Part shown: positions 1 through 64,000 of the stretch, piece after piece | How positions within the stretch are numbered: position 1 is the stretch's first letter | How the letters are laid out: each line of letters begins with the position of its first letter | Assembly (NCBI GenBank): GCA_030647205.1 | Contig: JAUSJO010000002.1 | Coordinates: 11,261 to 75,260, forward strand | Length of the DNA: 64,000 nucleotides | DNA from: a bacterium | GTDB lineage: Bacteria; Patescibacteriota; CPR2; UBA1875; JAJYID01 | Direction of reading: 5' to 3' | Notes under the pieces: model-generated | The model's database searches: none | What the model saw: the letters and a program-made list of their open reading frames with translations, nothing else | What the model was told of the DNA's origin: nothing | Program-made: the position numbers and the translations under genes

Positions 1-856
1 TCTTTGCGAGAGTTATGTCAGGCTGTCTTTGTTTTGGATCATCTTGTGGTAACTCTTTATAAATAATTTTACTTTTACTCTCAGGGAGCATTTTTAGAAC
101 TTTCTCAGCCAACTCTTTTATAGTAAATTCATTTGGATTTCCAGTATTTACAGGGCCGGTAAATCCTTTTTCATTATTCATCATTCTCACCATAACTTCT
201 ACCAAATCATCAATGTACTGGAAACTTCTGGTTTGTGAACCATCACCATATATAGTGATATCTTTGTTCTGTAAGGCCTGGATAATGAAATTAGAGACCA
301 CTCTTCCATCATTTGGGTCCATATTAGGCCCATATGTGTTAAATATCCTGACTATCCGAATATCTACCTTATGTTGTCTATAATAATCGAAAAATAGTGT
401 TTCAGCGCATCTTTTTCCTTCGTCATAACATGACCTTATTCCATTTGGATTAACTTTTCCCCAGTAGCTTTCATTCTGCGGGTGGACTTCTGGATCTCCA
501 TAAACTTCAGACGTCGAAGCCTGTAAAATCCTAGCCCCAGTTCGTTTAGCAAGACCTAGCATGTTTATAGCGCCAAGGACACATGTTTTTGTTGTATGTA
601 TCGGGTCAAGCTGATAATACGGTGGCGAGGCAGGACAAGCAAGATTATATATCTGATCAACATCGCTGGAAAAAGAGTTTATTATATCATGCTCAATAAT
701 TTCAAATCTTTTATTCTTTAAGAGATCATGAACAGTTTCCTCCGAACTGGTAAGAAAATTATCTAAACATAAAACTTCATGTCCTTCATCAAGAAGACGC
801 TTACACAAATTTGAGCCAACAAACCCAGTTCCACCGGTCACTAAAATCTTTTTCAT
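1..856 (-). CDS. UDP-glucuronate decarboxylase-like NAD-dependent epimerase/dehydratase (partial; C-terminus lies beyond window start)
   Basis: Not in ORF track (runs off the edge). Minus-strand ATG at about 854-856 translates [36 protein letters not shown]... (GxxGxxG Rossmann, UXS/ArnA-type extended SDR) and stays open to position 1. Confidence 0.7.
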
Positions 857-1088
857 AAAACTCCTTCTTCAAATACTTCTAGTATCTTATCAATTATTAT
901 TCTTTTCCACAAATTATTCTATTTTATAGCATAAGTATTTTATGATATTATGAATAATAGAAATCAAGATGGAGCCAAAAGCTCTTTTTTGATTTGTTAT
1001 TTTTATTCCCTCTATCCAGAAAGGAGTAAAGCACTTTGAGAAGATAGGTTTGTGTTTTTGCGTGAAAATACAGAAAAGAGAGGAAAAG

Positions 1089-2480
1089 ATGCGAGCAAAA
1101 ATACATGTAGCATTCATTACACTGTTCCTGTGTGTGATAAGCTTGGTGACGACAGCACCGTTGGCACTTGCATATTCGCCAAATCCTTCAAAAATCCCGG
1201 GCGAATGTGTTTGGTGGGCGTGGGAAAGATGGCCCCAAGAAAACGGACCCCTACCAAAGGGTTCTGATTTTGGCATGACTGGTAGTGCATATCAATGGAT
1301 TTGGCTAGCTCAACACAGTGGGTTCCCCACAGGATCAGTCCCCCGAGTCGGTGCCGTTGCGGTATGGGATCAATGGTCCGCCGGCGCCAAAGGTGATGGA
1401 CACGTTGCCTACGTAGAGTCAATTAACGCTGATGGCAGATTTCTTGTCTCGGAATACAACTGGAATATTTTTCATCAAAAAGATATGCGCTGGGTGACGC
1501 CACAGGCAGGCATAAACTTCATTTCTCCAAAAGGCTCGCTTTCGCCCGTCCAACACAATCCAACAACAATCGGCCTCTATGATCCCACCACAGGCATATT
1601 CTATCTAAAAAGTAGCAATACCACAGGCAAAGCTGACACCACCTTCCAGTATGGAAACGGTGGGCGCTGGATGCCACTTAAGGGAGACTGGGATGGTGAC
1701 GGAACAACAACGATTGGGATCTATGACCCTGATACTGCTATTTTTTATCTGCGAAATAGTAACAGTTCCGGGAAAGCAGATCTCACTTTCCTTTATGGCG
1801 GTAACAGCAACTGGATACCTCTGGCCGGCGATTGGGATGGTGATGGGATAACAACCGTAGGTCTTTACGATCCTAATACTGCCACTTTCTACTTGAGAAA
1901 TAGCAATAACTCGGGAAAGGCTGATATTACATTCCTTTACGGTGGTAATAGTAACTGGATACCTCTAAATGGTGATTGGAACGGCGATGGGACAACAACG
2001 ATAGGTCTATATGACCCCGCTCAAGCCACTTTCTACCTGCGGAATAGCAACAATTCCGGGAAAGCAGAACTTACCTTTCTCTATGGTGGTAATAGTAACT
2101 GGATACCGACTAATACATTCACGCGACCCACACTGTCCCCAAGTATCCCACCCGCTCAACTAGACTTGCCCCTTTCACTAGAATTTGGCGGGGCTCGTTG
2201 GGCAAGCTACGCAGACTACCAAGCACGAGAGTTATCGGTAGATTATACTATAGCAAACGTCGGTGCGAATAATGCCTACGACGTAACGATAACCAGCAGT
2301 ACAAATACCGCTGGTGTCACCACTACCTCAACTCTACCCATGCTAGTCGGCGATATACTTCCAAACGAGGCAAAAGACATAAAACTGACGTATACCGTAC
2401 CACCTGGCATTTCCTACTTCCGCACTACACTTACTGCTAGTGCAAAGGATGCCAACAGAAACACTCACACGTACCCATAA
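1089..2480 (+). CDS. secreted CHAP-domain peptidoglycan hydrolase with four tandem FG-GAP/VCBS-like repeats
   Basis: AGGAAAAG RBS then ATG at 1089 (ORF track starts at 1050 in the same frame). Signal-peptide-like N-terminus MRAKIHVAFITLFLCVISLVTTAPLALA. CHAP-like Cys/His core (GECVWWAWERW ... GHVAYVESI ... SEYNW). Then 4 x ~48-aa repeats (GDWDGDGTTTIGIYDP..FYLRNSN.SGKAD.TFLYGGNSNWIPL). Locally GC-rich. Confidence 0.65.
   Translation: MRAKIHVAFITLFLCVISLVTTAPLALAYSPNPSKIPGECVWWAWERWPQENGPLPKGSDFGMTGSAYQWIWLAQHSGFPTGSVPRVGAVAVWDQWSAGAKGDGHVAYVESINADGRFLVSEYNWNIFHQKDMRWVTPQAGINFISPKGSLSPVQHNPTTIGLYDPTTGIFYLKSSNTTGKADTTFQYGNGGRWMPLKGDWDGDGTTTIGIYDPDTAIFYLRNSNSSGKADLTFLYGGNSNWIPLAGDWDGDGITTVGLYDPNTATFYLRNSNNSGKADITFLYGGNSNWIPLNGDWNGDGTTTIGLYDPAQATFYLRNSNNSGKAELTFLYGGNSNWIPTNTFTRPTLSPSIPPAQLDLPLSLEFGGARWASYADYQARELSVDYTIANVGANNAYDVTITSSTNTAGVTTTSTLPMLVGDILPNEAKDIKLTYTVPPGISYFRTTLTASAKDANRNTHTYP
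1560..2110 (+). repeat. four tandem ~144-bp coding repeats (FG-GAP-like units) inside the CHAP hydrolase gene
   Basis: Periodic recurrence of gatcc(c/t)a.ta.tgc... / ggtggtaatagtaactggatacc at ~144 bp spacing. The protein repeats are near-identical. Confidence 0.6.
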
Positions 2481-2540
2481 ACTCCACAAGATAAGGAGAA
2501 ACAATTTGGGCCAAGCCTCGCGGCTTGGCCCCTTTTCATT

Positions 2541-3386
2541 TTATTTATTTAAATAGTTTTTCAGAGATGAAGGCCAGTCACTTAAAGACAACCCTACTTC
2601 TTTGCTCTTTGTGAGATCTAGCGCCGAGTACGCTGGACGAGGGGCGATTTTTTTGTCTTTATTACCAGCAAAATACTCTTCTGTCGAAATCCCTGTAACT
2701 TTTGTGTTTTTACCGACAATTTTAAATATTTCTTCTGCAAAGTCAGCCCATGAGATAACATCACCGCCCCCAGTCACATTGTAAATGCCAACTTCCGGCT
2801 CTTTTTTAATGACATCATAAATCGCCTTTGCCAGATCGAGAGCATAGGTCGGTCTGCCAAACTGATCATTTACCACTTTTATCTCGTCCATTTTTCCCGA
2901 AAGGTTTAGCACCGCTTGAATAAAGTTGTTGCCCTCACCATAAACCCAAGCAGTCCGTAGGATATACCCGCCCAAAATCTCCTGAACCGCCTCTTCTCCT
3001 TCCAGCTTAGTCCTTCCATAAACGCTCTGCGGATTTGGCTCATCATCTTCTGTGTAGGGAGAGTCTTTTGTCCCGTCAAAAGTATAGTCAGTGCCTATAT
3101 AAATCATTTTCACGTCCGCTTTTTTGCACATTTGCGCCAATATCTTAGTTCCTAGGTGATTAACCTTGTCAGCGAGCTCCGGGCTTTCTTCACATCCATC
3201 AACATTTGTAAAAGCTGCCCCATGAACTAGCCAGTCGGGTTTAAAATCGTTAAATACTTTCCCAACCTGATCAACGTCAGTTATATCCATCGAGTCGGAG
3301 TCGGTCAAAAGCACTGCCTCGTCTTTTAGGACTTCTTTGAGAGCCGTTCCAAGCTGTCCATATCCGCCCGTTACAAGTATTCTCAT
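2541..3386 (-). CDS. rmlD: dTDP-4-dehydrorhamnose reductase
   Basis: MRILVTGGYGQLGTAL N-terminus, RmlD-like throughout. ATG at 3386 forms an ATGA overlap with the rmlC stop. The ORF track's GTG at 3404 is a less likely start. Confidence 0.85.
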   Translation of the reverse strand: MRILVTGGYGQLGTALKEVLKDEAVLLTDSDSMDITDVDQVGKVFNDFKPDWLVHGAAFTNVDGCEESPELADKVNHLGTKILAQMCKKADVKMIYIGTDYTFDGTKDSPYTEDDEPNPQSVYGRTKLEGEEAVQEILGGYILRTAWVYGEGNNFIQAVLNLSGKMDEIKVVNDQFGRPTYALDLAKAIYDVIKKEPEVGIYNVTGGGDVISWADFAEEIFKIVGKNTKVTGISTEEYFAGNKDKKIAPRPAYSALDLTKSKEVGLSLSDWPSSLKNYLNK

Positions 3387-3904
3387 CCGTTTTTTGGCTC
3401 CCACACTTCAGGAATAATGCAATCCCAGGTAAACTTAAGCTCATCTCCCGGATCATATACCTCAGTCTGAAAGTTTACGACAATAACTTCTGGCCGACTT
3501 AAAGCTTTCCAACCATGCATGATTCCATTTGGGATTTTTATTAACCGCGGCTGCCCCGTCCCAAGGATTATAGAGTTAACCTTGCCGAAAGTCGGCGAAT
3601 CTTTCCTGGTATCAACCATTACAACCTGCAGCTTGCCTCTTGTTACCGTGAACTGGTCGATATGAATTTCGTGTAGATGCCAGCATTTGGTCACACCATA
3701 GTCGGTTGCGCTCTGGTAGCAATGCTTGGGCACCATCAAGTTTTCATTTTCCACCCACGGCAGACTCCAGAGCTCGATGACATCGCCTCTTCCATCAATT
3801 ATCGACTTTAACTCCTTAACGATAACGCCGTCGATCAAATCTCTTGATACTTCAAATTTTTGTTCTTTTAGCCAGTCTTCTGTAACATGTCCGGTCAAAC
3901 TCAT
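3383..3904 (-). CDS. rmlC: dTDP-4-dehydrorhamnose 3,5-epimerase (cupin)
   Basis: Cupin-fold RmlC motifs (HLHEIHIDQFTVTRGKLQVVMVDTRKDSPTFGK). In the rml operon. Confidence 0.75.
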   Translation of the reverse strand: MSLTGHVTEDWLKEQKFEVSRDLIDGVIVKELKSIIDGRGDVIELWSLPWVENENLMVPKHCYQSATDYGVTKCWHLHEIHIDQFTVTRGKLQVVMVDTRKDSPTFGKVNSIILGTGQPRLIKIPNGIMHGWKALSRPEVIVVNFQTEVYDPGDELKFTWDCIIPEVWEPKNG

Positions 3905-4911
3905 AGTCTTTCTCCATATTGTTTTTCATAATATTTTTGGTACTCGCCGCTCAAAATATTTTGGATCCAGTCCGCATTGTCGAGATTCCACTTGATGGTT
4001 TTCTCAATGCCTTCGTCAAACGTAACTCTCGGTTTCCAACCAAGTTCTTTCGTAATTTTTGAGTGGTCAATCGCATATCTTCTATCGTGCCCCGGCCTAT
4101 CCTTCACAAATGTCATCAAGCTCTCCGGTTTTTCCAGTGATTTTAAGATTGTTTCCGCCATTTGGTTGATGCTTCTTTCACTGTCTCCGCCGACACAGTA
4201 TGTCTCTTGAGATTTTCCCTTTTCGAGAACCAGGGCGATAGCCTCACAATGGTCGTCAACATAGAGATAGTCTCGGATATACTCACCGTCTCCGTAAATT
4301 GGGAGGGGTTTATCTTCTCTGGCGTTGGCCACAAAAAGAGGGATCATTTTTTCCGGAAACTGATACGGGCCATAGTTGTTTGAACAGTTTGTAATCGTAT
4401 ATTCAAGGTCAAAAGTATCACCATACGCTCTAACAAGATGATCAGAAGACGCCTTTGAGGCAGAGTATGGACTGTGCGGATCATACGGAGTATTTTCATC
4501 GAATTTTTTGCCGCCGTCTAGGCCTAGAGCGCCGTAAACTTCGTCGGTTGAAACGTGGTGAAATCTTTTGATCTTGTTTTCAAGCGCCGCCTGAAGCATC
4601 ACTTGCGTGCCCACAACATTTGTTTGGATAAACACGCCGGGCTCAAGAACCGACCGGTCAACATGGGACTCAGCCGCAAAGTGAACAACATAGTCAACCT
4701 TACTCATTAAATCATTAACCAGTTTTGGGTCGCAAATATCGCCTTGAACAAACTCGTAACGAGAGTTGTCCTCTAGGCTTTTTAGACTCTCCAAATTACC
4801 GGCATAAGTCAGTTTGTCTAGATTTATAATATCCCAATCGCGGTTTTTCAAAACCCAATGTATAAAGTTCGCGCCTATAAACCCCGCGCCACCCGTAACT
4901 AACACTTTCAT
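3901..4911 (-). CDS. rmlB: dTDP-glucose 4,6-dehydratase
   Basis: MKVLVTGGAGFIGANF ... YxxxK SDR. Classic RfbB similarity. Confidence 0.9.
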   Translation of the reverse strand: MKVLVTGGAGFIGANFIHWVLKNRDWDIINLDKLTYAGNLESLKSLEDNSRYEFVQGDICDPKLVNDLMSKVDYVVHFAAESHVDRSVLEPGVFIQTNVVGTQVMLQAALENKIKRFHHVSTDEVYGALGLDGGKKFDENTPYDPHSPYSASKASSDHLVRAYGDTFDLEYTITNCSNNYGPYQFPEKMIPLFVANAREDKPLPIYGDGEYIRDYLYVDDHCEAIALVLEKGKSQETYCVGGDSERSINQMAETILKSLEKPESLMTFVKDRPGHDRRYAIDHSKITKELGWKPRVTFDEGIEKTIKWNLDNADWIQNILSGEYQKYYEKQYGERL

Positions 4912-4915
4912 AAAA

Positions 4916-5638
4916 CTATTTCCCTTTCTTTTTAGCTTTCTCGGCCATTAGATTAGCCGCTCTTAGCAAACTATCAAATGTCCCTGCGTCTTCCCAAATA
5001 CCCTCAATAACATCAACGCTTAGCTCGCCTTTCTTTAAATAAATGTTATTTAAGTCTGTTATCTCCAACTCTCCTCTCTCGGAACGTTTCTGATTTTCAA
5101 CAAACTTAACTACTCGATTATCATAAGTATAAAGCCCAACAACAGCATAGTTGCTCTTTGGTTTTTTGGGTTTTTCTTCTATTGATAATGCGTTCATTTT
5201 TTCATCAAACTCAACCACTCCATATCTCTCTGGATCGTGCACCTCTTTTGCATATATTTTTGCACCACCCTTAAAGTTTTTAATCTGGCTTGAGAAGTCA
5301 TGATCAAAGATATTATCACCCAAGATTAAGGTGACGTCATCATCGTCAACAAAGTCTTTCCCATAAAGAAAGGCTTCTGCCAGACCGCCGGGATTTGGCT
5401 GCACCACAAAACTAAAGTGCGCCCCAAAATCTTTTCCTGTACCCAGCAAATTTAAGTAATGGCCTGCAAACTCTGGCGAAACAATGACTAAAATTTCTGT
5501 AATTCCTGCTTTAACCAAGGTTTCAATGGGATAGTAAATCATTGGTTTGTTATAAACCGGTAAGAGCTGTTTGGAAGTTACCCAAGTAAGCGGTCTGAGC
5601 CTGGTTGCGCTTCCTCCGGCTAAAATTATCCCCTTCAT
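4916..5638 (-). CDS. rmlA: glucose-1-phosphate thymidylyltransferase, short form
   Basis: MKGIILAGGSATRLRPLT nucleotidyltransferase motif. 240 aa short-form enzyme at the head of rmlBCD. Confidence 0.7.
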   Translation of the reverse strand: MKGIILAGGSATRLRPLTWVTSKQLLPVYNKPMIYYPIETLVKAGITEILVIVSPEFAGHYLNLLGTGKDFGAHFSFVVQPNPGGLAEAFLYGKDFVDDDDVTLILGDNIFDHDFSSQIKNFKGGAKIYAKEVHDPERYGVVEFDEKMNALSIEEKPKKPKSNYAVVGLYTYDNRVVKFVENQKRSERGELEITDLNNIYLKKGELSVDVIEGIWEDAGTFDSLLRAANLMAEKAKKKGK

Positions 5639-5640
5639 TT

Positions 5641-6519
5641 TTATCTCCCTACTATCTCTTTTAAATACTCCTCAAACTCGCCGTTTAACTCTTCGTGTTT
5701 TAGCGCCATTTGGACTGTCGCTTTTAAAAAGCCGAGCTTGTCACCAGTGTCTAGCCACTCGCCTTCCAGCGTCTTACCATAAAGCGGTTTGCCACGCTCT
5801 AGCATAATCTCAAAAGCGTCTATGAGTCTTATCTCTCCGGATTTGCCCTCTTCCATATTCTCTAAGATAGTAAAGACATCTGGAGTAATAATATATTTCC
5901 CCACCGCAACCAGATTAGACGGCGCAACATCAGGTTCAGGTTTTTCAACTAACCCCTTAATCTCATATGCATCTTCGGCGACTTTTGTGCCATCAATAAC
6001 ACCAAACTTTTTTACTTCCTCTTTCGGAACCTCACTCAAACCGATGATTGGACCGTTATATTTTTTAAAGGCATCAATAAGCTGTTTTGAGGCCGGAACC
6101 TTACTGTCGTAGATACAGTCACCGAACATTACAAGAACAGGCTCATCATTAAAAAGATGTGCCGCCTGCAGGAGTGCGTGCCCATCTCCGAGTGGCATAG
6201 GCTGGCGAACGTAGGAAAACTTTGCTAGCTCCGAGATTCCCCGAACCGCCTCAAGCAGGTCTTTTTTGTTTTTCTCGACGAGAGTATCTTCTAGTTCATA
6301 TGACACGTCAAAGTGATCCTCGATGGCCCTTTTGCCCCGGCCCGTAACGAAAACTATCTCTTCGATGCCTGAGGCAACCGCCTCTTCCACAAGATACTGA
6401 ATGACCGGCTTATCAACGATTGGCATCATTTCTTTTGGCATAGATTTGGTTGCAGGAAGAAACCTGGTTCCAAAACCCGCCACCGGCAACACTGCTTTCT
6501 TGACAACCTTTCCGCTCAT
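5641..6519 (-). CDS. galU: UTP--glucose-1-phosphate uridylyltransferase
   Basis: KAVLPVAGFGTRFLPATKSMPKEMMPIVDKPVIQY is a GalU signature. Confidence 0.85.
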   Translation of the reverse strand: MSGKVVKKAVLPVAGFGTRFLPATKSMPKEMMPIVDKPVIQYLVEEAVASGIEEIVFVTGRGKRAIEDHFDVSYELEDTLVEKNKKDLLEAVRGISELAKFSYVRQPMPLGDGHALLQAAHLFNDEPVLVMFGDCIYDSKVPASKQLIDAFKKYNGPIIGLSEVPKEEVKKFGVIDGTKVAEDAYEIKGLVEKPEPDVAPSNLVAVGKYIITPDVFTILENMEEGKSGEIRLIDAFEIMLERGKPLYGKTLEGEWLDTGDKLGFLKATVQMALKHEELNGEFEEYLKEIVGR

Positions 6520-6990
6520 TTATTTTGCCGTCCCTTTTGTTATAAAAATTCTTCTCTCTGTTCCAACTCCTTCAGAATAACTGGTAACACCGCTTACTTC
6601 CGCCGCTCTTTGATGCGCCAGCATCCTTTCATATGGATTCATCGGCGGTAGCATTTCTTCCATCCCGGTTTCTTTAACCTTCTTGATAGCCGCATCTACC
6701 ATGCCTTCTATTCTTTTTTCTTTATCTTTTAAGTACCCACCAACATCAATGGTTAAAGATGTGTCCTCGGGTAAGTCCTCGCGGCAAACAAGAGCAAGCA
6801 CATATCTTAAGGCGAATAGATTTTCTCCTCTATACCCTATGAGTAGCGCCTTGTCGGAAGAGTCTATTGAGACAACTATCCTTCCCTCCTTCGCAGACAC
6901 ATTGGCTTTATGGTCCACGCTCAAAAGAGAGAGAACCTTATCAACTTTTTCTTTTACCTTTTTAATTGTACCTACACTTATACTAGCCAT
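6520..6990 (-). CDS. jag: Jag/KhpB-like R3H-domain RNA-binding protein
   Basis: KH/R3H-like C-terminus. Conserved position immediately downstream of yidC. Confidence 0.65.
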   Translation of the reverse strand: MASISVGTIKKVKEKVDKVLSLLSVDHKANVSAKEGRIVVSIDSSDKALLIGYRGENLFALRYVLALVCREDLPEDTSLTIDVGGYLKDKEKRIEGMVDAAIKKVKETGMEEMLPPMNPYERMLAHQRAAEVSGVTSYSEGVGTERRIFITKGTAK

Positions 6991-7765
6991 TTCTTTTTTT
7001 GATTTTTAAATGTTCAAGTAAACCAACTTCTTTATGCATTATCAACCACTGTTGGTATGCAGCTATTGCTGTAGATGCTGCCCAATAGAGAGGTAGGGCT
7101 GCGGGAAGGCTGACCGAAATAACAATTGTAATTAAGGGAAACAGGTAAACCATTTTTGCCATCATCTGTTGCTGCGAGTCTTGTGGCTTACTTGGTGTCA
7201 TCAACTTGGTCTGTATGAACTGAGTAGCACCGGCCAAAATTCCAAGGATTAGATTTGGCTTAGCCAAATCAACTATACCAAAGAGTGATGTGTTTAGTGA
7301 TCCTCCGGCACCGATAACGCTCTTTACTGTTGGGATTTTTTCAACGAACGAGTAGAGCTGGGTAAGGATACCCTTAGACGCGTCTGTAAGTTGAATAAAG
7401 TTAGGATCTTTGAATTTTATAAAAACATAATATAGACCAAAGAGAATTGGAAGCTGAAGCAAGGTCGGAAGACAGGAAGAAAACGGGTTTATCTCCTTCT
7501 CTTTATATAGCTCTGTCATGGCTTTTTGCAGAGCCTGGGGATTATTCTTGTTTTTGCTTTTGATCTTCTCTATTTCCGGCTGCAAAGCTTTCAGGGCTTT
7601 TTGGCTGTGAAGTGCCTTAGCAGAAAGAGGCCAGAGAATTCCTCGGACAACGACTGTAATAGCAATCACCGCCAAGCCAAAATCATGAGTAGGAATGATA
7701 CTATAAAGAACAATCAGCAGATTTAAAAGCGGTTGAATTATTATTGAGTTAAAAATATTACCCAT
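6983..7765 (-). CDS. yidC: membrane protein insertase YidC (short form)
   Basis: Multi-TM, with YidC/Oxa1 motifs. Conserved yidD-yidC-jag arrangement. Confidence 0.8.
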   Translation of the reverse strand: MGNIFNSIIIQPLLNLLIVLYSIIPTHDFGLAVIAITVVVRGILWPLSAKALHSQKALKALQPEIEKIKSKNKNNPQALQKAMTELYKEKEINPFSSCLPTLLQLPILFGLYYVFIKFKDPNFIQLTDASKGILTQLYSFVEKIPTVKSVIGAGGSLNTSLFGIVDLAKPNLILGILAGATQFIQTKLMTPSKPQDSQQQMMAKMVYLFPLITIVISVSLPAALPLYWAASTAIAAYQQWLIMHKEVGLLEHLKIKKRNG

Positions 7766-7790
7766 CTGTCTCCTTTGTTATAACCTTAAT

Positions 7791-8024
7791 TTATTTTACC
7801 GGATCGTCTCCACCCTTGTTGAATGGGTTACATCTCAAAATCCGCCACGTGCCCATTGCTCCGCCTTTTATAATACCGTATTTTTCGACTGCTTGGTAGG
7901 TGTATTCGGAGCAGGTCGGCTGAAAACGGCAGTATCCATACGGAAACTTTGCCTTTAGGGGACCATGGTCCGGCGAAAGCGTCTTTTGATAAAGTCGGAT
8001 TAGAAAAAGTGCCGGTTTTCTCAT
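7791..8024 (-). CDS. yidD: membrane protein insertion efficiency factor YidD
   Basis: [19 protein letters not shown]...CNPF signature. Confidence 0.85.
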
Positions 8025-8365
8025 TTTAATACTCCTGCTTTTTCTAGCGTTTTTTTCAGTTCAGCTTTAACAGCTTCTATCTTGGGCTCCTGAGTATTTG
8101 TTTTTTTCACAAATAGCACAATATCGAGCCCGGGGCAGATATCGTTATATATACCCCTTACGACTTCACGGAAAATACGTTTTGCGCGGTTTCTCTCAGT
8201 TGCTTTTTTTGAAAATTTCTTCCCAACAACAACCCCGATCTTTGTAATTTGAGATCTGTTTTGTACAAAGCTTATATTAAAAGATGCAGACGTTGCCCTT
8301 TTGCCCTTTTGATAGGCACGGTCAAAATCACGACTTTTTACTAAGCGTTTTTCCCGTGATAACAC
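8021..8365 (-). CDS. rnpA: ribonuclease P protein component
   Basis: Basic 114-aa protein between rpmH and yidD. RnpA-like. Confidence 0.8.
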
Positions 8366-8375
8366 GACTGGCCCC

Positions 8376-8510
8376 TTACGCCGTTAGTTTGGCTCTGCCT
8401 TTTTGCCGTCTTCTCGCCAAAACATTGCGCCCGGCCTTGGTCGCCATTCTTTTAAGAAATCCGTGTCTTTTTTGTCTTTTTGCCTTTTTCGGCTGGAATG
8501 TTCTTTTCAT
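8376..8510 (-). CDS. rpmH: 50S ribosomal protein L34
   Basis: Missed by the ORF track (44 aa). Minus-strand AAGGAGAGAG-ATG reads [44 protein letters not shown] then TAA. Confidence 0.85.
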
Positions 8511-8539
8511 CTCTCTCCTTTATTCTAGATTTTTCAGTC

Positions 8540-8789
8540 TCTTGACTTATCCAGTGTAGCTTAAAACTCACATTTAGTCAATTTTATAAGCACGCGCCTG
8601 GCCACTGCTGTGGAAAAATAAACCGCCCAAATTCCCCTTGTGTATAACTCTGTTTTCCGCTATACTCCCTTTATACGAAGCAGGTGGGTGAGCGCAAACT
8701 GATATAACTAAATATTTTAATTTACGGAGTGTTTATAACAAGCAGCCGTATTTATTTTCTTTACCAAAATTATTTAACGAAGGCATCAT
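8540..8789. promoter_or_regulatory. putative oriC segment / dnaA upstream region with DnaA-box-like 9-mers
   Basis: TGTGGAAAA (~8609), TGTGTATAA (~8639) and TTATCCAGT (~8549), each within 1-2 mismatches of TTATCCACA/TGTGGATAA. AT-rich. Sits between rpmH and dnaA. Confidence 0.4.
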
Positions 8790-10139
8790 ATGGATAATCA
8801 AAGTTTGTGGCAAGCAGCCTTAGGAGAACTCGAGTTAACTCTATCAAAAGCTAACTTTACAACGTGGTTTAGGGGAACCTCCATAATCTCTCAGGAAAGT
8901 GGCGAGATTATTATTAGTGTGCCCAATGTCTTTACCAAGGAGTGGCTGGAAAATAAATATAACTCTCAGATCAAAGAAACCCTGGAACATGTCACCGGAC
9001 CTATTTCAAAAATCATCTATAAAGTCGGCCAACCCGAAACCTTGAAAAAAGAGATTGTTGAGTCTGCAGCCGAGAGAGACATGGATATTGAAATAGAAGA
9101 CGCGCCCGAGGTTTTGGATAACTTAAATCCAAAGTATATCTTCGATGATTTCGTCGTTGGAGAAACCAACAAGCTTGCTTTTGCCGCCTGCCAGTCTGTG
9201 GCGAAAAAGCCCGGAACAGCCTATAACCCTCTTTTTGTTTATGGCGGGGTGGGCTTGGGAAAAACTCATCTTATCCAGGCCATAGGCAACCAAATGAAAA
9301 AGGCGGATCCCAAGAAAAAAGTAGAGTACGTAACAAGCGAGAAGTTTACTAGTGATTTTATTTCCTCTATTTCAGAAAAGAGAACCAACTCATTTAAAGA
9401 TAAGTATAGAAAGGTTGATATTTTAATAGTTGATGATATGCAGTTTTTGGCAGGGAAAGAGCAGACCCAGGAAGAGTTTTTCCATACCTTTAACGCTCTT
9501 CATCAGGCAAACAAGCAAGTTATTCTAGCTTCAGACCGTCCGCCAAAGGCCATCCCAACCCTTGAAGAAAGGCTACGTTCAAGGTTTGAATGGGGGCTAC
9601 TTGTAGACATACAGCCACCGGAAGTTGAAACCCGCATTGCTATCTTACAAAAGAAAGCGAGGCTTAAAGGCTATGAACTTCCTCTTGAAATTTATGATTA
9701 CATTGCCAGAAACATACAGCACAATGTCCGCGAGCTTGAAGGTGCCTTAAATAGAATTATTGCCTACTCCGAACTTAATAATAAAAAACCTGACATGGCT
9801 CTGGCTCAAAATATTTTAGGGAATCTTCTCTCAAATCCCAAAAGGAAAGCTCTGACGGGTAGGAAAATTATGGAGAAAGTAGCTGACTTTTTTGATATTT
9901 CTATGACCGACCTTACGAGCAAGAAAAGAGACAAGGAGATTGTTTTGCCTCGGCAGATTGCCATGTATTTAATGCGTGAAGAGCTAAGCCTATCCTATCC
10001 AAAAATATCCAAAGAAGCCGGGAAGAATGATCACACAACAGCTATGCACGCCTGTACAAAAATAGAAAAGGAAATGGATAAGGACGAGCCTTTAAGACAC
10101 AATATCAACTTAATCAAGGAGCGTCTGTATATTAACTAG
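8790..10139 (+). CDS. dnaA: chromosomal replication initiator DnaA
   Basis: Walker A GGVGLGKTHL, AAA+ domain, C-terminal DNA-binding helix-turn-helix. Confidence 0.95.
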   Translation: MDNQSLWQAALGELELTLSKANFTTWFRGTSIISQESGEIIISVPNVFTKEWLENKYNSQIKETLEHVTGPISKIIYKVGQPETLKKEIVESAAERDMDIEIEDAPEVLDNLNPKYIFDDFVVGETNKLAFAACQSVAKKPGTAYNPLFVYGGVGLGKTHLIQAIGNQMKKADPKKKVEYVTSEKFTSDFISSISEKRTNSFKDKYRKVDILIVDDMQFLAGKEQTQEEFFHTFNALHQANKQVILASDRPPKAIPTLEERLRSRFEWGLLVDIQPPEVETRIAILQKKARLKGYELPLEIYDYIARNIQHNVRELEGALNRIIAYSELNNKKPDMALAQNILGNLLSNPKRKALTGRKIMEKVADFFDISMTDLTSKKRDKEIVLPRQIAMYLMREELSLSYPKISKEAGKNDHTTAMHACTKIEKEMDKDEPLRHNINLIKERLYIN

Positions 10140-10425
10140 TGTGGAAAAGGGCGGTATTTCTGTGGAATACCTCTGTAAAGAAAGCGCATATAAAGAGTCT
10201 TATAAACAACCACTAGAATTTATTTAAACAGTTAAAACAACCTATACCCAAGAAACACTTAAAGATACTCAACCAAAAACACAAGCAAAAACCATGATTT
10301 TAAGATTAAAATAAGCGTTATGAACAGTTTACACAGGTATTACTACAACAAACATTAAGTATTAATAAAGAAAAACAATTATAATTAAGGGAGGGGTTGG
10401 GGATTAGTTAAAAAGGAGTAAAGAT
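10140..10425. promoter_or_regulatory. putative oriC (DnaA boxes plus AT-rich unwinding region) between dnaA and dnaN
   Basis: TGTGGAAAA at ~10140 (identical 9-mer to the one upstream of dnaA). TGTGGAATA at ~10161. Followed by a ~230-bp stretch of >75% AT. Confidence 0.45.
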
Positions 10426-11532
10426 ATGAAAATAATTATACTAAAAGAAAACCTATCAAAAGGTCTAAATATTATAAGTCGTATAGTTTCAACTAGAGGA
10501 AGTCTGGAAGTTCTAAGTAATATTCTTATTAAAACAGAAAAGGGTAGAGTTTGTTTATCAGCGACAAATCTTGAAGTTGGAATAAATTATATGGTTGGTG
10601 CTAAGGTTGAAGAAGGTGGAGCAATAACTATCCCTGCAAGACTTTTTTCAGAACTTGTGAACTCTCTTCCGGGGGAAAAAATTACATTAGAGTTAGAAGG
10701 AGATACCCTTCATATAAAATCAGATAATTATCAGTCAAACATTAAAGGTATTTCGGCTGACGAGTTCCCATTGATACCAGAAATAAAAACTAATCAAATT
10801 TTTGAAATCAAGTCATCGGAGCTAAAAGAAGCTATAAATCTTGTTGGATTTGCAGCGGCAGCAGATGATACTCGCCCGGTTCTCGCTGGAGTTTATATGA
10901 AGATTGATGGCTCAAAGATTACTCTAGCAACGACGGATAGTTATAGATTGGCTGAAAAAGTGATAAATATTAGTAATGGAAAAGCCAAAAAAACAGAGAT
11001 AATTATCCCAGCTAAAACACTTATGGAGCTTAGCCGGATACTGGGAGAGTTGGCGGAAGATTCTCTTGTTAAGGTATATCTATCAGATAGCCAGATACTT
11101 TTTGAAGCAGACGGACTTGATTTTATCTCACGACTCATAGAAGGACAATTCCCTAACTATACTCAGATTATTCCGGAAAGTTCAGATACCGTGGCGCGAG
11201 TGCCAAAGGATGAGCTTTTAAGCGCTGTAAAAATAGCCAGCCTTTTTGCTAGGGAAAATGCAAATAGTATAAAGATATCAGTTAAGGCAAAGGGATTTTT
11301 AGAAGTAGATTCCGGCGGATCTCAAATAGGTGATAATAAGGCAAAAATTAAGATTGATGTATCGGGTAAGGATGGCGAAGTGTCGTTTAATGGCAAATAT
11401 ATTATAGATGCCTTAAATGCGATTCGAGAAAATGAAGTATCTCTAGCTATTAGCGGTAAGCTAAATCCCGGTGTTATAAAAACCATTAAAGATAAAAACT
11501 ACATTTATATTATAATGCCGCTTCGAAACTAG
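10426..11532 (+). CDS. dnaN: DNA polymerase III beta sliding clamp
   Basis: 368 aa, three-domain clamp similarity. dnaA-dnaN-recF synteny. Confidence 0.9.
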   Translation: MKIIILKENLSKGLNIISRIVSTRGSLEVLSNILIKTEKGRVCLSATNLEVGINYMVGAKVEEGGAITIPARLFSELVNSLPGEKITLELEGDTLHIKSDNYQSNIKGISADEFPLIPEIKTNQIFEIKSSELKEAINLVGFAAAADDTRPVLAGVYMKIDGSKITLATTDSYRLAEKVINISNGKAKKTEIIIPAKTLMELSRILGELAEDSLVKVYLSDSQILFEADGLDFISRLIEGQFPNYTQIIPESSDTVARVPKDELLSAVKIASLFARENANSIKISVKAKGFLEVDSGGSQIGDNKAKIKIDVSGKDGEVSFNGKYIIDALNAIRENEVSLAISGKLNPGVIKTIKDKNYIYIIMPLRN

Positions 11533-11535
11533 AAT

Positions 11536-12678
11536 ATGAAAATTAAGAAAATAAAACTACAAAACTTCCGCTCGTATAAGAGTCTGGAGGTTTCTTTTGG
11601 CGAGAAAAACATAATAGTCGGTGAAAACACTCAAGGAAAAACAAACTTACTTGAGGCAATATATCTAACTTCTGTCGGTAAGTCATTTCGCTCAAAAGAG
11701 TCTGATATGGTTTTATGGGCATGCGACCATTTCAGAATAGAGAGCGATGTTCTTGATGGGCATCCTCAAAAAATAGAATATATATTTGAGAAAAATGTTG
11801 GAAGGAACGGAAGGAAAACCGTTAAGATAAACGGCGCCAAGAAGCCAGCGTCAGCCCTTTTGGGTGGCTTCCCTTGCGTTTTCTTTACGCCTGACGAGAT
11901 AGACATGTTCTTTAGTTTCCCGTCCCTTAGACGCCGGCATTTAAACATTTTATTGTCAAAAATAAATAAGGAATATTCGTCAGAGTTAATAAAATATGCC
12001 CGTGTTTTAGAGCAAAGAAATGCACAGCTTAAGGCAATACTAAAAGGCCGTGGCAAAGAAGGTGATTTGGAATTATGGGATGGAAAACTAGCCGAACATG
12101 GGGCCGAGATAGTAAAAGAAAGACTGGGTTTGGTGTCAAAAATAAATGCAAATCTTAGGGAGAATTATAAAAAAGTGGCTCATGACGAGAAAGAGCTGGA
12201 GATGAAATACGAGCCGAGTGTGGGCGCTTTCTCTGTCATTCCCTCGCAGGAGGGAAACCAAAAAAATCCCACAAAAGACGAGATATGGGCGGCGTTTTTG
12301 GGGAAACTTCTCGAGTCGCGCAGGCGGGATATGGCAACCGGCACAACAAATGTGGGGCCGCATCGTGATGACGTGAGGCTTTATCTTTCCGGTAGAGACA
12401 TAACATCCTTTGGTTCAAGAGGAGAACATAGGAGCGCGATAGTTGCGCTCAAACTCTCGGAGATTGATATAATAAAGGACAAAACAGGAGAAACACCGGT
12501 ACTTTTGATGGACGATGTTTTTAGCGAACTCGATGAGAAAAGGAGAGAAAATCTAGTAAAAGCCTTTGAGGGGCAGCAAACAATTGTAACAACAACAGAC
12601 CTAGACCATATAGACAAAGATTTGCGCGAGGGAGCGACAATTTATGAAGCGAAAAATAGTAAACTCACGGAAATATAA
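11536..12678 (+). CDS. recF: DNA replication/repair protein RecF
   Basis: Walker A GENTQGKTN, SMC-like signature, Walker B LLMDDVFSELD. Confidence 0.9.
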   Translation: MKIKKIKLQNFRSYKSLEVSFGEKNIIVGENTQGKTNLLEAIYLTSVGKSFRSKESDMVLWACDHFRIESDVLDGHPQKIEYIFEKNVGRNGRKTVKINGAKKPASALLGGFPCVFFTPDEIDMFFSFPSLRRRHLNILLSKINKEYSSELIKYARVLEQRNAQLKAILKGRGKEGDLELWDGKLAEHGAEIVKERLGLVSKINANLRENYKKVAHDEKELEMKYEPSVGAFSVIPSQEGNQKNPTKDEIWAAFLGKLLESRRRDMATGTTNVGPHRDDVRLYLSGRDITSFGSRGEHRSAIVALKLSEIDIIKDKTGETPVLLMDDVFSELDEKRRENLVKAFEGQQTIVTTTDLDHIDKDLREGATIYEAKNSKLTEI

Positions 12679-12959
12679 TGGGGAATCTTGGTGACATTTT
12701 TGAAAAGAGGCTAGCGCATCTTGGTATAAAAAAACAGGTTGATGCGGCAATGATTTGCGAAGCTTTTGATAAGGCTGTTTTTGAGGTCTTTAGCGAGTCA
12801 GGTGCAAAAAATGTCAGGGCAGTTTCCTTTCGAAGTGGAGTGCTGAAAGTAGGCGTTACCTCAAGCGCTTGGGCAAATGAAGTTTCGTTAAGACAAATAG
12901 ATCTTAGGTCCGGAGAGGTTATTAGGATTGTTTACGAGTCCAGGGTTGATATGCTTTAG
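12678..12959 (+). CDS. DUF721 (DciA-like) protein
   Basis: 93 aa. Conserved post-recF position. ...VLKVGVTSSAWANEVSL... resembles the DUF721 core. Confidence 0.5.
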   Translation: MGNLGDIFEKRLAHLGIKKQVDAAMICEAFDKAVFEVFSESGAKNVRAVSFRSGVLKVGVTSSAWANEVSLRQIDLRSGEVIRIVYESRVDML

Positions 12960-12994
12960 TCTACTTTACTCCTTGAAGGTAAAGGATTCGACAT

Positions 12995-13480
12995 CTATTT
13001 TGCATATATTCTTGCTTCAGATACCTTGAACTGCTTGCCATCCCTAACCCAGTGGACCACTGCTATAGAAGATTTTTCTTCGGTTTTGCCTGCCTTGGAA
13101 GTATAGGTCTTTACGGTCACTTCCATCGTATAAGAACTTTTTTCCGGTGTAAACTTAGTAATATCCCCGGCACTTTGTTTGAAAGAATAGGAATTTTTCT
13201 TTAAGTTTTTTGATCTTTTGCTTTGGATGTCCTCGCTTTGGACTAGTTGTTTGTAGTAAGAGTCTGTCACAAACCCCCTCAGCTTTTTATAATATTCATC
13301 GGGGTACGTATTGTAGTCGTATGTGCCCCAAGCAACAACAAAATCTTTGGTAAGGGGGGTCAGCTCTTTTTTTACTGAGGCATTTTTCCAACTAGTTATA
13401 ATCCTCGGGCCAAGAACAACCCCAAGAAGCACAAGGAAAAGGACAATAGAGAATATAATCAATCTTTTTAAGTTAAACAT
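12995..13480 (-). CDS. bitopic membrane protein, hypothetical (distal gene of the T4SS-like locus)
   Basis: N-terminal TM (LIIFSIVLFLVLLGVVLG). No recognisable domain. Confidence 0.45.
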   Translation of the reverse strand: MFNLKRLIIFSIVLFLVLLGVVLGPRIITSWKNASVKKELTPLTKDFVVAWGTYDYNTYPDEYYKKLRGFVTDSYYKQLVQSEDIQSKRSKNLKKNSYSFKQSAGDITKFTPEKSSYTMEVTVKTYTSKAGKTEEKSSIAVVHWVRDGKQFKVSEARIYAK

Positions 13481-13501
13481 TTTTTCTCCTAGATTTAGAT
13501 A

Positions 13502-14158
13502 TTAACACCGTAACCCCTCGTATCTTGACATAACTTCGTTTGCGTAATCTACAGTCTCGCCGCATCCGCATGTATAACAACACCCAGAACCCCCATTATA
13601 GCTGGCAGCAGCGTTAGTCATGTCGCTTGCCGCCCCCAGGCTGGCTAAATAGTTTGCCGCAGAAAAGGCCGCATCCCAGGGATTCGTTCGGTCGAGGACC
13701 CCATCGCCGTTACCGTCAACAGCGATTCCCGGCCAGGTCCCTGGCGTTATCTGAAATGGTCCATCTTCACCGCACCATTCGAAGCTACCATCTCGAGCAG
13801 TACATTCTTGCAGTTGGATTGATGCTAGAAAAGCCGGATCAAGCCCATATTGCTGAGCGGCCGCTAGAATAGCATCCTGCATCTCTTGCGGTATTTCGGG
13901 GGCATTTATGCAGCCGTCACCAGGAGTGGGTCCAGTTGGGCAGATTTGACTGCCATCAGGGAGAGTAATCAGATTGCCGCCACCACCACACCCGGGCCCC
14001 TTACACCCGCCCCAGACGGGGTCGTTGGGGGTTGCTCCGTTAAGATCGCTCCATTCTTCGGCTAAGCCTGTATTAAGAGGGATAAAAACAAAAGCTAAAA
14101 AAAGAGCAAGAGTGGTGGTTTTCAATGTAAGTGTCTTGTTAAATTTCTTTAAAAACAT
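13502..14158 (-). CDS. secreted lytic transglycosylase-like (SLT domain) protein
   Basis: Signal peptide. ...QLQECTARDGS...GPFQITPGTW... resembles the SLT catalytic Glu/GLMQ region. Cys-rich tail. Confidence 0.5.
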   Translation of the reverse strand: MFLKKFNKTLTLKTTTLALFLAFVFIPLNTGLAEEWSDLNGATPNDPVWGGCKGPGCGGGGNLITLPDGSQICPTGPTPGDGCINAPEIPQEMQDAILAAAQQYGLDPAFLASIQLQECTARDGSFEWCGEDGPFQITPGTWPGIAVDGNGDGVLDRTNPWDAAFSAANYLASLGAASDMTNAAASYNGGSGCCYTCGCGETVDYANEVMSRYEGLRC

Positions 14159-14167
14159 AGTTAAGAC

Positions 14168-14869
14168 TTAATATTTTATCGGCTTTAATATATCTTCTGA
14201 GGCAGAGATGCCTTTTGCGCTGTCTACTATTTCACTTGGGGCTCCTTGGCTTTTTAAGACATCAATGACTGATTTTTTCGCCTGAATATCTGGCAATATC
14301 TCTTTCCACTTACCGTTTTCTTTTTTCAAAAATCGTTTTTGCCCAAAAATATAACCACCAGGAAGGGTTATACTTACTGATGCCCAGTCGCCGACGATTT
14401 TTTGATTTGTAACGATTGCTTTCGACTCATCGTTTATTCCTAAAATTTTTCTTATGTCAGACAGATCTTTTTCGGAGCTTTTTTTGTAGCTTTCGATCGA
14501 TGCATTAACTTTATCAATGCTTTTTTGGATTAGTTCAAGAGAATTTTCGTATTTTTTCTTTGACACTTTCTTGGAGACTTCATCGAAGTCTTTGTCGAGA
14601 GTGTTTTTGTCATAACCGGTAATAGAAGCCTTCAAAAGGAGAGCATTTTTCACCAGCCCGATGGATTTTTTGATGTTTTCGTCGGCATCTTTGTCGTTTG
14701 ACTCTTTTTTAAAATCAGAGTCTTTAGCTAGCTGGTTCTCGGTTGCTATTCGCTTATAGTTTCTAGAATAGTTCATTGCCGATCCTCCCAATGAAAAGAT
14801 TAACATGAAAATGACAAAGAGTATTGCTAGCAAGATAACTATTATTACTAAAATCTTTTTGTTTATCAT
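14168..14869 (-). CDS. bitopic membrane protein, hypothetical (VirB8-like position)
   Basis: Single N-terminal TM plus ~200-aa extracytoplasmic Lys/Asp-rich domain. Confidence 0.4.
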   Translation of the reverse strand: MINKKILVIIVILLAILFVIFMLIFSLGGSAMNYSRNYKRIATENQLAKDSDFKKESNDKDADENIKKSIGLVKNALLLKASITGYDKNTLDKDFDEVSKKVSKKKYENSLELIQKSIDKVNASIESYKKSSEKDLSDIRKILGINDESKAIVTNQKIVGDWASVSITLPGGYIFGQKRFLKKENGKWKEILPDIQAKKSVIDVLKSQGAPSEIVDSAKGISASEDILKPIKY

Positions 14870-14889
14870 AATTTTCTAATCCTAACCTG

Positions 14890-15603
14890 TTATTTAGCGG
14901 GTCTAAATACTCTGTCAGGCGGGCACTCGCCGACATCAAAGAATGTACTGTAGTGAACATCCGGGTAGTTGCCACCCTCTTGTATTAGATTAAATCCCCC
15001 TAAAGATAATGCTGAGTGGGCCCCGTTAACATAACCGCAGAAGGGGTCGCTCCAGTAAAGAATATCACCCAACTTAATAGATCCATCTTTTACTTCTATG
15101 GCAGTACTTGGGCCAGTATTCTTGGGCAGATTTTTTATCCCCGCCCAGTAGTATGACCAAGTAACAAGCCCCCAGCAGTCATAGTTAGCCGCTCCCTCTG
15201 GCGGTGGCCACTGGTCATAGGGGATAGCAGGAGCATACAGAAGATAGGGTTTGCCAAGTTGACTCTTTGCATAACAAACAGCTTTTTCCGGTATGGTTGG
15301 TTGCTTATCGCATTCGGTAGAAGGGGGCGGTTCCTGGGGAGGGGTCGGTGTGTCGCAAACATTGCACTGATCGTTGCCATTACAATATTTGCAATATTCA
15401 GCGACGGCTGCATCATCATTTGGATCGGGACAATAGCAAGTATCGCAGCGCTTTGATTTCTCGAGTGAACATGCAGCATATGCGTTTCCCGGTGTTATAA
15501 ATGATGAGATAAAAACAAAGACAAGGAAAAAAGTTAAAATAATTACTGAAGAAAAGAATTCCCTCATATCGTTGTCTAAATTAAGTTTCTTGAATTTGCT
15601 CAT
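14890..15603 (-). CDS. secreted NlpC/P60-family cysteine peptidase-like protein
   Basis: N-terminal TM/signal. Cys-rich linker. AKSQLGKPYLLY...YDCWGLVTWSYYWAG...LGDILYW...GAHSALSLGG (Cys-His-polar NlpC/P60 order). Confidence 0.55.
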   Translation of the reverse strand: MSKFKKLNLDNDMREFFSSVIILTFFLVFVFISSFITPGNAYAACSLEKSKRCDTCYCPDPNDDAAVAEYCKYCNGNDQCNVCDTPTPPQEPPPSTECDKQPTIPEKAVCYAKSQLGKPYLLYAPAIPYDQWPPPEGAANYDCWGLVTWSYYWAGIKNLPKNTGPSTAIEVKDGSIKLGDILYWSDPFCGYVNGAHSALSLGGFNLIQEGGNYPDVHYSTFFDVGECPPDRVFRPAK

Positions 15604-15688
15604 TTGTTTAGTCTTGGTTTAATATCCCTCTCAGATATAATAGCATATGTATTTTTAATAATAAATTCGGTATAGGTAGGCGGCCCTT

Positions 15689-16294
15689 TTATCTATATTG
15701 CCATATGATAGTCAAATTCTTTTCCGGATGGGGGACTCCGTTTGCGTCAAACCACTCAAGAACCCGCCTTTTGGCTTCCTCGGGATTTTCCTTGGAAACA
15801 TAAACAAAGAATTTATCATCATATGTCGGCTTGTTTATGTAGTAATATTTGGAGTCATCCTTGAAGGGCAGCTTATAGTAGAAGGGATATTTGTTCCTTA
15901 CAGACTCTAGTTTTGCTTGCCAGCTTGGGTCTGGTCTTCCACCGCCAAAGTTTGACTCTAGCGCCTTTTGTGATGGCCGATGCGGGCTCCTCTTTAAAGT
16001 ATATGAGAGCTTGATATTTTTGTCGGATGAACTCACTTTAAAATCGGCTTCTTGGTCTTGGTAGCCGTCTTTTGAGAGTTTTATTTTATAGTTTCCGGGC
16101 TTGATCTTAATCTCAGAAGGGGTTTTGCCTTCCTCGGACCCAACCTTAAAAGATGCTTCGTTCGGGATTGTGCTGATTGATACCGTTAATTTTTTGTTTT
16201 TGGGTATTAAAATAAGAGCGCCCACTAGAAAGGCCAACAAGATCACCGAAAGTAGGGCCACTCCTATGATTGTCTTTTTATTATTATTCACCAT
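15689..16294 (-). CDS. membrane-anchored PEGA-domain protein
   Basis: N-terminal TM, then ...GKTPSEIKIKPGNYKIKLSKDGYQDQEADFKV (PEGA-like beta-sandwich motif). Confidence 0.45.
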   Translation of the reverse strand: MVNNNKKTIIGVALLSVILLAFLVGALILIPKNKKLTVSISTIPNEASFKVGSEEGKTPSEIKIKPGNYKIKLSKDGYQDQEADFKVSSSDKNIKLSYTLKRSPHRPSQKALESNFGGGRPDPSWQAKLESVRNKYPFYYKLPFKDDSKYYYINKPTYDDKFFVYVSKENPEEAKRRVLEWFDANGVPHPEKNLTIIWQYR

Positions 16295-16305
16295 ATATTA
16301 AAACC

Positions 16306-18003
16306 TCATTTATAAAAAGAAATATTTGTTCCACCCATCATTCCCTCGAACTCACCTTGTGACACAATATAGACATCCCCACAACACCCCGGATCATAAA
16401 CGTAATAATTTGAACCGTCAAACCCCGCAACCGCCACAAAGTGTCCGCCAGAGTAAGTACCGCAAATATTTCCACTGACACCAACAACCATCGGTTCATG
16501 AGTTGAGGTTAAGAAGTCTCTTACGGCTTGTGCTCCCGGCTGTTGTTGATAGGAGAGGCCGCACGTGCTTGCTGCGGTATCCCAGACCGCACCTTCGTTT
16601 CCGCTAGTGCCCACGGCAGCGTTTAAGCTTCCCGGATCAATACTACAGCCATACCAGGCGGCAACTATTGCAGCTGAAGTTAAGCCACACCCACAATCTT
16701 GCATGTTGCATCCCCACCAAGTTGGATCATTCCACCAGGGTGCACCACCGCACCAGTTGCCTTGTTTCCAATTGTTAAGAACAGGAATGTTGTTTGGGTC
16801 TCGCTGGCCAGGGGTGCCGATGCCTCCCATACCCCCACCACCGGTACCCCCACCCCCGCCTCCACCGCCTTTTCCACTTTTCATGCCGATGGCTTCGCAG
16901 TTTTGCATCAGATAATTATAGAAAGAAAGAGCCCCGGTATTTTTCCAGTTGGCGGTTCCGGTGATTGCCATACTGGGAACCAGTGAATTTTTAGATATCC
17001 ATGGATCTTTTAGGACCTCGCTTAGCTGGTCATTAGTTTCACATTTATAGCAACCCAGGAGATTTTGCAGATTTTCACCTGTGTATTTCCCGTCGGTAAG
17101 ATACATGCATTCATAGTGCCTTAAGATAACGGCAACATTTAGAAAATCCTGAGGATCACTGTATGATTTTTTCACGCTAATGCCCTGGTCAGGCTTGCCG
17201 TCAGTACCATACCAGATATCTCCTGTAATCGGGTCGCGTCGGTAGTTTGCTTTTTGGATTTCCCAACCTAGTTGGATGAGAGCCTGCTCGTTAGTCAAGC
17301 CACGCTCATCAGCTGCCCCCTGATTCCAAACCTTGAAATCTACAGCTGCGATGACTTGCCAAGGGGTTTCTGTTTCTTTCTCGGCTTTCCTAAGAGCATC
17401 GTAATAGCAGGGATCAAGTGTTGGGCTCTTTGCTTTGTTCGCAAAGCATGAGAGGTCGCCGGTAATGGAGTTGCAATAGCCCGTGGTCATTGTCTCTTGC
17501 TGGGATCCTTGTATGAGGGCTATTATCAAAAAGCCAATAAATATAAAACCGATTATAAGAAGCACGGTGGAGCCACCGACCCAGCCACCCACCAACCATA
17601 TGATACGTTTCTTTATTTGTTGCTTTAAGAAGTTCTCAGCCGTGCCTTTTGGATCTTGGGCGGCTCCTTTAAGTTGCCTCCCCTTGTTTCTAAGTGCATT
17701 TGCTCTGTCCTTGGTAGCGCTAGACCCCTTATCCCCTGCAGCTGCACCGGTCTTTTCTCCGGCGCCCTTATCTCCTTTTCCGCTGCCTTTTTTGTCCGAG
17801 CCGTCACCCTTTTTATCAGTGTTGCTACCTGTATTTTCTCCCGAAGAGCTCCCAGTGTCTGTTCCCTTTGATCCTTTACCATAGTCTTCTAGACTCTTGC
17901 CTGATCGGTGACTGTCGTCATAGCTTCCCAAAGAGGAGCCGCCGCCCTCTCCCTGTTCCATTTCTTCCGGTTCTATTTCTTCATTTTCTTCTTCCGGATC
18001 CAT
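16306..18003 (-). CDS. PrgK/VirB1-like multidomain cell-wall hydrolase (acidic disordered N-tail, TM, transglycosylase-like middle, Gly run, C-terminal papain-like C39/CHAP-type peptidase)
   Basis: Translationally coupled to the VirB4 stop. ~135-aa low-complexity cytoplasmic tail, one TM. GGGGGGGTGGGGMGG linker. C-terminal QDCGCGLTSAAIVAAWYG ... GHFVAV ... DP is a C39-like Cys/His/Asp arrangement. Confidence 0.5.
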   Translation of the reverse strand: MDPEEENEEIEPEEMEQGEGGGSSLGSYDDSHRSGKSLEDYGKGSKGTDTGSSSGENTGSNTDKKGDGSDKKGSGKGDKGAGEKTGAAAGDKGSSATKDRANALRNKGRQLKGAAQDPKGTAENFLKQQIKKRIIWLVGGWVGGSTVLLIIGFIFIGFLIIALIQGSQQETMTTGYCNSITGDLSCFANKAKSPTLDPCYYDALRKAEKETETPWQVIAAVDFKVWNQGAADERGLTNEQALIQLGWEIQKANYRRDPITGDIWYGTDGKPDQGISVKKSYSDPQDFLNVAVILRHYECMYLTDGKYTGENLQNLLGCYKCETNDQLSEVLKDPWISKNSLVPSMAITGTANWKNTGALSFYNYLMQNCEAIGMKSGKGGGGGGGGTGGGGMGGIGTPGQRDPNNIPVLNNWKQGNWCGGAPWWNDPTWWGCNMQDCGCGLTSAAIVAAWYGCSIDPGSLNAAVGTSGNEGAVWDTAASTCGLSYQQQPGAQAVRDFLTSTHEPMVVGVSGNICGTYSGGHFVAVAGFDGSNYYVYDPGCCGDVYIVSQGEFEGMMGGTNISFYK

Positions 18004-19821
18004 CTAGGCCTCCTCATTTTCCGCTTTTTGTTCAGCCATTCTTTTTAGCTGTTCAGGGTTGGTTGTCACTAGGGAATCTTCTTTCATAGAGCAGATTATT
18101 TGGACGATAGCATGATTCATGCCAGCAATAAATATTCCTTCACCCGTGGAGCACTGAAGCAGGAAGTTTTTCTCGGGGGCAGTCAGGTCAAACACTTCTT
18201 GCATCAAATCAACTTGGGATGGATGTTGTTTTAAGAGTAGGGCCAGTGCCGCATTTGAAATCAAAGGTTTCCCGTATTCGCTTTTTAAGAAGTCGCCAAT
18301 ATCTTGTCCTATAGTGGTTAGGCCGAGGTAATATTTTCTGCCTCTTTTGGCTATAGAATATAAGAACTGTGCCGAATCTTCGTATTTCATCAAAACCCAG
18401 GCTTCATCCACAACCAGAATTCTCTTTTTCCTCTCACTTTTTACTTTGTTCCAAATAAAGTTAAGTACGCTATACATGGCAATGGGACGCAAGTCCTCTT
18501 CCAGATCTCTTATGCAGAAGCAGACAAAACGATTGGCAAGAGAAATGTTTGAGTAGTCATTGAATAGTCCTGAAAAGGTTCCCTCAGTAAACTTCTGAAG
18601 CCTGAGGGCCATGCTTTCTCCGCCGGGGATACTTTCAAGGACATGTTGAAGGTCAGACATTAGTGGTGGCGCCAAGCGGTGAGTTTTCGGGTCTTCTGTA
18701 ATTCCTTTTACTGCGTATGTTTCGGCTAAGGCCTTGTCCAAAACATTGCTCTCTTCATCCGAAAGTTTCCCCATCATTGTCCTTAGAAGGCCGGTAAGAG
18801 CGATAACATTACTTCTGAGGGAGTCCCTTTGTTCGGTATAGTCTGTAAGGTTTTGCGGAAGGTCAAAAGGATTGATAACGTCTTTAGAGTTTAAGTGGAT
18901 ATTTGCATAAGTTCCGCCAACTGCCTCACAAAGAGACTGAAATTCTTTTTCCGGGTCGATCACTATAATGTCTGCGTCAAACATCAGTTGCCGTAAAAGC
19001 TCAAGCTTTGTGGCATACGATTTACCACCACCGGATACCCCCAGTACGACCGAGTTATAGTTTTGGAGCTTAAATCGGTCAAAGATTATTAAACTGTTGT
19101 TAACTTTGTTAGCGCCGTATAAGATGCCTTCATTGTTGGTAAGTGTTGAGGATACAAACGGGAAGGATGCGGACACAGCCTCCGTATCCATATTTCTGGA
19201 GACGGTGAGCTCGTCTTTGCCCATTGGCAGGGTAGAGTTTAGCCCTTGTTCCATTTGTAGGTTGGCATGTTTTGTGAATACCAGTTGCGTTCCGAACATG
19301 TTCTCCACTATCTTGGTGCACTCGTTTAGCTTATCAAGAGACTCTTCATAGAGAGTGATGTACATGCCTTGCTTAAACATCTTTGACTGTCCGGTGACGA
19401 GGTTATCGCGAAGATTTTCTATATCGGAGTATGTTGCTTCAAGAAATGGATTTCTCGTTAGGCCTTTTTCGGCCTCCATAACCATTGATGACTCTATCTG
19501 GGTTGACTTGGCTCGTAGCTTTTTCGCAACTTCTTCTGTGTTTTGAGGGTATATAAAGATAGACAGATCAAGCATTATGTCTATATTTACAACAGGTGAA
19601 AGCCAGCTAGAGTCTAGAAATCTGGGATATTCATAGACAAAAAGGGTTCTTGTAAAAGTATCCCCGATTTTAAGATGGTCAAAAGCTAGCTCAAAGCTGG
19701 ATGGCGCTATCATGTCGCGAATAGAGGACATACCCTCCTGAAAGGACTGCTGCCTCTGCATTTCCTGAAGCTCCGCCGCTGTTGGTGGCTTCTGTTTTCC
19801 TAAAAGTTTGTCTAAAAACAT
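18004..19821 (-). CDS. virB4: VirB4/TrbE/CagE-family type IV secretion ATPase
   Basis: Walker A VLGVSGGGKSYAT, Walker B ILVVDEAW. ~600 aa conjugative ATPase similarity. Confidence 0.85.
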   Translation of the reverse strand: MFLDKLLGKQKPPTAAELQEMQRQQSFQEGMSSIRDMIAPSSFELAFDHLKIGDTFTRTLFVYEYPRFLDSSWLSPVVNIDIMLDLSIFIYPQNTEEVAKKLRAKSTQIESSMVMEAEKGLTRNPFLEATYSDIENLRDNLVTGQSKMFKQGMYITLYEESLDKLNECTKIVENMFGTQLVFTKHANLQMEQGLNSTLPMGKDELTVSRNMDTEAVSASFPFVSSTLTNNEGILYGANKVNNSLIIFDRFKLQNYNSVVLGVSGGGKSYATKLELLRQLMFDADIIVIDPEKEFQSLCEAVGGTYANIHLNSKDVINPFDLPQNLTDYTEQRDSLRSNVIALTGLLRTMMGKLSDEESNVLDKALAETYAVKGITEDPKTHRLAPPLMSDLQHVLESIPGGESMALRLQKFTEGTFSGLFNDYSNISLANRFVCFCIRDLEEDLRPIAMYSVLNFIWNKVKSERKKRILVVDEAWVLMKYEDSAQFLYSIAKRGRKYYLGLTTIGQDIGDFLKSEYGKPLISNAALALLLKQHPSQVDLMQEVFDLTAPEKNFLLQCSTGEGIFIAGMNHAIVQIICSMKEDSLVTTNPEQLKRMAEQKAENEEA

Positions 19822-19852
19822 ATTTTAAATCCTTAAGCTTACAGCTCTTATT

Positions 19853-20593
19853 TTATAATCCACTATCAATATTGTCTTCCGCAGACTGTCTGGTAGTAAT
19901 GTAGTTTGCTCCCAGTGTGTCCAGTCCCTTTATGTGTTCATGTCCAGCTGTCTCCGGGTTGTAGCAAGCATAGAAGAGCTCAACCAAAGCTTCTGTAGGG
20001 AGCGGTGTTAGCGCCAGTCCGATATCGGAAAAAAGGCCGGAAACTATTTGCGATCGTCTTTGGAGCTGTTGCCTGTTTTGAAGGTAGTTTTCATTCTCTC
20101 CTTCTTGAGTCTGCCCCTGTTTCTTTATACCAAACATAGCCATGATGCCCTTAGAGCTCTCGGCGACGACATTTGGATAGTATGGTATGATAACGAAAAA
20201 TCGCTTATCCATAACATTTACATTTGAGAGAATGTCTCTCAAGAAGAGAATGTACTCACTGGTTTGCTCTCTAAGTAGTGGTATGGGCTGATTTTGTGCG
20301 GATGTTTCTAGGAGCCCCAGGTAGTTTGTCAGGTCAAGTTTTCTCGACTGAACTAAGAACTGAACCGGAAACTCTAGGGAGTTTAGAGCGCTCTGGTATG
20401 CGGAAATAATAGACATTTTTTCCTCTTCGGCGCGAAGCTCCATATTGATACTGGAAACCATCATCACGGCTCTCATAGAACTATCCTTGAAAAGCAAAAG
20501 ATCGTCCTTTATCTGGTCAATTTCTAAAAACTTTTGAGTGCTCTCAAACGTTTGATGAATATTTTGCTGTGGATCTTTTTTGCTAAAAAACAT
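19853..20593 (-). CDS. hypothetical protein, possibly a separately encoded VirB4 N-terminal-like domain
   Basis: 246 aa, no TM. Lies 31 nt upstream of the virB4 ATPase ORF. Weak resemblance to the CagE/TrbE N-terminal region. Confidence 0.3.
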   Translation of the reverse strand: MFFSKKDPQQNIHQTFESTQKFLEIDQIKDDLLLFKDSSMRAVMMVSSINMELRAEEEKMSIISAYQSALNSLEFPVQFLVQSRKLDLTNYLGLLETSAQNQPIPLLREQTSEYILFLRDILSNVNVMDKRFFVIIPYYPNVVAESSKGIMAMFGIKKQGQTQEGENENYLQNRQQLQRRSQIVSGLFSDIGLALTPLPTEALVELFYACYNPETAGHEHIKGLDTLGANYITTRQSAEDNIDSGL

Positions 20594-20649
20594 GTTTTGT
20601 ATAAATTTAACTAGTAGTGCTTAAATTTTCTTTCATTCTCAGTCCGGGT

Positions 20650-21321
20650 TCAAGCCCCTTGTTTAGGAGGTTCTTTTCCTATCGCCTCATCTACTTTGTA
20701 GTATCCTTTTGTATCTGGTTGCTCATAGGTAAACTTTTTTCCCGGATCTACCGAGGCAAGGTCAGATATTGACGGCTCGGGATTGGTTTTAACTTTCCCC
20801 TCGGTTTCTTCTAGGGCTTTTTCCACAGCTACATTGCTTTTATCCATGAATGTTTCCGGTTCATCGGTTGGTGGCTTCTTTTGCATGGAACTGTATGCTC
20901 CACCGGTATCTACCATGAGTGAGAGCTCTTCAATCTGTTTTTCTGCGTCTAGCAGAGATGCTTTCTGGGGAGGTCCCTCTACAACCACTACCGTCTCTTC
21001 TTCCTTGGGCTTCAGGCTGACCGGCTCGACATACTTTTTCCAAACCCTCTTCCTCGGCTTAAAGAGATAGGTGACAAAATGACCCGAATATGTATAGATT
21101 GGTTTGCCATTGTAGGGGACGAAGCCGGCAACTAGTGCGGGGGAACCAATGATGCTTCCGACAATGATGGAGCCCATCAAGGAAATCCCGGCCCCTGTAA
21201 AAATAACCACGAAAACAGCCATAATAACGAAGAAAGCGAAAACAAAGCCGAAGCTTTTTAAGGTAAATGGGCCAACGACTTTATCTTCAACATTGATTTC
21301 CTGTGGTATTTTAAATTGCAT
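20650..21321 (-). CDS. VirB3/PrgI-like small membrane protein (two TM hairpin plus charged tail)
   Basis: N-terminal two hydrophobic helices (FGFVFAFFVIMAVFVVIF / LMGSIIVGSIIGSPALVAGF). Position between VirB6-like and VirB4. Confidence 0.35.
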   Translation of the reverse strand: MQFKIPQEINVEDKVVGPFTLKSFGFVFAFFVIMAVFVVIFTGAGISLMGSIIVGSIIGSPALVAGFVPYNGKPIYTYSGHFVTYLFKPRKRVWKKYVEPVSLKPKEEETVVVVEGPPQKASLLDAEKQIEELSLMVDTGGAYSSMQKKPPTDEPETFMDKSNVAVEKALEETEGKVKTNPEPSISDLASVDPGKKFTYEQPDTKGYYKVDEAIGKEPPKQGA

Positions 21322-21359
21322 ATTTCTTTATGTTCATTATTCTCAGTTTGCATCTCTTA

Positions 21360-23162
21360 TTATGTCAATAGTGTTGCTTTCCTGTGAAGCTCTGCTGCCT
21401 CAGCGCGAGTAGTACCGCTATGTCCATTTCTATTGTTTGCCATATCCAGCATCTGCTCTCTTAGGTCTGAGGCTTGCTGTGCCTTTTTGGAGTCAGCCTT
21501 AAGACTTGTAAGCATTGAGTCTGTGATACTTGTGCCCCCAATGAGCTGATGCTTTAAAAGTCCAGGGTTGCTCCCTCCGTCACCTTTTATATCAGGCGTA
21601 ATCATATCTCCAACTGAGTGGCCAATTGTGGAAAAATCTTTACTGCGCAGCTGGTGTAGATTTGACTTCTTCAGGGCCTCGTCGTAGTTACCAGTTTGCA
21701 TGATGTGAGCTTTGACACTGTGATCAGTGGCTGCCTCGTAGTCCAGGGCGCCCTCTTTCACAAGGTGGTCGATAGCGGTTCCCTTGTTGCCTCCTCGTTT
21801 TTCCCAATCTTTCAGGCTTTTCTGTACATCGTCGCCGAGTTTGGAGCGGTCCAGGGTTCCTCGCGCATACTTACGCCTGTCGCTATTTGACATCCCGAGA
21901 TTACCAAACTTGTCTGCCAGGTCTCTGTTTAGGTTGATTTGATCCTGCGCGCTCTCACCAATTATTCTACCGCCAACTCCGGGTATTCGCCCAAAACTTT
22001 TTCTCATTTGTCCACCAAGCTTTTCCTGTTTTCTGGCAGCAATATTGCTACTTCTTTGTTTCGCCCAACCCTGCCAAGCTTTTGGATTTACAGTTGCCGG
22101 CAAGAGATTCACGCCGGCTTTTCCTGTTTTCTTTGCCATACTGCTAATGTGTGAGCCTACTGCGCCCAAGAAACCAAGCGGCAGGAAGACTGCCATGGGG
22201 ATGGATACTGCTCCGAGTAGGAATGCATCAAGTGCCTGGATTACCTCTTCGCCCTTTCCTTCGTCGTCATGAATGGCTTGAGCAAATGGAGTTTTGGCCT
22301 CTTCACTTGTAAAAATTGAGTTGGATGCCGCCATAAAACCAAGACCAATTGATAAGACAAAAAAGCATATGGGTAAGAAGATGGTCCACTTGATAAACAT
22401 GTCCCAAAACTTTTTAAATAATGGCTGAGTGGCCGGAAGGGCAATCAGCCCAAATGCAAGCGGGGAGATAACGATAAGCATTCCTAGTATAAAGCCTCTG
22501 ACGAAGAGTATTGCTGCCAAAAGCAAGAGCATCAAGAATGTCAAGACTGCGATAAGGAAAATGCCCACAGACACGGGCAGGCTAGGGACATCTCCTTTAG
22601 ACATTGCTAAGCCGATATTGTTCATGTAAATATCAAATTGATCTAAATTTTTTTTCGCTAGTGTTTTTGTTAGGGCTACACTTAAGTTAATAATGGAGCT
22701 ACAGATGAACTTACTGAAATAGACGAAAAATGCGGTCATGACAAGTTTTGGTATGAGTCTTTGAAAACCCCACTCTTCTATCTTAAATTTCATCATATTC
22801 ATAAAGGCGATAGCAATGACGGCAAGACCAAAGAGATCTAGTGTGGCTGCCTTGGTGTTTTGCCACTCGGTGGTGATTGCGGGGTTTGACACCAGATTCA
22901 TAGATGCATTAGCCCCTGATACCACAAGGTGGTAGCCCAAGCTTATAAGGTCGTAACCCGTTGCATAAAAAAACTCAGATATTCTCTCAAGTATCCACTT
23001 TATCCAGTTGGCTGGGTCTATAAAATCGAGTGATTGCGCATATGTGGGATGAGGTGTTAAGGTAAGGACCAGAGAAAAAATAAAAAGCGGGACCAAAAAC
23101 ATTAAAACATGTTTCGGTTTCGCTTCTTTAGAACTGAATATCTTTGATAAAAACACCCTCAT
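21360..23162 (-). CDS. VirB6/TrbL-like polytopic membrane protein with long hydrophilic C-terminal extension
   Basis: Signal/TM N-terminus, 5-6 TMs in the middle, ~250-aa charged C-terminus. Gene order pilin-VirB6-VirB3-VirB4. Confidence 0.45.
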   Translation of the reverse strand: MRVFLSKIFSSKEAKPKHVLMFLVPLFIFSLVLTLTPHPTYAQSLDFIDPANWIKWILERISEFFYATGYDLISLGYHLVVSGANASMNLVSNPAITTEWQNTKAATLDLFGLAVIAIAFMNMMKFKIEEWGFQRLIPKLVMTAFFVYFSKFICSSIINLSVALTKTLAKKNLDQFDIYMNNIGLAMSKGDVPSLPVSVGIFLIAVLTFLMLLLLAAILFVRGFILGMLIVISPLAFGLIALPATQPLFKKFWDMFIKWTIFLPICFFVLSIGLGFMAASNSIFTSEEAKTPFAQAIHDDEGKGEEVIQALDAFLLGAVSIPMAVFLPLGFLGAVGSHISSMAKKTGKAGVNLLPATVNPKAWQGWAKQRSSNIAARKQEKLGGQMRKSFGRIPGVGGRIIGESAQDQINLNRDLADKFGNLGMSNSDRRKYARGTLDRSKLGDDVQKSLKDWEKRGGNKGTAIDHLVKEGALDYEAATDHSVKAHIMQTGNYDEALKKSNLHQLRSKDFSTIGHSVGDMITPDIKGDGGSNPGLLKHQLIGGTSITDSMLTSLKADSKKAQQASDLREQMLDMANNRNGHSGTTRAEAAELHRKATLLT

Positions 23163-23217
23163 ACTGAAATTATAGCATGAGGGTGTTTCTAAACAATAGT
23201 TTTATTCTAAGATTAGT

Positions 23218-23562
23218 CTATTTGTTGAGAACGCCTAGAACAACATTGATCAGGACTAAGGACAGAACGATTATCGCCAAGCCAACAAGTGCGAAAATGA
23301 TAGTTTTCTTTGCCCCTTCCGTCTGAGTCGGGTTGCCGGCAGAAACGATATATCTGATACCGCCGATAACAAGGAAAACAACCGCTACAAGTCCTGCGAT
23401 ACCGAGCAGCCAGTTTCCAATGGCCTTAATAGTGTCTGATAAGCAAGTTTCGCTTGAACAGTCCTTGATCGTGACGTCTACGTTTTGTACATCGGCGAAA
23501 GCACCGGCTGGCAGAAGAACATGAGCTATAAAGACCGACGTTGTTAAAATTTTCTTTTTCAT
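23218..23562 (-). CDS. VirB2/TrbC-like pilin (paralog 1, minimal form)
   Basis: Signal peptide, short Cys-containing segment, then two hydrophobic helices split by a short loop: LVAVVFLVIGGIRYIVSAGNPTQTEGAKKTIIFALVGLAIIVL. Confidence 0.5.
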   Translation of the reverse strand: MKKKILTTSVFIAHVLLPAGAFADVQNVDVTIKDCSSETCLSDTIKAIGNWLLGIAGLVAVVFLVIGGIRYIVSAGNPTQTEGAKKTIIFALVGLAIIVLSLVLINVVLGVLNK

Positions 23563-23690
23563 TTTTTTTGCTCCTTTTTTAAGTAGGATTTTATTTTTAT
23601 AAATTTATTCTAATGCTTTTTTATTTTGTTTGCAAGCTATTTAATATATTACCACATTGGACACTAAATTTAACAAACTTGTCCACTTAT

Positions 23691-24233
23691 TTATTTAAAA
23701 AGACCGGCTAAAAGCGAAATTACTAAGTATGACGATATGATTATTATAAGGCCTATGATGGAGCCGACAATAGTTTTCTTTGCCAGCCCGGTTGCAGTCG
23801 GGTTCCCTGCAGATACTATATACATAACCCCGCCGATAAGAACCATAATCAAAAGTATGATGCCGGCAAACCCCATGACTTTATTTAAGGCGCTTTTTAT
23901 AACCTTTCCAAGCTCATCTTTGCCCGGATCATCCTTTCCTTCCTTGAAAACACTGTCGTTGCTACGGTCACCAGTGGTGCCCGTCGTCCCCCCGGTTGTG
24001 CTGGTACTATTGCTTGCTGCGCTGCCCGGGGCCGTTGATGTGCCTGTGCTTGTGTTTTCTACAGAACCTTGCGCTTGGGCGTCGCCTTGATATCTTTGTT
24101 CGATCGCGTGAGTGTGCGGATTCAAGCCAGTAGCTGCCTGGAAAAAACTAATTGCAAGAAAAACAAATGCAGTTAGGCAGGGGATAAGCAAAAATTCTTT
24201 TTGGAAATGTCTAAATTTTCTCATTTTTTGCAT
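23691..24233 (-). CDS. VirB2-like pilin paralog 2 with Gly/Thr/Ser-rich N-terminal extension
   Basis: N-terminal TM, GTSTAPGSAASNSTSTTGGTTGTTG low-complexity region, C-terminal hairpin IGGVMYIVSAGNPTATGLAKKTIVGSIIGLIIII. Confidence 0.45.
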   Translation of the reverse strand: MQKMRKFRHFQKEFLLIPCLTAFVFLAISFFQAATGLNPHTHAIEQRYQGDAQAQGSVENTSTGTSTAPGSAASNSTSTTGGTTGTTGDRSNDSVFKEGKDDPGKDELGKVIKSALNKVMGFAGIILLIMVLIGGVMYIVSAGNPTATGLAKKTIVGSIIGLIIIISSYLVISLLAGLFK

Positions 24234-24238
24234 TTAAT

Positions 24239-25384
24239 TTAATAAGGAGAAGCTCCTAAGAGGGCTAGAAATATATTCATGCCAAGTATCAGAGTAATGC
24301 CGATAAGCGCGTACTTAATATGTTCTTTAGCAGTTGATATTTGTCCAGGGTTACCGGCGGCTGTGGCATAAAGTACCCCGCCGAATATAATCTTTAGCAT
24401 CGCAAGGCCGCCAAAGACGATGCTAGCGATACTCATAACGTCTCTAGCAAAAGTCTTAACATCCCCGTCTCCGCAGAATGACTTGTCTTTATTTACACAT
24501 TTCATATTATTGACCAGACCTGATAAGGTGTCGTTGCCAGGAAGCCAGCTTCCTAGCTCTAGCTTATTCATAAACTGTTGTATTTCTTTCTGATAAGAAT
24601 CATTTACATTATCGGCTGTTGCTCCACAGTTTTGCAGGTAGGTAGTAGCGTCTGCTATTTGTGTTGATTGTTTACATGCATTAAGGTCACATCCTTGATG
24701 GCGGGAACTACCTATTTCGCATAACCTGTTAATAGTTCCTCTGACATCAACTATTGGTACTCTACTGGTTTGGGTCCAAGCACCTATCCATTCGTCTGTT
24801 GCGCAAGGGCGGTCGCCATGGGCCGGGATATATGTTCTGCATGCGCCTTGTCCGTCATTGTGTATGCCTTCCTGTTGGCATTGCCCTTCGCTAATTGTTC
24901 CCGCACTCATGAAAGCAGCGTACCAGCAGTTGTCCAGACAGTTATCACACTGGCTTCTGTAGTTACTCTCTGCTGTTGTTACCCAAAACTGACTGTAGTA
25001 GTCTTCGAAAGCAAGACAGTAATCACCTCCGGCGCAATCTTCCGCACTTGTCTCCCCGCCTCCAAGGGAGTAACACCTAAAAACACATTCGTCATTCCAC
25101 TCTCCGGTCATACATTCTCCATTGGAAAACAAATCGGTACCCCCTACACCACTGTCGCCTTCCGGGCACGTTTTGGTCATGCCCAGTGTATTTTTTGCCC
25201 ACTCATCTATGCAAGCTCTATAGTCACTAGCGGAATTCCAAAACCTACTACAATCGTGTCCAGGAGTACTGGCATGGGCGATCAAAGAGTTTTGTGTGGG
25301 CCCACCGATAAAGGAGATAATATTAAAAAGAACAAATACCGCAACAAATATTGTTATTAAAGAAAGTAGCTTTCTAACCCTCAT
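24239..25384 (-). CDS. VirB2-like pilin paralog 3 fused to a ~300-aa Cys-rich extracellular domain
   Basis: Start taken at the internal ATG (MRVRKLLSLITIFVAVFV). More than 30 Cys in the ectodomain. C-terminal IFGGVLYATAAGNPGQISTAKEHIKYALIGITLILG hairpin. Confidence 0.45.
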   Translation of the reverse strand: MRVRKLLSLITIFVAVFVLFNIISFIGGPTQNSLIAHASTPGHDCSRFWNSASDYRACIDEWAKNTLGMTKTCPEGDSGVGGTDLFSNGECMTGEWNDECVFRCYSLGGGETSAEDCAGGDYCLAFEDYYSQFWVTTAESNYRSQCDNCLDNCWYAAFMSAGTISEGQCQQEGIHNDGQGACRTYIPAHGDRPCATDEWIGAWTQTSRVPIVDVRGTINRLCEIGSSRHQGCDLNACKQSTQIADATTYLQNCGATADNVNDSYQKEIQQFMNKLELGSWLPGNDTLSGLVNNMKCVNKDKSFCGDGDVKTFARDVMSIASIVFGGLAMLKIIFGGVLYATAAGNPGQISTAKEHIKYALIGITLILGMNIFLALLGASPY

Positions 25385-25470
25385 GCCTTTATTATAGTTA
25401 TGTTCTGGGAAGCGTGTAAAGAAGAAAATTATTTTTAGAGCCACTCTTGGGGTGCAAAGAGGTTCAAAAA

Positions 25471-25530
25471 GAAAAAGGCCCGCGGTAGTTTAGAAAACAA
25501 ATGTTTTCAAACTAAGCGGGCCTTTGGGGC
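25471..25530. terminator. bidirectional hairpin terminator
   Basis: AAAAAGGCCCGC...GCGGGCCTTT. GC stem flanked by A-run and T-run, between two minus-strand units. Confidence 0.5.
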
Positions 25531-25536
25531 ATTTTC

Positions 25537-25911
25537 CTAAGGGAGGGGGTGCCTGCGGAGGGCTTCTCTGCGAGCTTCATCGTCTCCGAAGTACTTGGGG
25601 TCGAGCGCTGCCTGGTTTTTCTCTGCTGCCTTCTTCTCATCATTGTCTTCCTCGTTAGAGTCAGAAGAGAACCGCGGTTTAATGAGATGAATCCAGGCCG
25701 GCTTGACTACAAGTCGCCAGATGGCATAGAAGACGCTGATGCGTACCAGGTTCCAGAAGACTGCTCCCGGCTGCGGTTTATAACATATGACGACGAGGAT
25801 CACGATGGGGATTATAACCGATGGTTTTAATCCCTTCTTGTACCAGCTGGCCCAGCCGGACCAGTCCGGTTTGCCTTTCTTGTTGCTCTTCGTATTGTCA
25901 GCCATCTCCAC
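25537..25911 (-). CDS. small membrane protein, hypothetical (GC-rich mini-island)
   Basis: One or two TM helices, basic N-terminus, acidic tail. ~50% GC. Confidence 0.4.
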   Translation of the reverse strand: MEMADNTKSNKKGKPDWSGWASWYKKGLKPSVIIPIVILVVICYKPQPGAVFWNLVRISVFYAIWRLVVKPAWIHLIKPRFSSDSNEEDNDEKKAAEKNQAALDPKYFGDDEARREALRRHPLP

Positions 25912-26050
25912 TCCTTGGATAGGTTTGAATGCTTAGGTGCTTCTAACCAAACTTTCTCTTTTTGATTAGAATATAACATTATACATCAAATATATTATTT
26001 GTCAATGGTTTTCTTTTGATGGCAAACTGGTTTGAGAAAACCAAGAAATG

Positions 26051-26078
26051 AAAAAGGCACCGATCGCTCGGTGCCTTT
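26051..26078. terminator. rho-independent terminator
   Basis: AAAAAGGCACCGA-TCGC-TCGGTGCCTTT, perfect 8-bp stem. Just downstream of the 26102 stop on the minus strand. Confidence 0.55.
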
Positions 26079-26101
26079 AAGGGTGGCTATGAAAGTATAG
26101 C

Positions 26102-26536
26102 TTACTTTCTTTGGAAGCTTACCCCTCTTTGTGTATCATAGAGGGTGTTGCCAACAACCTCGAGCTTACAGATGGACTCTAGCTCTAGTGTTATAGTGTT
26201 TCCGTTCATCGACCACTCTCCGAAGTTGGGGTTCATGAGTTTCCATGACCAGCCACCTTGCTGGCTGTAGTGTAGCCTGGTACTTATTCGGCCATTCTCA
26301 AGAAGCTCTATGCAGGGATCTTCGGTTTTCTCTCCTGCCAGTTTTGCGTCTGTACAGTACTTCCCGGCCATTTCCGCATAGTAGGCCGGCGCTGCATTGC
26401 GCTCCATGTATGACGTGATCGCCAGGTAAGATACGGCTACGGTGATGACACTCCCCAGGGCAAATGCCAGGAAGATGAGCCACTTCTTACTTACCTTGTT
26501 TCCAAAAACTGATGTTTGTGATGCTGCCTGCGGCAT
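26102..26536 (-). CDS. membrane-anchored hypothetical protein (GC-rich mini-island)
   Basis: N-terminal TM KKWLIFLAFALGSVITVAVSYLAI. No known domain. Confidence 0.4.
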   Translation of the reverse strand: MPQAASQTSVFGNKVSKKWLIFLAFALGSVITVAVSYLAITSYMERNAAPAYYAEMAGKYCTDAKLAGEKTEDPCIELLENGRISTRLHYSQQGGWSWKLMNPNFGEWSMNGNTITLELESICKLEVVGNTLYDTQRGVSFQRK

Positions 26537-26720
26537 CGCGGATCATCTCCTTTCGAGAGAAACAGACTTGGATTTTTAAGTGCGTCTTAAAGAAGTATTC
26601 TCATATTTCAATAAGATGTATGATTTACAAGATACCATAAAAGTTATGTTTAGTCAAGTGTTTTTTTGACAAGACGAGTATAACGCAAATTTGTCCTCCG
26701 GGAAAACAAAACATGAAATA

Positions 26721-26751
26721 AAAAACTGCCTTGGTTTTCATGGCAGTTTTT
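26721..26751. terminator. rho-independent terminator downstream of hsp20
   Basis: AAAAAACTGCC...GGCAGTTTTT. Confidence 0.5.
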
Positions 26752-26770
26752 AAAGAGTGTATTTTTTTGT

Positions 26771-27181
26771 TTAGTTTGCTCTGACTTTAACCTTTTTGGA
26801 GGTCTGTTTTTTCAGTTTTGGTATTCTGACGGTCAGGATGCCATTTTTGAAAGTTGCTTCTGCTTTGTCGGCGTCACACTCTACGGGTAGCATAACCTGT
26901 CTTGCAAATGATCCCCAGTAGCATTCCTGAAAATGGTAGCCTTCCTGGTCAACTTCCTTTTCGTCATATCTTTCCCCGCGAACCGCTACAGACTCATTTG
27001 TTACGTCTATATCTATGCCTTCAGGATCAACACCGGCAACAGGTGCTTTAACCACTACCTCGTTTTTTGTCTGATATACATCAACAGCCAGCTGGCCCTC
27101 AACATCATCTGCCGCCCAGTCAGATCCTGCCAAACCGCCTGCGAAAAATCCCTCATCAGTAAGAGAACTGTCTTTTTTCAT
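26771..27181 (-). CDS. Hsp20/alpha-crystallin small heat-shock protein
   Basis: ACD-domain motifs ...VDVYQTKNEVVVKAPVAGV...GILTVRIPK. Confidence 0.85.
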   Translation of the reverse strand: MKKDSSLTDEGFFAGGLAGSDWAADDVEGQLAVDVYQTKNEVVVKAPVAGVDPEGIDIDVTNESVAVRGERYDEKEVDQEGYHFQECYWGSFARQVMLPVECDADKAEATFKNGILTVRIPKLKKQTSKKVKVRAN

Positions 27182-27272
27182 TATACCCCTCCTTGATCTT
27201 TAAAATCCTATAATTTGCTGATATTATAGTAGCCGAAATGTATGAGAAAAGCAAGTGTAATTTTTTACAAAA

Positions 27273-27968
27273 ATGAGCATTTTAACGAAAAATATCGGTG
27301 ATTTTTTGCTTGATGTGGTATTTCCGAAAAAGTGTGCTTCTTGTAGCAAGCTGGACACTCTTTTTTGCGAGAAATGCCGCTCAAAAATAATCTTTTTAAA
27401 AACCCAAAACTGTCCGTTTTGTCTCAAAATCACAACCAGAGGGCGGGTTTGCCCAAGCTGTAAAAGTAAAAGCGCTTTAACGGGTGTTTATGTGATCGCT
27501 CATTTTGATGGGCCGCTGAAAGAAGTTATCCATCAGTATAAATATGAGTTCGTAAAAGCGCTGAAAGATGATCTGGCAGACGTTGCCTGGCCGTACCTCG
27601 AGGATTTCCCTAAAAATGCCGTTTTGACCTGCGTGCCCTCAAGCCCTAAAAGACTAGCTTGGCGCGGTTACAACCAGGCGGAGGAAATAGCGAAGATTTT
27701 GGCTCAAAAGACCGGTATGCGTTTTTATCCTAGTCTGCTGAAACGCACGGAGTATAAAATTCCTCAGACGCAGCTTCGGCGCAAGGAAAGGTTTGAAAAT
27801 GTCAAAAACGCCTTCAAGATCGACAGAAAAATAGACCTAGAAGGAAAACAGGTGGTGATATTTGACGACCTGGTTACAAGCGGAGCCACGCTTGATGCTT
27901 GCGCCGGAGAAATCCGCAAAATGGGAGCTACGAGAGTGTGGGGTTTTGTGCTGGCGAGGAATAAGTAA
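27273..27968 (+). CDS. comFC: ComF/ComFC-family phosphoribosyltransferase (competence protein)
   Basis: N-terminal 4-Cys zinc ribbon (CASCSK...CEKCRSK...CPFC...CPSCKSK). C-terminal PRTase motif VVIFDDLVTSGATL. Confidence 0.8.
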   Translation: MSILTKNIGDFLLDVVFPKKCASCSKLDTLFCEKCRSKIIFLKTQNCPFCLKITTRGRVCPSCKSKSALTGVYVIAHFDGPLKEVIHQYKYEFVKALKDDLADVAWPYLEDFPKNAVLTCVPSSPKRLAWRGYNQAEEIAKILAQKTGMRFYPSLLKRTEYKIPQTQLRRKERFENVKNAFKIDRKIDLEGKQVVIFDDLVTSGATLDACAGEIRKMGATRVWGFVLARNK

Positions 27969-28320
27969 AAATGGTTCACTCAAACTCACATTTGTCATCC
28001 TGAGGTACGGAGGATCTCATCTTGTTATTCCGGACTTCCTGCCCGACTGAATAGTCGTTCGGGCGGGGATCCGGAATCCAGACCGATTAAATCTGCTATC
28101 ACAGTTATTATCATTTATCTACTTTTTGATAGCAAAAAGTAGCAAAAACTACCGGCTAACGATTATTTTCAAAGTGTCGGATATCTCCTCGTCTCAGGTT
28201 TAAAAAAATTAACTCGTTATCACTCAGACAAAATTATTTTTAAAATCTTCACTCGGCTCATCCTCTTTTTGAAAAAATCATGCCGAACGAGAGGGAGAGA
28301 TAGACCTAAAGATGCAGGTG

Positions 28321-29937
28321 CTACTCTTTAATAACTTTCAGAACCTCAACAATGTTGACTATTCCTTCGATTGCCTTTAGGAAACCATCTTGCTCCATAG
28401 TCAGCATGCCGTCTTTTATGGCGATTTCCTTGAGTTCGTGTAAAGTATTGTTTTCTACAACTGCTTTTTGAAAAGCAGGCGAGACACTAAGGAACTCATA
28501 AATACCGAGACGGCCTTTGTATCCAATATTATTACACTCTTTGCATCCTATACCCTGGAAGAACTCAGGTGTTTTTTCCGGTTTGTGTTCGATAGGGAGA
28601 GAGTCAATGATCTTGTTTATCTCGACCATTTCGTGATCGTTTGGCTTGTATTCCTCGATACAATGCGGGCAAATTCTTCGTACCAGACGCTGAGCGATAA
28701 TGATATTTACAGCGTCAAGAAAGGATGAAGCGTCATTCACAAGACCGATAATTCTCGGAACAGCTGTGACAGCGTCATTTGCATGCAAAGTTGTTATGAG
28801 AAGATGACCGGTGATTGCTGCCTGAAGTGCAGTTTTTGCAGTTTCGGCGTCACGTATTTCACCAAGCATTATGATGTCCGGGTCTTCACGAAGGACGGCC
28901 TTTAGTCTATCAGCGAAACCTTCCCCTTCGTTAATCTGGGACTGAGTAGCGCCGGGAAGAGTGTACTCTATAGGATCTTCTAGGGTGATAAGCTTGATTT
29001 CCGGTGCATTTAATTTGTTTAAAATAGAATAAATACTGGTTGTTTTACCAGAACCGGTTGGACCGACGACGAGGATCATCCCGTGTGGGCGAATAAGTGC
29101 AGAGTCCAGTATTGGGCGCTGAATATCACGGACGCCTAGTTTGTCCATATCCAGTAGCTCTGCCTGAACGTTGAAAAGACGGATAACGATATCGTCGCCG
29201 TAAAGTGAAGGCATAACTTCTATTCTTACACTAAGCTCGTTGTCAGAAAACTTAACCTTGAAACGGCCGTTTTGCGGATAGTTTACGTTAAGTTTCAAGC
29301 CCGAACGCAACTCTACTTGCGATCGAACGAACTTGTATTGCTCGTGGCTCAAAATGGTTGCCAAATGCAGGACACCATCAAGTCGAAACCTCAGTTTCAC
29401 GTCATCGTTTGCCGGTTCAATATGAATGTCCGATGCGCCCATTGCGAAAGCCTCTATAATAATAAACTTTAGAAGCTCTTGTATAGGTGCAGTCTTAATC
29501 TTCTCTTGAAACTCATCAAAAGATATCTCGGAAATGTCCATCTCAGAAACATCTACCTCTCCCGGTGTTTCTGCCGGCGGAAGCTGGACAATGTCTCTTA
29601 AGAGTTCCTCGTTATCCTTGAAGCTTTCAGTAGATATAATAGCAACAGACGTCTTGGGATAGGTTTTTTTGTATTTCTCCTTAAATTCATTGATCTTTTC
29701 AGACTTAGGATTAGGAGAAACAATAACGAGAGTATCTTGATCCATTTTTAATGGGATTACAGAGCACTCAAAAAAGTCCTTGTTATTAAAATTTTCAAGA
29801 ATATCTTTTTCCAGGCGTGCAGCACGTAAGTCAAAATAAGGTATGCCGAGCCTTTCAGCCTCCTCTTGGATTTTTTCTTCAAGGGCATTCCTGTTGACAA
29901 GCTTTGCCTTGGCTACGACATCTAAAGTATCACTCAT
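28321..29937 (-). CDS. pilB: type IV pilus / type II secretion assembly ATPase
   Basis: GspE_N-like N-domain. Walker A VVGPTGSGKTTS. His and Asp boxes. Tetracysteine motif CPHC...CKEC. Start taken at the MSDTLD ATG. Confidence 0.85.
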   Translation of the reverse strand: MSDTLDVVAKAKLVNRNALEEKIQEEAERLGIPYFDLRAARLEKDILENFNNKDFFECSVIPLKMDQDTLVIVSPNPKSEKINEFKEKYKKTYPKTSVAIISTESFKDNEELLRDIVQLPPAETPGEVDVSEMDISEISFDEFQEKIKTAPIQELLKFIIIEAFAMGASDIHIEPANDDVKLRFRLDGVLHLATILSHEQYKFVRSQVELRSGLKLNVNYPQNGRFKVKFSDNELSVRIEVMPSLYGDDIVIRLFNVQAELLDMDKLGVRDIQRPILDSALIRPHGMILVVGPTGSGKTTSIYSILNKLNAPEIKLITLEDPIEYTLPGATQSQINEGEGFADRLKAVLREDPDIIMLGEIRDAETAKTALQAAITGHLLITTLHANDAVTAVPRIIGLVNDASSFLDAVNIIIAQRLVRRICPHCIEEYKPNDHEMVEINKIIDSLPIEHKPEKTPEFFQGIGCKECNNIGYKGRLGIYEFLSVSPAFQKAVVENNTLHELKEIAIKDGMLTMEQDGFLKAIEGIVNIVEVLKVIKE

Positions 29938-29961
29938 AGCTTGTATGATAGCATAATGTGA

Positions 29962-29990
29962 TTGAAAAAACACGAAATTTTAGCTATAAT
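29962..29990 (+). promoter_or_regulatory. sigma70-type promoter for the tandem tRNA-Ser genes
   Basis: TTGAAA-17 nt-TATAAT about 25 nt upstream of tRNA position 1. Confidence 0.5.
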
Positions 29991-30014
29991 ACATGGGTTA
30001 GAAACACATATTTT

Positions 30015-30104
30015 GGTGAGGTGGCCGAGTGGTTGAAGGCAGCAGTCTTGAAAACTGCCGTGCCGGCAACGGTACCGTGGGTTCGAATCCCACCCTCACC
30101 GCCA
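30015..30104 (+). tRNA. tRNA-Ser (anticodon TGA)
   Basis: GGTGAGG acceptor, D-arm GCC/GGC, anticodon loop CTTGAAA, long variable arm, GGTTCGAATCC T-loop, G73, encoded CCA. 90 nt. Confidence 0.85.
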
Positions 30105-30122
30105 TGATACAATTCAAATAGT

Positions 30123-30215
30123 GGAGAGGTACCCAAGTGGCTCAAGGGGCGGGTTTGCTAAACCTGTAGGTTGGGGTAACCCGGCGCGGGGGTTCGAATC
30201 CCCCCCTCTCCGCCA
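30123..30215 (+). tRNA. tRNA-Ser (anticodon GCT)
   Basis: GGAGAGG acceptor, anticodon loop TTGCTAA, long variable arm, T-loop TTCGAAT, encoded CCA. 93 nt. Confidence 0.85.
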
Positions 30216-30293
30216 GAAGAAAACAGGTCTGCATTTTTGTAGGTCTGTTTTCTTATTTGGCGGTAAGCAGTAAATCGTCAAGACATAAGTATA

Positions 30294-30322
30294 TTGTTTT
30301 TTAATTTTTTGAAAGTTATAAT
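30294..30322 (+). promoter_or_regulatory. promoter giving a leaderless/near-leaderless transcript for pilin paralog 4
   Basis: TTGTTT-17-TATAAT. The -10 ends 8 nt before the ATG at 30331, with no Shine-Dalgarno. Confidence 0.35.
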
Positions 30323-30330
30323 CTAAACAA

Positions 30331-30960
30331 ATGAAGACAAAGCTTACAAAAGTGAAAAAAGGAATGTTCCTACTTTGTGTATTTCTGCAAAGCTTGTTTA
30401 CTATCGGGGTTAGTACAGTGTATGCCCAAGGCGGTGATGTGCCGATACCAAATATTCCGCCGCCACCAAATGTGGAACTTTATAAGGTTCTTACTAATCT
30501 TGCGAATCTCATTCTTACGATCGCCGGGGCTCTGGTCGTAGTAATGGTAATAATAGGCGGAATCCGTTATATAATATCGGCAGGAAATCCGCAAATGGTC
30601 GAGGGAGCTAAGAAGACCATTATTTATGCACTTGTTGGTCTGGCGGTAATCATCCTATCAGCAGCAATACTTAATACAGTTAACTTTGTTCTAAATAAAA
30701 ATGGGGCCAGTGGTTCTACTACTGGTACTGGAACCGGCAATACTACCGGGACCGGCACACAGGCTCTCCCGGAAGACTCCTGTAGTACAGACTCGGACTG
30801 TGCATGCGGGATACACAAGATTGATAAGAATTGTTTCTTTGGCAACGAACAGTACGTTAACACCGATCCTGCACTTGCCTGTCCTGACTTTTGTTCAGGA
30901 GTAGGCGGGAACCTTACAGTTAAGTGTGTTAGCGATAAATGTGCTCAGGTTGCAAAATAA
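30331..30960 (+). CDS. VirB2-like pilin paralog 4 with Gly/Thr linker and C-terminal 8-Cys domain
   Basis: Signal peptide. IGGIRYIISAGNPQMVEGAKKTIIYALVGLAVIIL hairpin. GSTTGTGTGNTTGTGT linker. C-terminal Cys-rich knot (CSTDSDCACG...CPDFC...CVSDKC). Confidence 0.5.
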   Translation: MKTKLTKVKKGMFLLCVFLQSLFTIGVSTVYAQGGDVPIPNIPPPPNVELYKVLTNLANLILTIAGALVVVMVIIGGIRYIISAGNPQMVEGAKKTIIYALVGLAVIILSAAILNTVNFVLNKNGASGSTTGTGTGNTTGTGTQALPEDSCSTDSDCACGIHKIDKNCFFGNEQYVNTDPALACPDFCSGVGGNLTVKCVSDKCAQVAK

Positions 30961-31061
30961 AGTAAGTTATTTGGCCGTAAATTTCTCCTAAACATCTATA
31001 AACCCTTTTACTTTTTGTAGAGGGTTATATAATCCTTGTAGGAACAAGGATTCATTTTATT

Positions 31062-32252
31062 ATGGCAAATCAAACAAAGACTTTAGGGAAAGTAAAAAAG
31101 GCGGATATAGAAAACCAGGCAGTTGAGGAAATCAATCAACTGAAAGATAAAAAAGGTTTTCTTAAGGCCGGTCAGCCGGTTTTCAACCGTCTTTTTGGAC
31201 GTGACTCCTTGATCGCTGCATGGCAACTTCTAGATTGGGACCCAAAAGTCGCAAAAGCAACTTTGGATATTTTATCTCAGCTGCAGGGGACGAAAGTTGA
31301 CCAACTCAGAGAGGAAGAACCGGGAAAAATCATTCATGAGACCGACTTAGATCTCAAAGAGCACCCCGATATTAAAGGATTCCCCTTCCCATACTATGGA
31401 TCGGTTGACTCTACTCCCCTCTATCTAATCGTCTTTGGATTTTATTTTCGAAAAACGCATGATGAGAAGTTTCTTGCCAAACACTGGACCAATATTTTGT
31501 CAGCTACTGACTGGATGGAAAAGTATGGCGACTTGGATGGGGATTTATTTTTGGAGTACACCCAGCATAACAAAAACGCCCTTGTAAACCAGTGCTGGAA
31601 AGACTCTGATGAATACAGGATTGAAATGCCCATTGCTATTGTTGAGGCCCAAGGCTATCAGTATTTGGCACTTAAAGAAACCTCCAGGCTAGCCCGAATG
31701 AGAGATGACTCGTTGCTTGCCAAGAGGTTGGAAGAAAGATCACAAAACCTAAAGAAGGTCTTTAATGAAAAGTTTTGGATGAAAGATGAGAAGTTCTTTG
31801 CTCTTGCGCTAAACGGCAAAAAAGAACAAAAGAAAGTCATCGCCTCCAACGTTGGACACCTACTTTTTACGGGGATTATTGATGAAAAGAAGCTGAATAT
31901 GGTCGTAAGGAGGCTTTTTAAGAAGGACCTTTTTACCCCGCGCGGTATACGTACTCACTCGGCTTTTGAGCCAGACTTTCATCCCGAGAGTTATCATCTT
32001 GGTGCAGTTTGGCCTCATGATAACTGGATTATTGCGCAAGGTTTAAAAAAACTGGGTTATAAAAAAGAATATCGGGCACTTAAGCTTGCCATAATGAAAG
32101 CTCATGAAGAAATCGGATACCTACCTGAGTTTTATCGTGTCAAAAGTCATACAGCAGAGCTGGAATCAGAAGACCCAGAGTACGCAAACCTGCCATGCTA
32201 TCCTCAAGCATGGTCCTCCGGGACCCTTCTCAATTTTCTTGAGGAAAAGTAA
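31062..32252 (+). CDS. (alpha/alpha)6-barrel glycoside hydrolase, glycogen-debranching-enzyme C-terminal (GDE_C)-like
   Basis: FGRDSLIAAWQLL..., YGSVDSTPLYLIVFGFYFRKTHDEKFL, GAVWPHDNWI resemble amylo-alpha-1,6-glucosidase family motifs. Confidence 0.55.
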   Translation: MANQTKTLGKVKKADIENQAVEEINQLKDKKGFLKAGQPVFNRLFGRDSLIAAWQLLDWDPKVAKATLDILSQLQGTKVDQLREEEPGKIIHETDLDLKEHPDIKGFPFPYYGSVDSTPLYLIVFGFYFRKTHDEKFLAKHWTNILSATDWMEKYGDLDGDLFLEYTQHNKNALVNQCWKDSDEYRIEMPIAIVEAQGYQYLALKETSRLARMRDDSLLAKRLEERSQNLKKVFNEKFWMKDEKFFALALNGKKEQKKVIASNVGHLLFTGIIDEKKLNMVVRRLFKKDLFTPRGIRTHSAFEPDFHPESYHLGAVWPHDNWIIAQGLKKLGYKKEYRALKLAIMKAHEEIGYLPEFYRVKSHTAELESEDPEYANLPCYPQAWSSGTLLNFLEEK

Positions 32253-32285
32253 AATAACTAGTAATATAGCCAAGAAAGGGAAAAA

Positions 32286-32864
32286 ATGGACTCAAAATAT
32301 GGATTTCAGCAATATTTAATTCGCAGGAAGGTTCTTACTTTTTTAGGAGCCAAGTTCCATATTTATGGACCGGACGGAAGCTTGGTTTTTTTCTCAAAAC
32401 AGAAGGCATTTAAGATAAGGGAAGATATAAGAGTTTATACTGATGAAAGTATGCAAACAGAAGCACTGAGCATCAAAGCGCGCCAAATTATGGATTTCTC
32501 GGCAGCGTATGATGTTATTGATACGGCTGATGGTACAAAGGTAGGAGCGGTAAAAAGAAAAGGGTTTAATGCCATGATCCAGGACAAATGGATTATTATG
32601 GATGCAGATGACAATGAGATTGGGTCGGTGAACGAGGATAATCTCACAATGGCCCTTTTGCGAAGGTTTGCTACAAACCTTATCCCCCAGAATTTTACGG
32701 GCGAAGTTGGTGGCGCACCGGTTTTTACTTTTAAACAAATGTTCAACCCCTTCATTCAGAAGATAGGTTTGGATTTTTCTCCTGATCAGAGGGGTCTTCT
32801 TGATAGAAGGTTGGGGATAGCAATAGCCATACTGCTTTGTGCGGTTGAGGGTAGGCAGAGCTAA
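32286..32864 (+). CDS. hypothetical protein, possibly LOR/tubby C-terminal-like (DUF567) fold
   Basis: Alternating beta-strand pattern. Weak resemblance to LURP-one-related proteins. Low confidence. Confidence 0.3.
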   Translation: MDSKYGFQQYLIRRKVLTFLGAKFHIYGPDGSLVFFSKQKAFKIREDIRVYTDESMQTEALSIKARQIMDFSAAYDVIDTADGTKVGAVKRKGFNAMIQDKWIIMDADDNEIGSVNEDNLTMALLRRFATNLIPQNFTGEVGGAPVFTFKQMFNPFIQKIGLDFSPDQRGLLDRRLGIAIAILLCAVEGRQS

Positions 32865-32910
32865 CACACTCTTTAATAAGTGGCTCCAAAATGGTAAAAT
32901 ACCTTTGTTT

Positions 32911-33000
32911 GGAGAGGTCGCATAGTGGTCTAGTGCGCCGCCTTGGAAAGGCGGTATATCTGAAAGGGTATCGAGGGTTCGAATCCCTCCCTCTCCGCCA
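32911..33000 (+). tRNA. tRNA-Ser (anticodon GGA)
   Basis: GGAGAGG acceptor, anticodon stem CCGCC/GGCGG with loop TTGGAAA, long variable arm, encoded CCA. Confidence 0.85.
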
Positions 33001-33129
33001 AGAAAAGGAGCTCGATTTTTTGAGGTTCTTTTTTTGTTCGTAGCGCCTATTTTTACTTCACAAAGAGCATTTTTTAATGTATAATAACCCTTACGTAACT
33101 TGACAATCCGGGACTTTAAGGAGGTGACG

Positions 33130-34239
33130 ATGGAACCATGTGTGCCAACACAAGCTGTTGTCGAACTGACAAAACAGTGCAATCTCTGCTGTCAGCATTG
33201 CGGTTCGGGCTGTACTTCCAAGGCAGATCCGAAAGAAATGAATGTTGAGGAGTGGAAGGATTGTATCGATCAGTTAGCTGCACTGGGAACCGAGAAAGTT
33301 ATTTTCTCCGGTGGTGAGCCCACGCTAAAAGATCAGTTTGACGAGCTAATAGTTCATGTAGGAAAACGGGGGCTTAAGTACGCCTTTATTACAAATGGCT
33401 ATGAACTTCCCGATACGATTGCCTCGACCATAAGTAAGCACAGACCATATGCTGTTGGTGTAAGCATCGACGGTATGGAAGGGGTTCATAATCAGATAAG
33501 ACGCAAAAAGGATAGTTGGTCTCGAGCCCTGGAAACTATCAGGGGAGTTAAAAACCTCGGGATCCAGGTCTGCGTTGTTACTACTGTCAGCAGGCACAAT
33601 TTGTCTGAGCTGGACTTGCTTGCGGATTTTCTTTCAAAAGAAGTAGATTCGTGGCAGATTCAGTTGGCAACTCCTTTCGGGAGGATGGCCAAACGAGAAG
33701 ACGCCTTACTTAGTGAAGATGAGTTTACTGCGCTTTGTCGTAGAATAATCATTTACAGACATGTCTACCCCGAACTTAATATACAAGCGGCTGACTGCTT
33801 TGGGATGGCGCCGGCCGGCACAGTCCGGTCTGGTTTCTGGGGTGGTTGTAGTGCAGGGGTCACATCGCTTGGAATTGATGCTTGTGGTTCGATACTCCCC
33901 TGTCTTTCTTTACAGTCAGGTGCAACCTGCGGGAATCTTCGTGAGAGGAGTCTGGAGGAGATATGGAAGAACTCTGAGGGCTTTGCACTTAACCGCAGAT
34001 TTCATGAGAAAGACGCGAACGGGGGAAAGTGTGAAGGATGCGAGGAGCTAGATCTATGTAGGGGCGGCTGTGCTAGCCAATCATATGCCTACTACGGCAG
34101 GTTCCATAGTTCGCCATTTTGTTATGAAAGGACGTTTCATCTCAAACATTCGGAAGGAGGTGTTCAAGATGCAGAATATTCTCAGTGTGATCCTCAAAGA
34201 CATGGAACAGCACATTGTTCCAGTAAAGCTGCCGGGTGA
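33130..34239 (+). CDS. radical SAM enzyme with C-terminal SPASM/twitch domain
   Basis: GGAGGTGA RBS then ATG at 33130. CNLCCQHC (CxxxCxxC). GGEPTL. C-terminal auxiliary-cluster Cys motifs (CGSILPC, CxxC...C...GGC). ~50% GC. Confidence 0.75.
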   Translation: MEPCVPTQAVVELTKQCNLCCQHCGSGCTSKADPKEMNVEEWKDCIDQLAALGTEKVIFSGGEPTLKDQFDELIVHVGKRGLKYAFITNGYELPDTIASTISKHRPYAVGVSIDGMEGVHNQIRRKKDSWSRALETIRGVKNLGIQVCVVTTVSRHNLSELDLLADFLSKEVDSWQIQLATPFGRMAKREDALLSEDEFTALCRRIIIYRHVYPELNIQAADCFGMAPAGTVRSGFWGGCSAGVTSLGIDACGSILPCLSLQSGATCGNLRERSLEEIWKNSEGFALNRRFHEKDANGGKCEGCEELDLCRGGCASQSYAYYGRFHSSPFCYERTFHLKHSEGGVQDAEYSQCDPQRHGTAHCSSKAAG

Positions 34240-34657
34240 CAAGAAGCTGGTTAAGCGGGCACTTGTTGAGGTTGGCGCCAAAGCAAGCATGATTGAGATC
34301 TTGGCTTCTACTTATGGAGAGACCTTTGGCGGTCTTCACCGGAAGCTGGCCGAGAAGCTCTATGGCGAAGCCGAGATCGATCTGGTTTTCGGGGTTTTCT
34401 ACGAGGAAGACAAGATGGTCTTTGCTTTTTGTCGGGATGTTGCTGACTACAACAAAAAAACCAAGAGAGTCGAATGTAGAGATCTCGACGAGATTCTGGT
34501 TGAAAAAGTCACTCCGATCGAGGGTATTCCTGTCAGGCCGCCGATTAAGTTTCCGGGAGCGGACATGCCATCCAAGCCGCCAGGCTCTATGCCTGACGTG
34601 GTGGTGCGTTACGCTCTCGTTGAAAAACCGGAGCCGGAGGAGGCGCAAGCGTCTTAG
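34169..34657 (+). CDS. hypothetical protein co-transcribed with the radical SAM/SPASM enzyme
   Basis: AAGGAGGTG RBS. 162 aa, Pro-rich C-terminus. Overlaps the rSAM 3' end in another frame. No recognisable domain. Confidence 0.45.
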   Translation: MQNILSVILKDMEQHIVPVKLPGDKKLVKRALVEVGAKASMIEILASTYGETFGGLHRKLAEKLYGEAEIDLVFGVFYEEDKMVFAFCRDVADYNKKTKRVECRDLDEILVEKVTPIEGIPVRPPIKFPGADMPSKPPGSMPDVVVRYALVEKPEPEEAQAS

Positions 34658-34672
34658 CGCCATTCAAACACT

Positions 34673-34702
34673 AGCGGGCTTACACAATAAGCCCGCTTTT
34701 TC
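34673..34702 (+). terminator. rho-independent terminator of the rSAM operon
   Basis: AGCGGGCTT-acacaat-AAGCCCGCT then TTTTT. Confidence 0.6.
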
Positions 34703-34715
34703 TTTGTTTAAACCA

Positions 34716-34753
34716 AAAAGAAAAAAGCCCCAGTTCGGTTGAACTGGGGCTTT
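34716..34753. terminator. bidirectional terminator serving the convergent minus-strand operon
   Basis: A-run, GCCCCAGTTC-ggtt-GAACTGGGGC, then TTT. Overlaps the stop of the PurA-like gene. Confidence 0.6.
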
Positions 34754-36176
34754 ATGTATCCAGAAGGTGCAGTTTATCGTCGGATTTATTTCCGACAGAA
34801 GCGATTGCTACAGGTATTCCGAGGCCCTTATCGGACTCAAGGAACTTAAGGAATGCCTTAGCATTTGGATGAAGAGTATTTTTTTGCCTTGCTTGCGGCC
34901 ATCCCTCGAACTCTTGAAAGTCCAGAGGCTTGCACTCAAGAAGCATTTTTGTACGCTCTTCACTTTGCTTTTGTGTGATTCCGGGGAGGTGTTTAATACC
35001 GGTTATTTCCACTCGGCCATTACTGACGCAACAACTGAAGTAATGGTTGAGCTTGTCTTTTTCCTCGCCGCAATATTCATAAGAGCGACAGACCTTGAGG
35101 TTGTTCTGCCCGTCGAAACGATCAAGGCAAGTGACCGAAAGGAAAACGGGCTCACCGGATGATTTGACCGAATAACGTGATGTAATGAGGTCAAAGTAAC
35201 CGTAGCGGAAGCTGTCTTGCCAACGGTTTTGTTGGTTGTGTTCTCCAGCTTCAAGGTGTGGTAAGTTCTCGGAAGTGACAAAGGGTCCCGCTCCATGTCT
35301 TGTAGCAAAGCAGCGGGTGACACCAATGTTTACGACCGAGTCTAGGCCTCCAAGCGACTCGATTATCTTGTTAGCGGTGCTCGGTAGTACTCTCGTTTTG
35401 GTTACGTATGGAGTAAAACCGATAATCGGGTCAAGGAGGACTCCTTGGGCTCCTTCTAAAACGATCGTCTTATCTTTTGCCAATCGGTCAAAGATAATCT
35501 CGTCTGACTGAAAGGCTCCGTTAAGCGCTCCTGCGAACTCAAGATATTCCCGAAACAACTTGACCGGTGAAGTGCCTCTCAAGAACGTTTGGAATATTGA
35601 GATGACCTCTTCTGATTGGCTGGTTTCAAGGATGACTTGCGCGACCGCGAGCTTTTGCCTGTAATGTTCTTGGATCTTGGTCCAAAGAGCAGATGAAGAG
35701 GAGAGATCGCGGATAGTTAGAGATGAATCGGGCTGTTCGGTTCTATCGAATGATGCTTGCCCTACTCCCATTCCGACACTTCCGTGCTTCAGAGATCCCC
35801 GAGCTGCCTCAAGCATTTGACCAATCATGGCATGCCAAGGCGTCACTATGTAGCAGTTGGGGGAGATGGTAATTCTTGAGAGCGCATCTGAAACGCCGAT
35901 CCTTTGTAGCTGTTCGGCCTCGATTAAGAGGTTTGAGGGCTTGACTAGCATTCCTTCTGTCAGATGTGTTTTGACTCCAGGGACAAGTGTTCCTGATCCA
36001 AACTGGCTAAAGCAATGGAAGTGGCCGTTTTCTACGACATGATGAGCTGCTTGCGGCCCGCCATTATAACGGATAACAGCAGTTGCATCATATTTTTTTA
36101 CCAGCGACTCTACAGTAGTTCCTTTGCCCTCATCTCCATAACTAAGACCAAAGATGTTGTATACTCTGGCGGTCAT
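34752..36176 (-). CDS. adenylosuccinate synthetase (PurA)-family GTP-dependent ligase, divergent
   Basis: AAGGAG RBS then ATG (MTARVYNIFGLSYGDEGKGTTVE). NGGPQAAHHV in place of NGGNNAGHT. C-terminal GW...PPNAKAFLKFLE...GIPVAIASVGNKSD matches the PurA C-terminus. ~50% GC. Confidence 0.7.
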   Translation of the reverse strand: MTARVYNIFGLSYGDEGKGTTVESLVKKYDATAVIRYNGGPQAAHHVVENGHFHCFSQFGSGTLVPGVKTHLTEGMLVKPSNLLIEAEQLQRIGVSDALSRITISPNCYIVTPWHAMIGQMLEAARGSLKHGSVGMGVGQASFDRTEQPDSSLTIRDLSSSSALWTKIQEHYRQKLAVAQVILETSQSEEVISIFQTFLRGTSPVKLFREYLEFAGALNGAFQSDEIIFDRLAKDKTIVLEGAQGVLLDPIIGFTPYVTKTRVLPSTANKIIESLGGLDSVVNIGVTRCFATRHGAGPFVTSENLPHLEAGEHNQQNRWQDSFRYGYFDLITSRYSVKSSGEPVFLSVTCLDRFDGQNNLKVCRSYEYCGEEKDKLNHYFSCCVSNGRVEITGIKHLPGITQKQSEERTKMLLECKPLDFQEFEGWPQARQKNTLHPNAKAFLKFLESDKGLGIPVAIASVGNKSDDKLHLLDT

Positions 36177-37077
36177 GGTGGCTCCTTGACTCGTAGTGCT
36201 CGATAAGGCTGATAGCTTCACCAAAAGCATAACGGTCCCTGCAGATCCAGTCGCTTAGCATGAATCTGCTGTAGCCCATTAGATGGAGAAGGTGAAAATC
36301 CGAAATGTCGCTAAGCGAGACTTCTTCGGAACTTTCGAGAGACGTGAGGATTCGGGAAGCTGCATAAGCAAACGGGTCGTACTGGATAATTGTTGCTTCG
36401 GCAGCGATGATATCCTCTTTTTGATTGCCCAAGTTGATATAGAGGTCGTCGCGAGCGGCCATAAGACGAACGTCATTGACGAACGGACCGTACTCTTTTA
36501 CAACAAACTCAATGCCCCGCTTGGACTCGATCTTGGCCACGATTTTCGCATCAGGATCAAGGGCCACAACTTCGCTGATGTCAGATGTTTTTTCAACGAA
36601 CGACAACATGTAGTTATGGACGCCTAACTTTTTAGCGGCCTCAATATACTGGTAGTCGCTCTCGGTCAGATATCCTTCAATCACGAGTGACGGATCGAGA
36701 ATATTGACTGCTTCACCGGCGCCAACAGGTCTTTTGGGCTCGTTCTGAAGTATCAGTTTGTTGCCGTCCACTATATCTACAATCTTGGACTTATGGTCCT
36801 TGAAGTAGAGAGTGGTTGGCAAGTTAACAGATATCTTGTGACTGAGCTCCACTGTCGTAAAGGTTGGGTCGGCCCATTTTGTGACTCGAAGCTGTCTTGA
36901 TTTTAAGTCAATCCAGAGCGGCTTTTCTCCGCAGAGGTCGACTAAGTCTTTCAAAATTTCTTCTTTATCTTTGCCTCCCGTAGGAGTGACCGTATTGAAC
37001 CGCAACGCTTCTATGGTCGGGTGAGACACGACCATCTTCCGGAAACTGATATAGGGTGAAAGGGTTGCGAGTAACAT
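36142..37077 (-). CDS. pyruvate-kinase-like / HpcH-CitE-like TIM-barrel enzyme
   Basis: GAAGGGAG RBS. IVAKIESKRGIEFV...MAARDDLYINLG...EDIIAAEATII aligns with the PK barrel (KIEnxeG...ARGDLGIEIP). Barrel only, 311 aa. Confidence 0.5.
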   Translation of the reverse strand: MLLATLSPYISFRKMVVSHPTIEALRFNTVTPTGGKDKEEILKDLVDLCGEKPLWIDLKSRQLRVTKWADPTFTTVELSHKISVNLPTTLYFKDHKSKIVDIVDGNKLILQNEPKRPVGAGEAVNILDPSLVIEGYLTESDYQYIEAAKKLGVHNYMLSFVEKTSDISEVVALDPDAKIVAKIESKRGIEFVVKEYGPFVNDVRLMAARDDLYINLGNQKEDIIAAEATIIQYDPFAYAASRILTSLESSEEVSLSDISDFHLLHLMGYSRFMLSDWICRDRYAFGEAISLIEHYESRSHHDRQSIQHLWS

Positions 37078-37139
37078 CGCGTGCTCCCTTCGTTTTGAGG
37101 CAGGAAGCGGGCTTATGCACCCGCTTCCTGCCGATTGGT

Positions 37140-38102
37140 TTACAGCCGTTTTGTTTTTGTTTTCCGATTAGCACCAGGCTCATCAGGCAGCTGGTCGGTA
37201 GTGTCTACCTTGACCAGCGCGGTTCCGACAGCGCTAAGCGTTTCTGAGACCTCAGATATCCGCTTTGCATCCTGTCCTCTGTTTTTCATGTCGACTAGAT
37301 AGCCGGCAAGATCCCGAGAACCGCTTGTCATGGCGATTGCTCCCAGCATGACATCTACGACCGCCTTCGGATCTTGCATGATCAGTACATGGTCAGATCC
37401 TAAGAGGTCTTCCCATTGGGCGACAATCCGCTTATTTGTAGAGGAGTTGGCGTCTCCGCTATAGTGTTTGTGAATTAGGAAGACGTTTCCCTTGAACTTC
37501 TTCTTGAGCGCCGTAAAGACTTTCTTGGTGCTCACATTCTGCTTGATGGATTTCCCGAAAAGAGCACTTACATGGTTGGTCTTGACTTCTTCGTATGCTC
37601 CCTCATCGGCGAGGAAAAAGAAGTAAGGGGCTGAGTCTTCAGGAATCTTACAGAAGTGGGCATAGTAATATGCCATTAGCTCATAGGTTTCTCTGGCGCC
37701 ACCGCCACCGCCACCCTCGAGCCATATTTTGGCAAGGTCTGCATCGAGTGCAGTGCCTTCGGCGAAATCGCAAACCTGAATCGGGCAATCGTCGCCGTTA
37801 GCATCACCATTAGCGGCAAACGATATAGACAGATCGGGCAGATAGTTCTGCTGGACAATCTGGCCGAAGAACATCGGCATCTTGTCATAGATTGTGCGAG
37901 CCCAGTTACCCATAGATCCCGTTACATCAAGGTCGATGACAACCGGGTTTTTGTGGGTGCACTCGATGTGTCGACCCTTGGGCATTAGCGCGCTATCAGC
38001 GTAGTCTGAACCGACTGCGCTAGCAGAATCATCACTGAAACTGAATCCTCCGCTGCTTTTACTGCTTCGGTAAACATCACGATCATAACTTCCTCCGCCC
38101 AT
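37140..38102 (-). CDS. cytoplasmic von Willebrand factor A (vWA) domain protein
   Basis: AAGGAG RBS. MIDAS-like DLDVTGSMGN. GGGGGG loop. No signal peptide. Confidence 0.7.
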   Translation of the reverse strand: MGGGSYDRDVYRSSKSSGGFSFSDDSASAVGSDYADSALMPKGRHIECTHKNPVVIDLDVTGSMGNWARTIYDKMPMFFGQIVQQNYLPDLSISFAANGDANGDDCPIQVCDFAEGTALDADLAKIWLEGGGGGGARETYELMAYYYAHFCKIPEDSAPYFFFLADEGAYEEVKTNHVSALFGKSIKQNVSTKKVFTALKKKFKGNVFLIHKHYSGDANSSTNKRIVAQWEDLLGSDHVLIMQDPKAVVDVMLGAIAMTSGSRDLAGYLVDMKNRGQDAKRISEVSETLSAVGTALVKVDTTDQLPDEPGANRKTKTKRL

Positions 38103-38116
38103 GACAGGCTCCTTTC

Positions 38117-39217
38117 CTAGATGTGAAGCGCCTTGAAGCGCTCTTTGCCGAATACCTCCGTACGGAGGTCTACCAGTTCTTCGTGCAGTTCCCAGGCATC
38201 TCGTGGCCGCGTTTTGTAATCCGGGTCGATGAGACGTTCCAGGAACTGCGCTATCCGGTGGTCAACATGAGCAGGGATTGCTCCAGTATCTACATTGCCG
38301 CCAACCAGGTAAATCATGCACTTGCCGAGAGCGTAAATGTCGGCCGTTGGAAGTGGCTGAACTTTCTTTGCAACCTCGGGCGCGCTGTATCCGGGAGTGA
38401 CGCACTTGATATAGTCTCCATCTTTCGGATTTGAAACCGAAAACGTGAAGTCGGTCAAGAATGCGTTGTGGTCCGAGGGCCGGGCGATGATATTCCCCGG
38501 TTCGATATTTTCGTGGATTACTAGGTTTGAGTGTGCGAATCCAAGGACGCTCAGTTGGCGCTCGAAAATCCAGCACATATGCTCTGCAGGTACCCCGTCT
38601 TTATACATGGGGTTTTCCCGGAGCGCATATAAATCATAGCCGTCTATGTAGCGGAGAACTGATGCATCCTTTCCTTCTGTAGTTGTAAAGCTCTCCACCA
38701 AGGTTGGCATTGACTTATGACGTACGCTTCGAAGTATCTGTTGTTCATTTCGGATCAGGTCGTTGTCGTCTGTGTCGCTTACAACCTTGATGACAACTCG
38801 TTCAGTTGATCCATCTTCGGTATAGTCGGCAAGAAAAACATCAGCCAACGATCCGGTAGCAATTTTAGAGTATATGTCATACTCACGAGTTGCCGTCTTG
38901 ATCGTAGTTCTTGGAGTACCGGTTGTCCGAAACGACTTTCTGTCCCAGTACACACCGGTGGTGATGCTTGTTAGGGCATCAACGTAGAACTTGTTAACAA
39001 GAGAGGTAGACTCAGTAGATATATGAACCACTCTTGCTTCCTCGTTTTGGTACCTATCCGGATGACACATCTGAAGAAATTCTTTACGGAGTTTCCTTAG
39101 TGCATCTTTGGCCTCATCTTTATCTTTGTCTTCCGACAAAGGTCCGAAAAGGTCAATCGGATGTTGGCAATCTACGAGGCGTTCATAGAAGCGTTCAAGC
39201 TCGTTCACTGAAAGCAT
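38117..39217 (-). CDS. Hanks-type Ser/Thr protein kinase with N-terminal J-domain-like (HPD) segment
   Basis: N-terminus ...ALRKLRKEFLQMCHPDRY... (J-domain helix II/HPD-like). Kinase subdomains GSLADVF, VIKVV, HENIEPGNI (catalytic loop), TDFTFS (DFG-like), YSAPE. Confidence 0.65.
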   Translation of the reverse strand: MLSVNELERFYERLVDCQHPIDLFGPLSEDKDKDEAKDALRKLRKEFLQMCHPDRYQNEEARVVHISTESTSLVNKFYVDALTSITTGVYWDRKSFRTTGTPRTTIKTATREYDIYSKIATGSLADVFLADYTEDGSTERVVIKVVSDTDDNDLIRNEQQILRSVRHKSMPTLVESFTTTEGKDASVLRYIDGYDLYALRENPMYKDGVPAEHMCWIFERQLSVLGFAHSNLVIHENIEPGNIIARPSDHNAFLTDFTFSVSNPKDGDYIKCVTPGYSAPEVAKKVQPLPTADIYALGKCMIYLVGGNVDTGAIPAHVDHRIAQFLERLIDPDYKTRPRDAWELHEELVDLRTEVFGKERFKALHI

Positions 39218-39232
39218 TTTTTCACCTCACTC

Positions 39233-39892
39233 TCATGTTTTGATGATAAGATCTGCGAACTTTCTTTGGGGTTCGATGAACTCTTGATGTGCCGGCTCAA
39301 TTTGATCCCAAAAAACATCGGTTATTATGTCGGGAGAAATATTAAACATCTCCGCATCCCTGTTGATCCTTCTTTTTAGTCTCAACAGGCCCGAGGCATC
39401 AAGAAATACATATCGGCTAGGCACACCTGTTGACCGAACGATGTCGATAGCAAAAAGACCATCAACAATAATCACCTCTGATGGATTTTTGCTTACCGTT
39501 TCTTTGTGAGATCTTTTATTTCTAGTCAGATCATAGACGGGACATTCGACAGTTTTGTTCGAAACAAGTGCGAGCAAGTGTTCTTTGATCTCTGCTTCCT
39601 GATAAGAACCGGGAGAATCGAACAATGGCAAACCGCCGCTTCCGACCGGAAGTTGCGGATCACTAATGTCGCGAAAATAGTCATCGAGCATAAGTTTTGT
39701 CTGTGAGATGTTAAGTGCCGTTAAGGCCCCTACCAGTTTTTCACAGAAATAACTTTTGCCTGAGCAACTTCCTCCGGCAACAGCAACAACTAGATTTATG
39801 TTTCTTGCGATTCTTTTCGATCTGCCCTTTAATATTGTGTCTGCGATAGCATGCAGACCGTCATTGAACTCATATACAGTTGGTCCGCACAC
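39233..39892 (-). CDS. uridine kinase/phosphoribulokinase-family P-loop nucleoside kinase
   Basis: AGGAGGG RBS then GTG start. Walker A VAGGSCSGKS. LDDYF. RLKRRINRDAE (Udk-like). Confidence 0.65.
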   Translation of the reverse strand: MCGPTVYEFNDGLHAIADTILKGRSKRIARNINLVVAVAGGSCSGKSYFCEKLVGALTALNISQTKLMLDDYFRDISDPQLPVGSGGLPLFDSPGSYQEAEIKEHLLALVSNKTVECPVYDLTRNKRSHKETVSKNPSEVIIVDGLFAIDIVRSTGVPSRYVFLDASGLLRLKRRINRDAEMFNISPDIITDVFWDQIEPAHQEFIEPQRKFADLIIKT

Positions 39893-40113
39893 TGGTTTTC
39901 CCTCCTAAGATTTGACAACAAATTTATAGACTAAAAATTGTGCTGCTTTGTCAAGGGACTCAACTTAACCTCCTTTCGAAAAGAAAGTAGTCTGCCTTGG
40001 TAAGTGGACGTTAATTATAACAGGAAATATAAGGATAGGCAACCATTTAATCCTTAGGTTAAAACAAATTATTTAATCTTTTAGTTTCTTTTCAAAGGAA
40101 TATAATTAGAACG

Positions 40114-40635
40114 ATGATAAAAACACTCAAAGAAATTGATGATTTTAGGAAGAAAGGCCTCCGGCCGCAAGTGGCTGGCTGTTTTTTAAATAACAGAAAG
40201 GTTCTACTCTGTTACAAAAAAGAACATGATCTATGGCAGCTTCCCCAAGGTGGGATTAGAAATCTTGAGCTGATAGAAGATGCATTTCTCCGGGAGATGA
40301 CGGAGGAGTTGGGCCAAAGTTTTGTCAGGCAGTTTGGTGCTGACTTGAAGCCGGTTACTGAAGCCAAGGTTGAGTTTCCGCTGAAAAAACATGCGGCTAG
40401 AAACCTGGAAACAGACGCGGGAGAACCTATAACAATGAGGGGGAAAAAGTACTTCTTTTTGGCTGTTTTATCCTCAAGCGTAGAGACTCGGCCCGAAAAA
40501 ACAGAGTTTGATGATTGCAAGTGGTCTTCATATGAAGAGGCGATGAAGTCTGCCGAAAAAATTTACCAAAAAGGCAAGAAGCGTATCACGACCAAGGCGC
40601 TAAAGGAGCTAAAGTCTCTAGGGCTTATTACATAA
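40114..40635 (+). CDS. NUDIX hydrolase
   Basis: Nudix box GGIRNLELIEDAFLREMTEELG (Gx5Ex7REUxEExGU). Confidence 0.85.
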   Translation: MIKTLKEIDDFRKKGLRPQVAGCFLNNRKVLLCYKKEHDLWQLPQGGIRNLELIEDAFLREMTEELGQSFVRQFGADLKPVTEAKVEFPLKKHAARNLETDAGEPITMRGKKYFFLAVLSSSVETRPEKTEFDDCKWSSYEEAMKSAEKIYQKGKKRITTKALKELKSLGLIT

Positions 40636-40674
40636 ACCCTTTAAGTTTATTCTAGGAAAGGATATACTGTTTTT

Positions 40675-41208
40675 ATGGAAAAGGCAGAAAATAATAATCA
40701 AAAGGCCGAATCTGAAAAGATAGGGAAAAGCGCTGAAGAGAACTCTCCCAAAGTGCTTTTTCAAACGGATATTAGAAGCAATATCGTACCTAAAAGAGGA
40801 ATATGGTGGCATGTGATCTTTACTTTAATTTTTGTGGTTGTAAACGGAGTGGTTATCTATTTCAACGATTGGGCTCTGCTCTTTTTTATAGTTGTTGCAG
40901 CCGGATACTCTTTGTGGCGGGGCCATGAAGGGCACCAAATGACGCTGGTTATAGATGCTGATGGGGTTATGGTTAACACAAGAAAATTTAAATTCGATGC
41001 TATCGAAAGCTATTATTTCGGTCTTTTCGGAGACAATGTTACATTTAACTTTTTTCTAATGAAAAAGTATGTCCCCCGCCTTACATACTTGCTACTTGAC
41101 GAGGGAGATGCTGACAAGATCAGAAAAGTGATGCAGGAAAAAGTGCCGGAAACAGAACCGATGGACGAAAGGATCACAGACTTTATCGTTAGAAAGCTAA
41201 AAATGTAA
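40675..41208 (+). CDS. membrane protein, hypothetical (two TM plus possible bacterial PH-like domain)
   Basis: WWHVIFTLIFVVVNGVVIYF / ALLFFIVVAAGYSLW, then a ~90-aa soluble region. Confidence 0.4.
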   Translation: MEKAENNNQKAESEKIGKSAEENSPKVLFQTDIRSNIVPKRGIWWHVIFTLIFVVVNGVVIYFNDWALLFFIVVAAGYSLWRGHEGHQMTLVIDADGVMVNTRKFKFDAIESYYFGLFGDNVTFNFFLMKKYVPRLTYLLLDEGDADKIRKVMQEKVPETEPMDERITDFIVRKLKM

Positions 41209-41363
41209 AATATAACATCAAAGAGCCGTGTGAACAGGCTGCCTAAAAGGCAGTTTTTATGTTAAAATAAAGGGCATAATCCTGTGTTAGCTCCTAGGCT
41301 CGGATATGAAAAGGACTGTTTTTGATATCTCTTACCCTACATTGCGAGTAGCCATGATTTTAA

Positions 41364-41439
41364 GCGCCCGTAGCTCAGGGGATAGAGCGTATGGTTGCGG
41401 TCCATAAGGCCGGAGGTTCGAATCCTCCCGGGCGCACCA
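41364..41439 (+). tRNA. tRNA-Arg (anticodon GCG as read)
   Basis: GCGCCCG acceptor, D-arm GCTCAGGGGATAGAGC, anticodon stem TATGG/CCATA with loop TTGCGGT, GGTTCGAATCC, A73, encoded CCA. Backbone closely resembles bacterial tRNA-Arg(ACG). Confidence 0.75.
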
Positions 41440-41485
41440 AAGAATTATTCGGTAAAATTATTATTACCCCCAACCTGTTTAAGAG

Positions 41486-42964
41486 ATGAAAAAAAAGCTT
41501 ATAAAAAAACCAATCTATACCAAAGTCCTGTTGGTTGTTTTCTTGATGCTTATTGTTAACTTTTTCAACAATTTTTTCAACATCGCTGATCCGGACTATT
41601 TTTGGCATTATAAAGCAGGCGAATATATCGCAGAAAACAAGGTAGTGCCGGCGCATGATATCTTCTCTTTCACAATGCCCAGCTTTGCTTGGGTTGACCA
41701 TGAGTGGTTAAGTGATACTGGGCTTTATGCAATCGAGAAAAACTTTGGCGAAGTTTCCTTAAGTTTCTTTTATCTTCTTCTGTTCGGCGGGATAATCTTC
41801 TTCTCTCTTAATAAAAAGAAGTTAAATATACTAGACGGAGTTATTGCGATAGTTGGAGTGGGCGCGATAGCGGGATACCTCGGCGTGAGGCAGCAGATGT
41901 ATAGCTTTCTTTTCTTTGCTATTACACTTTTTATCTTAAAACTCAAAAATGAGAAGCTCCTGTGGTTTTTACCCATTGTCTTTTTAGCATGGGCCAACTT
42001 GCATGGCGGCTTTGTTATAGGTCTTTTTGCGTTGGTGGTGATATTTGGAGAAAAAATTTATCGGCTAGTAAGAGAAAAGAAAAACCCGTATAAACTTATA
42101 GCTATTTTTTCACTTTCTCTTTTGGCTACCTTTGCCAATCCTTATGGGACTCGGATATATGAGGAAGTGTTTAGAACGGTTGGCGACAACTATCTGTCGT
42201 CTCATATTAGGGAGTGGCTGCCATTTTTTGATTTTATACAGGTTAGGTTTCTGATATTTATAGCGATTTTTCTCAGCTTTCTTCCCGAAATCAAAAAAAG
42301 AATGCCTTTCGGCCACCTTATTTTATTGGCTGTCCTTTTTGTTCTTTCTCTAAAGTCGGTTAAGTATATACCTTTTTTTGTAATCGCCTCAATCCCTGCT
42401 CTACTAGACCTGACTTCCGTATACCTTGATGAAGCTCACAGGAAGTTTTATAGAAAAGTTGTTTTAAAGCCTGCTTTTTATCCGATTATGGCAGCATCCT
42501 TTCTGGTTTTGTTCTTTTTTGTTTTTCCCGGAGGCATCTCCAAGGAAAGTATAGCAATAAAATATCCCAACAAGGCTATCCCTTTCTTAGAAAAAAGAAC
42601 GGAGAAAAACGTCTTTGCTTTTTATGGTTGGGCCGGATTTTTGATCAAAAACCTTCCTGAGAAAAAATATTTTATAGATGGTCGGATGCCAAGCTGGAAA
42701 CAAGGTCAGGTTTATGCTTTTAAGGATTATATTGATGCGACTGCTTGCAAAAGGACCGAAGAAATTTTAGATGAGAATAATGTTGGCTTGATAGTTTGGC
42801 CGGCGCGAGAAGAAAAAACATCTGGTACGGTTAGTATAAAAAATATTTTTGGGTATTTCCAAAGAAAGAATAATGAACGGGGTTGCTCTTTTAAGGAAGA
42901 AATTAGCAAAAATAGTTGGAAAATAATATATAATGACGGAGATACTTTAGTGTTTAAAAAATAA
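41486..42964 (+). CDS. polytopic membrane protein, GT-C fold (ArnT/PMT-like) glycosyltransferase candidate
   Basis: ~11 TMs. First extracytoplasmic loop ADPDYFWHYKAGEYI..VVP resembles the GT-C DxD loop. C-terminal soluble domain. Confidence 0.4.
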   Translation: MKKKLIKKPIYTKVLLVVFLMLIVNFFNNFFNIADPDYFWHYKAGEYIAENKVVPAHDIFSFTMPSFAWVDHEWLSDTGLYAIEKNFGEVSLSFFYLLLFGGIIFFSLNKKKLNILDGVIAIVGVGAIAGYLGVRQQMYSFLFFAITLFILKLKNEKLLWFLPIVFLAWANLHGGFVIGLFALVVIFGEKIYRLVREKKNPYKLIAIFSLSLLATFANPYGTRIYEEVFRTVGDNYLSSHIREWLPFFDFIQVRFLIFIAIFLSFLPEIKKRMPFGHLILLAVLFVLSLKSVKYIPFFVIASIPALLDLTSVYLDEAHRKFYRKVVLKPAFYPIMAASFLVLFFFVFPGGISKESIAIKYPNKAIPFLEKRTEKNVFAFYGWAGFLIKNLPEKKYFIDGRMPSWKQGQVYAFKDYIDATACKRTEEILDENNVGLIVWPAREEKTSGTVSIKNIFGYFQRKNNERGCSFKEEISKNSWKIIYNDGDTLVFKK

Positions 42965-42966
42965 TC

Positions 42967-43515
42967 ATGTTTGTTGAAATACTTTTTCTTGTAATTATAT
43001 TCTTGGTTGCTGCCACAACACACTCAATGTTTTTCTACATTGTTTTGGCGGTTGCCTTCTTCCTGTGTCTGCCGGGGATCGTCGCCCTAAACTCTGCGCC
43101 ATATGTGCCGACTTTAAAGAAAAATGCTGAAACGATGATAAGGCTGGCGGACATCAAGCCGGGGATGAAAGTTTATGATCTTGGTGCGGGAGATGGTAGG
43201 CTTGTAGAGAGAGCAGCCAAAAAAGGAGCAAATGCAGTTGGGTATGAGATATCTTTTGCTCTTTTTGTCTTCTTCTGGCTTAGAAAGGTCATTCTTATGA
43301 GGAAGGGAAGGGTTTATTGGGGAAGTATTTGGACAAAAGATATATCTGATGCTGATGTGGTAACGTGCTTTTTGATGCCAAACGCAATGGAAAGATTCGA
43401 AAAGAAAAAGTTTGCTACCATGAAGAAAGGTGCGCGTCTTGTGTCAAATATCTTCCCACTGCCAAATACGAAGGAGGCCAAAAAAGAAAATAATGTCTAT
43501 TTGTACATAAAGTAA
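42967..43515 (+). CDS. class I SAM-dependent methyltransferase with N-terminal TM helix
   Basis: Motif I VYDLGAGDGRLV. Acidic motif II ..YEIS. Confidence 0.65.
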   Translation: MFVEILFLVIIFLVAATTHSMFFYIVLAVAFFLCLPGIVALNSAPYVPTLKKNAETMIRLADIKPGMKVYDLGAGDGRLVERAAKKGANAVGYEISFALFVFFWLRKVILMRKGRVYWGSIWTKDISDADVVTCFLMPNAMERFEKKKFATMKKGARLVSNIFPLPNTKEAKKENNVYLYIK

Positions 43516-43530
43516 TGCGAGGGAAGAAAA

Positions 43531-44076
43531 ATGAAGCCAGTCGAAGTCATTGATAAATATTATAAGAAAGGATCAATATCTCGCCGATTCTTGGTCGAGC
43601 ACAGTAAGTCAGTGGCGAAAAAAGCCTTAGAAGTGGCAAAAAATGTGCCGGAGATGAAACCGGACTTACGGTTTATTGAAGAGGCCTCAATGTTGCATGA
43701 TATTGGAATTTTTCTTACAAATGCCCCGGTTATTGGCTGCTCTGGCGATAAAGAATATATCTGCCATGGCTATTTAGGAAGAAAAATACTAGAGAAAGAG
43801 GGGTATCCAAAACATGGACTTGTTTGCGAAAGACATTTGGGTGTTGGTATATCACTTGAGGAGATTGAGGTTCGAAACTTACCGCTTCCAAAAAGAAATA
43901 TGCTGCCGATATCGCTCGAGGAAGAAATTATTTGTTTTGCCGATAAGTTTTTTTCAAAAGGTGAAGGATTATTAAAAAAGGAGAAATCACTTGAAGATAT
44001 CAGAAAAAGATTGCCGGATTTTGGAAACAGCCAAGAAATATTTGAAGGTTGGATGGTAAAATTTAAGTGTAACTAA
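43531..44076 (+). CDS. HD-domain metal-dependent phosphohydrolase
   Basis: ...MLHDIGIF... (H..HD) and downstream His/Asp residues. Confidence 0.65.
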   Translation: MKPVEVIDKYYKKGSISRRFLVEHSKSVAKKALEVAKNVPEMKPDLRFIEEASMLHDIGIFLTNAPVIGCSGDKEYICHGYLGRKILEKEGYPKHGLVCERHLGVGISLEEIEVRNLPLPKRNMLPISLEEEIICFADKFFSKGEGLLKKEKSLEDIRKRLPDFGNSQEIFEGWMVKFKCN

Positions 44077-44090
44077 CAAGTAGTCAGAGT

Positions 44091-44106
44091 GGAGAGGTGC
44101 CAGAGT
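44091..44106 (+). other. orphan tRNA-like 5' half (acceptor strand plus start of D arm)
   Basis: GGAGAGGTGCCAGAGT matches the 5' ends of the Ser tRNAs in this window. Followed by a 17-bp-arm hairpin, not by a D/anticodon arm. Confidence 0.4.
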
Positions 44107-44172
44107 CCCCGCATTCGCAGGGCAGGAGTCGAATGAGGCGCGCCCCGCGAATGCGGGGGGCGAAAAGGGTTT

Positions 44173-44424
44173 ATGGGATATAATATGTATTACGTTTACA
44201 TTTTAAAAAGCAAAACAGATGGCAAATATTATTTTGGCTCAACCGCTGATTTGAAAAATAGATTCAAAGAGCATAATGCAGGCAAAGTAAAGTCGACAAA
44301 AAATAGGGTGCCATTTGAGTTAGTGTGCTATGAAGCCTATTTGACAAAAACTATTGCTTTAAATAGAGAAAAATACTTAAAATCTAGTGATGGCCATAAA
44401 GATATAAATCGAAGATTTAAATAA
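44173..44424 (+). CDS. GIY-YIG nuclease-superfamily small protein (YhbQ/UPF0213-like)
   Basis: MYYVYILKSKTDGKYYFGSTADLKNRFKEHN (GIY-x10-YIG, Arg, Glu). 83 aa. Stops 5 nt before the tRNA. Confidence 0.65.
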   Translation: MGYNMYYVYILKSKTDGKYYFGSTADLKNRFKEHNAGKVKSTKNRVPFELVCYEAYLTKTIALNREKYLKSSDGHKDINRRFK

Positions 44425-44429
44425 TTTAC

Positions 44430-44521
44430 GGAAGGGTGCCGGAGTGGTTGAACGGGGCAGTCTCGAAAACTGTTGTCCTGCTTACGCGGGACCGAGAGTT
44501 CGAATCTCTCCCCTTCCGCCA
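44430..44521 (+). tRNA. tRNA-Ser (anticodon CGA)
   Basis: GGAAGGG acceptor, anticodon stem GCAGT/ACTGT with loop CTCGAAA, long variable arm, GAGAGTTCGAATCTCTC, G73, encoded CCA. Confidence 0.85.
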
Positions 44522-44577
44522 GATAGCTTTGAGAGGTTCGCCCTAAATCCTCAGGGCGCCCCGCGAATGCTGGGGCG

Positions 44578-44596
44578 AATCCCACCCTCTCCGCCA
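44578..44596 (+). other. orphan tRNA-like 3' end (degenerate T arm plus acceptor strand plus GCCA)
   Basis: ...TGGGGCGAATCCCACCCTCTCCGCCA parallels TGGGTTCGAATCCCACCCTCACCGCCA of tRNA-Ser(TGA), with a 1-nt deletion in the T loop. Confidence 0.4.
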
Positions 44597-44610
44597 AATG
44601 AGAAAATGTA

Positions 44611-45342
44611 ATGTTTGATACAAAACTAAAAACATCTGAATATATAAACTTAACGGTTACACACGATTGTACCCGCCGGTGCTTATTTTGTGTGGATCGT
44701 TATCGTGGAAGCGGGGAAATGGTTAGTCTTGACGCCGTCCATCGTGTAGCGGCATTTGCTTCGAGAAGAGGGATTAAGGACATACTTATTACTGGCGGGG
44801 AGCCAACTCTTCATCCCGATATAGTGGAGATTGTGAAAATAGTTAAAAAATATGGACTTCGCGTCATTATGACGACTAACTATGACCGGCCGAACGTATT
44901 TGAGAAACTTGATGGGATCGTTGATTGCTTCAATATTTCTTTCTATAATCAAGCCCTTTTGCCAAAACAAAAAGAAACAAGGTCCGATATTACTATCCAT
45001 GCATTGATTTATGATGAACAACTGGAGACACAAGAAAAACTGGATCGGTTTATTGATAGATATCATCACTACGGGCATTTGAAATTTTCAACTTTAACTC
45101 CCTGCAATGCATGGACGACCGAACACCAGCACGTCTCATACTTAGACGATCTTGAGTGTGAATGGATAGTTCTATTTAATGAGATGCTAGCCCAAGTCTA
45201 TCGTGGAGTAGTTATAAAAAGGTATGATAGGATTATTAGCAGAAACGCGTCCCAGTCTTATAAGGCTCACGTTGATGGGACTATTACTAAGTCGTGGGAC
45301 AGGGAGAGAACCTCCACTCTCTCCGCCAAGGCAAAAGTTTGA
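44611..45342 (+). CDS. small radical SAM enzyme (no SPASM domain)
   Basis: CTRRCLFC (CxxxCxxC) and GGEPTLHPD. 243 aa. Confidence 0.7.
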   Translation: MFDTKLKTSEYINLTVTHDCTRRCLFCVDRYRGSGEMVSLDAVHRVAAFASRRGIKDILITGGEPTLHPDIVEIVKIVKKYGLRVIMTTNYDRPNVFEKLDGIVDCFNISFYNQALLPKQKETRSDITIHALIYDEQLETQEKLDRFIDRYHHYGHLKFSTLTPCNAWTTEHQHVSYLDDLECEWIVLFNEMLAQVYRGVVIKRYDRIISRNASQSYKAHVDGTITKSWDRERTSTLSAKAKV

Positions 45343-45388
45343 AAAATTTTATGTTACTACCACTGTATTAAAACATTAACTAAAAAAC

Positions 45389-46264
45389 ATGCTAGAAATT
45401 TCACACGAGGAACCACAACACAACAATATCACAGATGGATCTGTTGAATCTTTCGGCGGGGAGTCCAAATTTGTAGATATTCAGCCTTCTTTAGAATCTC
45501 AGATATCTAACATTCCGGTTATTGTTGCCGGAGGTTGGTCTGAAACTCCCAAAAGCCTGCAGGATGTAGGTGAAGAAATAACTTCAAAAGGACGAAGGAC
45601 AATACTAGTTGAACATGCACGCTCCGGCGGCAAGGATAAAGACCAAACAGATTATCCGCCAGAAACACAACAAAGAGCCAATACACTGCTTGTCACCTTA
45701 GATAAACTAAATATAGATAAAGCGGATATTATAGCTCATTCAGAAGGTGCCTTAGATGCTGTGTTTGCTGCTATGCAATCGCCTGAAAGATTTAGGAGCT
45801 TGATTTTAGTGGCCCCTGCAGGGATGATAGGCGAAGATTCTATCCCGGCATTGAGCGCCAGGTTCTCAAAAAAGATCGTGAGAGGATGGACAAAAGATGC
45901 TCGTGAAAATCCTAAAGCAGCATATAGATTAAATACTGGTACGCCTCAGTATGTAGCCAAGAATCCGGTAAAAGCTATCAGAGAAATAAAGGATATTTCC
46001 AGTATAACTATTGAAGAGGCTTTAACAGATATTAAAGAGTCAGGTGTTAACGTCTCAATAATACAATCGCAATCTGATCAAGTTTTCCCTAGTGAAAGAA
46101 TCAATAAAAATGTAGTTTTAGGTGAGAATGTTGATAGACATGCCTCAGTGGTAAGTGAGGATGCGGGTCACGATGATTTAATAGTCCACCCCGAGAGATC
46201 TACTCGCGCAGCCCTCCAGATGATCGATCAATTTGAAGAGGATAGACAAGTATCCTCCGAGTAG
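45389..46264 (+). CDS. alpha/beta-hydrolase-fold esterase/lipase
   Basis: Nucleophile elbow IIAHSEGA. Predicted Asp/His further downstream. Confidence 0.55.
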   Translation: MLEISHEEPQHNNITDGSVESFGGESKFVDIQPSLESQISNIPVIVAGGWSETPKSLQDVGEEITSKGRRTILVEHARSGGKDKDQTDYPPETQQRANTLLVTLDKLNIDKADIIAHSEGALDAVFAAMQSPERFRSLILVAPAGMIGEDSIPALSARFSKKIVRGWTKDARENPKAAYRLNTGTPQYVAKNPVKAIREIKDISSITIEEALTDIKESGVNVSIIQSQSDQVFPSERINKNVVLGENVDRHASVVSEDAGHDDLIVHPERSTRAALQMIDQFEEDRQVSSE

Positions 46265-46393
46265 TCGTTTGCTAAATCCCAGGCATAAATGTTTTCTCAA
46301 TCGTATTATTTCAATATTATACGTAATTATTCAAAAGAAAAAGAGCCCGACTACTTAAGTCGGGCCCTTTGATCCCATTTAAGGGAAAAGGTA

Positions 46394-46654
46394 CTACCCC
46401 TTGCGACCGGAGGCCTTAACAAACTCGACCTGGTCTCCCTTTTTGAGGGTCTTGTTCCAGTCCGTGACCTGGTTTCCGTTCACGAAGGCGTTCGGCTTTG
46501 ACCGAAGTCTGCCACCGGCGCCCATGATCTTTGCCGCTTCCTTGAGAGTCTTGTTCGGTGCGATTTCTCTTGTGTCGCTGCCGTACCTTACTGTGGTCAT
46601 CAAGGACTCGCCCTTGTCGTCTGACCGGTAACTGTTCTCAGTTTCTGCTGACAT
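46394..46654 (-). CDS. ubiquitin-like beta-grasp protein (ThiS/MoaD/Ubl-like) with C-terminal ...GRKG
   Basis: AAGGGGGTGG RBS then ATG (MSAETEN...). C-terminal half ...FVNGNQVTDWNKTLKKGDQVEFVKASGRKG fits the ThiS/Ubl pattern. GC-rich island. Confidence 0.5.
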   Translation of the reverse strand: MSAETENSYRSDDKGESLMTTVRYGSDTREIAPNKTLKEAAKIMGAGGRLRSKPNAFVNGNQVTDWNKTLKKGDQVEFVKASGRKG

Positions 46655-47321
46655 GTTTCCACCCCCTTTCCTGAGGTAGAATTTTTCTTTGCATTTCCGG
46701 CTCGATACTGACATAAATCTCCATAGTGGGGTTACCGGAGACGATGTCGGCGTAAGCTTCTATCATGGCGAGACCAACCATTCGGTTTGTCTCCGCGATT
46801 TGGGGATGCGAGCGTGATAACGCAAGGCATCCTTGTTCGAAAGGCCCCTTGTCTGTGGGGCTTGCGATCTCGGGATGGAAGTGGGCCAACGGCGGAGTTA
46901 TCGAAACTCCATCTTTCCGCCAGAAAACCGATACATTTCCATCTTTGAGCTCATTACCTCCGGATACGAGGAGGATGTCGCTCAGGTTCCTTTCGCAATG
47001 GGTGTCCACGATATTTCTTGTCTTGTGGTTGTCCACTGCCAGAAAGACCGTGTCGCCAGGGCCAACCAGAACTCCGACATTCTCAGGAGTTATGTAGCTG
47101 GGTATCCCTGTTGCCTCTACCCCTTGGGCAGAAAGCGCGCTTGCGGTAACGATCGCCTTGTTCGCACCAACCTGAGCAAACGGCTGCCTCTCTTTGTTCT
47201 TCTTTTCGTACTTGTCTCCGTCTATGAGGATCAGCTTTGCTTCAGGATATTTCTCGATCAGATACGGCAGCATTTGGTTAGTAATGCCGCCAACACCGAC
47301 TATCTTGATGACTTCTTTCAT
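46638..47321 (-). CDS. E1-like ThiF/MoeB-family adenylyltransferase (short form)
   Basis: Rossmann IVGVGGITNQMLPYL. LAVDNHKTR (ThiF/E1 ATP-binding arginine region). Confidence 0.7.
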   Translation of the reverse strand: MKEVIKIVGVGGITNQMLPYLIEKYPEAKLILIDGDKYEKKNKERQPFAQVGANKAIVTASALSAQGVEATGIPSYITPENVGVLVGPGDTVFLAVDNHKTRNIVDTHCERNLSDILLVSGGNELKDGNVSVFWRKDGVSITPPLAHFHPEIASPTDKGPFEQGCLALSRSHPQIAETNRMVGLAMIEAYADIVSGNPTMEIYVSIEPEMQRKILPQERGWKHVSRN

Positions 47322-47983
47322 GCATTCTCACCGCCTTTTAGGTATCTCCAGATCCGGGACAGATAAAAGCGCATGAGGACGCGGAAGCCTCGGGACTTAT
47401 GAACTTGTGGAATTTTGACAGAGGTAAGCTCCTCCAGTTCCACTTCTTCCAGTGCCGGGGGCGGTTCGAAGATGTCTTCAGGATAGAAAAATACCCTTTT
47501 ATCCCCGACGATCACTGAACAGCTGATCGAAGGAAAAACGCTTGTGAGCAAATTCCCAATGGTGATATGAATGCCTGGCATACCCAGCTCGTCCTGATCA
47601 TCAAACTGTGAGTGTCCGGCAGGTTCGTCGACATGCGAGTGTAAGTCGCCTATCTGGTTGTACCCGGGCGGGCTTGGAGGCAGGTCGCTATGAATGACGA
47701 AAACTCCAACAGCAGTCTGATCTGGGATGACGAAGCGATATTCCTGCTCATCGTGAGAGTAATACATCGCGATGTAGAGCTCAGCATTCTGGTTCTTGGC
47801 GACATACCTCATTTGCTCAACGATTTCGTTGAACCTTGAGTAGGGTATCCGCGGTACTTTCAGCGAAACTCCTTCTTTGATGTCAGGCATCTTCCATAGC
47901 GGTATAGACTCAGCCGTTGCGCTGTAGAAGTCATTGCTCTCGACCGCAAAAATGCCTTTTTTACCGGTTTCGTTGCTCAGCAT
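47318..47983 (-). CDS. JAB/MPN (JAMM) metalloprotease
   Basis: JAMM motif HSHVDEPAGHSQFD (HxH-x7-S-xx-D) with an upstream Glu. Overlaps its neighbours by 4 nt. Confidence 0.65.
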   Translation of the reverse strand: MLSNETGKKGIFAVESNDFYSATAESIPLWKMPDIKEGVSLKVPRIPYSRFNEIVEQMRYVAKNQNAELYIAMYYSHDEQEYRFVIPDQTAVGVFVIHSDLPPSPPGYNQIGDLHSHVDEPAGHSQFDDQDELGMPGIHITIGNLLTSVFPSISCSVIVGDKRVFFYPEDIFEPPPALEEVELEELTSVKIPQVHKSRGFRVLMRFYLSRIWRYLKGGENA

Positions 47984-47984
47984 A

Positions 47985-48599
47985 TTACACCTCTTTCAAG
48001 CTCTCGTAGAAGTCAGTAGGTAGATACAAGTCACCACTTTTGAGTCTATGGCTTCCGGCACTGGCGAAGTAACGCATTTCTAGTTCAAGGACTGACTGTG
48101 GGGTCATTCTTGAAAGAAGAGCCCATCTGTAAGGATTCCTTACCCGCCAATCTGAGGCCATGAGAAGATCCAGTTTGTTATGCATGATGCCGAAACCTTC
48201 ACTCCAGAAATGGTTCACGATGCCTACAGCCCCTTGAAGGGGTGAAGTCGGCGTATAGAGGGAAAGAGTGTCGGCGCAGAGCTCTCCTTTGGTAGTGAAA
48301 TGAGGAAGGAAGGGTACGTACAAGTTATCGTTGGGACTTTCAAGTGGCTTTCTTGCGAAAAACACACTAATCCCCGAATTCACGTATCCACCCTGATCCT
48401 TTTCCCCATACATTCTTACAAAGAAGTAGGTGTAAGGCATGATAAGCTTAAGCGTAAAGGGAAGATTCCAGACTTTCAGTGATCTGAAAGCCGGAGGATA
48501 TTCCAGTACTTCCCAATATACGTGACCTCCTTGGGAGATCTCTGCTACCCTTGTATACCCCTCCCCTCCGACGAGAAGAGGATATTTTACGTCTGTCAT
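47985..48599 (-). CDS. E2-like (UBC-fold) candidate
   Basis: PHFTTKGELCADTLSL resembles HPN...G.ICLDIL around the E2 catalytic Cys. GAGGAG RBS before the internal ATG, which is taken as the start. Confidence 0.4.
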   Translation of the reverse strand: MTDVKYPLLVGGEGYTRVAEISQGGHVYWEVLEYPPAFRSLKVWNLPFTLKLIMPYTYFFVRMYGEKDQGGYVNSGISVFFARKPLESPNDNLYVPFLPHFTTKGELCADTLSLYTPTSPLQGAVGIVNHFWSEGFGIMHNKLDLLMASDWRVRNPYRWALLSRMTPQSVLELEMRYFASAGSHRLKSGDLYLPTDFYESLKEV

Positions 48600-48600
48600 C

Positions 48601-48999
48601 TTACTCCTCATTTCTGTCGATTTGGACGGGGCAGTTTTTGCTGTTTTTTGCTGTTTCTTGGATCAAAACGTTGATTATCTTGTTAGCTCTTTCCACTACA
48701 GGGCGAAGACTTTGATACAGTTTTTCTTTCTGTTCTGCTTGGTATGCTTCCTTGGCTTCAACCTCAGTTACTGCGGTTGAGTAAAAGGATGCAAACAAAA
48801 GAACAAAAACAGAAAGAGCCACGATAGTTCCCCAACCTCTAAGGAAGCGGGGATATCGGTTCAGCTTTACTCTGACGGGGGTTAATACTAACATTCTGAA
48901 GAACCCGTAGAGCAGTCCGGTGACTACAAATGCTATGGAGGCCTCTACTATGACAATCCAGATTCGGGCATCACCTGCCGCAAATGAAGGTGTGAACAT
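48601..48999 (-). CDS. two-TM membrane protein heading the E2-JAB-E1-Ubl operon
   Basis: IWIVIVEASIAFVVTGLLYGF and TIVALSVFVLLFASFY helices plus a coiled-coil-like tail. Stop overlaps the next gene. Confidence 0.4.
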   Translation of the reverse strand: MFTPSFAAGDARIWIVIVEASIAFVVTGLLYGFFRMLVLTPVRVKLNRYPRFLRGWGTIVALSVFVLLFASFYSTAVTEVEAKEAYQAEQKEKLYQSLRPVVERANKIINVLIQETAKNSKNCPVQIDRNEE

Positions 49000-49050
49000 T
49001 TATATCACTATTCCTTTCGTATATTTATGTGTAAAGGTGCGCAATAGAAA

Positions 49051-49079
49051 ATTATACTGTACTTATGCTATATTGTCAA
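49051..49079 (-). promoter_or_regulatory. consensus sigma70 promoter (TTGACA-17-TATAAT) driving the Ubl-system operon
   Basis: Minus strand reads TTGACAatatagcataagtacagTATAAT, about 50 nt upstream of the 48999 start. Confidence 0.6.
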
Positions 49080-49123
49080 CCCTTTTTGTAGTGGCGCAAA
49101 GCTATTGAACCATTACTATCTCC

Positions 49124-49152
49124 TTGACTTATCTTTTTTCTTGTGTTATAGT
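49124..49152 (+). promoter_or_regulatory. divergent promoter TTGACT-17-TATAGT for the 49224 gene
   Basis: Good -35/-10 spacing. AGGAGG RBS then GTG downstream. Confidence 0.5.
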
Positions 49153-49223
49153 ATTATCTCTGAAAAATCATTAGCTTCAATTCTATAAGCGATGAGTGAA
49201 CCTTAGAGAGGTAGGAGGCACGA

Positions 49224-49607
49224 GTGAACGATTCACAGAAAATTGCTGAATTAGTGAAGCGGTGTGGAAAGTCGGTTCAGATCCTTGAGAAAAAGCGGAT
49301 GTTAGGCTTTATCCCTGTTACTCACTCTCGCGGATGGCTCTGGATCGATGATGCTAACGATCATTGGTCTGTAACCCTTGCCAATGGCAAGACGTCCCAT
49401 CAGGCCCTTGGTAGTAAGGCTTTCGCCGCAGACTTTCGAAAGGCCAATGGTGAGCGCAAAATAGGGCCGTCTGATCTGACCGGCGTATGGAAGTCAGCAC
49501 TTTCTATGTGGCCGATCAGAGACGAAGAGGAAGCCGTTCGGGTCTTTGATCTTATTGTATCAAGGATTGATCTGGCTTACAGCTATCACTGTACGGCACA
49601 GGCATGA
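49224..49607 (+). CDS. hypothetical soluble protein (GC-rich, divergent from the Ubl operon)
   Basis: GTG start with AGGAGG RBS. 127 aa. No recognisable domain. Confidence 0.4.
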   Translation: MNDSQKIAELVKRCGKSVQILEKKRMLGFIPVTHSRGWLWIDDANDHWSVTLANGKTSHQALGSKAFAADFRKANGERKIGPSDLTGVWKSALSMWPIRDEEEAVRVFDLIVSRIDLAYSYHCTAQA

Positions 49608-49625
49608 TGTATGTACTTCTAACAG

Positions 49626-49660
49626 CGGGGTATCGGACTCTAGTCCGATACCCCGTTTTT
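49626..49660 (+). terminator. rho-independent terminator
   Basis: CGGGGTATCGGAC-tcta-GTCCGATACCCCG then TTTTT. Confidence 0.65.
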
Positions 49661-49681
49661 CTTTATAGTAGAAAAATCCGT

Positions 49682-50497
49682 TTATTTAGTTTGAGTGAGG
49701 GGATCTATTTGGAGGGCTTTTTGTTTGTGCTCGTTTGCTTTAGTCTGATCCCCCATTTTATCGTAAATCTTTGAGGCCATGATATGGGCATCGCGGTAAT
49801 TATCTTTTTCCTTTAATATAGTTAGAATGTCTTTTTCTGCTAAGTTCAAATAATTTTCAGAGTAGTACTTATTTGTCGCTTCTAACTTAAGGTAAAGTGG
49901 ATTTTGAGCTTCCTTATAGGTTGCGAAGTACTTATCTAAATCATATAAATTACATTGTTTTGCTTTTGTGAAGCTATTTTTTGCCTTATTAAAGTCATTT
50001 AAGTTTACAAATGCACCATAACAGCTAGATGAAGTTGGGTCTAAATCGGAAAGTTGGTTCAAGTAGTTTTCGGCCACTCCCCTATCGCCCTTTTTAAGCT
50101 CAACGAGAATCAGTCCTTTTAGTGAGTCAGAATTCGACTTTTTATTTTTTGCTTTTGTAAAAGTATTTTCTGCCTCTTTCACTTTATTTTCACTCAGATA
50201 CAAATTTCCAAGTTTATTCAAAATATCGACCTCTCCCCTACCCACCATGATTTTCTCTGCAGAATCATTCTTACCAATAGCAATATAGAGGTCGACAAGG
50301 GGCAGAATATTATCCGGTTTTCCTCGTAAGGTCAGTGACTTTTCAAGCGCTAGTATTTTCCCCTGTATATCCGTTGTTTCACGTGAAACTTTTATATAGT
50401 CACTTGCTTTACTATCAGCCCAAAACATATAGCCAGTCAAAATAATGATTGAGGCTGCTGCAATTATGATTAAGATTATTGTCTTTTTCTTGTTCAT
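49682..50497 (-). CDS. membrane-anchored TPR-repeat protein
   Basis: N-terminal TM. Repeated 34-aa helical units (W/LG/Y/A/F/A/P pattern). Low GC. Confidence 0.55.
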   Translation of the reverse strand: MNKKKTIILIIIAAASIIILTGYMFWADSKASDYIKVSRETTDIQGKILALEKSLTLRGKPDNILPLVDLYIAIGKNDSAEKIMVGRGEVDILNKLGNLYLSENKVKEAENTFTKAKNKKSNSDSLKGLILVELKKGDRGVAENYLNQLSDLDPTSSSCYGAFVNLNDFNKAKNSFTKAKQCNLYDLDKYFATYKEAQNPLYLKLEATNKYYSENYLNLAEKDILTILKEKDNYRDAHIMASKIYDKMGDQTKANEHKQKALQIDPLTQTK

Positions 50498-50650
50498 GGA
50501 TTTATTATCATATACTTTCAGGAAAAAAGCGAATAAGTTGTGTAAAACTGTGGATCTGGTAGCAGGAGATTTTTTAAAAGGTCAATCTTGAGCACGAATT
50601 TGGTTAAAAAAAGTTCATGCTTACTTTTCCACATGTTTGTCTGCGCTAGC

Positions 50651-52828
50651 TTAGAATTCAATCTTTTCCGGCCATTTAGAGATAATCAGGGGTTCTTTTT
50701 CATCTAGATTTTCCCAAATTGACTCAGTAACAAATGGCATAATAGGATGAAGTAGTTTTAATGAATTTTTCAGAACAACATCAAGAGTATATTGAGCGGC
50801 AAGTTTACTCTTGTCGTTTTCGCGGATACGAACTTTTGTATCTTCTATACAGTTATCGCAGAAATCATGCCAGAAAAAGTCATATATTACTTCGATCGCG
50901 TGTTGAAAGTCGTATTTACCTAGGTAGTTATTGGTAGTTTCGATAGTCTGATTTAGTTTTTTGAGTATTTCTTTGTCATTTTTAGTTAGACTTGGCTTTA
51001 TTTCCTTCTCAAATGTTTCACGTGAAACATCTTTATAGTCTTCCAAATTCATCAAAGTAAATCTGGTAGCATTCCAGACCTTATTAGCAAACCTTTTTCC
51101 ATTCAAGATAGCGTCTTCAGAGAACTTTATATCCTGTCCCTGCCCAATCTGCCATAAAAGGCCAAATCTGGTAGCATCCGTGCCATATTTTTCTATCAAT
51201 TCCAGCGGATCAACCCCTGTTCCAAGTGATTTAGACATTCTTCTGCCTTCACTGTTAAAAACTGTGGGGTTAATATATACGTCCTTAAACGGAACTTCTC
51301 CCATGAACTCGATGCCAGACATTATTATGCGTGCTACCCATAGATAAAGTATGTCTCTGGCTGTGGCGAGAAAAGTTGTAGGGTAAAAATAATCCAAATC
51401 TTTCGTTTTTTCCGGCCAACCAAAGGTTGCAAACGGCCAAAGCGCACTTGAAAACCATGTATCAAGTACATCCTCATCTCTTTTTAGCTTCGATGATTTA
51501 CATTTTGGACATTTACGTTCAGATTTCTTGCTTTCTACATCTTCCATGGCCCACTTTTCGGAAACGATGATTTCTCCGCATTCGCAGTACCATACCGGTA
51601 TTTGATGCCCCCACCATATTTGCCTGGATATGCACCAGTCATTTATATTGTTCATCCAGTCTAGGTAAACCTTTTTCCATTTTTTAGGATGAAACTCAAC
51701 TTCCCCGTCTTTAACGGCCTTAATGGCCGGCTTTGCCAACTCTTTCATGCTTACGTACCATTGCAAGGTCAGAGAAGGCTCCATAATGGTATTGCATCGA
51801 TAACAATGCCCTACATTATGGATGTATGGTTTGGCTTGACTAAGCCATTTACCCTCTTTTAGCATCTCGATAACTACATCTCGAGCTTCAAATCTATCAA
51901 GTCCTGCGAACTCTTCTCCTGCCTCAGGTGTCATCTTGCCTTCAAGGTCGATAACGATTATTTTGTCTAGCTTGTGCCTTTTGGCTATCTCAAAGTCGTT
52001 AGGATCGTGAGCAGGCGTAACCTTAACTGCTCCTGTACCAAACTCCATGTCTACGATATCATCTGTGATAATCGGTATTTTTCGGCCTTGTATAGGTAAA
52101 ATCACATTTTTCCCAATCAAGTCTGTATATCTTTTATCTTTTGGATTTACGGCAACGGCCGTGTCTCCAAGCATGGTTTCCGGCCGGGTTGTTGCTACTG
52201 TAAGCTCTCCCCCGCCTTCTATCTCATATTTAATGTACCAGAGGAAACTCTCATGTTCTTCGTGCTCAACCTCAAGATCAGAGAGAGAAGTTCCGCATCT
52301 TGGACACCAGTTGGTTATGCGATAATCACGATAAATATAACCCTTGTCATAGTAATGAGTGAAGGCTTTTAAAATTGCCTTTGTATAGCCTTCATCCATA
52401 GTAAAGCGGGTTCTGGACCAGTCGCACGAGCAACCTAGGGTTTTTAGTTGTCCCAAGATTCTTGCTTCATACTCATCCTTCCATTTCCAAACCTCTTTCT
52501 CAAAATTGGCTCTGCCAAGGTCAAATCTCGTTTTTCCCTCTTTGGCGAGTTTCTTTTCTACCACAGACTGAGTAGCAATGCCGGCGTGATCTGTGCCGGG
52601 GAGCCACTCTGCAGGGATTCCTTTCATCCTATTCCATCTTACAAGCGTATCTTGAATGGTATTATTTAGTGCGTGTCCCATATGCAAAGAACCTGTGACG
52701 TTTGGAGGGGGGATAACCACTGTGAAGGGCTTTTTGCCACCTTCAAGTTTAGGGGTGAAATATCCGCCTTTTTCCCATTTTTCATATATATTTTTTTCGT
52801 TTTCTTCCGGTTTGTATGACTTGTCCAT
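50651..52828 (-). CDS. valS: valyl-tRNA synthetase (compact, 725 aa)
   Basis: PPPNVTGSLHMGHAL (HMGH), KMSKS as RMSKSLGT. CP1 editing and anticodon-binding regions present. Lacks the long C-terminal coiled coil. Confidence 0.85.
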   Translation of the reverse strand: MDKSYKPEENEKNIYEKWEKGGYFTPKLEGGKKPFTVVIPPPNVTGSLHMGHALNNTIQDTLVRWNRMKGIPAEWLPGTDHAGIATQSVVEKKLAKEGKTRFDLGRANFEKEVWKWKDEYEARILGQLKTLGCSCDWSRTRFTMDEGYTKAILKAFTHYYDKGYIYRDYRITNWCPRCGTSLSDLEVEHEEHESFLWYIKYEIEGGGELTVATTRPETMLGDTAVAVNPKDKRYTDLIGKNVILPIQGRKIPIITDDIVDMEFGTGAVKVTPAHDPNDFEIAKRHKLDKIIVIDLEGKMTPEAGEEFAGLDRFEARDVVIEMLKEGKWLSQAKPYIHNVGHCYRCNTIMEPSLTLQWYVSMKELAKPAIKAVKDGEVEFHPKKWKKVYLDWMNNINDWCISRQIWWGHQIPVWYCECGEIIVSEKWAMEDVESKKSERKCPKCKSSKLKRDEDVLDTWFSSALWPFATFGWPEKTKDLDYFYPTTFLATARDILYLWVARIIMSGIEFMGEVPFKDVYINPTVFNSEGRRMSKSLGTGVDPLELIEKYGTDATRFGLLWQIGQGQDIKFSEDAILNGKRFANKVWNATRFTLMNLEDYKDVSRETFEKEIKPSLTKNDKEILKKLNQTIETTNNYLGKYDFQHAIEVIYDFFWHDFCDNCIEDTKVRIRENDKSKLAAQYTLDVVLKNSLKLLHPIMPFVTESIWENLDEKEPLIISKWPEKIEF

Positions 52829-53040
52829 CTTTTGCCTTTCTTAAAATAAAAAAACCCGCTTCTTGGGGGTCCGATTACTCGGATGGTACCACCCCAATTC
52901 CACGTGGCGCTTCATCTTAGCTTTTACGGAGCTACCGGTGAGTTCTAATTTTCAGCGATTGCCAAATTTCTTCTCACAGCTCACAGGATGACATTAGGTC
53001 CTGTTCGAATGCTTTTATCAAATTGTTATGAAAGTTTACA
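52829..53040 (-). promoter_or_regulatory. candidate T-box leader upstream of valS
   Basis: Minus-strand leader contains AAUUGGGGUGGUACCAUCCG (T-box core AAUUAGGGUGGUACC, 1 mismatch, UGGU bulge compatible with discriminator A). Then a GC hairpin and U7 run before the RBS. Possible GUC-A specifier in a CAGGA/UCCUG stem further upstream. Confidence 0.45.
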
Positions 53041-53158
53041 TCAAAAACGCCAAGAAGTCAAAGAGGATTGAAAAAATAAGCATTTTATAGTAAAATGTGG
53101 TCTCTTGGGTAATCCCAACGAATTATTGATAGAAAAATATAGATACTGGAGGTAACAA

Positions 53159-54637
53159 ATGATCGGATTGCTTGGGCGGAAAATCAAGAAAGTCGTTATC
53201 ATAGAGCCGAAATCGGCGGATAGGCAAGTTTATGGACTGTTCAAAATACCGCGCGGGGTTGTCCTTTTAGCAACCATTTTGAAGACGCTGGGGTACGAAG
53301 TGAAGGTCTATTGTGAGGATTTTGCCCAGATAGACTGGGACGATGTTCTGAGCGCCGACGTGGTTTGCCTCTCGTTGCTTACAGCTACAGCCAAGAGAGG
53401 ATATGCTGTAGCCAAGGAGGTTCGTGTGCGAGAGATTCGTGCTGGTGCGCCGTATAAACCAATCATCATGGGTGGTGTCCACCCAACATTTGCTACCGAA
53501 GAGGCGCTCGTAAATAGTGCTGACTTTGTGGTAAGGCATGAGGGAGATAAGACACTGCCTGAGCTTCTGGAGGCTATCGAGGGCAAGCGCGAACTTGAAA
53601 GTGTACTCGGTATTGCGTTTTTCCGCGATAATCAGGTTATAAAAACCGCGGAGAGGCCGTTTCTCACCAACGAGGAGCTCGATGAACTTCCTTTTCCCGA
53701 CAAGACCCTTGTTGTGAACTGGGAAGAAATCACAACCGATCTGGTCATCACGTCTAGAGGATGCCCATTCAACTGTAATTTCTGTTCGGTGACTGCTATG
53801 TTTGGGAGAAAGTTCCGGATCAGAAGCGTCAAGAGGGTCCTCGATGAGCTGGAAGTACTGTCGGTAAATGCCGGCGGCAAAAGGATAGTTGTTTTTATCG
53901 GCGACGACAACTTCACCGCGAAAGAAAAACGCGCGGTTGAAATCGGTGATGGTATCATCGAGAGGGGACTAAACCTCTCTATGATCATTCAGGCGAGAAC
54001 CAATACGTCGGAAGCGACTCTTGCTGCGCTGAAAAGGGCAGGAGTAGGTCGTGTCTGCGTAGGTCTTGAGTCGGTAAGCGACGAGGCGCTCAAGGAGAGC
54101 AACAAGCGCCAGGAAGTCAAAGACATCATCAACTTCATCGAAAGATGCGACAGGGTCGGGGTCAAGATCCATGGTATGTTTGTGTCGGGCTTTGATAATG
54201 ATACGCCCAGAACGATACGGGGTATCGTCAAGTTCGCTAAGAAGTACCGCAGGATTCTGGAAACAATCCAAATAACAATCCTGACGCCGTTTCCGGGGAC
54301 GATTCTCTACGATCTCATGGTTAGTGGTGGTGACATAGTCTTCCATGATTGGGATCTCTACAATACCCACACCGTGGTACACTTGCCCAAGAAAATGAAG
54401 CCCTCAGAACTTCAGAGGGAAACGTACTTGGCAATGAAGCGCTTCTACTCCGTGTACGGTATCTTCATCTCACTCCTCAAGCTCAACAAAACCTCAATCG
54501 TTATCAGTCTTTTCGGCTGGACAGAGGCAAGGCGGTGGCGCTGGGGAAAAGGGTTTAGATCCCATATGCGCATTCTGCGCAGGATGGAACGTCGCGGTTT
54601 ATTTACGCAAAACGTCTTACCGGACACCACTTCCTAA
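53159..54637 (+). CDS. cobalamin(B12)-binding-domain radical SAM enzyme (class B)
   Basis: N-terminal Rossmann-like B12-binding region. GCPFNCNFC (CxxxCxxC). 492 aa. ~52% GC. Confidence 0.7.
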   Translation: MIGLLGRKIKKVVIIEPKSADRQVYGLFKIPRGVVLLATILKTLGYEVKVYCEDFAQIDWDDVLSADVVCLSLLTATAKRGYAVAKEVRVREIRAGAPYKPIIMGGVHPTFATEEALVNSADFVVRHEGDKTLPELLEAIEGKRELESVLGIAFFRDNQVIKTAERPFLTNEELDELPFPDKTLVVNWEEITTDLVITSRGCPFNCNFCSVTAMFGRKFRIRSVKRVLDELEVLSVNAGGKRIVVFIGDDNFTAKEKRAVEIGDGIIERGLNLSMIIQARTNTSEATLAALKRAGVGRVCVGLESVSDEALKESNKRQEVKDIINFIERCDRVGVKIHGMFVSGFDNDTPRTIRGIVKFAKKYRRILETIQITILTPFPGTILYDLMVSGGDIVFHDWDLYNTHTVVHLPKKMKPSELQRETYLAMKRFYSVYGIFISLLKLNKTSIVISLFGWTEARRWRWGKGFRSHMRILRRMERRGLFTQNVLPDTTS

Positions 54638-54852
54638 TAGCAGAATAGTATCTATCCATTGTCCCCTTAAGTCATCGTACTTGAGGGGACTCTTTTTTTA
54701 GACTAATTTTAAACTCGGACTTGCCATATAAAATCAAAATTAGACTTGCGAAAAGTCAGTGTTTATGGTATGATAGCAGTCCTTAGAGCATTATCTCTAA
54801 AGCAAATTGAAAAAAAGAGTTCATTTCAAAATCCTAGAGAAAGGTGATCCAA

Positions 54853-55233
54853 ATGAGCACTAATGCAGTTGATGTTATCCAGATAATACTGTTGGTCGCA
54901 GGGCTATCGCTTATGGTAAGCATGCGTAATTTGCTGAAAAATGCTATGGCACCCGGCAAAAGAGTATCGGTTGCGGAAAAGCCCCAAGATATAAACATGA
55001 AAGACCTGTTCTTCCTAAAAATGGTATACAAGAGGTTGGGCAGGATCGTGGTAGCTAAAATAACCGTACTTATTGTCATAGCGGTGACGCTCTTCTTCCA
55101 ATGGAATGCTCTATTCTTCATCGCCGCGGTAGGCTATGCGGTTTTTCTGTATATTTACTTGAAGCTATCTGTCAACAAATGTCGCCGTAACGTGGAGACA
55201 TTGATCGGGCAAGTTTCTGCTGCGAAAGGGTGA
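54853..55233 (+). CDS. small membrane protein, hypothetical
   Basis: GAAAGGTGA RBS, 3 predicted TMs. Confidence 0.4.
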   Translation: MSTNAVDVIQIILLVAGLSLMVSMRNLLKNAMAPGKRVSVAEKPQDINMKDLFFLKMVYKRLGRIVVAKITVLIVIAVTLFFQWNALFFIAAVGYAVFLYIYLKLSVNKCRRNVETLIGQVSAAKG

Positions 55234-55238
55234 GTGCG

Positions 55239-55637
55239 ATGGATAGTCTTGTTCTTTTAGGAGGATTTGCTCTTGCTGCGTCAGGATTATCCTCGGTCAT
55301 AAAAGCCTTCAACTGTAATAATCAATGGAGATCAAGGTTGATGTGGTTTCGGGCTTGTATTTCGATCGGGGTTCTTAGCTGCATTGCGGCAGGGATTTTA
55401 ATGTCGTCTGCCTTTGCGTCTAGGATTCAAGGCGGGGAAGGACCTCCGGGAACGAATGCTGTTGGAATAGGCTTTATTGTTGTAACTTGGTTGCTAGCCA
55501 TTGCCGGTTCATTCATGTTTATAAGAGACCGGAATCTGCTAAAAAAGCAGATGGTGGTCAAGGGTCAAAGGTTAGATCAGGTCGAAGCAGAAGAAGACGC
55601 TAAGTGGGCGAAGTCCCTACAATCCGAGAAAGGATGA
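55239..55637 (+). CDS. small membrane protein, hypothetical
   Basis: AAAGGGTGAG RBS, 3-4 TMs. Confidence 0.4.
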   Translation: MDSLVLLGGFALAASGLSSVIKAFNCNNQWRSRLMWFRACISIGVLSCIAAGILMSSAFASRIQGGEGPPGTNAVGIGFIVVTWLLAIAGSFMFIRDRNLLKKQMVVKGQRLDQVEAEEDAKWAKSLQSEKG

Positions 55638-55642
55638 GCTAA

Positions 55643-56011
55643 ATGATCGCGGGCATGATTGTTCTGGGATTTCTTGTAGTGAACTACTATCTTCATCGCA
55701 AAAACGGCCGCATCTTTTCCAAACAATTAGAATTCATCAAGACGAATGGTGATGTTGAAAAGTGGGCCGATGATGAAGAGAAATGTTTGACCTATCTGGC
55801 GTTCTTTAAGAGTCAACGAAAGGTTGATGTGCTCCAGATGATAATCTGTCTTGTAGTGGCAATGGTGTTGTATTTCAGCAATATCGTGGAAGTAGGCATT
55901 CTTTATCTGCTCGCTTCTCTGTTTTACTACGGTCATTATGTGGTAGACGGTTGGGGCAGGTCAGTGGCAGTAGAGAAGATTAAAAAGGCGGGTGGACTGC
56001 AAGCGGAATGA
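55643..56011 (+). CDS. small membrane protein, hypothetical
   Basis: GAAAGGATGAG RBS, 3 TMs. Confidence 0.4.
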   Translation: MIAGMIVLGFLVVNYYLHRKNGRIFSKQLEFIKTNGDVEKWADDEEKCLTYLAFFKSQRKVDVLQMIICLVVAMVLYFSNIVEVGILYLLASLFYYGHYVVDGWGRSVAVEKIKKAGGLQAE

Positions 56012-56058
56012 TGTTACTTTTTAGAAGGCCGCGGTGCTTTAAGCACTGCGGCCTTTTC

Positions 56059-57105
56059 TTATGCTAATTTTAGATTCGGGTTTGGTGTGAGCGATTTTGG
56101 CTCAGTGAAGTCAAACTCTTTTTGTTTATAATATGCAGCGGCGCCGATCATTACCGCGTTATCGGTGCAATATTTAAGATCAGGCATATAAAAATTTACA
56201 TTTAATTCCTTGCACATTTCCTGTAGTTTTTCTCTTAATTTCTGATTTGCAGCTACACCACCGGAGAGGATGAATGATTTTGGTGCGTATTTTTCTATAG
56301 CTCGCTGACTATTTTGGGACAGGGTATCAACTAGCGTTTTTTGAAATGAGGCGGCAATATTCGCCTTATCTTGTTCTGATAGCGATTTCGACTGTTTCAC
56401 TACATTTAAAACAGCAGTTTTTAGCCCTGATAAGCTAAAATCGAGACTAGGATCAGGATACTCCAGAAATCCCTCAGAGTTTCTTTTTGGTTCCGGTGTG
56501 AGATCAACTACCGGAAATTTGTACTTGTTTACATCTCCTTTTTTAGCCAAATTCGAAATATTTGGGCCGCCGGGATAGGGGAGAGCAAGCAGTGCTGCGA
56601 CCTTGTCAAATGCTTCGCCGGCAGCATCATCTCTGGTTTGGCCCACAATTTTGAAGTTATAATGGTTTTCAACTTCGATTAACATTGTGTGACCACCTGA
56701 AACAAGTAAAGTAACAAGAGGGAACTGAGGTTGTTTGGTGCTTACCCAGTTTGCATAAATATGTCCTTCAAGATGATTGACGGCAATCAACGGTTTATTT
56801 TTTAGGATTGAGAGTGTTCTGGCGGTTTCTGTACCGACTATTAAGCTTCCGACGAGTCCGGGACCTTGGGTTACGGCTATAGCGTCAATGTCTTCCCATG
56901 ACATTTTTGCTTCGGAAAGGGATTCTTTAACAGCTGGGATTATCGTTTGTACATGAGCGCGAGCAGCTACCTCAGGCACGACACCGCCATATTTGGCATG
57001 GATGTCTATTTGTGAAGCGACTACGTTCGATAAAACTTCACGGCCGTCTTTCACGATTGCTGCCGCCGTTTCATCACAACTTGTTTCGATGGCTAATATA
57101 TTCAT
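56059..57105 (-). CDS. tsaD: tRNA N6-adenosine threonylcarbamoyltransferase
   Basis: MNILAIETSCDETAAAIV... Kae1/TsaD signature. His-His metal site HLEGH. Confidence 0.9.
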   Translation of the reverse strand: MNILAIETSCDETAAAIVKDGREVLSNVVASQIDIHAKYGGVVPEVAARAHVQTIIPAVKESLSEAKMSWEDIDAIAVTQGPGLVGSLIVGTETARTLSILKNKPLIAVNHLEGHIYANWVSTKQPQFPLVTLLVSGGHTMLIEVENHYNFKIVGQTRDDAAGEAFDKVAALLALPYPGGPNISNLAKKGDVNKYKFPVVDLTPEPKRNSEGFLEYPDPSLDFSLSGLKTAVLNVVKQSKSLSEQDKANIAASFQKTLVDTLSQNSQRAIEKYAPKSFILSGGVAANQKLREKLQEMCKELNVNFYMPDLKYCTDNAVMIGAAAYYKQKEFDFTEPKSLTPNPNLKLA

Positions 57106-57205
57106 AACAAGAGATATTATACCTTATTTGAAGCTAAAAGTCTTGAAAGAAATCATTTTTTTGGTTATAATCACCATAATCAACTCCCACTCAAGGAGGA
57201 GCACT

Positions 57206-57556
57206 TTGCAAAAGCTTGGTAAACTCAGGTTCTTCATGCCTGTCATAATGCAGTTATTTGTCTGGACCTCTCCATTTGCTCTTTATTTTGCAATCAGGCT
57301 TCTGGGAGATGGTGATCTTTTCAATATGGTTGCTACAGGATACATGATGTTCCTAGTCGTGTCGTGTTGGATATTCTCTCTCAAAGACAGGTTGATGGAG
57401 AGGCATTATTTAACAGCTTTTACTCTTGCTTCATTATTCGGCCTTTTCACGGGCCATTTGATCCTTTTCATCGGGATGTGGCTGCTTCTCATGTGCGCAT
57501 CCGGGATAAAAATGATTGTTGAAGCAGAAAAAGAGACCCGAGTTCGTGGATTTTAA
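57206..57556 (+). CDS. small membrane protein, hypothetical
   Basis: AAGGAGGAG RBS then TTG start. 3 TMs. Confidence 0.35.
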   Translation: MQKLGKLRFFMPVIMQLFVWTSPFALYFAIRLLGDGDLFNMVATGYMMFLVVSCWIFSLKDRLMERHYLTAFTLASLFGLFTGHLILFIGMWLLLMCASGIKMIVEAEKETRVRGF

Positions 57557-57708
57557 TAATATTTGAGGCCGTTGCTTTATGCAGCGGCCTTTTCCATTGG
57601 GCTATAAATATACTTGACAAAACATGTATCTTGTGGTATATTATCGAGCATTGTCAATATAGCGAACAATCCAAAAATCGCTAAGCAACCTTGAAAAGGG
57701 AGAGAGAA

Positions 57709-57903
57709 ATGACTCAAGTTAAAATTTTTCAGGGACTGGGTTATGAAGTCGAAGAGAAACTCAATGGATGGCTGGATGAGGAAGGTGCAGGGATTGAAAT
57801 CACCCACGTTGCTCAGTCGGCTTCTGTTTCAAGTCTCGATGGCCAAATCGCCACAACTGTCTTCTACGAGAAAAAGAAAGACCAAAAAGCCCGCAAGAAG
57901 TAA
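57709..57903 (+). CDS. small soluble protein, hypothetical
   Basis: AAAGGGAGAGAGAA RBS then ATG. 64 aa with a Lys-rich tail. Confidence 0.35.
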   Translation: MTQVKIFQGLGYEVEEKLNGWLDEEGAGIEITHVAQSASVSSLDGQIATTVFYEKKKDQKARKK

Positions 57904-57941
57904 AAAATTGCGAAGGTAAACAACGACCTAAGGGAGAGACA

Positions 57942-58325
57942 ATGGAAGCGTCACAGGCAATGGAAATGAACAAACCTGAAGACATCAGTCTTGAGGGAAT
58001 GCTCATAAGATGGCTCAGTCATCTTCGGCATGATGAATGGTCCAAAGTGCCCTACTATCTGGCCATGGCCGGTATCGGAGCCGTATGGAGCATGTTTGTA
58101 GGCATTATGATAGTGCTAAGCTGGGTATGGCTGCCCGGCGAGATGGCATCAACAACTACCCTTCTGATGGTTATGTTGGGAGTGGCGGTATTAACTCATC
58201 TTCTCTTTTCCCTTGGCAGAGATGTCAAGCGGTATAAAAAGGATGAGGAGGGTGCAGTGGGTGAATATGATAATCTGGAGCATCTCTTTGCCGATGACAA
58301 AGAAGATAAGTCTCCCCTCTGGTAA
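57942..58325 (+). CDS. small membrane protein, hypothetical
   Basis: TAAGGGAGAGACA RBS. 3 TMs. Confidence 0.4.
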   Translation: MEASQAMEMNKPEDISLEGMLIRWLSHLRHDEWSKVPYYLAMAGIGAVWSMFVGIMIVLSWVWLPGEMASTTTLLMVMLGVAVLTHLLFSLGRDVKRYKKDEEGAVGEYDNLEHLFADDKEDKSPLW

Positions 58326-58335
58326 GGAGCCATAC

Positions 58336-58509
58336 ATGCATAAAATGATTTGGGCCGCGGTAATACTTCTGGTAAGTGGTGCGCTGGTCGGGATTGTTGG
58401 CCGGTTTCTAGGCGTCCATTTCGACTCCCGTTTGGGAGGCATCTTGTTTATTATCATTGCCTACGTAGCCGGAGCTATCGCTGTCAAAACGATAGAACGG
58501 ATTTCCTAA
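58336..58509 (+). CDS. very small two-TM membrane protein, hypothetical
   Basis: AAGGAG RBS 6 nt upstream. 57 aa. Confidence 0.35.
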   Translation: MHKMIWAAVILLVSGALVGIVGRFLGVHFDSRLGGILFIIIAYVAGAIAVKTIERIS

Positions 58510-58596
58510 ATAGGCATTGACGAACCTCCAAAATGGCGGTGCTAAGGCACCGCCATTTTTTCTTTTCTCTATATTTTTGCCTTAAAATGTGCTTAA

Positions 58597-59586
58597 ATGG
58601 GGGACATGGAAACATTAAAAATCCTCTCTCAAAAGACAAACAACCTTTTTCAGTCCGGCTCTTGGGCTGATTTTCAGGCAGGGCTAAAGCGTAAATCCTG
58701 GGTAGTGAAAGGGGACAACGTACAAGGATTAGTCCTAAAATACCCTTTATATAAAGACAAACATTATTTTTATTCTCCCCGCGGCCCTATCATGACTAAA
58801 GGTGCAAAGCTGCAGGATTTAAAGCTATTCTTAAGAAAAGTCGAGGTTTTGGCAAAAGAAGAAAATGCTGTTTTTTACCGTATCGAGCCGTACCAAGTAG
58901 ATCAAACTGATATATATAAGTTTGGATTCAGAAAAATGGCAAAGCATGCACCGTTATCCTCACAGTTTTCGCCTGAAAATACTCGTGTTTTAGATATTTC
59001 AAGGCCGGAAGAAAAAATCTTGGCCGAGATGAAGCCAAAATGGAGATACAATATAAATCTTGCGAACCGAAAGGGGATCAAAGTTAGAGAAGGTAGAGAC
59101 TCAAAAGACATCAAGATTTTCTATGAACTAACTAAGGAAATGGAAAAACGGGGTGGGTATCAGGGTCATGAGTATGATTACTACCAAAAGATGTATGAAG
59201 CACTGGCAAAAGAGGATATTCTAAAAGTTTTCATAGCTGAGTATAATGGCGAACCTTTGGCGGCAATCTTAGTATCATACTTTGGCCAGGTTGCGACCTA
59301 TCTTCATGGTGCTTCAGGTAATGAGCATAGGGAGCTGATGCCGACTTATGCACTCCAATGGGTGGCAATTTGCGAGGCAAAGAAGCGAAATTGCCGGATT
59401 TATGACTTCTGGGGGATAGCACCGGAAGGAGCCAAAAATCACTCTTGGGCCGGTGTCACACGTTTTAAAAAAGGATTTGGAGGAGAAGAAATATCTTTTG
59501 GCGGCGCATATGACATTGCATTTGACAGAAAATATTATAATCTTTTATCTACGGTCAACCGATTTAGAAAGTTAATTAAAAAATAA
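58597..59586 (+). CDS. FemAB-family peptidoglycan interpeptide-bridge aminoacyltransferase
   Basis: GNAT-like tandem fold. ...RELMPTYALQWVAICEAKKRNCRIYDFWGI... FemX/FemAB similarity. Confidence 0.7.
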   Translation: MGDMETLKILSQKTNNLFQSGSWADFQAGLKRKSWVVKGDNVQGLVLKYPLYKDKHYFYSPRGPIMTKGAKLQDLKLFLRKVEVLAKEENAVFYRIEPYQVDQTDIYKFGFRKMAKHAPLSSQFSPENTRVLDISRPEEKILAEMKPKWRYNINLANRKGIKVREGRDSKDIKIFYELTKEMEKRGGYQGHEYDYYQKMYEALAKEDILKVFIAEYNGEPLAAILVSYFGQVATYLHGASGNEHRELMPTYALQWVAICEAKKRNCRIYDFWGIAPEGAKNHSWAGVTRFKKGFGGEEISFGGAYDIAFDRKYYNLLSTVNRFRKLIKK

Positions 59587-59613
59587 TTGAGATAGATTCC
59601 TGCTTTTGCGGGG

Positions 59614-60954
59614 ATGACAAAGGCGGAAATGTTAGAAACAGCTTTAAGACTTTTAAAGAAAATTATTCCAAAACCGGTATTTCGGGCATTTCAGCCTATT
59701 TATCACTTTTTTCTGGCGGTAACCGGAAACATTTTTCATAGATTTCCCGGCTATAAAATTACTGTTATTGGGGTTACGGGTACAAACGGGAAAAGCACAA
59801 CATCTGAAATTTTGTGCGAGGTTTTAAAAGCGAGCGGTGAAAAAGTAGGCATGATTTCTACTGTAAGCATAGAAATAGCGGGATTGAGGATTGACAACAA
59901 GACGAACCGGACAACACTTGGGCGTTGGAAAACCCATCATCTTATGCGAGAAATGGTCAGACGAGGGTGTAAATATGCGGTTATCGAAGTAGCGAGCGAG
60001 GGGATAGCGTGGCATAGGGTGTGGGGGATCCCTTTTGACGGGGCAATATTCACAAATCTTGCGCCGGAACACCTGAACTTCCACAAAACCATGGAAAACT
60101 ATCGCAATACGAAAGGCAAACTCTTCAAAAAGCTCTCAAGCCTCTACAACTGGAAGAAAACGAAAAGAGTTAGCGTGGTCAATGCGGATGACAAAGAGTC
60201 TAGTTACTTTTTGTCATTTAAAGCCGATGAAAAATATACATTTGGTATTAAAAAAGGCGATGTAAAAGCAAAAAACATCAAGCTAAGAGTAAATGGCGCT
60301 GATTATGATATCTCAGTTCAGGACAAAACATATTCTGTCACAACAGGTGCAGTAGGGGAGTTCAATATATATAACGAACTTGCCGCATTTTGCATGGGAC
60401 TTGGATATGGCGTAAAACCTGAGGAAATGGTAAAAGTGCTCGCAAAGTTTAGTGGGACAAAAGGCCGGGTTGAGCATATTGACGAGGGGCAAGACTTTAG
60501 CGTTATTGTCGACTATGCTCATACGCCGGATGCTCAAGAACAAGTGTATAAAGAGCTAAACAGATTTAAAAAAGGGAGACTGATCAGTGTTTTTGGTGCG
60601 ACAGGCGACAAAGACAGGGGGAAGCGGCCAAAGATGGGCAGAGTTGCAGCAGAACTGACAGATGCCATAATCCTTACAGATGATGAGACGTATAACGAAG
60701 ATTCGAGCCAAATCATAAAGGAAATATATGCAGGCGTGCCAAAGAAGCTGCAGAAAAAGGTAACGATAGTTCCGGATAGGTTTACAGCGATCAAAAAGGC
60801 TTTAGCGGTTGCAAAAAAAGATGATATTGTGGTCATAACTGGTGTTGGTCATCAAAAATACAGAAATCAAGGCGGGAGAAAAGTCGTCTGGGATGAGCGT
60901 CAGATAGTCTCGGATTTATTAAAAGATTTAAAAAGGAGCAAAAATGCCAAATAA
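59614..60954 (+). CDS. murE: Mur ligase (UDP-MurNAc-tripeptide synthetase, MurE-like)
   Basis: VIGVTGTNGKSTTSEIL P-loop. DYAHTPDA. Mur ligase C-domain. Confidence 0.8.
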   Translation: MTKAEMLETALRLLKKIIPKPVFRAFQPIYHFFLAVTGNIFHRFPGYKITVIGVTGTNGKSTTSEILCEVLKASGEKVGMISTVSIEIAGLRIDNKTNRTTLGRWKTHHLMREMVRRGCKYAVIEVASEGIAWHRVWGIPFDGAIFTNLAPEHLNFHKTMENYRNTKGKLFKKLSSLYNWKKTKRVSVVNADDKESSYFLSFKADEKYTFGIKKGDVKAKNIKLRVNGADYDISVQDKTYSVTTGAVGEFNIYNELAAFCMGLGYGVKPEEMVKVLAKFSGTKGRVEHIDEGQDFSVIVDYAHTPDAQEQVYKELNRFKKGRLISVFGATGDKDRGKRPKMGRVAAELTDAIILTDDETYNEDSSQIIKEIYAGVPKKLQKKVTIVPDRFTAIKKALAVAKKDDIVVITGVGHQKYRNQGGRKVVWDERQIVSDLLKDLKRSKNAK

Positions 60955-62305
60955 GTTGGCCATAAATCTAGAAAAAATATTCAAGGCTTATGATATACGT
61001 GGCGTTTATCCTGAAGAGATAAACGAAGAGACGGCATATTTGACCGCCAAAGCTTATGCTGAGTGGCTAAAACCAAAGAAAGTTGCCCTTGGAAGAGACG
61101 TGAGAAACTCTGGTGATGCGCTTCTTAAAGAAGCAAAGCGCGGTCTTATTGAGATGGGAGTGGATGTTTATGAGATCGGGGTTGCAACGACAGATATGTT
61201 ATCATTTGCTGTTGCAGAGTTTGATCTTGATGGCGGCATTATCGTGACGGCTTCGCATAATGAAGCCAAATATAATGGACTGAAGATCTATCGTGAAAAA
61301 GCAATTCCTGTCTCAAGCGATAGTGGTCTGTTAGAAATACGTGAGATAGCCAAAAATGGTGATTTTACAAAATGCGAAAAAGAAGGGAAGTCCGAAAATT
61401 TGGATTTTCTGAATAAATACATTCAAAAAGTACTCTCATTTATTGATGTAGAGAAAATAAAGCCTATGAAGGTTGTCGTAAATCCGAACTTCGGGGCGGC
61501 AGGTAAGGCGGTTGATAAGCTGGCTGAGGTTTTACCTCTTGAGCTTGTCAAAATAAATTATGAAGAAGACGGCAGTTTTCCAAAGGGCAAGCCCGACCCA
61601 TCCTCACCGGAGAATAGGGCGGAAACAGTTGAGTTAGTAAAAAAATCAGGTGCAGACTTCGCAGCGATTTGGGATGCTGACGCGGATAGATGCGTTTTCC
61701 TGGACGAAAATGGCGAGTATGTTCAAGGTACTTACATGACGGCGATTATAGCCGAGATGATGCTACAGAAAAATCCCGGTTGTGCGATAGTTTCCGATAT
61801 CAGCCTAACTTGGCCGGTTATCGGTCTCGTAAAAAATGCCGGCGGAAAACCTGTTATTTGCAAAGTTGGTACATCATTTATCATTGAAAAAATGGTTAAG
61901 GAAAAAGCGGTGTTTGCAGGCGAGATCTCGGGGCACATGTATTTCCGGGACTGTTGGAATGCTGATAACGGCATGATCCCTTTCCTTCTTATTCTTGAGA
62001 GATTGAGTGCTTCGGGGGAGAAACTGTCGGAAATCGCAAATCCGTTGAGAGAAAAGTTCCCGAATGCGATGGGGCTAAACTTCCCTGTTTCAGATACAGA
62101 TGAGAAGATCAAGGAACTAGCCGAGGCGTATAATGATGCGAATATTGACTATATGGATGGTATTTCTATTGAATACCCCGGAGAATACCGATTTAATGTG
62201 AGAGCTTCAAACACCGAACCTCTTTTAAGGCTTCATATAGAAGGTAAATCTCAAGATATTGTTGATGAAAAAATTAAAGAGATAACGAAGCTTGTAGAGG
62301 CATAA
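60944..62305 (+). CDS. phosphohexomutase (phosphoglucosamine/phosphomannomutase family), paralog 1
   Basis: Active-site TASHNEAKYNGLK. Four-domain PGM/PMM architecture. Confidence 0.75.
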   Translation: MPNKLAINLEKIFKAYDIRGVYPEEINEETAYLTAKAYAEWLKPKKVALGRDVRNSGDALLKEAKRGLIEMGVDVYEIGVATTDMLSFAVAEFDLDGGIIVTASHNEAKYNGLKIYREKAIPVSSDSGLLEIREIAKNGDFTKCEKEGKSENLDFLNKYIQKVLSFIDVEKIKPMKVVVNPNFGAAGKAVDKLAEVLPLELVKINYEEDGSFPKGKPDPSSPENRAETVELVKKSGADFAAIWDADADRCVFLDENGEYVQGTYMTAIIAEMMLQKNPGCAIVSDISLTWPVIGLVKNAGGKPVICKVGTSFIIEKMVKEKAVFAGEISGHMYFRDCWNADNGMIPFLLILERLSASGEKLSEIANPLREKFPNAMGLNFPVSDTDEKIKELAEAYNDANIDYMDGISIEYPGEYRFNVRASNTEPLLRLHIEGKSQDIVDEKIKEITKLVEA

Positions 62306-62337
62306 ACTATTTAAGATAAGAAGGGAGAGCAAAAAGC

Positions 62338-63762
62338 ATGAAAGTTAATCCTAGCATGTTTCGCGGATATGACCTTAGGGGCATAGTTGACAAAGATCTA
62401 ACGCCTGAAATTGTAGAAAATCTTGGGAGGGCACATGGTACTTATATGAAGCGCCGGGGCATAACAAGGGCAGTTGTCGGATATGATTGTCGTGCAACTA
62501 GCGAGGAATATAGTGAAGCCTTAACTCGAGGTTATAGTTGGGCGGGCATCGACGTAGTAAATATCGGGATGAATCTAGTAGGAACATTCTACTGGGCTCA
62601 ATATTATCTGGACGCTAAAGGCGGGGCCTTCGTTACAGCCTCACACAATGTAGCTGCATATAATGGTCTAAAGTTTGCTATCGATTTTTCAGAAACGCTT
62701 GTCAGTGACGGGATACAAGAAATTCGAAGGATGGTTGAGGAAGAGGATTATGAAGAAGGTGAAAAGCCCGGTAAAGTCGAAAAACAAGATATAAGACAGG
62801 CATATTTTGACGATGTTATAAAAAGGCTTCCAATAAGCAAAAAGTTTAAAATAGTTATTGACCCAAGCTGTTCTACGGCGGGCGCGATTGTGCCTGATGC
62901 TTTAAGAAAAGCCGGCTGCGAGGTTATAGAGAAAAATTGCGAGATTGACCCGACTTTCCCTCTCGGGACACCAGATCCAACGGAAAACGCTGTGGCAAAA
63001 AGAGTGAGCAAAGAAGTGCTTGAAGAAAAAGCGGATATCGGTTTTTCATATGATGCCGATGGGGACAGGATTGGTATAGTGGACGAGAAAGGCGGGATTA
63101 TTTGGAACGATGTTCTTCTGGCGCTTTTTGCCTCCGATGTTCTCGGCGGCCATCCGGGGGCAAAGATAATGTACAACACTCTTTGCTCAAAAGTTGTAGA
63201 AGATACGATAAAAGAAAAGGGAGGGGTTCCCTTCATGTGGCGGACAGGACACTCATTCCTAAAAAAGAAAAATCAGGAGGTGAAAGCGGCATTTATCGGT
63301 GAACTTTCGGGCCACTTCTTCTTTTCAGCTGACTTTTATAACCATGATGATGGTATATATTCAACGCTTCGCCTGCTCCATTACCTCTCTGAAACAAACC
63401 AATCTCTTTCAGAAGCAGTCGAAAAGCTACCTAAATATATTTCTAGCCCTGAGGTAAAAATAACCTGTCCTGACGACAAGAAAGTCCCTCTGATAGGTAA
63501 AATTAGCAAAGTTTTAGAAAATGATTTCCCGGATGCTGAGGTTATTAGTGACGAGCGTGCTGGAGACGGGGTGCGTCTTAACATGGATGACTCAATGTTT
63601 GTAGTTCGCTACTCTCAAAATGGCCCATATGTGACAGTAAAGTTTGAGGCGAATACTCAAAAAAAGTATGATCTTCTTAAAGACTACTTAAATAAGCTCT
63701 TGCACAGTTATGAAGAGATAGACTGGGAAAAGGATGCGGTGAATGCGGAGGCATTAGGGTAA
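62338..63762 (+). CDS. phosphohexomutase, paralog 2
   Basis: TASHNVAAYNGLKF and metal loop DADGDR. Confidence 0.75.
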   Translation: MKVNPSMFRGYDLRGIVDKDLTPEIVENLGRAHGTYMKRRGITRAVVGYDCRATSEEYSEALTRGYSWAGIDVVNIGMNLVGTFYWAQYYLDAKGGAFVTASHNVAAYNGLKFAIDFSETLVSDGIQEIRRMVEEEDYEEGEKPGKVEKQDIRQAYFDDVIKRLPISKKFKIVIDPSCSTAGAIVPDALRKAGCEVIEKNCEIDPTFPLGTPDPTENAVAKRVSKEVLEEKADIGFSYDADGDRIGIVDEKGGIIWNDVLLALFASDVLGGHPGAKIMYNTLCSKVVEDTIKEKGGVPFMWRTGHSFLKKKNQEVKAAFIGELSGHFFFSADFYNHDDGIYSTLRLLHYLSETNQSLSEAVEKLPKYISSPEVKITCPDDKKVPLIGKISKVLENDFPDAEVISDERAGDGVRLNMDDSMFVVRYSQNGPYVTVKFEANTQKKYDLLKDYLNKLLHSYEEIDWEKDAVNAEALG

Positions 63763-63896
63763 AGAAAAATTACCTTAGGCGGTTGCAGAAAATTAGTATT
63801 TATGTTATACTAAAAATATTATCAAAGAGATTTACCGGGGGGTAGGTTTCTTTTTTTGCTCATTGAAATTTTCCAACTTACTTCAAGGAGGACTAG

Positions 63897-64000
63897 ATGG
63901 ACTGGACGGGAGGATATGTATTCTTTCTAATGAAGGTAGCGGCTTTTCTTTTGGTCATGTTTGGTATTGTATGGGTTGCATTTTACTTTCGCGATAAAGG
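63897..64000 (+). CDS. membrane protein, partial (runs off window end)
   Basis: AAGGAGGACTAG RBS then ATG. MDWTGGYVFFLMKVAAFLLVMFGIVWVAFYF. Confidence 0.3.
   Translation, partial: MDWTGGYVFFLMKVAAFLLVMFGIVWVAFYFRDK

Follow-up and report, generated by a model that had tools for sequence, protein, structure and literature searches.

A widespread gene cassette joins nucleotide-type enzymes to a vWA-like protein in Patescibacteria, other bacterial phyla and phages

A five-gene operon in a 64,000-nucleotide stretch of a patescibacterial contig (hereafter the window) is a member of a widespread cassette, apparently not described before, that occurs in many bacterial phyla and in three phage lineages. 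Its constituents are a divergent ligase of the adenylosuccinate synthetase (PurA) family, a mini pyruvate kinase (PK-like), a vWA-like protein, a protein with a J-domain and a degenerate kinase fold (J-protein), and a uridine kinase-like (Udk-like) enzyme. Judged from their motifs, the cassette enzymes look active yet re-targeted. We tentatively read the whole as a chaperone-coupled nucleotide-conversion cassette, whose likeliest role in our view would be to manipulate adenine-nucleotide, GTP or NAD pools in virus-host conflict.

Layout, signals and composition of the operon

An open reading frame check of the window found five co-oriented minus-strand genes at 34752-39892, packed as tightly as an earlier note on this DNA had described, with small intergenic gaps or overlapping frames and an AGGAG-type Shine-Dalgarno (SD) sequence upstream of all five starts. 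The features are as follows.

34724..34753, minus: intrinsic-terminator-like hairpin (13-bp stem, 4-nt loop, T-run), closing the operon after the PurA-like stop
34752..36176, minus: divergent PurA-family ligase, 474 aa (PF00709, 1.5e-63); ATG start at 36176 with AAGGAG SD
36142..37077, minus: mini pyruvate kinase of 311 aa, made up of the A and B domains alone (PF00224, 33.9 bits, cut-off 30)
37099..37132, no strand assigned: GC-rich hairpin (13 pairs, 10 of them G-C) within the 62-nt vWA-like/PK-like spacer
37140..38102, minus: vWA-like MIDAS protein, 320 aa; its family has no Pfam model
38117..39217, minus: J-domain and degenerate protein-kinase-fold protein, 366 aa (PF00069, 3e-19)
38933-39160, minus: its J-domain (about aa 20-95), with HPD; N-terminal profile match
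38153-38899, minus: its kinase-like domain (about aa 107-355), PF00069
39233..39892, minus: Udk-like P-loop nucleoside kinase, 219 aa (PF00485, 1.3e-16); GTG start, AGGAGG SD
39923..39954, minus: possible, weak promoter (TTGACA 39954-39949, 20-nt spacing, TATAAA 39928-39923), read from the sequence

An alternative in-frame ATG upstream, at 36230, would lengthen the PurA-like protein to 492 aa; the start at 36176 is more likely because of its SD and because the same start is called in loci L001 and L099. The bidirectional terminator proposed earlier resolved into two distinct hairpins, the one listed (34753-34724, minus) and another on the plus strand (34673-34697). The TTGACA promoter suggested upstream was only half borne out: the hexamer is present, but the nearest -10-like element lies 20 nt away, and a consensus promoter scan did not call the site, its total for the region (9 against 8.6 expected) being at chance level. 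A promoter before the Udk-like gene is nevertheless plausible, and no more than that, because the region upstream of a second five-gene cassette (L002) has TTGACA-N17-TATATA at the aligned position. The 221-nt leader matched no Rfam family and showed no significant structure (z = -0.5), while the hairpin at 37099..37132 is possibly an intra-operon RNA element.

The cassette is atypical in composition for its genome, with 47.8% GC against 43.0% for the window, and ranks in the top 3.4% of same-size segments for GC and the top 1.7% for tetranucleotide deviation. The flanks, at 40-42%, are less AT-rich than the 30-38% previously stated. Together with the differing genomic contexts of its relatives, this composition speaks for a mobile cassette.

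Enzymes with altered active sites

The PurA-like protein passes as a PurA-family ligase, as had been proposed, and carries GDEGKG and NGGPQAAHH; it scores 185 bits against the purA equivalog cut-off of 402. Identity with PurZ was rejected (36.9 against 300). Its residues were read by alignment to E. coli PurA, whose sequence was verified against 1kjx_A. D13, K16, H41, Q224, T239, R305, D333 and S414 are kept, covering phosphoryl-transfer and guanine residues, whereas N38Q, V273H and S240K are substitutions and K331 and R143 are lost. In place of the aspartate loop of canonical PurA, GATTGRRRR, the whole clade has HN..N.WQG.FR, phage copies included; several IMP-phosphate contacts of the protein are gone as well. 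Neither a PurB signature nor a canonical aspartate loop was found in the 1.06 Mb of fetched loci. From these residues we predict a GTP-dependent enzyme that uses a nucleophile other than aspartate.

The adjoining barrel is a genuine pyruvate-kinase-type phosphotransferase with intact catalytic residues. In a structure search with its AF2 model (pLDDT 93.8), 50 of the top 50 PDB matches were pyruvate kinases (E~1e-16, TM 0.70-0.74), which settles the earlier choice between a pyruvate-kinase and an HpcH/CitE type in favour of the former and excludes the latter. The C-terminal regulatory domain is missing, and the score against the pyruvate kinase equivalog is 41, with a cut-off of 432. The invariant motifs RFN, DLKxRQLR, KIES and MAARDDL contain what we take to be pyruvate kinase R73/N75, D113/K115/R120, K270/E272 and D296, and the protein is predicted to be a PEP-dependent NDP phosphotransferase.

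For the Udk-like kinase the earlier assignment held: uridine kinase and UCK2 are its best PDB matches (E~4e-19), with the P-loop, DDY(F/Y), PVYD and RRxxRD aligned, and the equivalog model NF004018 gives 113 bits, under its 180-bit cut-off.

The vWA-like and J-protein arm and the spread of the cassette

Pfam recognised neither the vWA nor the J domain of the cassette proteins, even at E<=10. Structure confirmed the vWA fold and MIDAS that the earlier note had read in the third protein, in which a disordered N-terminus and a serine-rich segment precede the vWA domain, and a helical C-subdomain and a basic C-terminal tail ending in KRL follow it. Throughout the family the N-terminus MGG[GSP]xYDRDV (MGGGxYDRDV in the window) is invariant yet disordered. 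The tail co-varies with the partner protein (21/23 against 1/11; Fisher p = 5e-6, phylogeny ignored).

The J-protein was only in part the Hanks-type kinase with a J-domain that had been described. HPD is invariant in 9/9 aligned orthologs, a profile of their N-termini matches HscB/DnaJ J-domains at about 1e-5, and the kinase fold with its beta3-Lys and alphaC-Glu is present, but the catalytic loop reads HENIEPGN instead of HRDxKPxN, DFT stands for DFG, the Gly-loop is degenerate, and the catalytic Asp is absent in 28/29 homologs. A Cdc48/PAN/FtsH-type AAA+ gene occurs in 18 loci, many without the J-protein, whose place a Cdc48-type AAA+ often takes where it is missing. Since the catalytic Asp is lost and loci without the J-protein have this ATPase, the earlier idea of control by a kinase is doubtful, and the J-protein arm points to recruitment of a chaperone or unfoldase rather than phosphorylation. 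The latter may matter in some versions, because the kinase active site is still canonical in a minority of homologs (L058, L069 and L100).

We surveyed 27 non-redundant PK-like-anchored loci with full flanks: 25 have the vWA-like gene, 22 the PurA-like, 16 the J-protein and eight the Udk-like gene, with all five in eight. The genes come in two circularly permuted orders, and in 93% of the fully flanked loci the vWA-like and PK-like genes are direct neighbours. The Udk-like gene, present in about 30% of these loci and linked in both orders, is a facultative member. In locus L002, where the genomic surroundings differ, the same five genes are found, with proteins 56-69% identical. Leptospiraceae, Clostridia, Myxococcota, Spirochaetes, Eremiobacterota and Patescibacteria have the trio, accompanied or not by the J-protein. 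Among phages, about 200 Bixzunavirus (Bxz1-type mycobacteriophage) genome records carry J-protein/vWA/PurA-like genes, the 485 kb phage LR745208.1 carries J-kinase/vWA/PK-like, and a 243 kb jumbo-phage contig with stop-to-Gln recoding carries vWA/PK/PurA-like, the recoded stops falling at conserved Gln codons. The vWA-like protein is the most constant component. It stands alone in one locus (L003), occurs in eukaryotes that lack the cassette enzymes, and is elsewhere fused to a U-box E3 (eukaryotes) or to NUDIX. Because it is constant in phages, where the PurA-like or PK-like protein is sometimes missing, and is also found alone, this adaptor may be the real core and the enzymes auxiliary.

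Around the cassettes, a NadE-NadD fusion is encoded in 15 loci (in L081 it overlaps the PK-like start inside the cassette), Prs in six and NUDIX in eight. In small genomes, genes for NAD and for nucleotides lie clustered in any case, and this association could therefore be partly incidental. The window itself contains no NAD-linked accessory genes, and its neighbouring NUDIX shows no specific kinship to cassette-linked NUDIX domains. One locus (L010) has a toxin-antitoxin-like insertion.

Weighing the possible roles

That this is an ordinary salvage operon, with a bona fide PurA, a glycolytic pyruvate kinase, a uridine kinase and a coincidental vWA/kinase pair, is close to refuted, in line with the earlier note's reading. 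It has in its favour that source annotations read 'adenylosuccinate synthetase' and 'pyruvate kinase', that the proteins score above the Pfam gathering thresholds and that Patescibacteria depend on salvage; yet the aspartate loop is replaced, equivalog scores fall far short, the pyruvate kinase has no C-domain, no PurB was found nearby, and linkage to vWA-like and J-protein genes is kept across phyla, phages and gene orders. Moreover, some carriers of the cassette, namely Myxococcota, Leptospiraceae and mycobacteriophages, already have a canonical purA in their own or their host's genome. We also think it very unlikely that the PurA-like enzyme conjugates a nucleotide to a protein amine, such as the vWA-like N-terminal glycine after Met removal, with NUDIX reversing the reaction. 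The invariant yet disordered N-terminus, the conserved Trp-containing motif in place of the free-amino-acid loop, the vWA-NUDIX fusion and the tight vWA-like/PurA-like linkage would fit this purely inferential scheme, but we know of no PurA-family enzyme that modifies proteins, and the N-terminus is as conserved without a PurA-like neighbour (L003, L100, eukaryotic U-box fusions).

Known systems offer other models. The TerY-P triad invoked earlier does not apply: of its hallmarks, the PP2C phosphatase, the TerY-type vWA (by PADLOC) and the Zn-ribbon/OB tail of the kinase are all missing here. Identity with NARP1-3 was rejected. MoxR-vWA activases are established, and by analogy with CbbQ/CbbO (Rubisco), NorQ/NorD and BchI/BchD the vWA-like protein, with Hsp70 (via the J-protein) or AAA+, might assemble or reactivate the PurA-like or PK-like enzyme, or both, as a specialised enzyme with its chaperone. 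A vWA/MIDAS and ATPase pair adjoining putative clients, the partner-specific tail and the usual vWA-like/PK-like adjacency favour such an activase, which we nevertheless consider improbable: the vWA-like protein is found without either enzyme or fused to U-box, the linked ATPase is a classical AAA rather than a MoxR, to our knowledge PurA and PK folds require no activase, and phage carriage would go unexplained. Somewhat less remote, but still unlikely, is abortive-infection-type anti-phage defence, in which the enzymes would make a non-canonical nucleotide signal or toxin and the vWA-like protein and its chaperone-recruiting partner would set the activation threshold, on the lines proposed for MoxR-vWA ternary systems; the copies in phages would then serve as decoys or for superinfection exclusion. 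Patchy multi-phylum spread, atypical composition and varied contexts are consistent with this, as are the likeness to vWA/chaperone conflict systems, a re-targeted ligase suggestive of a new product, NUDIX neighbours and a NUDIX fusion that could act as off-switches, and the insertion in L010. Against it, about 100 neighbourhoods hold no recurring recognisable effector (nuclease, NADase or pore-former), recurrent neighbour families, clustered and profiled by representatives, include no recognised defence genes, PADLOC matched only generic kinase models, the enzymes associated with the cassette, which form NAD, PRPP and NTP, are anabolic, and the cassette is native to three phage lineages, lytic or huge, that are unrelated to one another.

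A chaperone-coupled nucleotide-conversion cassette, the reading we tentatively prefer, would have two halves, an enzymatic line and a protein-handling arm. In the enzymatic line, GTP would probably phosphorylate the 6-oxo group of an IMP-like nucleotide on the PurA-like ligase, and an amine other than aspartate would then be added, so that a lyase step would be unnecessary. The mini pyruvate kinase would probably use PEP to convert NDP to NTP, regenerating GTP spent by the ligase or lifting the product to the triphosphate, and the Udk-like kinase, where present, would supply the nucleoside. In the other half the vWA-like protein would be a MIDAS-dependent adaptor whose C-terminal tail, we infer, probably docks onto an ATP-driven remodeler: in the window cassette the cell's Hsp70, brought by the J-domain of the catalytically degenerate kinase-fold protein, and in sister cassettes a Cdc48-type AAA+ unfoldase. 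This arm may assemble, activate or gate the enzymes, or act on a protein target; pool rebuilding as such offers no obvious reason for it. A nucleotide-centred, probably conflict-related role is a reasonable reading of the cassette.

Layout and setting of the cassette

The five co-oriented minus-strand genes that the earlier note had placed at 34752-39892 were seen in the ORF listing, and its claim that each gene has its own Shine-Dalgarno (SD) sequence held as well, an AGGAG-type SD being found before every start. The genes, the hairpins and the nearby tRNA genes are given below; the second gene encodes a protein with a J-domain and a kinase fold, called the J-protein here.

Features of the cassette and its surroundings, with positions in the window
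39233-39892, minus strand, Udk-like gene (ORF listing)
38117-39217, minus strand, gene for the kinase-fold protein, or J-protein (ORF listing)
37140-38102, minus strand, vWA-like gene (ORF listing)
36142-37077, minus strand, PK-like gene (ORF listing)
34752-36230, minus strand, PurA-like gene (ORF listing), with an SD-preceded ATG at 36176
34753-34724, minus strand, terminator-like hairpin after the last stop of the cassette, 13-bp stem and T-run
34673-34697, plus strand, second hairpin, for the convergent gene, separate from that at 34753-34724
37099-37132, intra-operon hairpin, GC-rich, 13 pairs including 10 G-C, within the 62 nt that separate the vWA-like gene from the PK-like gene
30015-30215, 32911-33000, 41364-41439 and 44430-44521, tRNA genes around the cassette

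For the PurA-like gene, the SD precedes the ATG at 36176 and not the start at 36230, giving a 474-aa product, as called in L001 and L099, two loci near-identical to the window. The bidirectional hairpin terminator proposed from the sequence was confirmed in part: a hairpin with a T-run does follow the last stop, but two separate hairpins are present instead of a shared one. Likewise, the TTGACA hexamer put forward as a promoter exists (39954-39949), but the best -10-like hexamer is 20 nt off, and promoter-like matches are no commoner in this region than expected by chance. Upstream of the cassette in L002, a homologous locus, TTGACA-N17-TATATA was found at the position aligned with the window TTGACA, and given this aligned site a promoter at 39954-39949 is plausible only. 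The same TTGACA lies within an SD-preceded mini-ORF of 10 codons on the minus strand (39921-39980; AAGGAGG-N5-TTG AGT CCC TTG ACA AAG CAG CAC AAT TTT TAG), which is kept in L001 and not in L002. A riboswitch or structured leader was rejected, as the 221 nt upstream of the cassette contained no Rfam family and no significant fold.

The cassette has a GC content of 47.8%, compared to 43.0% for the window; among window segments of its size, it is within the top 3.4% by GC and, by tetranucleotide deviation, within the top 1.7%. It is thus elevated, as the earlier note had it, but the contrast with the flanks (40-42%) is smaller than claimed. The window itself is bacterial chromosome, encoding DnaA (8790-10139), ValRS, PilB and a VirB4-like ATPase. 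This last, a conjugal-transfer ATPase scoring above the NCBIfam cut-off (18004-19821), belongs to a run of minus-strand genes at 13000-25500, and the PilB/GspE-type ATPase is at 28321-29973; a conjugative or type IV element may thus lie elsewhere in the window, at these positions. Around the cassette, a stretch of 15 kb contains, at scattered positions, four different tRNA-Ser genes (TGA, GCT, GGA and CGA) and a tRNA-Arg(GCG) gene. We considered a tRNA-flanked island and rejected it, as no att-like direct repeats were found.

Two flanking regions were examined as possible parts of the cassette. Converging on it are a radical SAM/SPASM gene and an ORF of 151-195 aa (33100-34657, plus strand), adjoining tRNA-Ser(GGA) at 32911-33000 and having a similarly elevated GC content of 48.9%. 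The best NCBIfam matches of the radical SAM/SPASM gene were peptide maturases, all far below cut-off, and weak matches to pVip models of PADLOC were obtained. These two genes were rejected as cassette parts since they are co-located with it only in the near-identical L001. The divergent NUDIX gene at 40114-40635 was rejected on the same ground, recurring only in L001; its product is 24% identical to a NUDIX domain fused to a vWA-like protein, which indicates no specific relationship.

Recurrence in bacteria and phages

The same five genes were found by tblastn in L002, in another genomic context and with 50-69% protein identity. Partial versions also exist: L004 has the J-protein, vWA-like, PK-like and PurA-like genes, L005 (Eremiobacterota) the J-protein, vWA-like and PurA-like genes, and L003 the vWA-like gene alone, while L006 (Nealsonbacteria) has a pair of AAA+ and vWA-like genes and, in addition, a second vWA paralog, after which come a PK-like and a PurA-like gene. 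When reference genomes were scanned with an alignment of 9 vWA-like sequences, 9 loci were returned, and Leptospiraceae, Clostridia, Haliangiales/Myxococcales and Spirochaetes were added. In a metagenome set anchored on the PK-like gene (80 loci, 74 of them non-redundant), 27 loci had at least 4.5 kb on both sides. Among these fully flanked loci, a vWA-like partner was present in 25/27, a PurA-like partner in 22/27, a J-protein in 16/27 and a Udk-like partner in 8/27; all five genes were found in 8/27. Two circularly permuted orders were observed, Udk/J/vWA/PK/PurA as in the window and PK/PurA/Udk/J/vWA, and without selection for co-expression they would be difficult to account for.

The remaining neighbours were clustered into recurrent families. 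A classical AAA+ ATPase of the Cdc48/PAN/FtsH type was found in 18 loci; in many loci without a J-protein, it lies upstream of the vWA-like gene, and in 12 of these it is preceded by an uncharacterized protein of about 225 aa. The second vWA paralog, present in 15 loci overall, commonly accompanies the AAA+ gene. A fusion of glutamine-dependent NAD synthetase and nicotinate-nucleotide adenylyltransferase (NadE-NadD) was also encoded in 15 loci; in one of them, L081, it separates the PurA-like gene from the PK-like gene, the start of which it overlaps. With bona fide Prs-family genes (6 loci), NUDIX genes (8 loci) and Pol-beta-type nucleotidyltransferases (6 loci), the neighbourhoods show an NAD/PRPP/NUDIX theme; the window contains no NAD-related gene. 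Individual loci carry further genes. In L006 and L007 (Nealsonbacteria), the genes found directly upstream of the AAA+/vWA pair encode a PRK/Udk-CYTH fusion (3238-4401, minus strand) and a NUDIX protein, the fusion gene being another nucleoside-kinase-like gene near the system with a different architecture. In L010 (Leptospiraceae), a 515-aa protein and a RelE/HigB-like/HTH toxin-antitoxin pair are encoded between the J-protein and vWA-like genes (6408-9800).

Phages carry the genes as well. About 200 records of Bixzunavirus (Bxz1-type, cluster C) mycobacteriophages contain vWA-like and PurA-like genes. In the one record inspected, Gizmo, gp267-270 are annotated as a ser/thr kinase, a hypothetical protein (vWA-like), a small ORF and 'PurA'; the kinase carries a J-domain with HPD, and its catalytic Asp position is occupied by Ala. 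In the uncultured 485 kb phage LR745208.1, J-kinase, vWA-like and PK-like proteins are encoded, with no PurA-like gene within 7 kb. A third copy, comprising vWA-like, PK-like and PurA-like genes, is found at 8001-11105 of L018 (IMG/VR entry IMGVR_UViG_3300037067_020703, 243,788 bp), where in-frame stops occur at conserved Gln codons of the vWA-like and PurA-like genes (FGQIxQ, PIQ and EGAQG motifs); these stops indicate that the genes are native to a jumbo-phage genome with stop-to-Gln recoding. Other products of this locus are a CCA-adding/poly(A) polymerase-HD protein, a calcineurin-like phosphoesterase and a LAGLIDADG protein. Across the phage copies, the vWA-like protein is constant and the enzymes are variable.

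Proposed adaptor, J-protein and enzymes

Pfam returned nothing relevant for the vWA-like protein or for the kinase N-terminus, even at E<=10; the vWA-like and J domains were shown instead through profile-against-PDB searches and structure. The vWA-like protein has the vWA Rossmann-like fold with a DxSxS...T...D MIDAS, whose residues are conserved. Its N-terminus, MGG[GSP]xYDRDV, is invariant yet disordered and is followed by a Ser-rich stretch, and the family is further marked by a Gly-rich loop (LEGxGGG) and a basic C-terminal tail. An exhaustive profile search (E<=1e-10) yielded 1,586 family representatives at 50% identity. Longer members proved to be U-box fusions in 7/10 tested, plus several eukaryotic entries, and NUDIX is the fusion partner in one prokaryote-type member, P0373. 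The family reaches eukaryotes (source labels Trimastix, 'Spiro4' and 'Hemi2'); many of the members including P0061, P0074-P0077, P0083-P0092, P0361 and P0378 have a C-terminal U-box E3 ligase domain, and the U-box-fused proteins retain the MGGGxYDRDV N-terminus. In several lineages, a mid-domain insertion of about 160-190 aa, without a Pfam match, was seen in the vWA-like proteins, namely those of L012, L013-L016, L040-L044, L064, L068, L073 and L083, which total 475-511 aa.

The C-terminal tail was of the basic [KR][KR][LIT] type in 21/23 loci where the vWA-like gene is partnered by a J-protein, compared to 1/11 loci where its partner is a Cdc48-type AAA+, and it ended in Wx[LIV] in 5/11 of the AAA-type loci (Fisher's exact p = 5e-6, with the relatedness of loci left uncorrected). 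This co-variation suggests that the tail docks on the J-protein or AAA+ partner.

While a single J-protein N-terminus did not match Pfam DnaJ, a profile of the N-termini matched HscB (1.2e-5) and DnaJ (3.6e-5), nearly all of the top ~40 matches being J-domains, and the HPD between helices II and III was invariant in all aligned orthologs. By these profile and motif criteria, the N-terminus is a J-domain, and the protein a putative Hsp70 co-chaperone. The kinase domain that follows matched PF00069 (3.1e-19) and keeps the beta3-Lys and alphaC-Glu in 29/29 homologs. In the window protein, HENIEPGN replaces HRDxKxxN, DFT replaces DFG and ATGSLADV replaces the Gly-rich loop; the motifs align unambiguously with those of PknB, the reference used. 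Among full-length homologs (29, non-redundant), the residue at the place of the catalytic Asp is Asn (24), Ser (2), Cys (1), Ala (1) or Asp (1), the Ala being that of Gizmo gp267 and the sole Asp that of the huge-phage copy, in which DFG is intact and the J-domain is of textbook form. The kinase control envisaged in the earlier note is thus at odds with the loss of the catalytic Asp in 28/29 homologs. An 'analog-sensitive' enlarged ATP pocket was also considered and dropped, the gatekeeper aligning, by eye, to an ordinary Leu.

The PurA-like enzyme has the PF00709 fold (E 1.5e-63) but scored well below the curated purA cut-offs (184.9 vs 402 bits for NF002223; 173 vs 395.6 for TIGR00184). To the PurZ model NF038379 it scored 36.9 vs 300 bits, over the N-terminal 150 aa only. 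E. coli PurA (sequence identical to PDB 1kjx_A) was aligned with 19 cassette-linked clade members, and its numbering is used here, the roles of the residues being taken as those known from E. coli PurA structures. The clade keeps the GDEGKG P-loop, Asp13, Lys16, His41, Gln224, Thr239 and Arg305, together with the guanine contacts Asp333 and Ser414. Clade-specific changes are Lys18 to Thr/Ser/Ala, Asn38 to Gln, Ser240 to Lys and Val273 to His, and the loss of Arg143 and Lys331; the IMP-phosphate contacts are thereby altered (N38Q, R143 lost), and the His at V273, which is invariant, and the Lys at S240 are new. The aspartate loop (298-305 in E. coli, GATTGRRRR, with T300, T301 and R303) is replaced by the clade motif HN..N.WQG.FR, which reads QNRWQDSFR in the window, only the equivalent of R305 being retained; the same signature was found in Gizmo gp270 and in the jumbo-phage copy. 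A search of 1.06 Mb of homologous loci revealed no canonical Asp loop and no PurB/fumarate-lyase signature. From this residue pattern we infer that the enzyme still activates a 6-oxopurine-type substrate with GTP and no longer uses aspartate. The phage proteins (e.g. NC_021346.1 gp270) are annotated as '2-aminooxy adenylosuccinate synthetase', a PHROG label, or 'PurA-like adenylosuccinate synthetase', and with the Asp loop missing, neither name suits their residue pattern.

The PK-like protein passed PF00224 narrowly (33.9 bits vs a cut-off of 30) and scored 41.2 vs 432 bits on NF004491. Its AlphaFold model (pLDDT 93.8) was compared with the PDB using Foldseek, and the top 50 matches were all pyruvate kinases (E~1e-16, TM ~0.7), which contradicts the HpcH/CitE-type barrel proposed from the sequence. 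Family alignments showed invariant RFN, DLKxRQLR, KIES and MAARDDL motifs, with R26, N28, D57, K59, R64, K182, E184 and D211 as invariant residues, and we take these motifs to match those by which pyruvate kinase contacts PEP, Mg and the nucleotide. The protein thus has the pyruvate kinase A/B-domain fold with the catalytic Lys/Glu/Asp and the PEP-binding Arg. It is 311 aa long and ends after the barrel, with no C-terminal alpha/beta regulatory domain and no PK_C match. As modelled, it is a mini pyruvate kinase made of the A and B domains only. The Udk-like protein matched PF00485 (61.5 bits vs 22) and fell below the equivalog cut-off (113 vs 180 for NF004018). Matches to uridine and uridine-cytidine kinases were obtained at E~4e-19, the usual motifs aligning with those of T. 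thermophilus Udk 3w8r, and the base-contacting His is apparently replaced by Asn, as read by eye from the alignment.

Related systems and a working model

Several known systems are close enough for comparison. The MoxR-vWA 'ternary' systems are chaperone-centred conflict systems, related ones using Hsp70/DnaJ (Kaur, Burroughs, Iyer, Aravind 2020; PMC7159879). As in these, a cytoplasmic MIDAS-vWA co-chaperone-like protein adjoins an ATP-driven chaperone component and further conserved genes, and the distribution is patchy and multi-phylum. Unlike in these, the ATPase is not MoxR: it would be the host's Hsp70, brought in through the J-domain, or else is a Cdc48-type AAA+ of the classical kind (the window has no AAA+ gene, and the ATPases of sister cassettes match PF00004 and Cdc48/PAN/FtsH models); the vWA family is distinct and without a Pfam match, and the constant partners are the PurA-like enzyme and the mini pyruvate kinase, not the effector domains catalogued in PMC7159879, a paper in whose text adenylosuccinate synthetase does not occur. 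The likeness to these systems is one of function only. In the TerY-P triad, a TerY-type vWA protein is combined with a PP2C phosphatase and a Ser/Thr kinase ending in a Zn-ribbon or OB fold (PMC11090510). The cassette shares with it a vWA/MIDAS protein next to a protein-kinase-fold protein, and TerY-P has also been proposed to act in stress or phage conflict; however, the kinase-fold protein of the cassette has an N-terminal J-domain, ends right after the kinase domain and is without the catalytic Asp. As no PP2C gene was found in the cassette or related loci, no Zn-ribbon/OB tail is present and the vWA-like protein matched no PADLOC model, the TerY-P analogy drawn in the earlier note was abandoned.

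The enzymes also have known relatives. The PurA-like protein shares with PurA and PurZ the PF00709 fold, the GDEGKG P-loop, the equivalents of the catalytic Asp13/His41/Gln224 and the guanine-binding Asp333, and is, like PurZ, a phage-borne re-targeted PurA paralog. Unlike PurZ, it adjoins vWA, PK and J-protein genes and has no DpoZ, DatZ or MazZ-type neighbours; with its low score and no Z-genome gene context, PurZ identity was rejected. In a 2026 paper on PurZ, phage PF00709 proteins other than PurZ figure solely as a PurA outgroup. The PK-like protein shares with pyruvate kinase the A-domain barrel, the B-domain lid and all PEP/Mg/nucleotide-contact motifs, and differs in its ~300 aa size, the missing C-terminal allosteric domain and its place in a mobile cassette, not a glycolytic context. 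Like NARP1-3, the system is a phage-borne nucleotide-anabolic module, often with Prs, NadE-NadD and NUDIX neighbours. Unlike NARP1-3, its core contains neither Adps+Namat, NampT+Nmnat nor PnuC+NadR-like enzymes, and as the window cassette has none of these defining enzymes, this assignment was rejected. NARP3 consists of PnuC+NadR-like, and the abstract of its description lists no PurA-, PK- or vWA-like component (PMC13464706); adenylosuccinate was not mentioned in the NARP literature found. No description of this gene combination was found in the literature searched, a prior mention in a 2012 Ter-system paper being possible. The cassette groups with vWA-plus-chaperone systems, and its enzymatic core is apparently undescribed.

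The model that we tentatively favour starts from the observed folds, kept and lost catalytic residues, linkage statistics, J-protein-or-AAA+ partner, tail co-variation, phage carriage and NAD/PRPP/NUDIX neighbourhood theme. The Udk-like kinase would supply a nucleoside, and the PurA-like enzyme would activate a purine nucleotide at the expense of GTP and aminate it with a nucleophile other than aspartate, making a lyase step needless. The mini pyruvate kinase would use PEP to convert NDP to NTP, regenerating the GTP of the ligase and/or taking the product to the triphosphate. The vWA-like protein would act as a MIDAS adaptor through which an ATP-driven remodeler, namely Hsp70 via the J-domain or the AAA+ unfoldase, is connected to the cassette enzymes, to a target protein or to a nucleotide bound as ligand, the partner of the eukaryotic counterpart being a U-box E3. 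The role of the whole could be to manipulate adenine-nucleotide, GTP or NAD pools in virus-host conflict.

Several other accounts were weighed against this combination of enzyme line, adaptor/remodeler and pool manipulation. A defence system whose enzymes make a signal or toxin nucleotide is the closest competitor, though an unlikely one, and a dedicated activase serving the cassette enzymes is somewhat less likely again. Protein-nucleotide conjugation appears very improbable, and plain housekeeping salvage is the hardest to credit; the earlier view of a mobile, nucleotide-centred, non-housekeeping system was right in spirit. It is also conceivable, albeit rather unlikely, that the PurA-like chemistry is new to the fold, yielding an N6-substituted or otherwise aminated purine nucleotide or ligating a purine nucleotide onto a protein amine. 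Such a product may be raised to the triphosphate by the PK-like enzyme and read by the degenerate kinase domain or the MIDAS site; the protein amine may be that of the invariant N-terminal glycine of the vWA-like adaptor. If true, this would be a new nucleotide signal or protein modification, coupled to Hsp70 or AAA+, in bacteria and phages, with a eukaryotic U-box-linked offshoot.

The names 'adenylosuccinate synthetase', 'pyruvate kinase', '2-aminooxy adenylosuccinate synthetase' and 'ser/thr kinase' are probably misleading for the cassette genes. The cassette is conserved, phage-borne and experimentally tractable, its function being what we infer, and the ~200 sequenced Bxz1-type mycobacteriophages offer a cultured, genetically tractable system for testing the J-protein/vWA/PurA-like triad. 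The vWA-like protein adjoins a J-domain protein or AAA+ unfoldase or is fused to a U-box E3, a pairing that would make it a general adaptor, in prokaryotes and eukaryotes alike, between some ligand and protein-remodelling machinery. If our reading of the PurA-like enzyme holds, the PurA family would gain, next to PurA and PurZ, a third branch of distinct function, one that is accompanied by a PEP-driven nucleotide kinase of its own and travels between bacteria and at least three phage lineages.

Follow-up and report, generated by a model that had tools for sequence, protein, structure and literature searches.

A GIY-YIG nuclease gene and a complete tRNA-Ser(CGA) gene inside a broken bacterial tRNA-Ser gene, marked by hairpin modules that recur at other tRNA genes

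Introduction

Phage T4 SegB is a free-standing GIY-YIG homing endonuclease encoded in a tRNA gene cluster. Its recognition site includes the T-loop motif GGTTCRANTCC, and cleavage yields 2-nt 3′ overhangs. SegB promotes the inheritance of its gene and of the tRNA genes around it, and these take the place of the recipient's tRNA genes (PMC2330249). Group I introns are known in tRNA genes of Patescibacteria (10.1101/2025.07.03.662931) and in tmRNA T-loops (PMC11915505). Furthermore, a 2006 survey of the GIY-YIG superfamily distinguished 'standalone Slx1-like' proteins without an assigned function (PMC1564403).

Here we describe a cassette of about 480 bp that carries a very small gene for a GIY-YIG nuclease, together with a tRNA-Ser(CGA) copy of its own, inside a broken resident tRNA-Ser gene. 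The locus lies in a 64-kb stretch of DNA from an uncultured bacterium, probably of the Patescibacteria; the whole stretch is called the window below. An original prediction, made from the letters of this DNA, had proposed either the disruption of a tRNA gene by a GIY-YIG cassette with a replacement tRNA, or an intron-like or permuted tRNA. We found no description of this arrangement in the searchable full-text literature, which is weak evidence of absence because most subscription journals lie outside it.

Results

Layout of the locus

The locus begins at the left with the resident 5′ pieces and GC hairpins. Next come the gene of a 79-aa GIY-YIG protein and a complete tRNA-Ser(CGA) of foreign origin, and a double-hairpin module then leads to the 3′ end of the resident gene. 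The features are as follows (window positions; L086 is a close relative):

44091..44106, + strand: resident tRNA-Ser(CGA) 5′ fragment, positions 1-16, GGAGAGGTGCCAGAGT; 16/16 identical to the start of the intact L086 tRNA-Ser(CGA)
44107..44122, no strand: GC-rich junction hairpin unit CCCCGCATTCGCAGGG, ATTC-loop type, in the resident D-loop; not in L086
44123..44141, + strand: resident tRNA piece, approximately positions 17-31 (remainder of the D-arm and most of the anticodon-stem 5′ strand); GAGTCGAATGAGGCGC aligns with GGTCGAATGGGGCGC of L086
44143..44158, no strand: second junction hairpin unit CCCCGCGAATGCGGGG, GAAT-loop type; inverted copy of 44107-44122
44159..44164, + strand: GGCGAA, putative remnant of the T-loop 3′ half (CGAA), assigned from related loci
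44185..44424, + strand: GIY-YIG nuclease gene of the minimal Slx1-like / UPF0213 type, probably 79 aa; Pfam PF01541, conserved Met
44430..44521, + strand: inner intact tRNA-Ser(CGA), CCA encoded; ARAGORN, Rfam tRNA 54.6 bits
44531..44540, + strand: cassette-borne T-arm 5′ half GAGAGGTTCG, closer to the inner tRNA (GAGAGTTCG) than to the resident (GTGGGTTCG)
44541..44575, no strand: right-junction double-hairpin module, CCCTAAATCCTCAGGG + CG + CCCCGCGAATGCTGGGG; preceded by TTCG and followed by CGAATCC, an arrangement shared with 27 distinct modules from metagenomes
44576..44596, + strand: resident tRNA-Ser(CGA) 3′ end, CG-AATCCCAC-CCTCTCC-G-CCA; sequence match to the L086 tRNA 3′ end

Both tRNA ends of the original prediction were recovered. 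The Ser-like 5′ end starts at 44091, and the Ser-type 3′ end is CGAATCCCACCCTCTCCGCCA at 44576-44596 (the longer string originally given for it begins at 44572). Their acceptor strands, GGAGAGG and CCTCTCC (7 nt each), indeed pair at every position, at a distance of about 490 bp. The units at 44107-44122 and 44143-44158 together form the predicted 17-bp-arm hairpin, with 17-nt arms (44107-44123 and 44142-44158) that are 94% complementary. Folding of this region, as had been proposed, gave −36.2 kcal/mol (z = −5.9). The unit type CCCNGC-ATNC-GCNGGG, present at 44107-44122, is the first hairpin of the T-loop module at many loci. Related loci show the module followed by CGAATCC, about 10 nt and then ATG. 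The right-junction module has the inverted orientation compared to the module of loci L001 and L002.

The nuclease gene is the only ORF in the cassette, which contains no integrase gene, and the Pfam search found no defence partner genes near the locus. The promoter and terminator scan gave counts at the level of shuffled sequences; the hairpins of the locus have no T-runs and none of them was called a terminator. Sub-threshold Rfam matches to PK-repBA and miRNA families were discarded, as they reflect the long hairpin.

The empty site in a close relative

L086 shares about 89% nucleotide identity with the window in the flanks and has the same upstream genes, including an HD protein that is 91% identical. 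At the position of the cassette, 14 nt after the HD gene, it has an intact, uninterrupted tRNA-Ser(CGA). Over all its 17 nt, CGAATCCCACCCTCTCC is the same as the L086 tRNA 3′ end, where the L086 contig stops. This contig ends inside the tRNA, and the empty-site comparison covers the left flank and the tRNA. No orthologue of the downstream radical-SAM gene was found in a close relative, the best match being only 61% identical. At the level of sequence, the empty site demonstrates that the cassette was inserted into a resident tRNA-Ser(CGA) gene. In the comparison of empty and filled sites suggested originally, the locus displays the presence/absence polymorphism (L086 empty, window filled) expected of a homing endonuclease gene.

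Alignment to the L086 allele showed that resident positions 32-57 are missing from the outer gene of the window, as are the anticodon loop, the variable arm and the T stem on its 5′ side. The proposed split into two pieces was correct in that the gene is broken, but not in the number of pieces, as a third one lies within 44123-44141, flanked by the arms of the long hairpin. A covariance-model scan recognised the inner tRNA, whereas the outer pieces (44091-44106 plus 44576-44596) were not recognised by the Rfam tRNA model, even with the threshold relaxed to E ≤ 10. An in silico recombination between the boundary repeats, made to see whether a 90-nt tRNA is rebuilt, gave a product that folds as a rod and not as a cloverleaf; hence, we rejected this possibility.

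The inner tRNA and other tRNAs of the window

As predicted, a complete tRNA-Ser(CGA) lies between the outer pieces. It starts 5 nt past the stop codon of the nuclease gene, is called Ser(CGA) by ARAGORN and scores 54.6 bits with the Rfam tRNA model (RF00005, gathering score 29). Its identity to the resident tRNA-Ser(CGA) is 78%, with compensatory differences in the acceptor, D, anticodon, variable and T stems, and because of these differences its foreign origin can be taken as demonstrated by the comparison of the two alleles. The 3′ ends of the two tRNAs also differ (CTCTCCCCTTCC versus CCCACCCTCTCC; D1, 79% identity), so that they do not form the direct att repeats of a tRNA 3′ part.

In the carrier, the T-loops of the inner tRNA and of three other tRNA-Ser genes are intact. 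One of these genes, at 30015-30104, is uninvaded and shares its T-arm sequence with the resident gene. An Rfam scan of the whole window at gathering scores returned five ordinary tRNAs and nothing else. At E ≤ 10, the scan of the locus and its surroundings (43900-44800) revealed no group I intron (RF00028) or other family in the intervening DNA.

The GIY-YIG protein

The ORF at 44173-44424 (83 aa) matched the Pfam GIY-YIG family (PF01541) over residues 5-72, with E = 3e-17 and 63.1 bits (cutoff 22.6). The ORF had been correctly predicted as YhbQ-like, but the true protein probably comprises 79 aa (44185-44424). The upstream ATG at 44173 gives the 83-aa form, whereas 28 homologues begin at the internal Met, and for this reason the shorter form is preferred. 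Residues Y7, Y9, Y20, G22, R30, H34, E54 and others are invariant across 29 aligned sequences, so that the GIY and YIG motifs and the Arg, His and Glu typical of the active site are all present. Profile searches matched the UPF0213 structures 1zg2 (E = 1e-12) and 1ywl (E = 2e-7) and, weakly, SLX1 (6seh, E = 0.009). SLX1, a eukaryotic relative, is a structure-specific endonuclease.

No DNA-binding domain was found in the protein beyond its catalytic domain of about 80 aa. I-TevI and SegB use a separate DNA-binding domain for target recognition, and SegB is about three times as long as the 79-aa protein. By its predicted sequence, the protein is a prokaryotic Slx1-like / UPF0213 (YhbQ-type) minimal stand-alone GIY-YIG protein, in agreement with the description of the standalone Slx1-like family (PMC1564403). 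The family is large: a profile search among 50%-identity representatives gave 5,554 clusters at E ≤ 1e-10. An exact-sequence lookup of the 83-aa protein returned no record. Among phages, homologues were limited to one weak match in IMG/VR (38% identity), with none in GenBank phages, and a phage source of the nuclease was therefore rejected.

Recurrence across other loci

Loci of homologues were scanned with nine close GIY-YIG sequences. A same-strand tRNA was located at the GIY-YIG stop (start at −60 to +150 nt) in 43 of the 95 homologues, which is about 40 times the background of 0.011 expected per GIY-YIG copy. Moreover, in 25 of these 43 the nearest protein neighbour had the same tRNA isotype, a number reached in none of 1000 permutations. 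The closest homologues (59-76% identity) lie directly 5′ of tRNA-Ser (GGA, TGA, GCT) or tRNA-Tyr. Many of the 43 loci with an adjacent tRNA contain fragments of the same tRNA, 5′ fragments upstream and/or 3′ fragments downstream. The outer 5′ fragment was identical to the inner tRNA at some loci (L011, L012), and tandem arrays were present as well.

Hosts of the GIY-YIG gene were MAGs of CPR, Bacteroidota, Planctomycetota and Omnitrophota, with a patchy distribution across lineages; like a homing gene, it resides in or next to its putative target. As judged from the annotated loci, these data demonstrate that the nested architecture recurs across many lineages and tRNA types. The predicted disruption by a GIY-YIG cassette with a replacement tRNA is supported by the empty site in L086, the foreign inner tRNA and dozens of independent loci.

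The hairpin module

The boundary repeats at 44140-44159 and 44556-44575 are identical at 19 of 20 positions. Their near-identity had been noted originally, but they are copies of a conserved junction hairpin module and not simple target duplications. The 16-mer hairpin occurs three times in the window (0.21 expected); as all three copies are at this locus, the proposed repeat search found no copies elsewhere in the window and hence no genome-wide hairpin dispersal there.

The module (M) measures 34 nt, contains two GC hairpins and is inserted in the T-loop as TT[CG]-M-[CG]AA. Both its length and its position, between G57 and A58 with CG on both sides, are constant, and this arrangement was found only in leftover tRNA fragments. 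In more than 25 distinct tRNA contexts, this 34-nt module is found at one and the same nucleotide. Its second hairpin is 100% paired, and five of its six pairs have changed on both sides. Covariation was 0.359, compared to 0.084 in shuffles (0/500 reached the observed value). Such covariation among the aligned modules demonstrates that selection keeps the hairpins base-paired. Taken as a whole, the module is only partly palindromic (0.6-0.94), but each of its hairpins is perfect; hence, the conserved structure consists of two small hairpins and not of one long hairpin. Mismatches of the G:T and A:C types, which bear on an RNA versus a DNA role, numbered 16 to 10 (p = 0.33).

The two hairpins are approximately reverse complements of each other, and the module was found in both orientations. 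GC hairpins are 4-fold enriched around nuclease genes, and 51 of the 56 module sites have no adjacent nuclease gene (scan within 1 kb). In some clades, hairpins also occur in D and anticodon loops. Nested hairpins were observed inside hairpin loops after TTCG (L009) and inside a GTAT-type loop (L090), and an identical 47-nt unit is present at two different tRNA loci of one contig. The locus in the window belongs to a large family of elements that target tRNA genes and bear GC-rich hairpin modules as their mark.

Discussion

Proposed mechanism

We consider it reasonably probable that the cassette is a homing endonuclease element of the SegB kind and supplies a spare tRNA, where the cleavage step is one that we infer. 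Like phage T4 SegB, the nuclease would be a homing endonuclease whose substrate is tRNA-coding DNA. A break in a naive tRNA gene would be repaired by copying the cassette of the carrier, with the tRNA ends serving as homology arms. The broken gene would not be spliced; instead, the host would be compensated by the complete tRNA of the cassette, which may be co-transcribed with the nuclease gene and released through normal tRNA processing. The 34-nt module most likely marks the point of breakage and joining, and CG on both sides of it, at TTCG^AA, is the only, indirect hint of the cleavage site. A further probable effect of the module is that it either destroys the recognition motif remaining in the fragments or breaks up homology through which the cassette could be deleted. 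Modules without an ORF beside tRNA genes may be relics or non-autonomous derivatives.

Several observations count against this homing model. A protein that consists of the catalytic domain only leaves the targeting of tRNA genes unexplained, and the carrier has uninvaded tRNA-Ser genes with intact T-loops. Simple homing at one site predicts neither modules without a nuclease nor hairpins in D and anticodon loops, and the partial tRNA duplications at some loci require a step beyond the model. A more tentative proposal, to which we assign a rather low probability, is that UPF0213 Slx1-like proteins and the 34-nt double-hairpin module constitute an unrecognised class of mobile elements specific for tRNA loops. 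The 80-aa nuclease would then find its target by DNA or RNA structure, i.e., hairpins or cloverleaf-coding DNA, and a cut at the palindromic TTCG^AA would lead to templated insertion of the module and of partial or complete tRNA copies.

Alternative explanations

In REPIN-RAYT systems, palindromic doublets outnumber a single associated gene that is itself flanked by palindromes; RAYT is an HUH Y1 transposase. By analogy, the double hairpin could be the mobile unit, with the nuclease gene and the tRNA as cargo between modules, if the Slx1-like nuclease recognises or cuts hairpins (as cruciforms or in single-stranded DNA) and moves DNA flanked by modules into tRNA loops. The cassette does have modules at both ends, modules far outnumber nuclease genes as REPINs outnumber RAYTs, and the mutually reverse-complementary hairpins, the two module orientations, the hairpins nested in hairpin loops and the 47-nt unit shared by two unrelated tRNA loci would all fit, as would the structure specificity of the relative SLX1, linked by the weak 6seh match. 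We nevertheless regard this explanation as unlikely. All three hairpin copies in 64 kb are at this one locus and the enzyme is of the GIY-YIG type, which sets the element apart from REPIN/RAYT; modules were found only in tRNA fragments beside an intact copy and at no other type of site; and we know of no transposition chemistry of GIY-YIG enzymes acting alone. Local tandem duplication of a tRNA followed by decay, with the GIY-YIG gene as an unrelated neighbour and the hairpins as terminators or RNA-stability elements, is very improbable. A fresh tandem duplication would give outer 5′ fragments identical to the inner tRNA, as in L011 and L012, and tandem arrays occur. In the window, however, the inner tRNA differs in every stem while the outer fragments match the resident exactly, and a chance neighbour is excluded by the approximately 40-fold tRNA enrichment at the nuclease stop and the clade-specific isotypes. 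Moreover, the lack of T-runs and of terminator calls argues against terminators, and decay would not place one 34-nt module at the same nucleotide in so many contexts.

Could the arrangement instead serve the host, with nuclease and hairpins acting in tRNA-operon expression or processing, or in defence? The outer tRNA-like ends and hairpins would then be processing signals that release mRNA and tRNA. The nuclease stop lies 5 nt before the tRNA 5′ end, so that RNase P cleavage would set the 3′ end of the mRNA; the whole 516 nt of the locus fold with paired ends (z = −4.9), and the hairpins are under structural selection. This option too seems very doubtful, as the close relative L086 does well without the cassette, the distribution is patchy with ORF-less relics, no defence partner genes were found nearby in the Pfam search, and it is not apparent what a DNA nuclease of the GIY-YIG fold would contribute to tRNA processing. 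We give hardly any credence to the other half of the original prediction, an intron, split or permuted tRNA in which 480 bp would be removed as RNA (by a group I intron or by archaeal-type splicing at a bulge-helix-bulge) to yield a functional outer tRNA. The perfectly complementary acceptor strands would agree with it, as would a possible 17-nt helix between 44107-44123 and 44558-44574 (88% complementary), which recalls the split-tRNA leaders of Nanoarchaeum, and the group I introns known from Patescibacteria tRNA genes and tmRNA T-loops. However, the outer gene is incomplete, with no anticodon loop, no variable arm and no T stem on the 5′ side, neither a group I intron nor an outer-gene tRNA was matched at E ≤ 10, and a complete tRNA with the same anticodon lies inside. 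Since resident positions 32-57 are absent, the outer gene is neither an intron-containing nor a split tRNA, and together with the missing RF00028 match this speaks, at the level of sequence, against the intron, split and permuted forms.

Implications

Under the SegB-like homing model, a function can be suggested for the standalone Slx1-like / UPF0213 proteins, a very large family of orphans. The model would add a third way in which a homing-type element can inhabit an essential gene, namely by a spare gene copy, besides splicing of RNA (introns) or protein (inteins). Another implication is that, in streamlined CPR genomes, foreign alleles keep replacing tRNA genes and tRNA pseudo-fragments are generated, which matters to tRNA annotation, tRNA-based phylogeny and the detection of mobilomes. 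The precision of the TT[CG]-module-[CG]AA insertion leads to a testable prediction of where the enzyme cuts. If the more tentative proposal of a new mobile-element class is true, tRNA genes of CPR and other bacteria would be continuously replaced by foreign alleles, and the ORF-less modules left behind would be among the smallest site-specific mobile DNAs known.

Comparison with known systems

The cassette resembles SegB in that a GIY-YIG nuclease gene is embedded among tRNA genes. In contrast to the phage system, the cassette encodes a Slx1-like catalytic domain of 79 aa and resides in bacterial chromosomes. Broken pieces of the target gene persist on either side of it, and the junctions are marked by a conserved double-hairpin module of which ORF-less derivatives are common. 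With REPIN-RAYT it shares short palindromic doublets that are more numerous than the nuclease genes, and a nuclease gene flanked by palindromes, but it differs in its GIY-YIG enzyme, precise insertion in tRNA loops, low copy number and link to tRNA duplication.

Group I introns with homing genes are likewise selfish insertions into tRNA-type loops, namely tRNA anticodon loops and tmRNA T-loops (10.1101/2025.07.03.662931; PMC11915505), occur in Patescibacteria and keep the endonuclease ORF in a minority of copies. The cassette, however, has no ribozyme, and the host gene is replaced by a spare copy and not restored by splicing. The endonucleases differ as well, being GIY-YIG in the cassette, whereas introns with an endonuclease gene are reported with HNH enzymes in tRNA genes of Patescibacteria (10.1101/2025.07.03.662931) and with LAGLIDADG enzymes in tmRNA genes (PMC11915505). 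In fractured genes (PMC2677866), an essential gene is also split by a free-standing homing-endonuclease gene and the damage is compensated otherwise. The compensation there is protein trans-splicing by split inteins, whereas the cassette provides a second complete gene copy and its target is an RNA gene. Finally, integrase islands and the archaeal tRNA disruption model (PMC3293823) share with the cassette a tRNA target, restoration of a functional tRNA by the element and tRNA fragments at the borders. The cassette differs from them in having no integrase or recombinase and a size of only about 0.5 kb, and in carrying a whole tRNA rather than its 3′ part and hairpin modules rather than att repeats.

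Structure of the interrupted tRNA-Ser gene

Reading of window positions 43800-44900 recovered every element of the original prediction. The locus and the other tRNA-Ser genes of the window have the following parts:

44091-44106: tRNA-Ser-like 5' end, 16 nt, GGAGAGGTGCCAGAGT
44107-44122 and 44143-44158: 16-nt GC hairpin in two inverted copies
44173-44424: nuclease ORF (Pfam GIY-YIG, E = 3e-17)
44430-44521: inner complete tRNA-Ser(CGA), starting 5 nt past the nuclease stop codon
44541-44575: second GC hairpin pair
44576-44596: tRNA 3' end, CGAATCCCACCCTCTCCGCCA
30015-30104, 30123-30215 and 32911-33000: tRNA-Ser(UGA), (GCU) and (GGA), which lie within 15 kb together with the (CGA) isoacceptor at 44430-44521

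Folding bore out the hairpin with 17-nt arms, which combines the copies at 44107-44122 and 44143-44158 (-36.2 kcal/mol, z = -5.9), and the acceptor strands of the outer pieces, 7 nt each, are completely complementary, as had been read from the sequence. The hairpin 16-mer occurs three times in 64 kb, each time at the cassette locus, where 0.21 copies are expected. The proposed tRNA check gave a match of the Rfam tRNA model to the inner gene alone and not to the outer pieces (E <= 10).

Cassette-borne GAGAGG (window 44531-44536), directly before the right-hand TTCG, pairs with CCTCTC (44588-44593) in the resident acceptor 3' strand. Hence, the right junction taken by itself folds into a small helix resembling an acceptor stem, which bears two hairpins and a 3' GCCA (-29.9 kcal/mol, z = -2.6). 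The pairing probably arises by chance, from the likeness of the inner T stem (GAGAG) to the resident acceptor stem.

Comparison with an empty site

A 91%-identical homologue (P0122) of the HD-domain protein encoded upstream in the window was found on L086, a 12-kb contig of a close relative. The three upstream genes are common to both, the DNA is ~89% identical over the aligned stretch, and 14 nt past the HD gene L086 carries an uninterrupted tRNA-Ser(CGA), GGAGAGGTGCCAGAGTGGTCGAATGGGGCGCTCTCGAAAAGCGTTGTCCGTTCACGCGGACCGTGGGTTCGAATCCCACCCTCTCC. Comparison of the empty with the filled site, as originally suggested, shows the same gene intact in L086 and interrupted by the cassette in the window. 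Resident positions 1-16 are identical in the two alleles. After position 16 the window has a hairpin insertion of ~20 nt, followed by resident positions ~17-31 with one mismatch to L086; past position ~31 come the second hairpin, the cassette and the resident 3' end, which is identical to L086 at 17 of 17 positions. The window lacks resident positions 32-57 and with them the anticodon loop together with the 3' side of its stem, the variable arm and the T arm's 5' half. The outer pieces are thus what is left of a resident tRNA gene, unable to encode a tRNA.

The inner tRNA and the resident allele share only 78% identity. They differ by paired changes in the stems (acceptor, D, anticodon, variable and T), while the outer pieces are unchanged. 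This implies that the inner tRNA is foreign and came with the cassette. Of the two readings offered in the original prediction, the first, disruption of a tRNA-Ser by a cassette that brought a replacement tRNA, is thus borne out by the sequence comparison, as a cassette gain inside a tRNA gene. The L086 contig stops exactly within the 3' acceptor strand of its intact tRNA-Ser(CGA) (4551-4647), possibly because strains in that sample differ downstream of this gene. In the window, the T arm of tRNA-Ser(UGA) at 30015, GTGGGTTCGAATCCCAC, is the same as that of the invaded resident gene, yet this gene is intact; other intact T-loops also persist in this genome alongside the nuclease.

The nuclease family and its linked tRNA genes

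The window nuclease is a bare GIY-YIG catalytic domain. Its internal Met is the start of 28 homologues, giving a protein of 79 aa with invariant motif and core residues. The mechanical ORF start (83 aa; window 44173-44184) lies 4 codons before this conserved Met, and the database annotation has the longer form. The nearest solved structures were two UPF0213 structural-genomics proteins and next, weakly, SLX1, and matches to homing endonucleases in NCBIfam and PHROGs were sub-threshold only. The 2006 survey of the GIY-YIG superfamily described prokaryotic stand-alone Slx1-like proteins as a minimal form with no function assigned, and a link to tRNA genes is absent from it (PMC1564403). The family comprises 5,554 clusters at E <= 1e-10 and is essentially absent from phage collections.

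Hundreds of homologues were found, mostly in Patescibacteria/CPR assemblies, and four of the closest were inspected in their DNA context. In L002, L005 and L006, the 5' part of a tRNA-Ser runs to the T-loop TTCG and is followed by two GC hairpins, CGAATCC, ~10 nt, the nuclease ORF and a complete tRNA-Ser with the same anticodon; in L002, the outer tRNA's leftover 3' end comes next. In L001, the intact tRNA is followed by the hairpin module and a 3' fragment.

Scanning one genome per species yielded 79 loci with 95 nuclease copies. A tRNA gene started on the same strand, between -60 and +150 nt from the nuclease stop, in 43 of the 95 copies, where the background density of tRNA genes would give 0.011 per copy. 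The linked tRNAs were of the types Ser, Glu, Ala, Trp, Leu, Cys, Pro, Tyr, Val, His and Arg. Isotype was shared with the nearest protein relative in 25 of 43 cases (reached by none of 1000 permutations), which argues that nuclease clades have preferred targets; of the 11 proteins most closely related to that of the window, ten are linked to Ser and one to Tyr. These patterns indicate a recurrent, clade-specific tie of the nuclease family to tRNA genes.

At many loci, a 5' fragment of the linked tRNA precedes the ATG and/or a 3' fragment lies beyond the intact tRNA. Long outer 5' fragments are identical to the inner tRNA in L011 and L012; in L002, L005 and L006 they differ from it in the acceptor and T stems only, both of which pair with the 3' part of the tRNA, and this may point to chimeric tRNAs re-matched by compensatory change. 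In L005, an extra short tRNA-Ser 5' fragment, GGAGAGGTCGCATAAC (2291-2306), precedes the long outer fragment by 80 nt and hints at successive invasions at one locus. L131 (1-470), which is the L110 locus reversed, has the mirror order of intact tRNA-Ser(UGA), nuclease gene and 3' half; this half is of Ser(GCU) type, has the module in its T-loop and agrees at its 3' end with the intact tRNA-Ser(UGA). In L029 (1158-2087), three nuclease units of 315 nt each stand in tandem, and two of these are 100% identical.

The hairpin module

Every junction in the Ser/Tyr clade reads GGTTCG - 16-nt hairpin - CG - 16-nt hairpin - CGAATCC. The insert measures 34 nt, falls between G57 and A58 of the T-loop and is bordered by CG on each side. 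Scanning of metagenome contigs for the exact pattern of GGTTCG plus the first hairpin gave 54 loci (L090-L143) with 56 sites and 40 distinct module sequences, most of exactly 34 nt. Pairing was assessed in 27 distinct modules chosen by their 3' flank only, a search that left the second hairpin unconstrained. This hairpin was 100% paired, with changes on both sides in five of six pairs, and its covariation of 0.359 (0.084 when shuffled, with 0/500 reaching the observed value) collapsed on sliding the partner columns. Full pairing and covariation imply that both small hairpins are kept by selection, and the module at the junction is conserved and structurally constrained.

The nuclease ORF lay directly downstream of the module at only five of the 56 sites, and within a few hundred nt at nine of the 54 loci. 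The remaining sites, covering at least 12 isotypes, mainly followed two patterns. In pattern A, an intact tRNA is followed after 0-45 nt by GGTTCG-module-CGAATCC and a copy of the tRNA 3' end; in pattern B, a tRNA 5' part running through GGTTCG-module-CGAATCC is followed by a short spacer and an intact tRNA. Partial tRNA copies whose T-loop holds the module are exemplified by L091 6579-6625, L092 3553-3599 and L123 8562-8608. At several pattern-A sites (L095, L115), the fragment allele differs from the intact tRNA, as in the window. L112 (1-217, 869-915) has an identical 47-nt GGTTCG-module-CGAATCC at two different tRNA loci, one with Lys-type fragments and the other with a 5' fragment of tRNA-Thr. 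In other nuclease clades (L022, L084, L018, L076), the leftover copy carries analogous double hairpins in its anticodon loop or D-loop, and GC hairpins are enriched 4-fold within a few hundred nt of nuclease genes.

Tandem arrays in L084 (1792-2037) and L112 contain two copies each of 123-nt and 105-nt units of module plus 3' fragment. Hairpins nested in hairpin loops were seen in L009 (~450-530) and on the minus strand of L090 (around 2150-2217); in L009, the first hairpin's loop contains a TTCG followed by the second hairpin, which suggests that insertions recur at TTCG-like sites. In L105, L107, L118 and L143, the first hairpin belongs to a cluster of three GC hairpins within an outer helix (CCCCGCAG...CTGCGGG), cloverleaf-like but without tRNA sequence or a tRNA gene nearby.

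Proposed mechanism and comparison with known systems

By analogy with SegB of phage T4, the nuclease is probably a homing endonuclease for tRNA-coding DNA. SegB is a GIY-YIG enzyme whose recognition site includes GGTTCRANTCC; it leaves 2-nt 3' overhangs and drives the inheritance of its own gene plus the surrounding tRNA genes (PMC2330249). The motif that SegB reads is exactly the one that the module splits, and the CG on either side of the module at palindromic TTCG^AA is the expected residue of retained 2-nt 3' overhangs. The spare tRNA would make an unspliceable insertion in a tRNA gene tolerable, and its start 5 nt past the stop codon suggests that it is transcribed together with the nuclease gene and freed by RNase P. 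In the main rival explanation, it is the hairpins that would be mobile, and the nuclease would act on them as a structure-specific enzyme, as in REPINs and RAYTs. Group I introns have recently been described in Patescibacteria tRNA genes (10.1101/2025.07.03.662931) and occur in tmRNA T-loops (PMC11915505); both kinds were rejected for the cassette, as its DNA had no Rfam match other than the inner tRNA, group I introns included, at E <= 10. An integrase island was also rejected.

We found no description of this arrangement in the literature searched, the coverage of which was incomplete. In its proposed way of working, the cassette resembles free-standing homing endonucleases of the SegB kind, and in breaking its host gene it resembles the 'fractured genes' (PMC2677866). 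It is distinct from both in its minimal nuclease, its nested layout of a broken gene plus a spare gene, its hairpin module and its abundant ORF-less derivatives.
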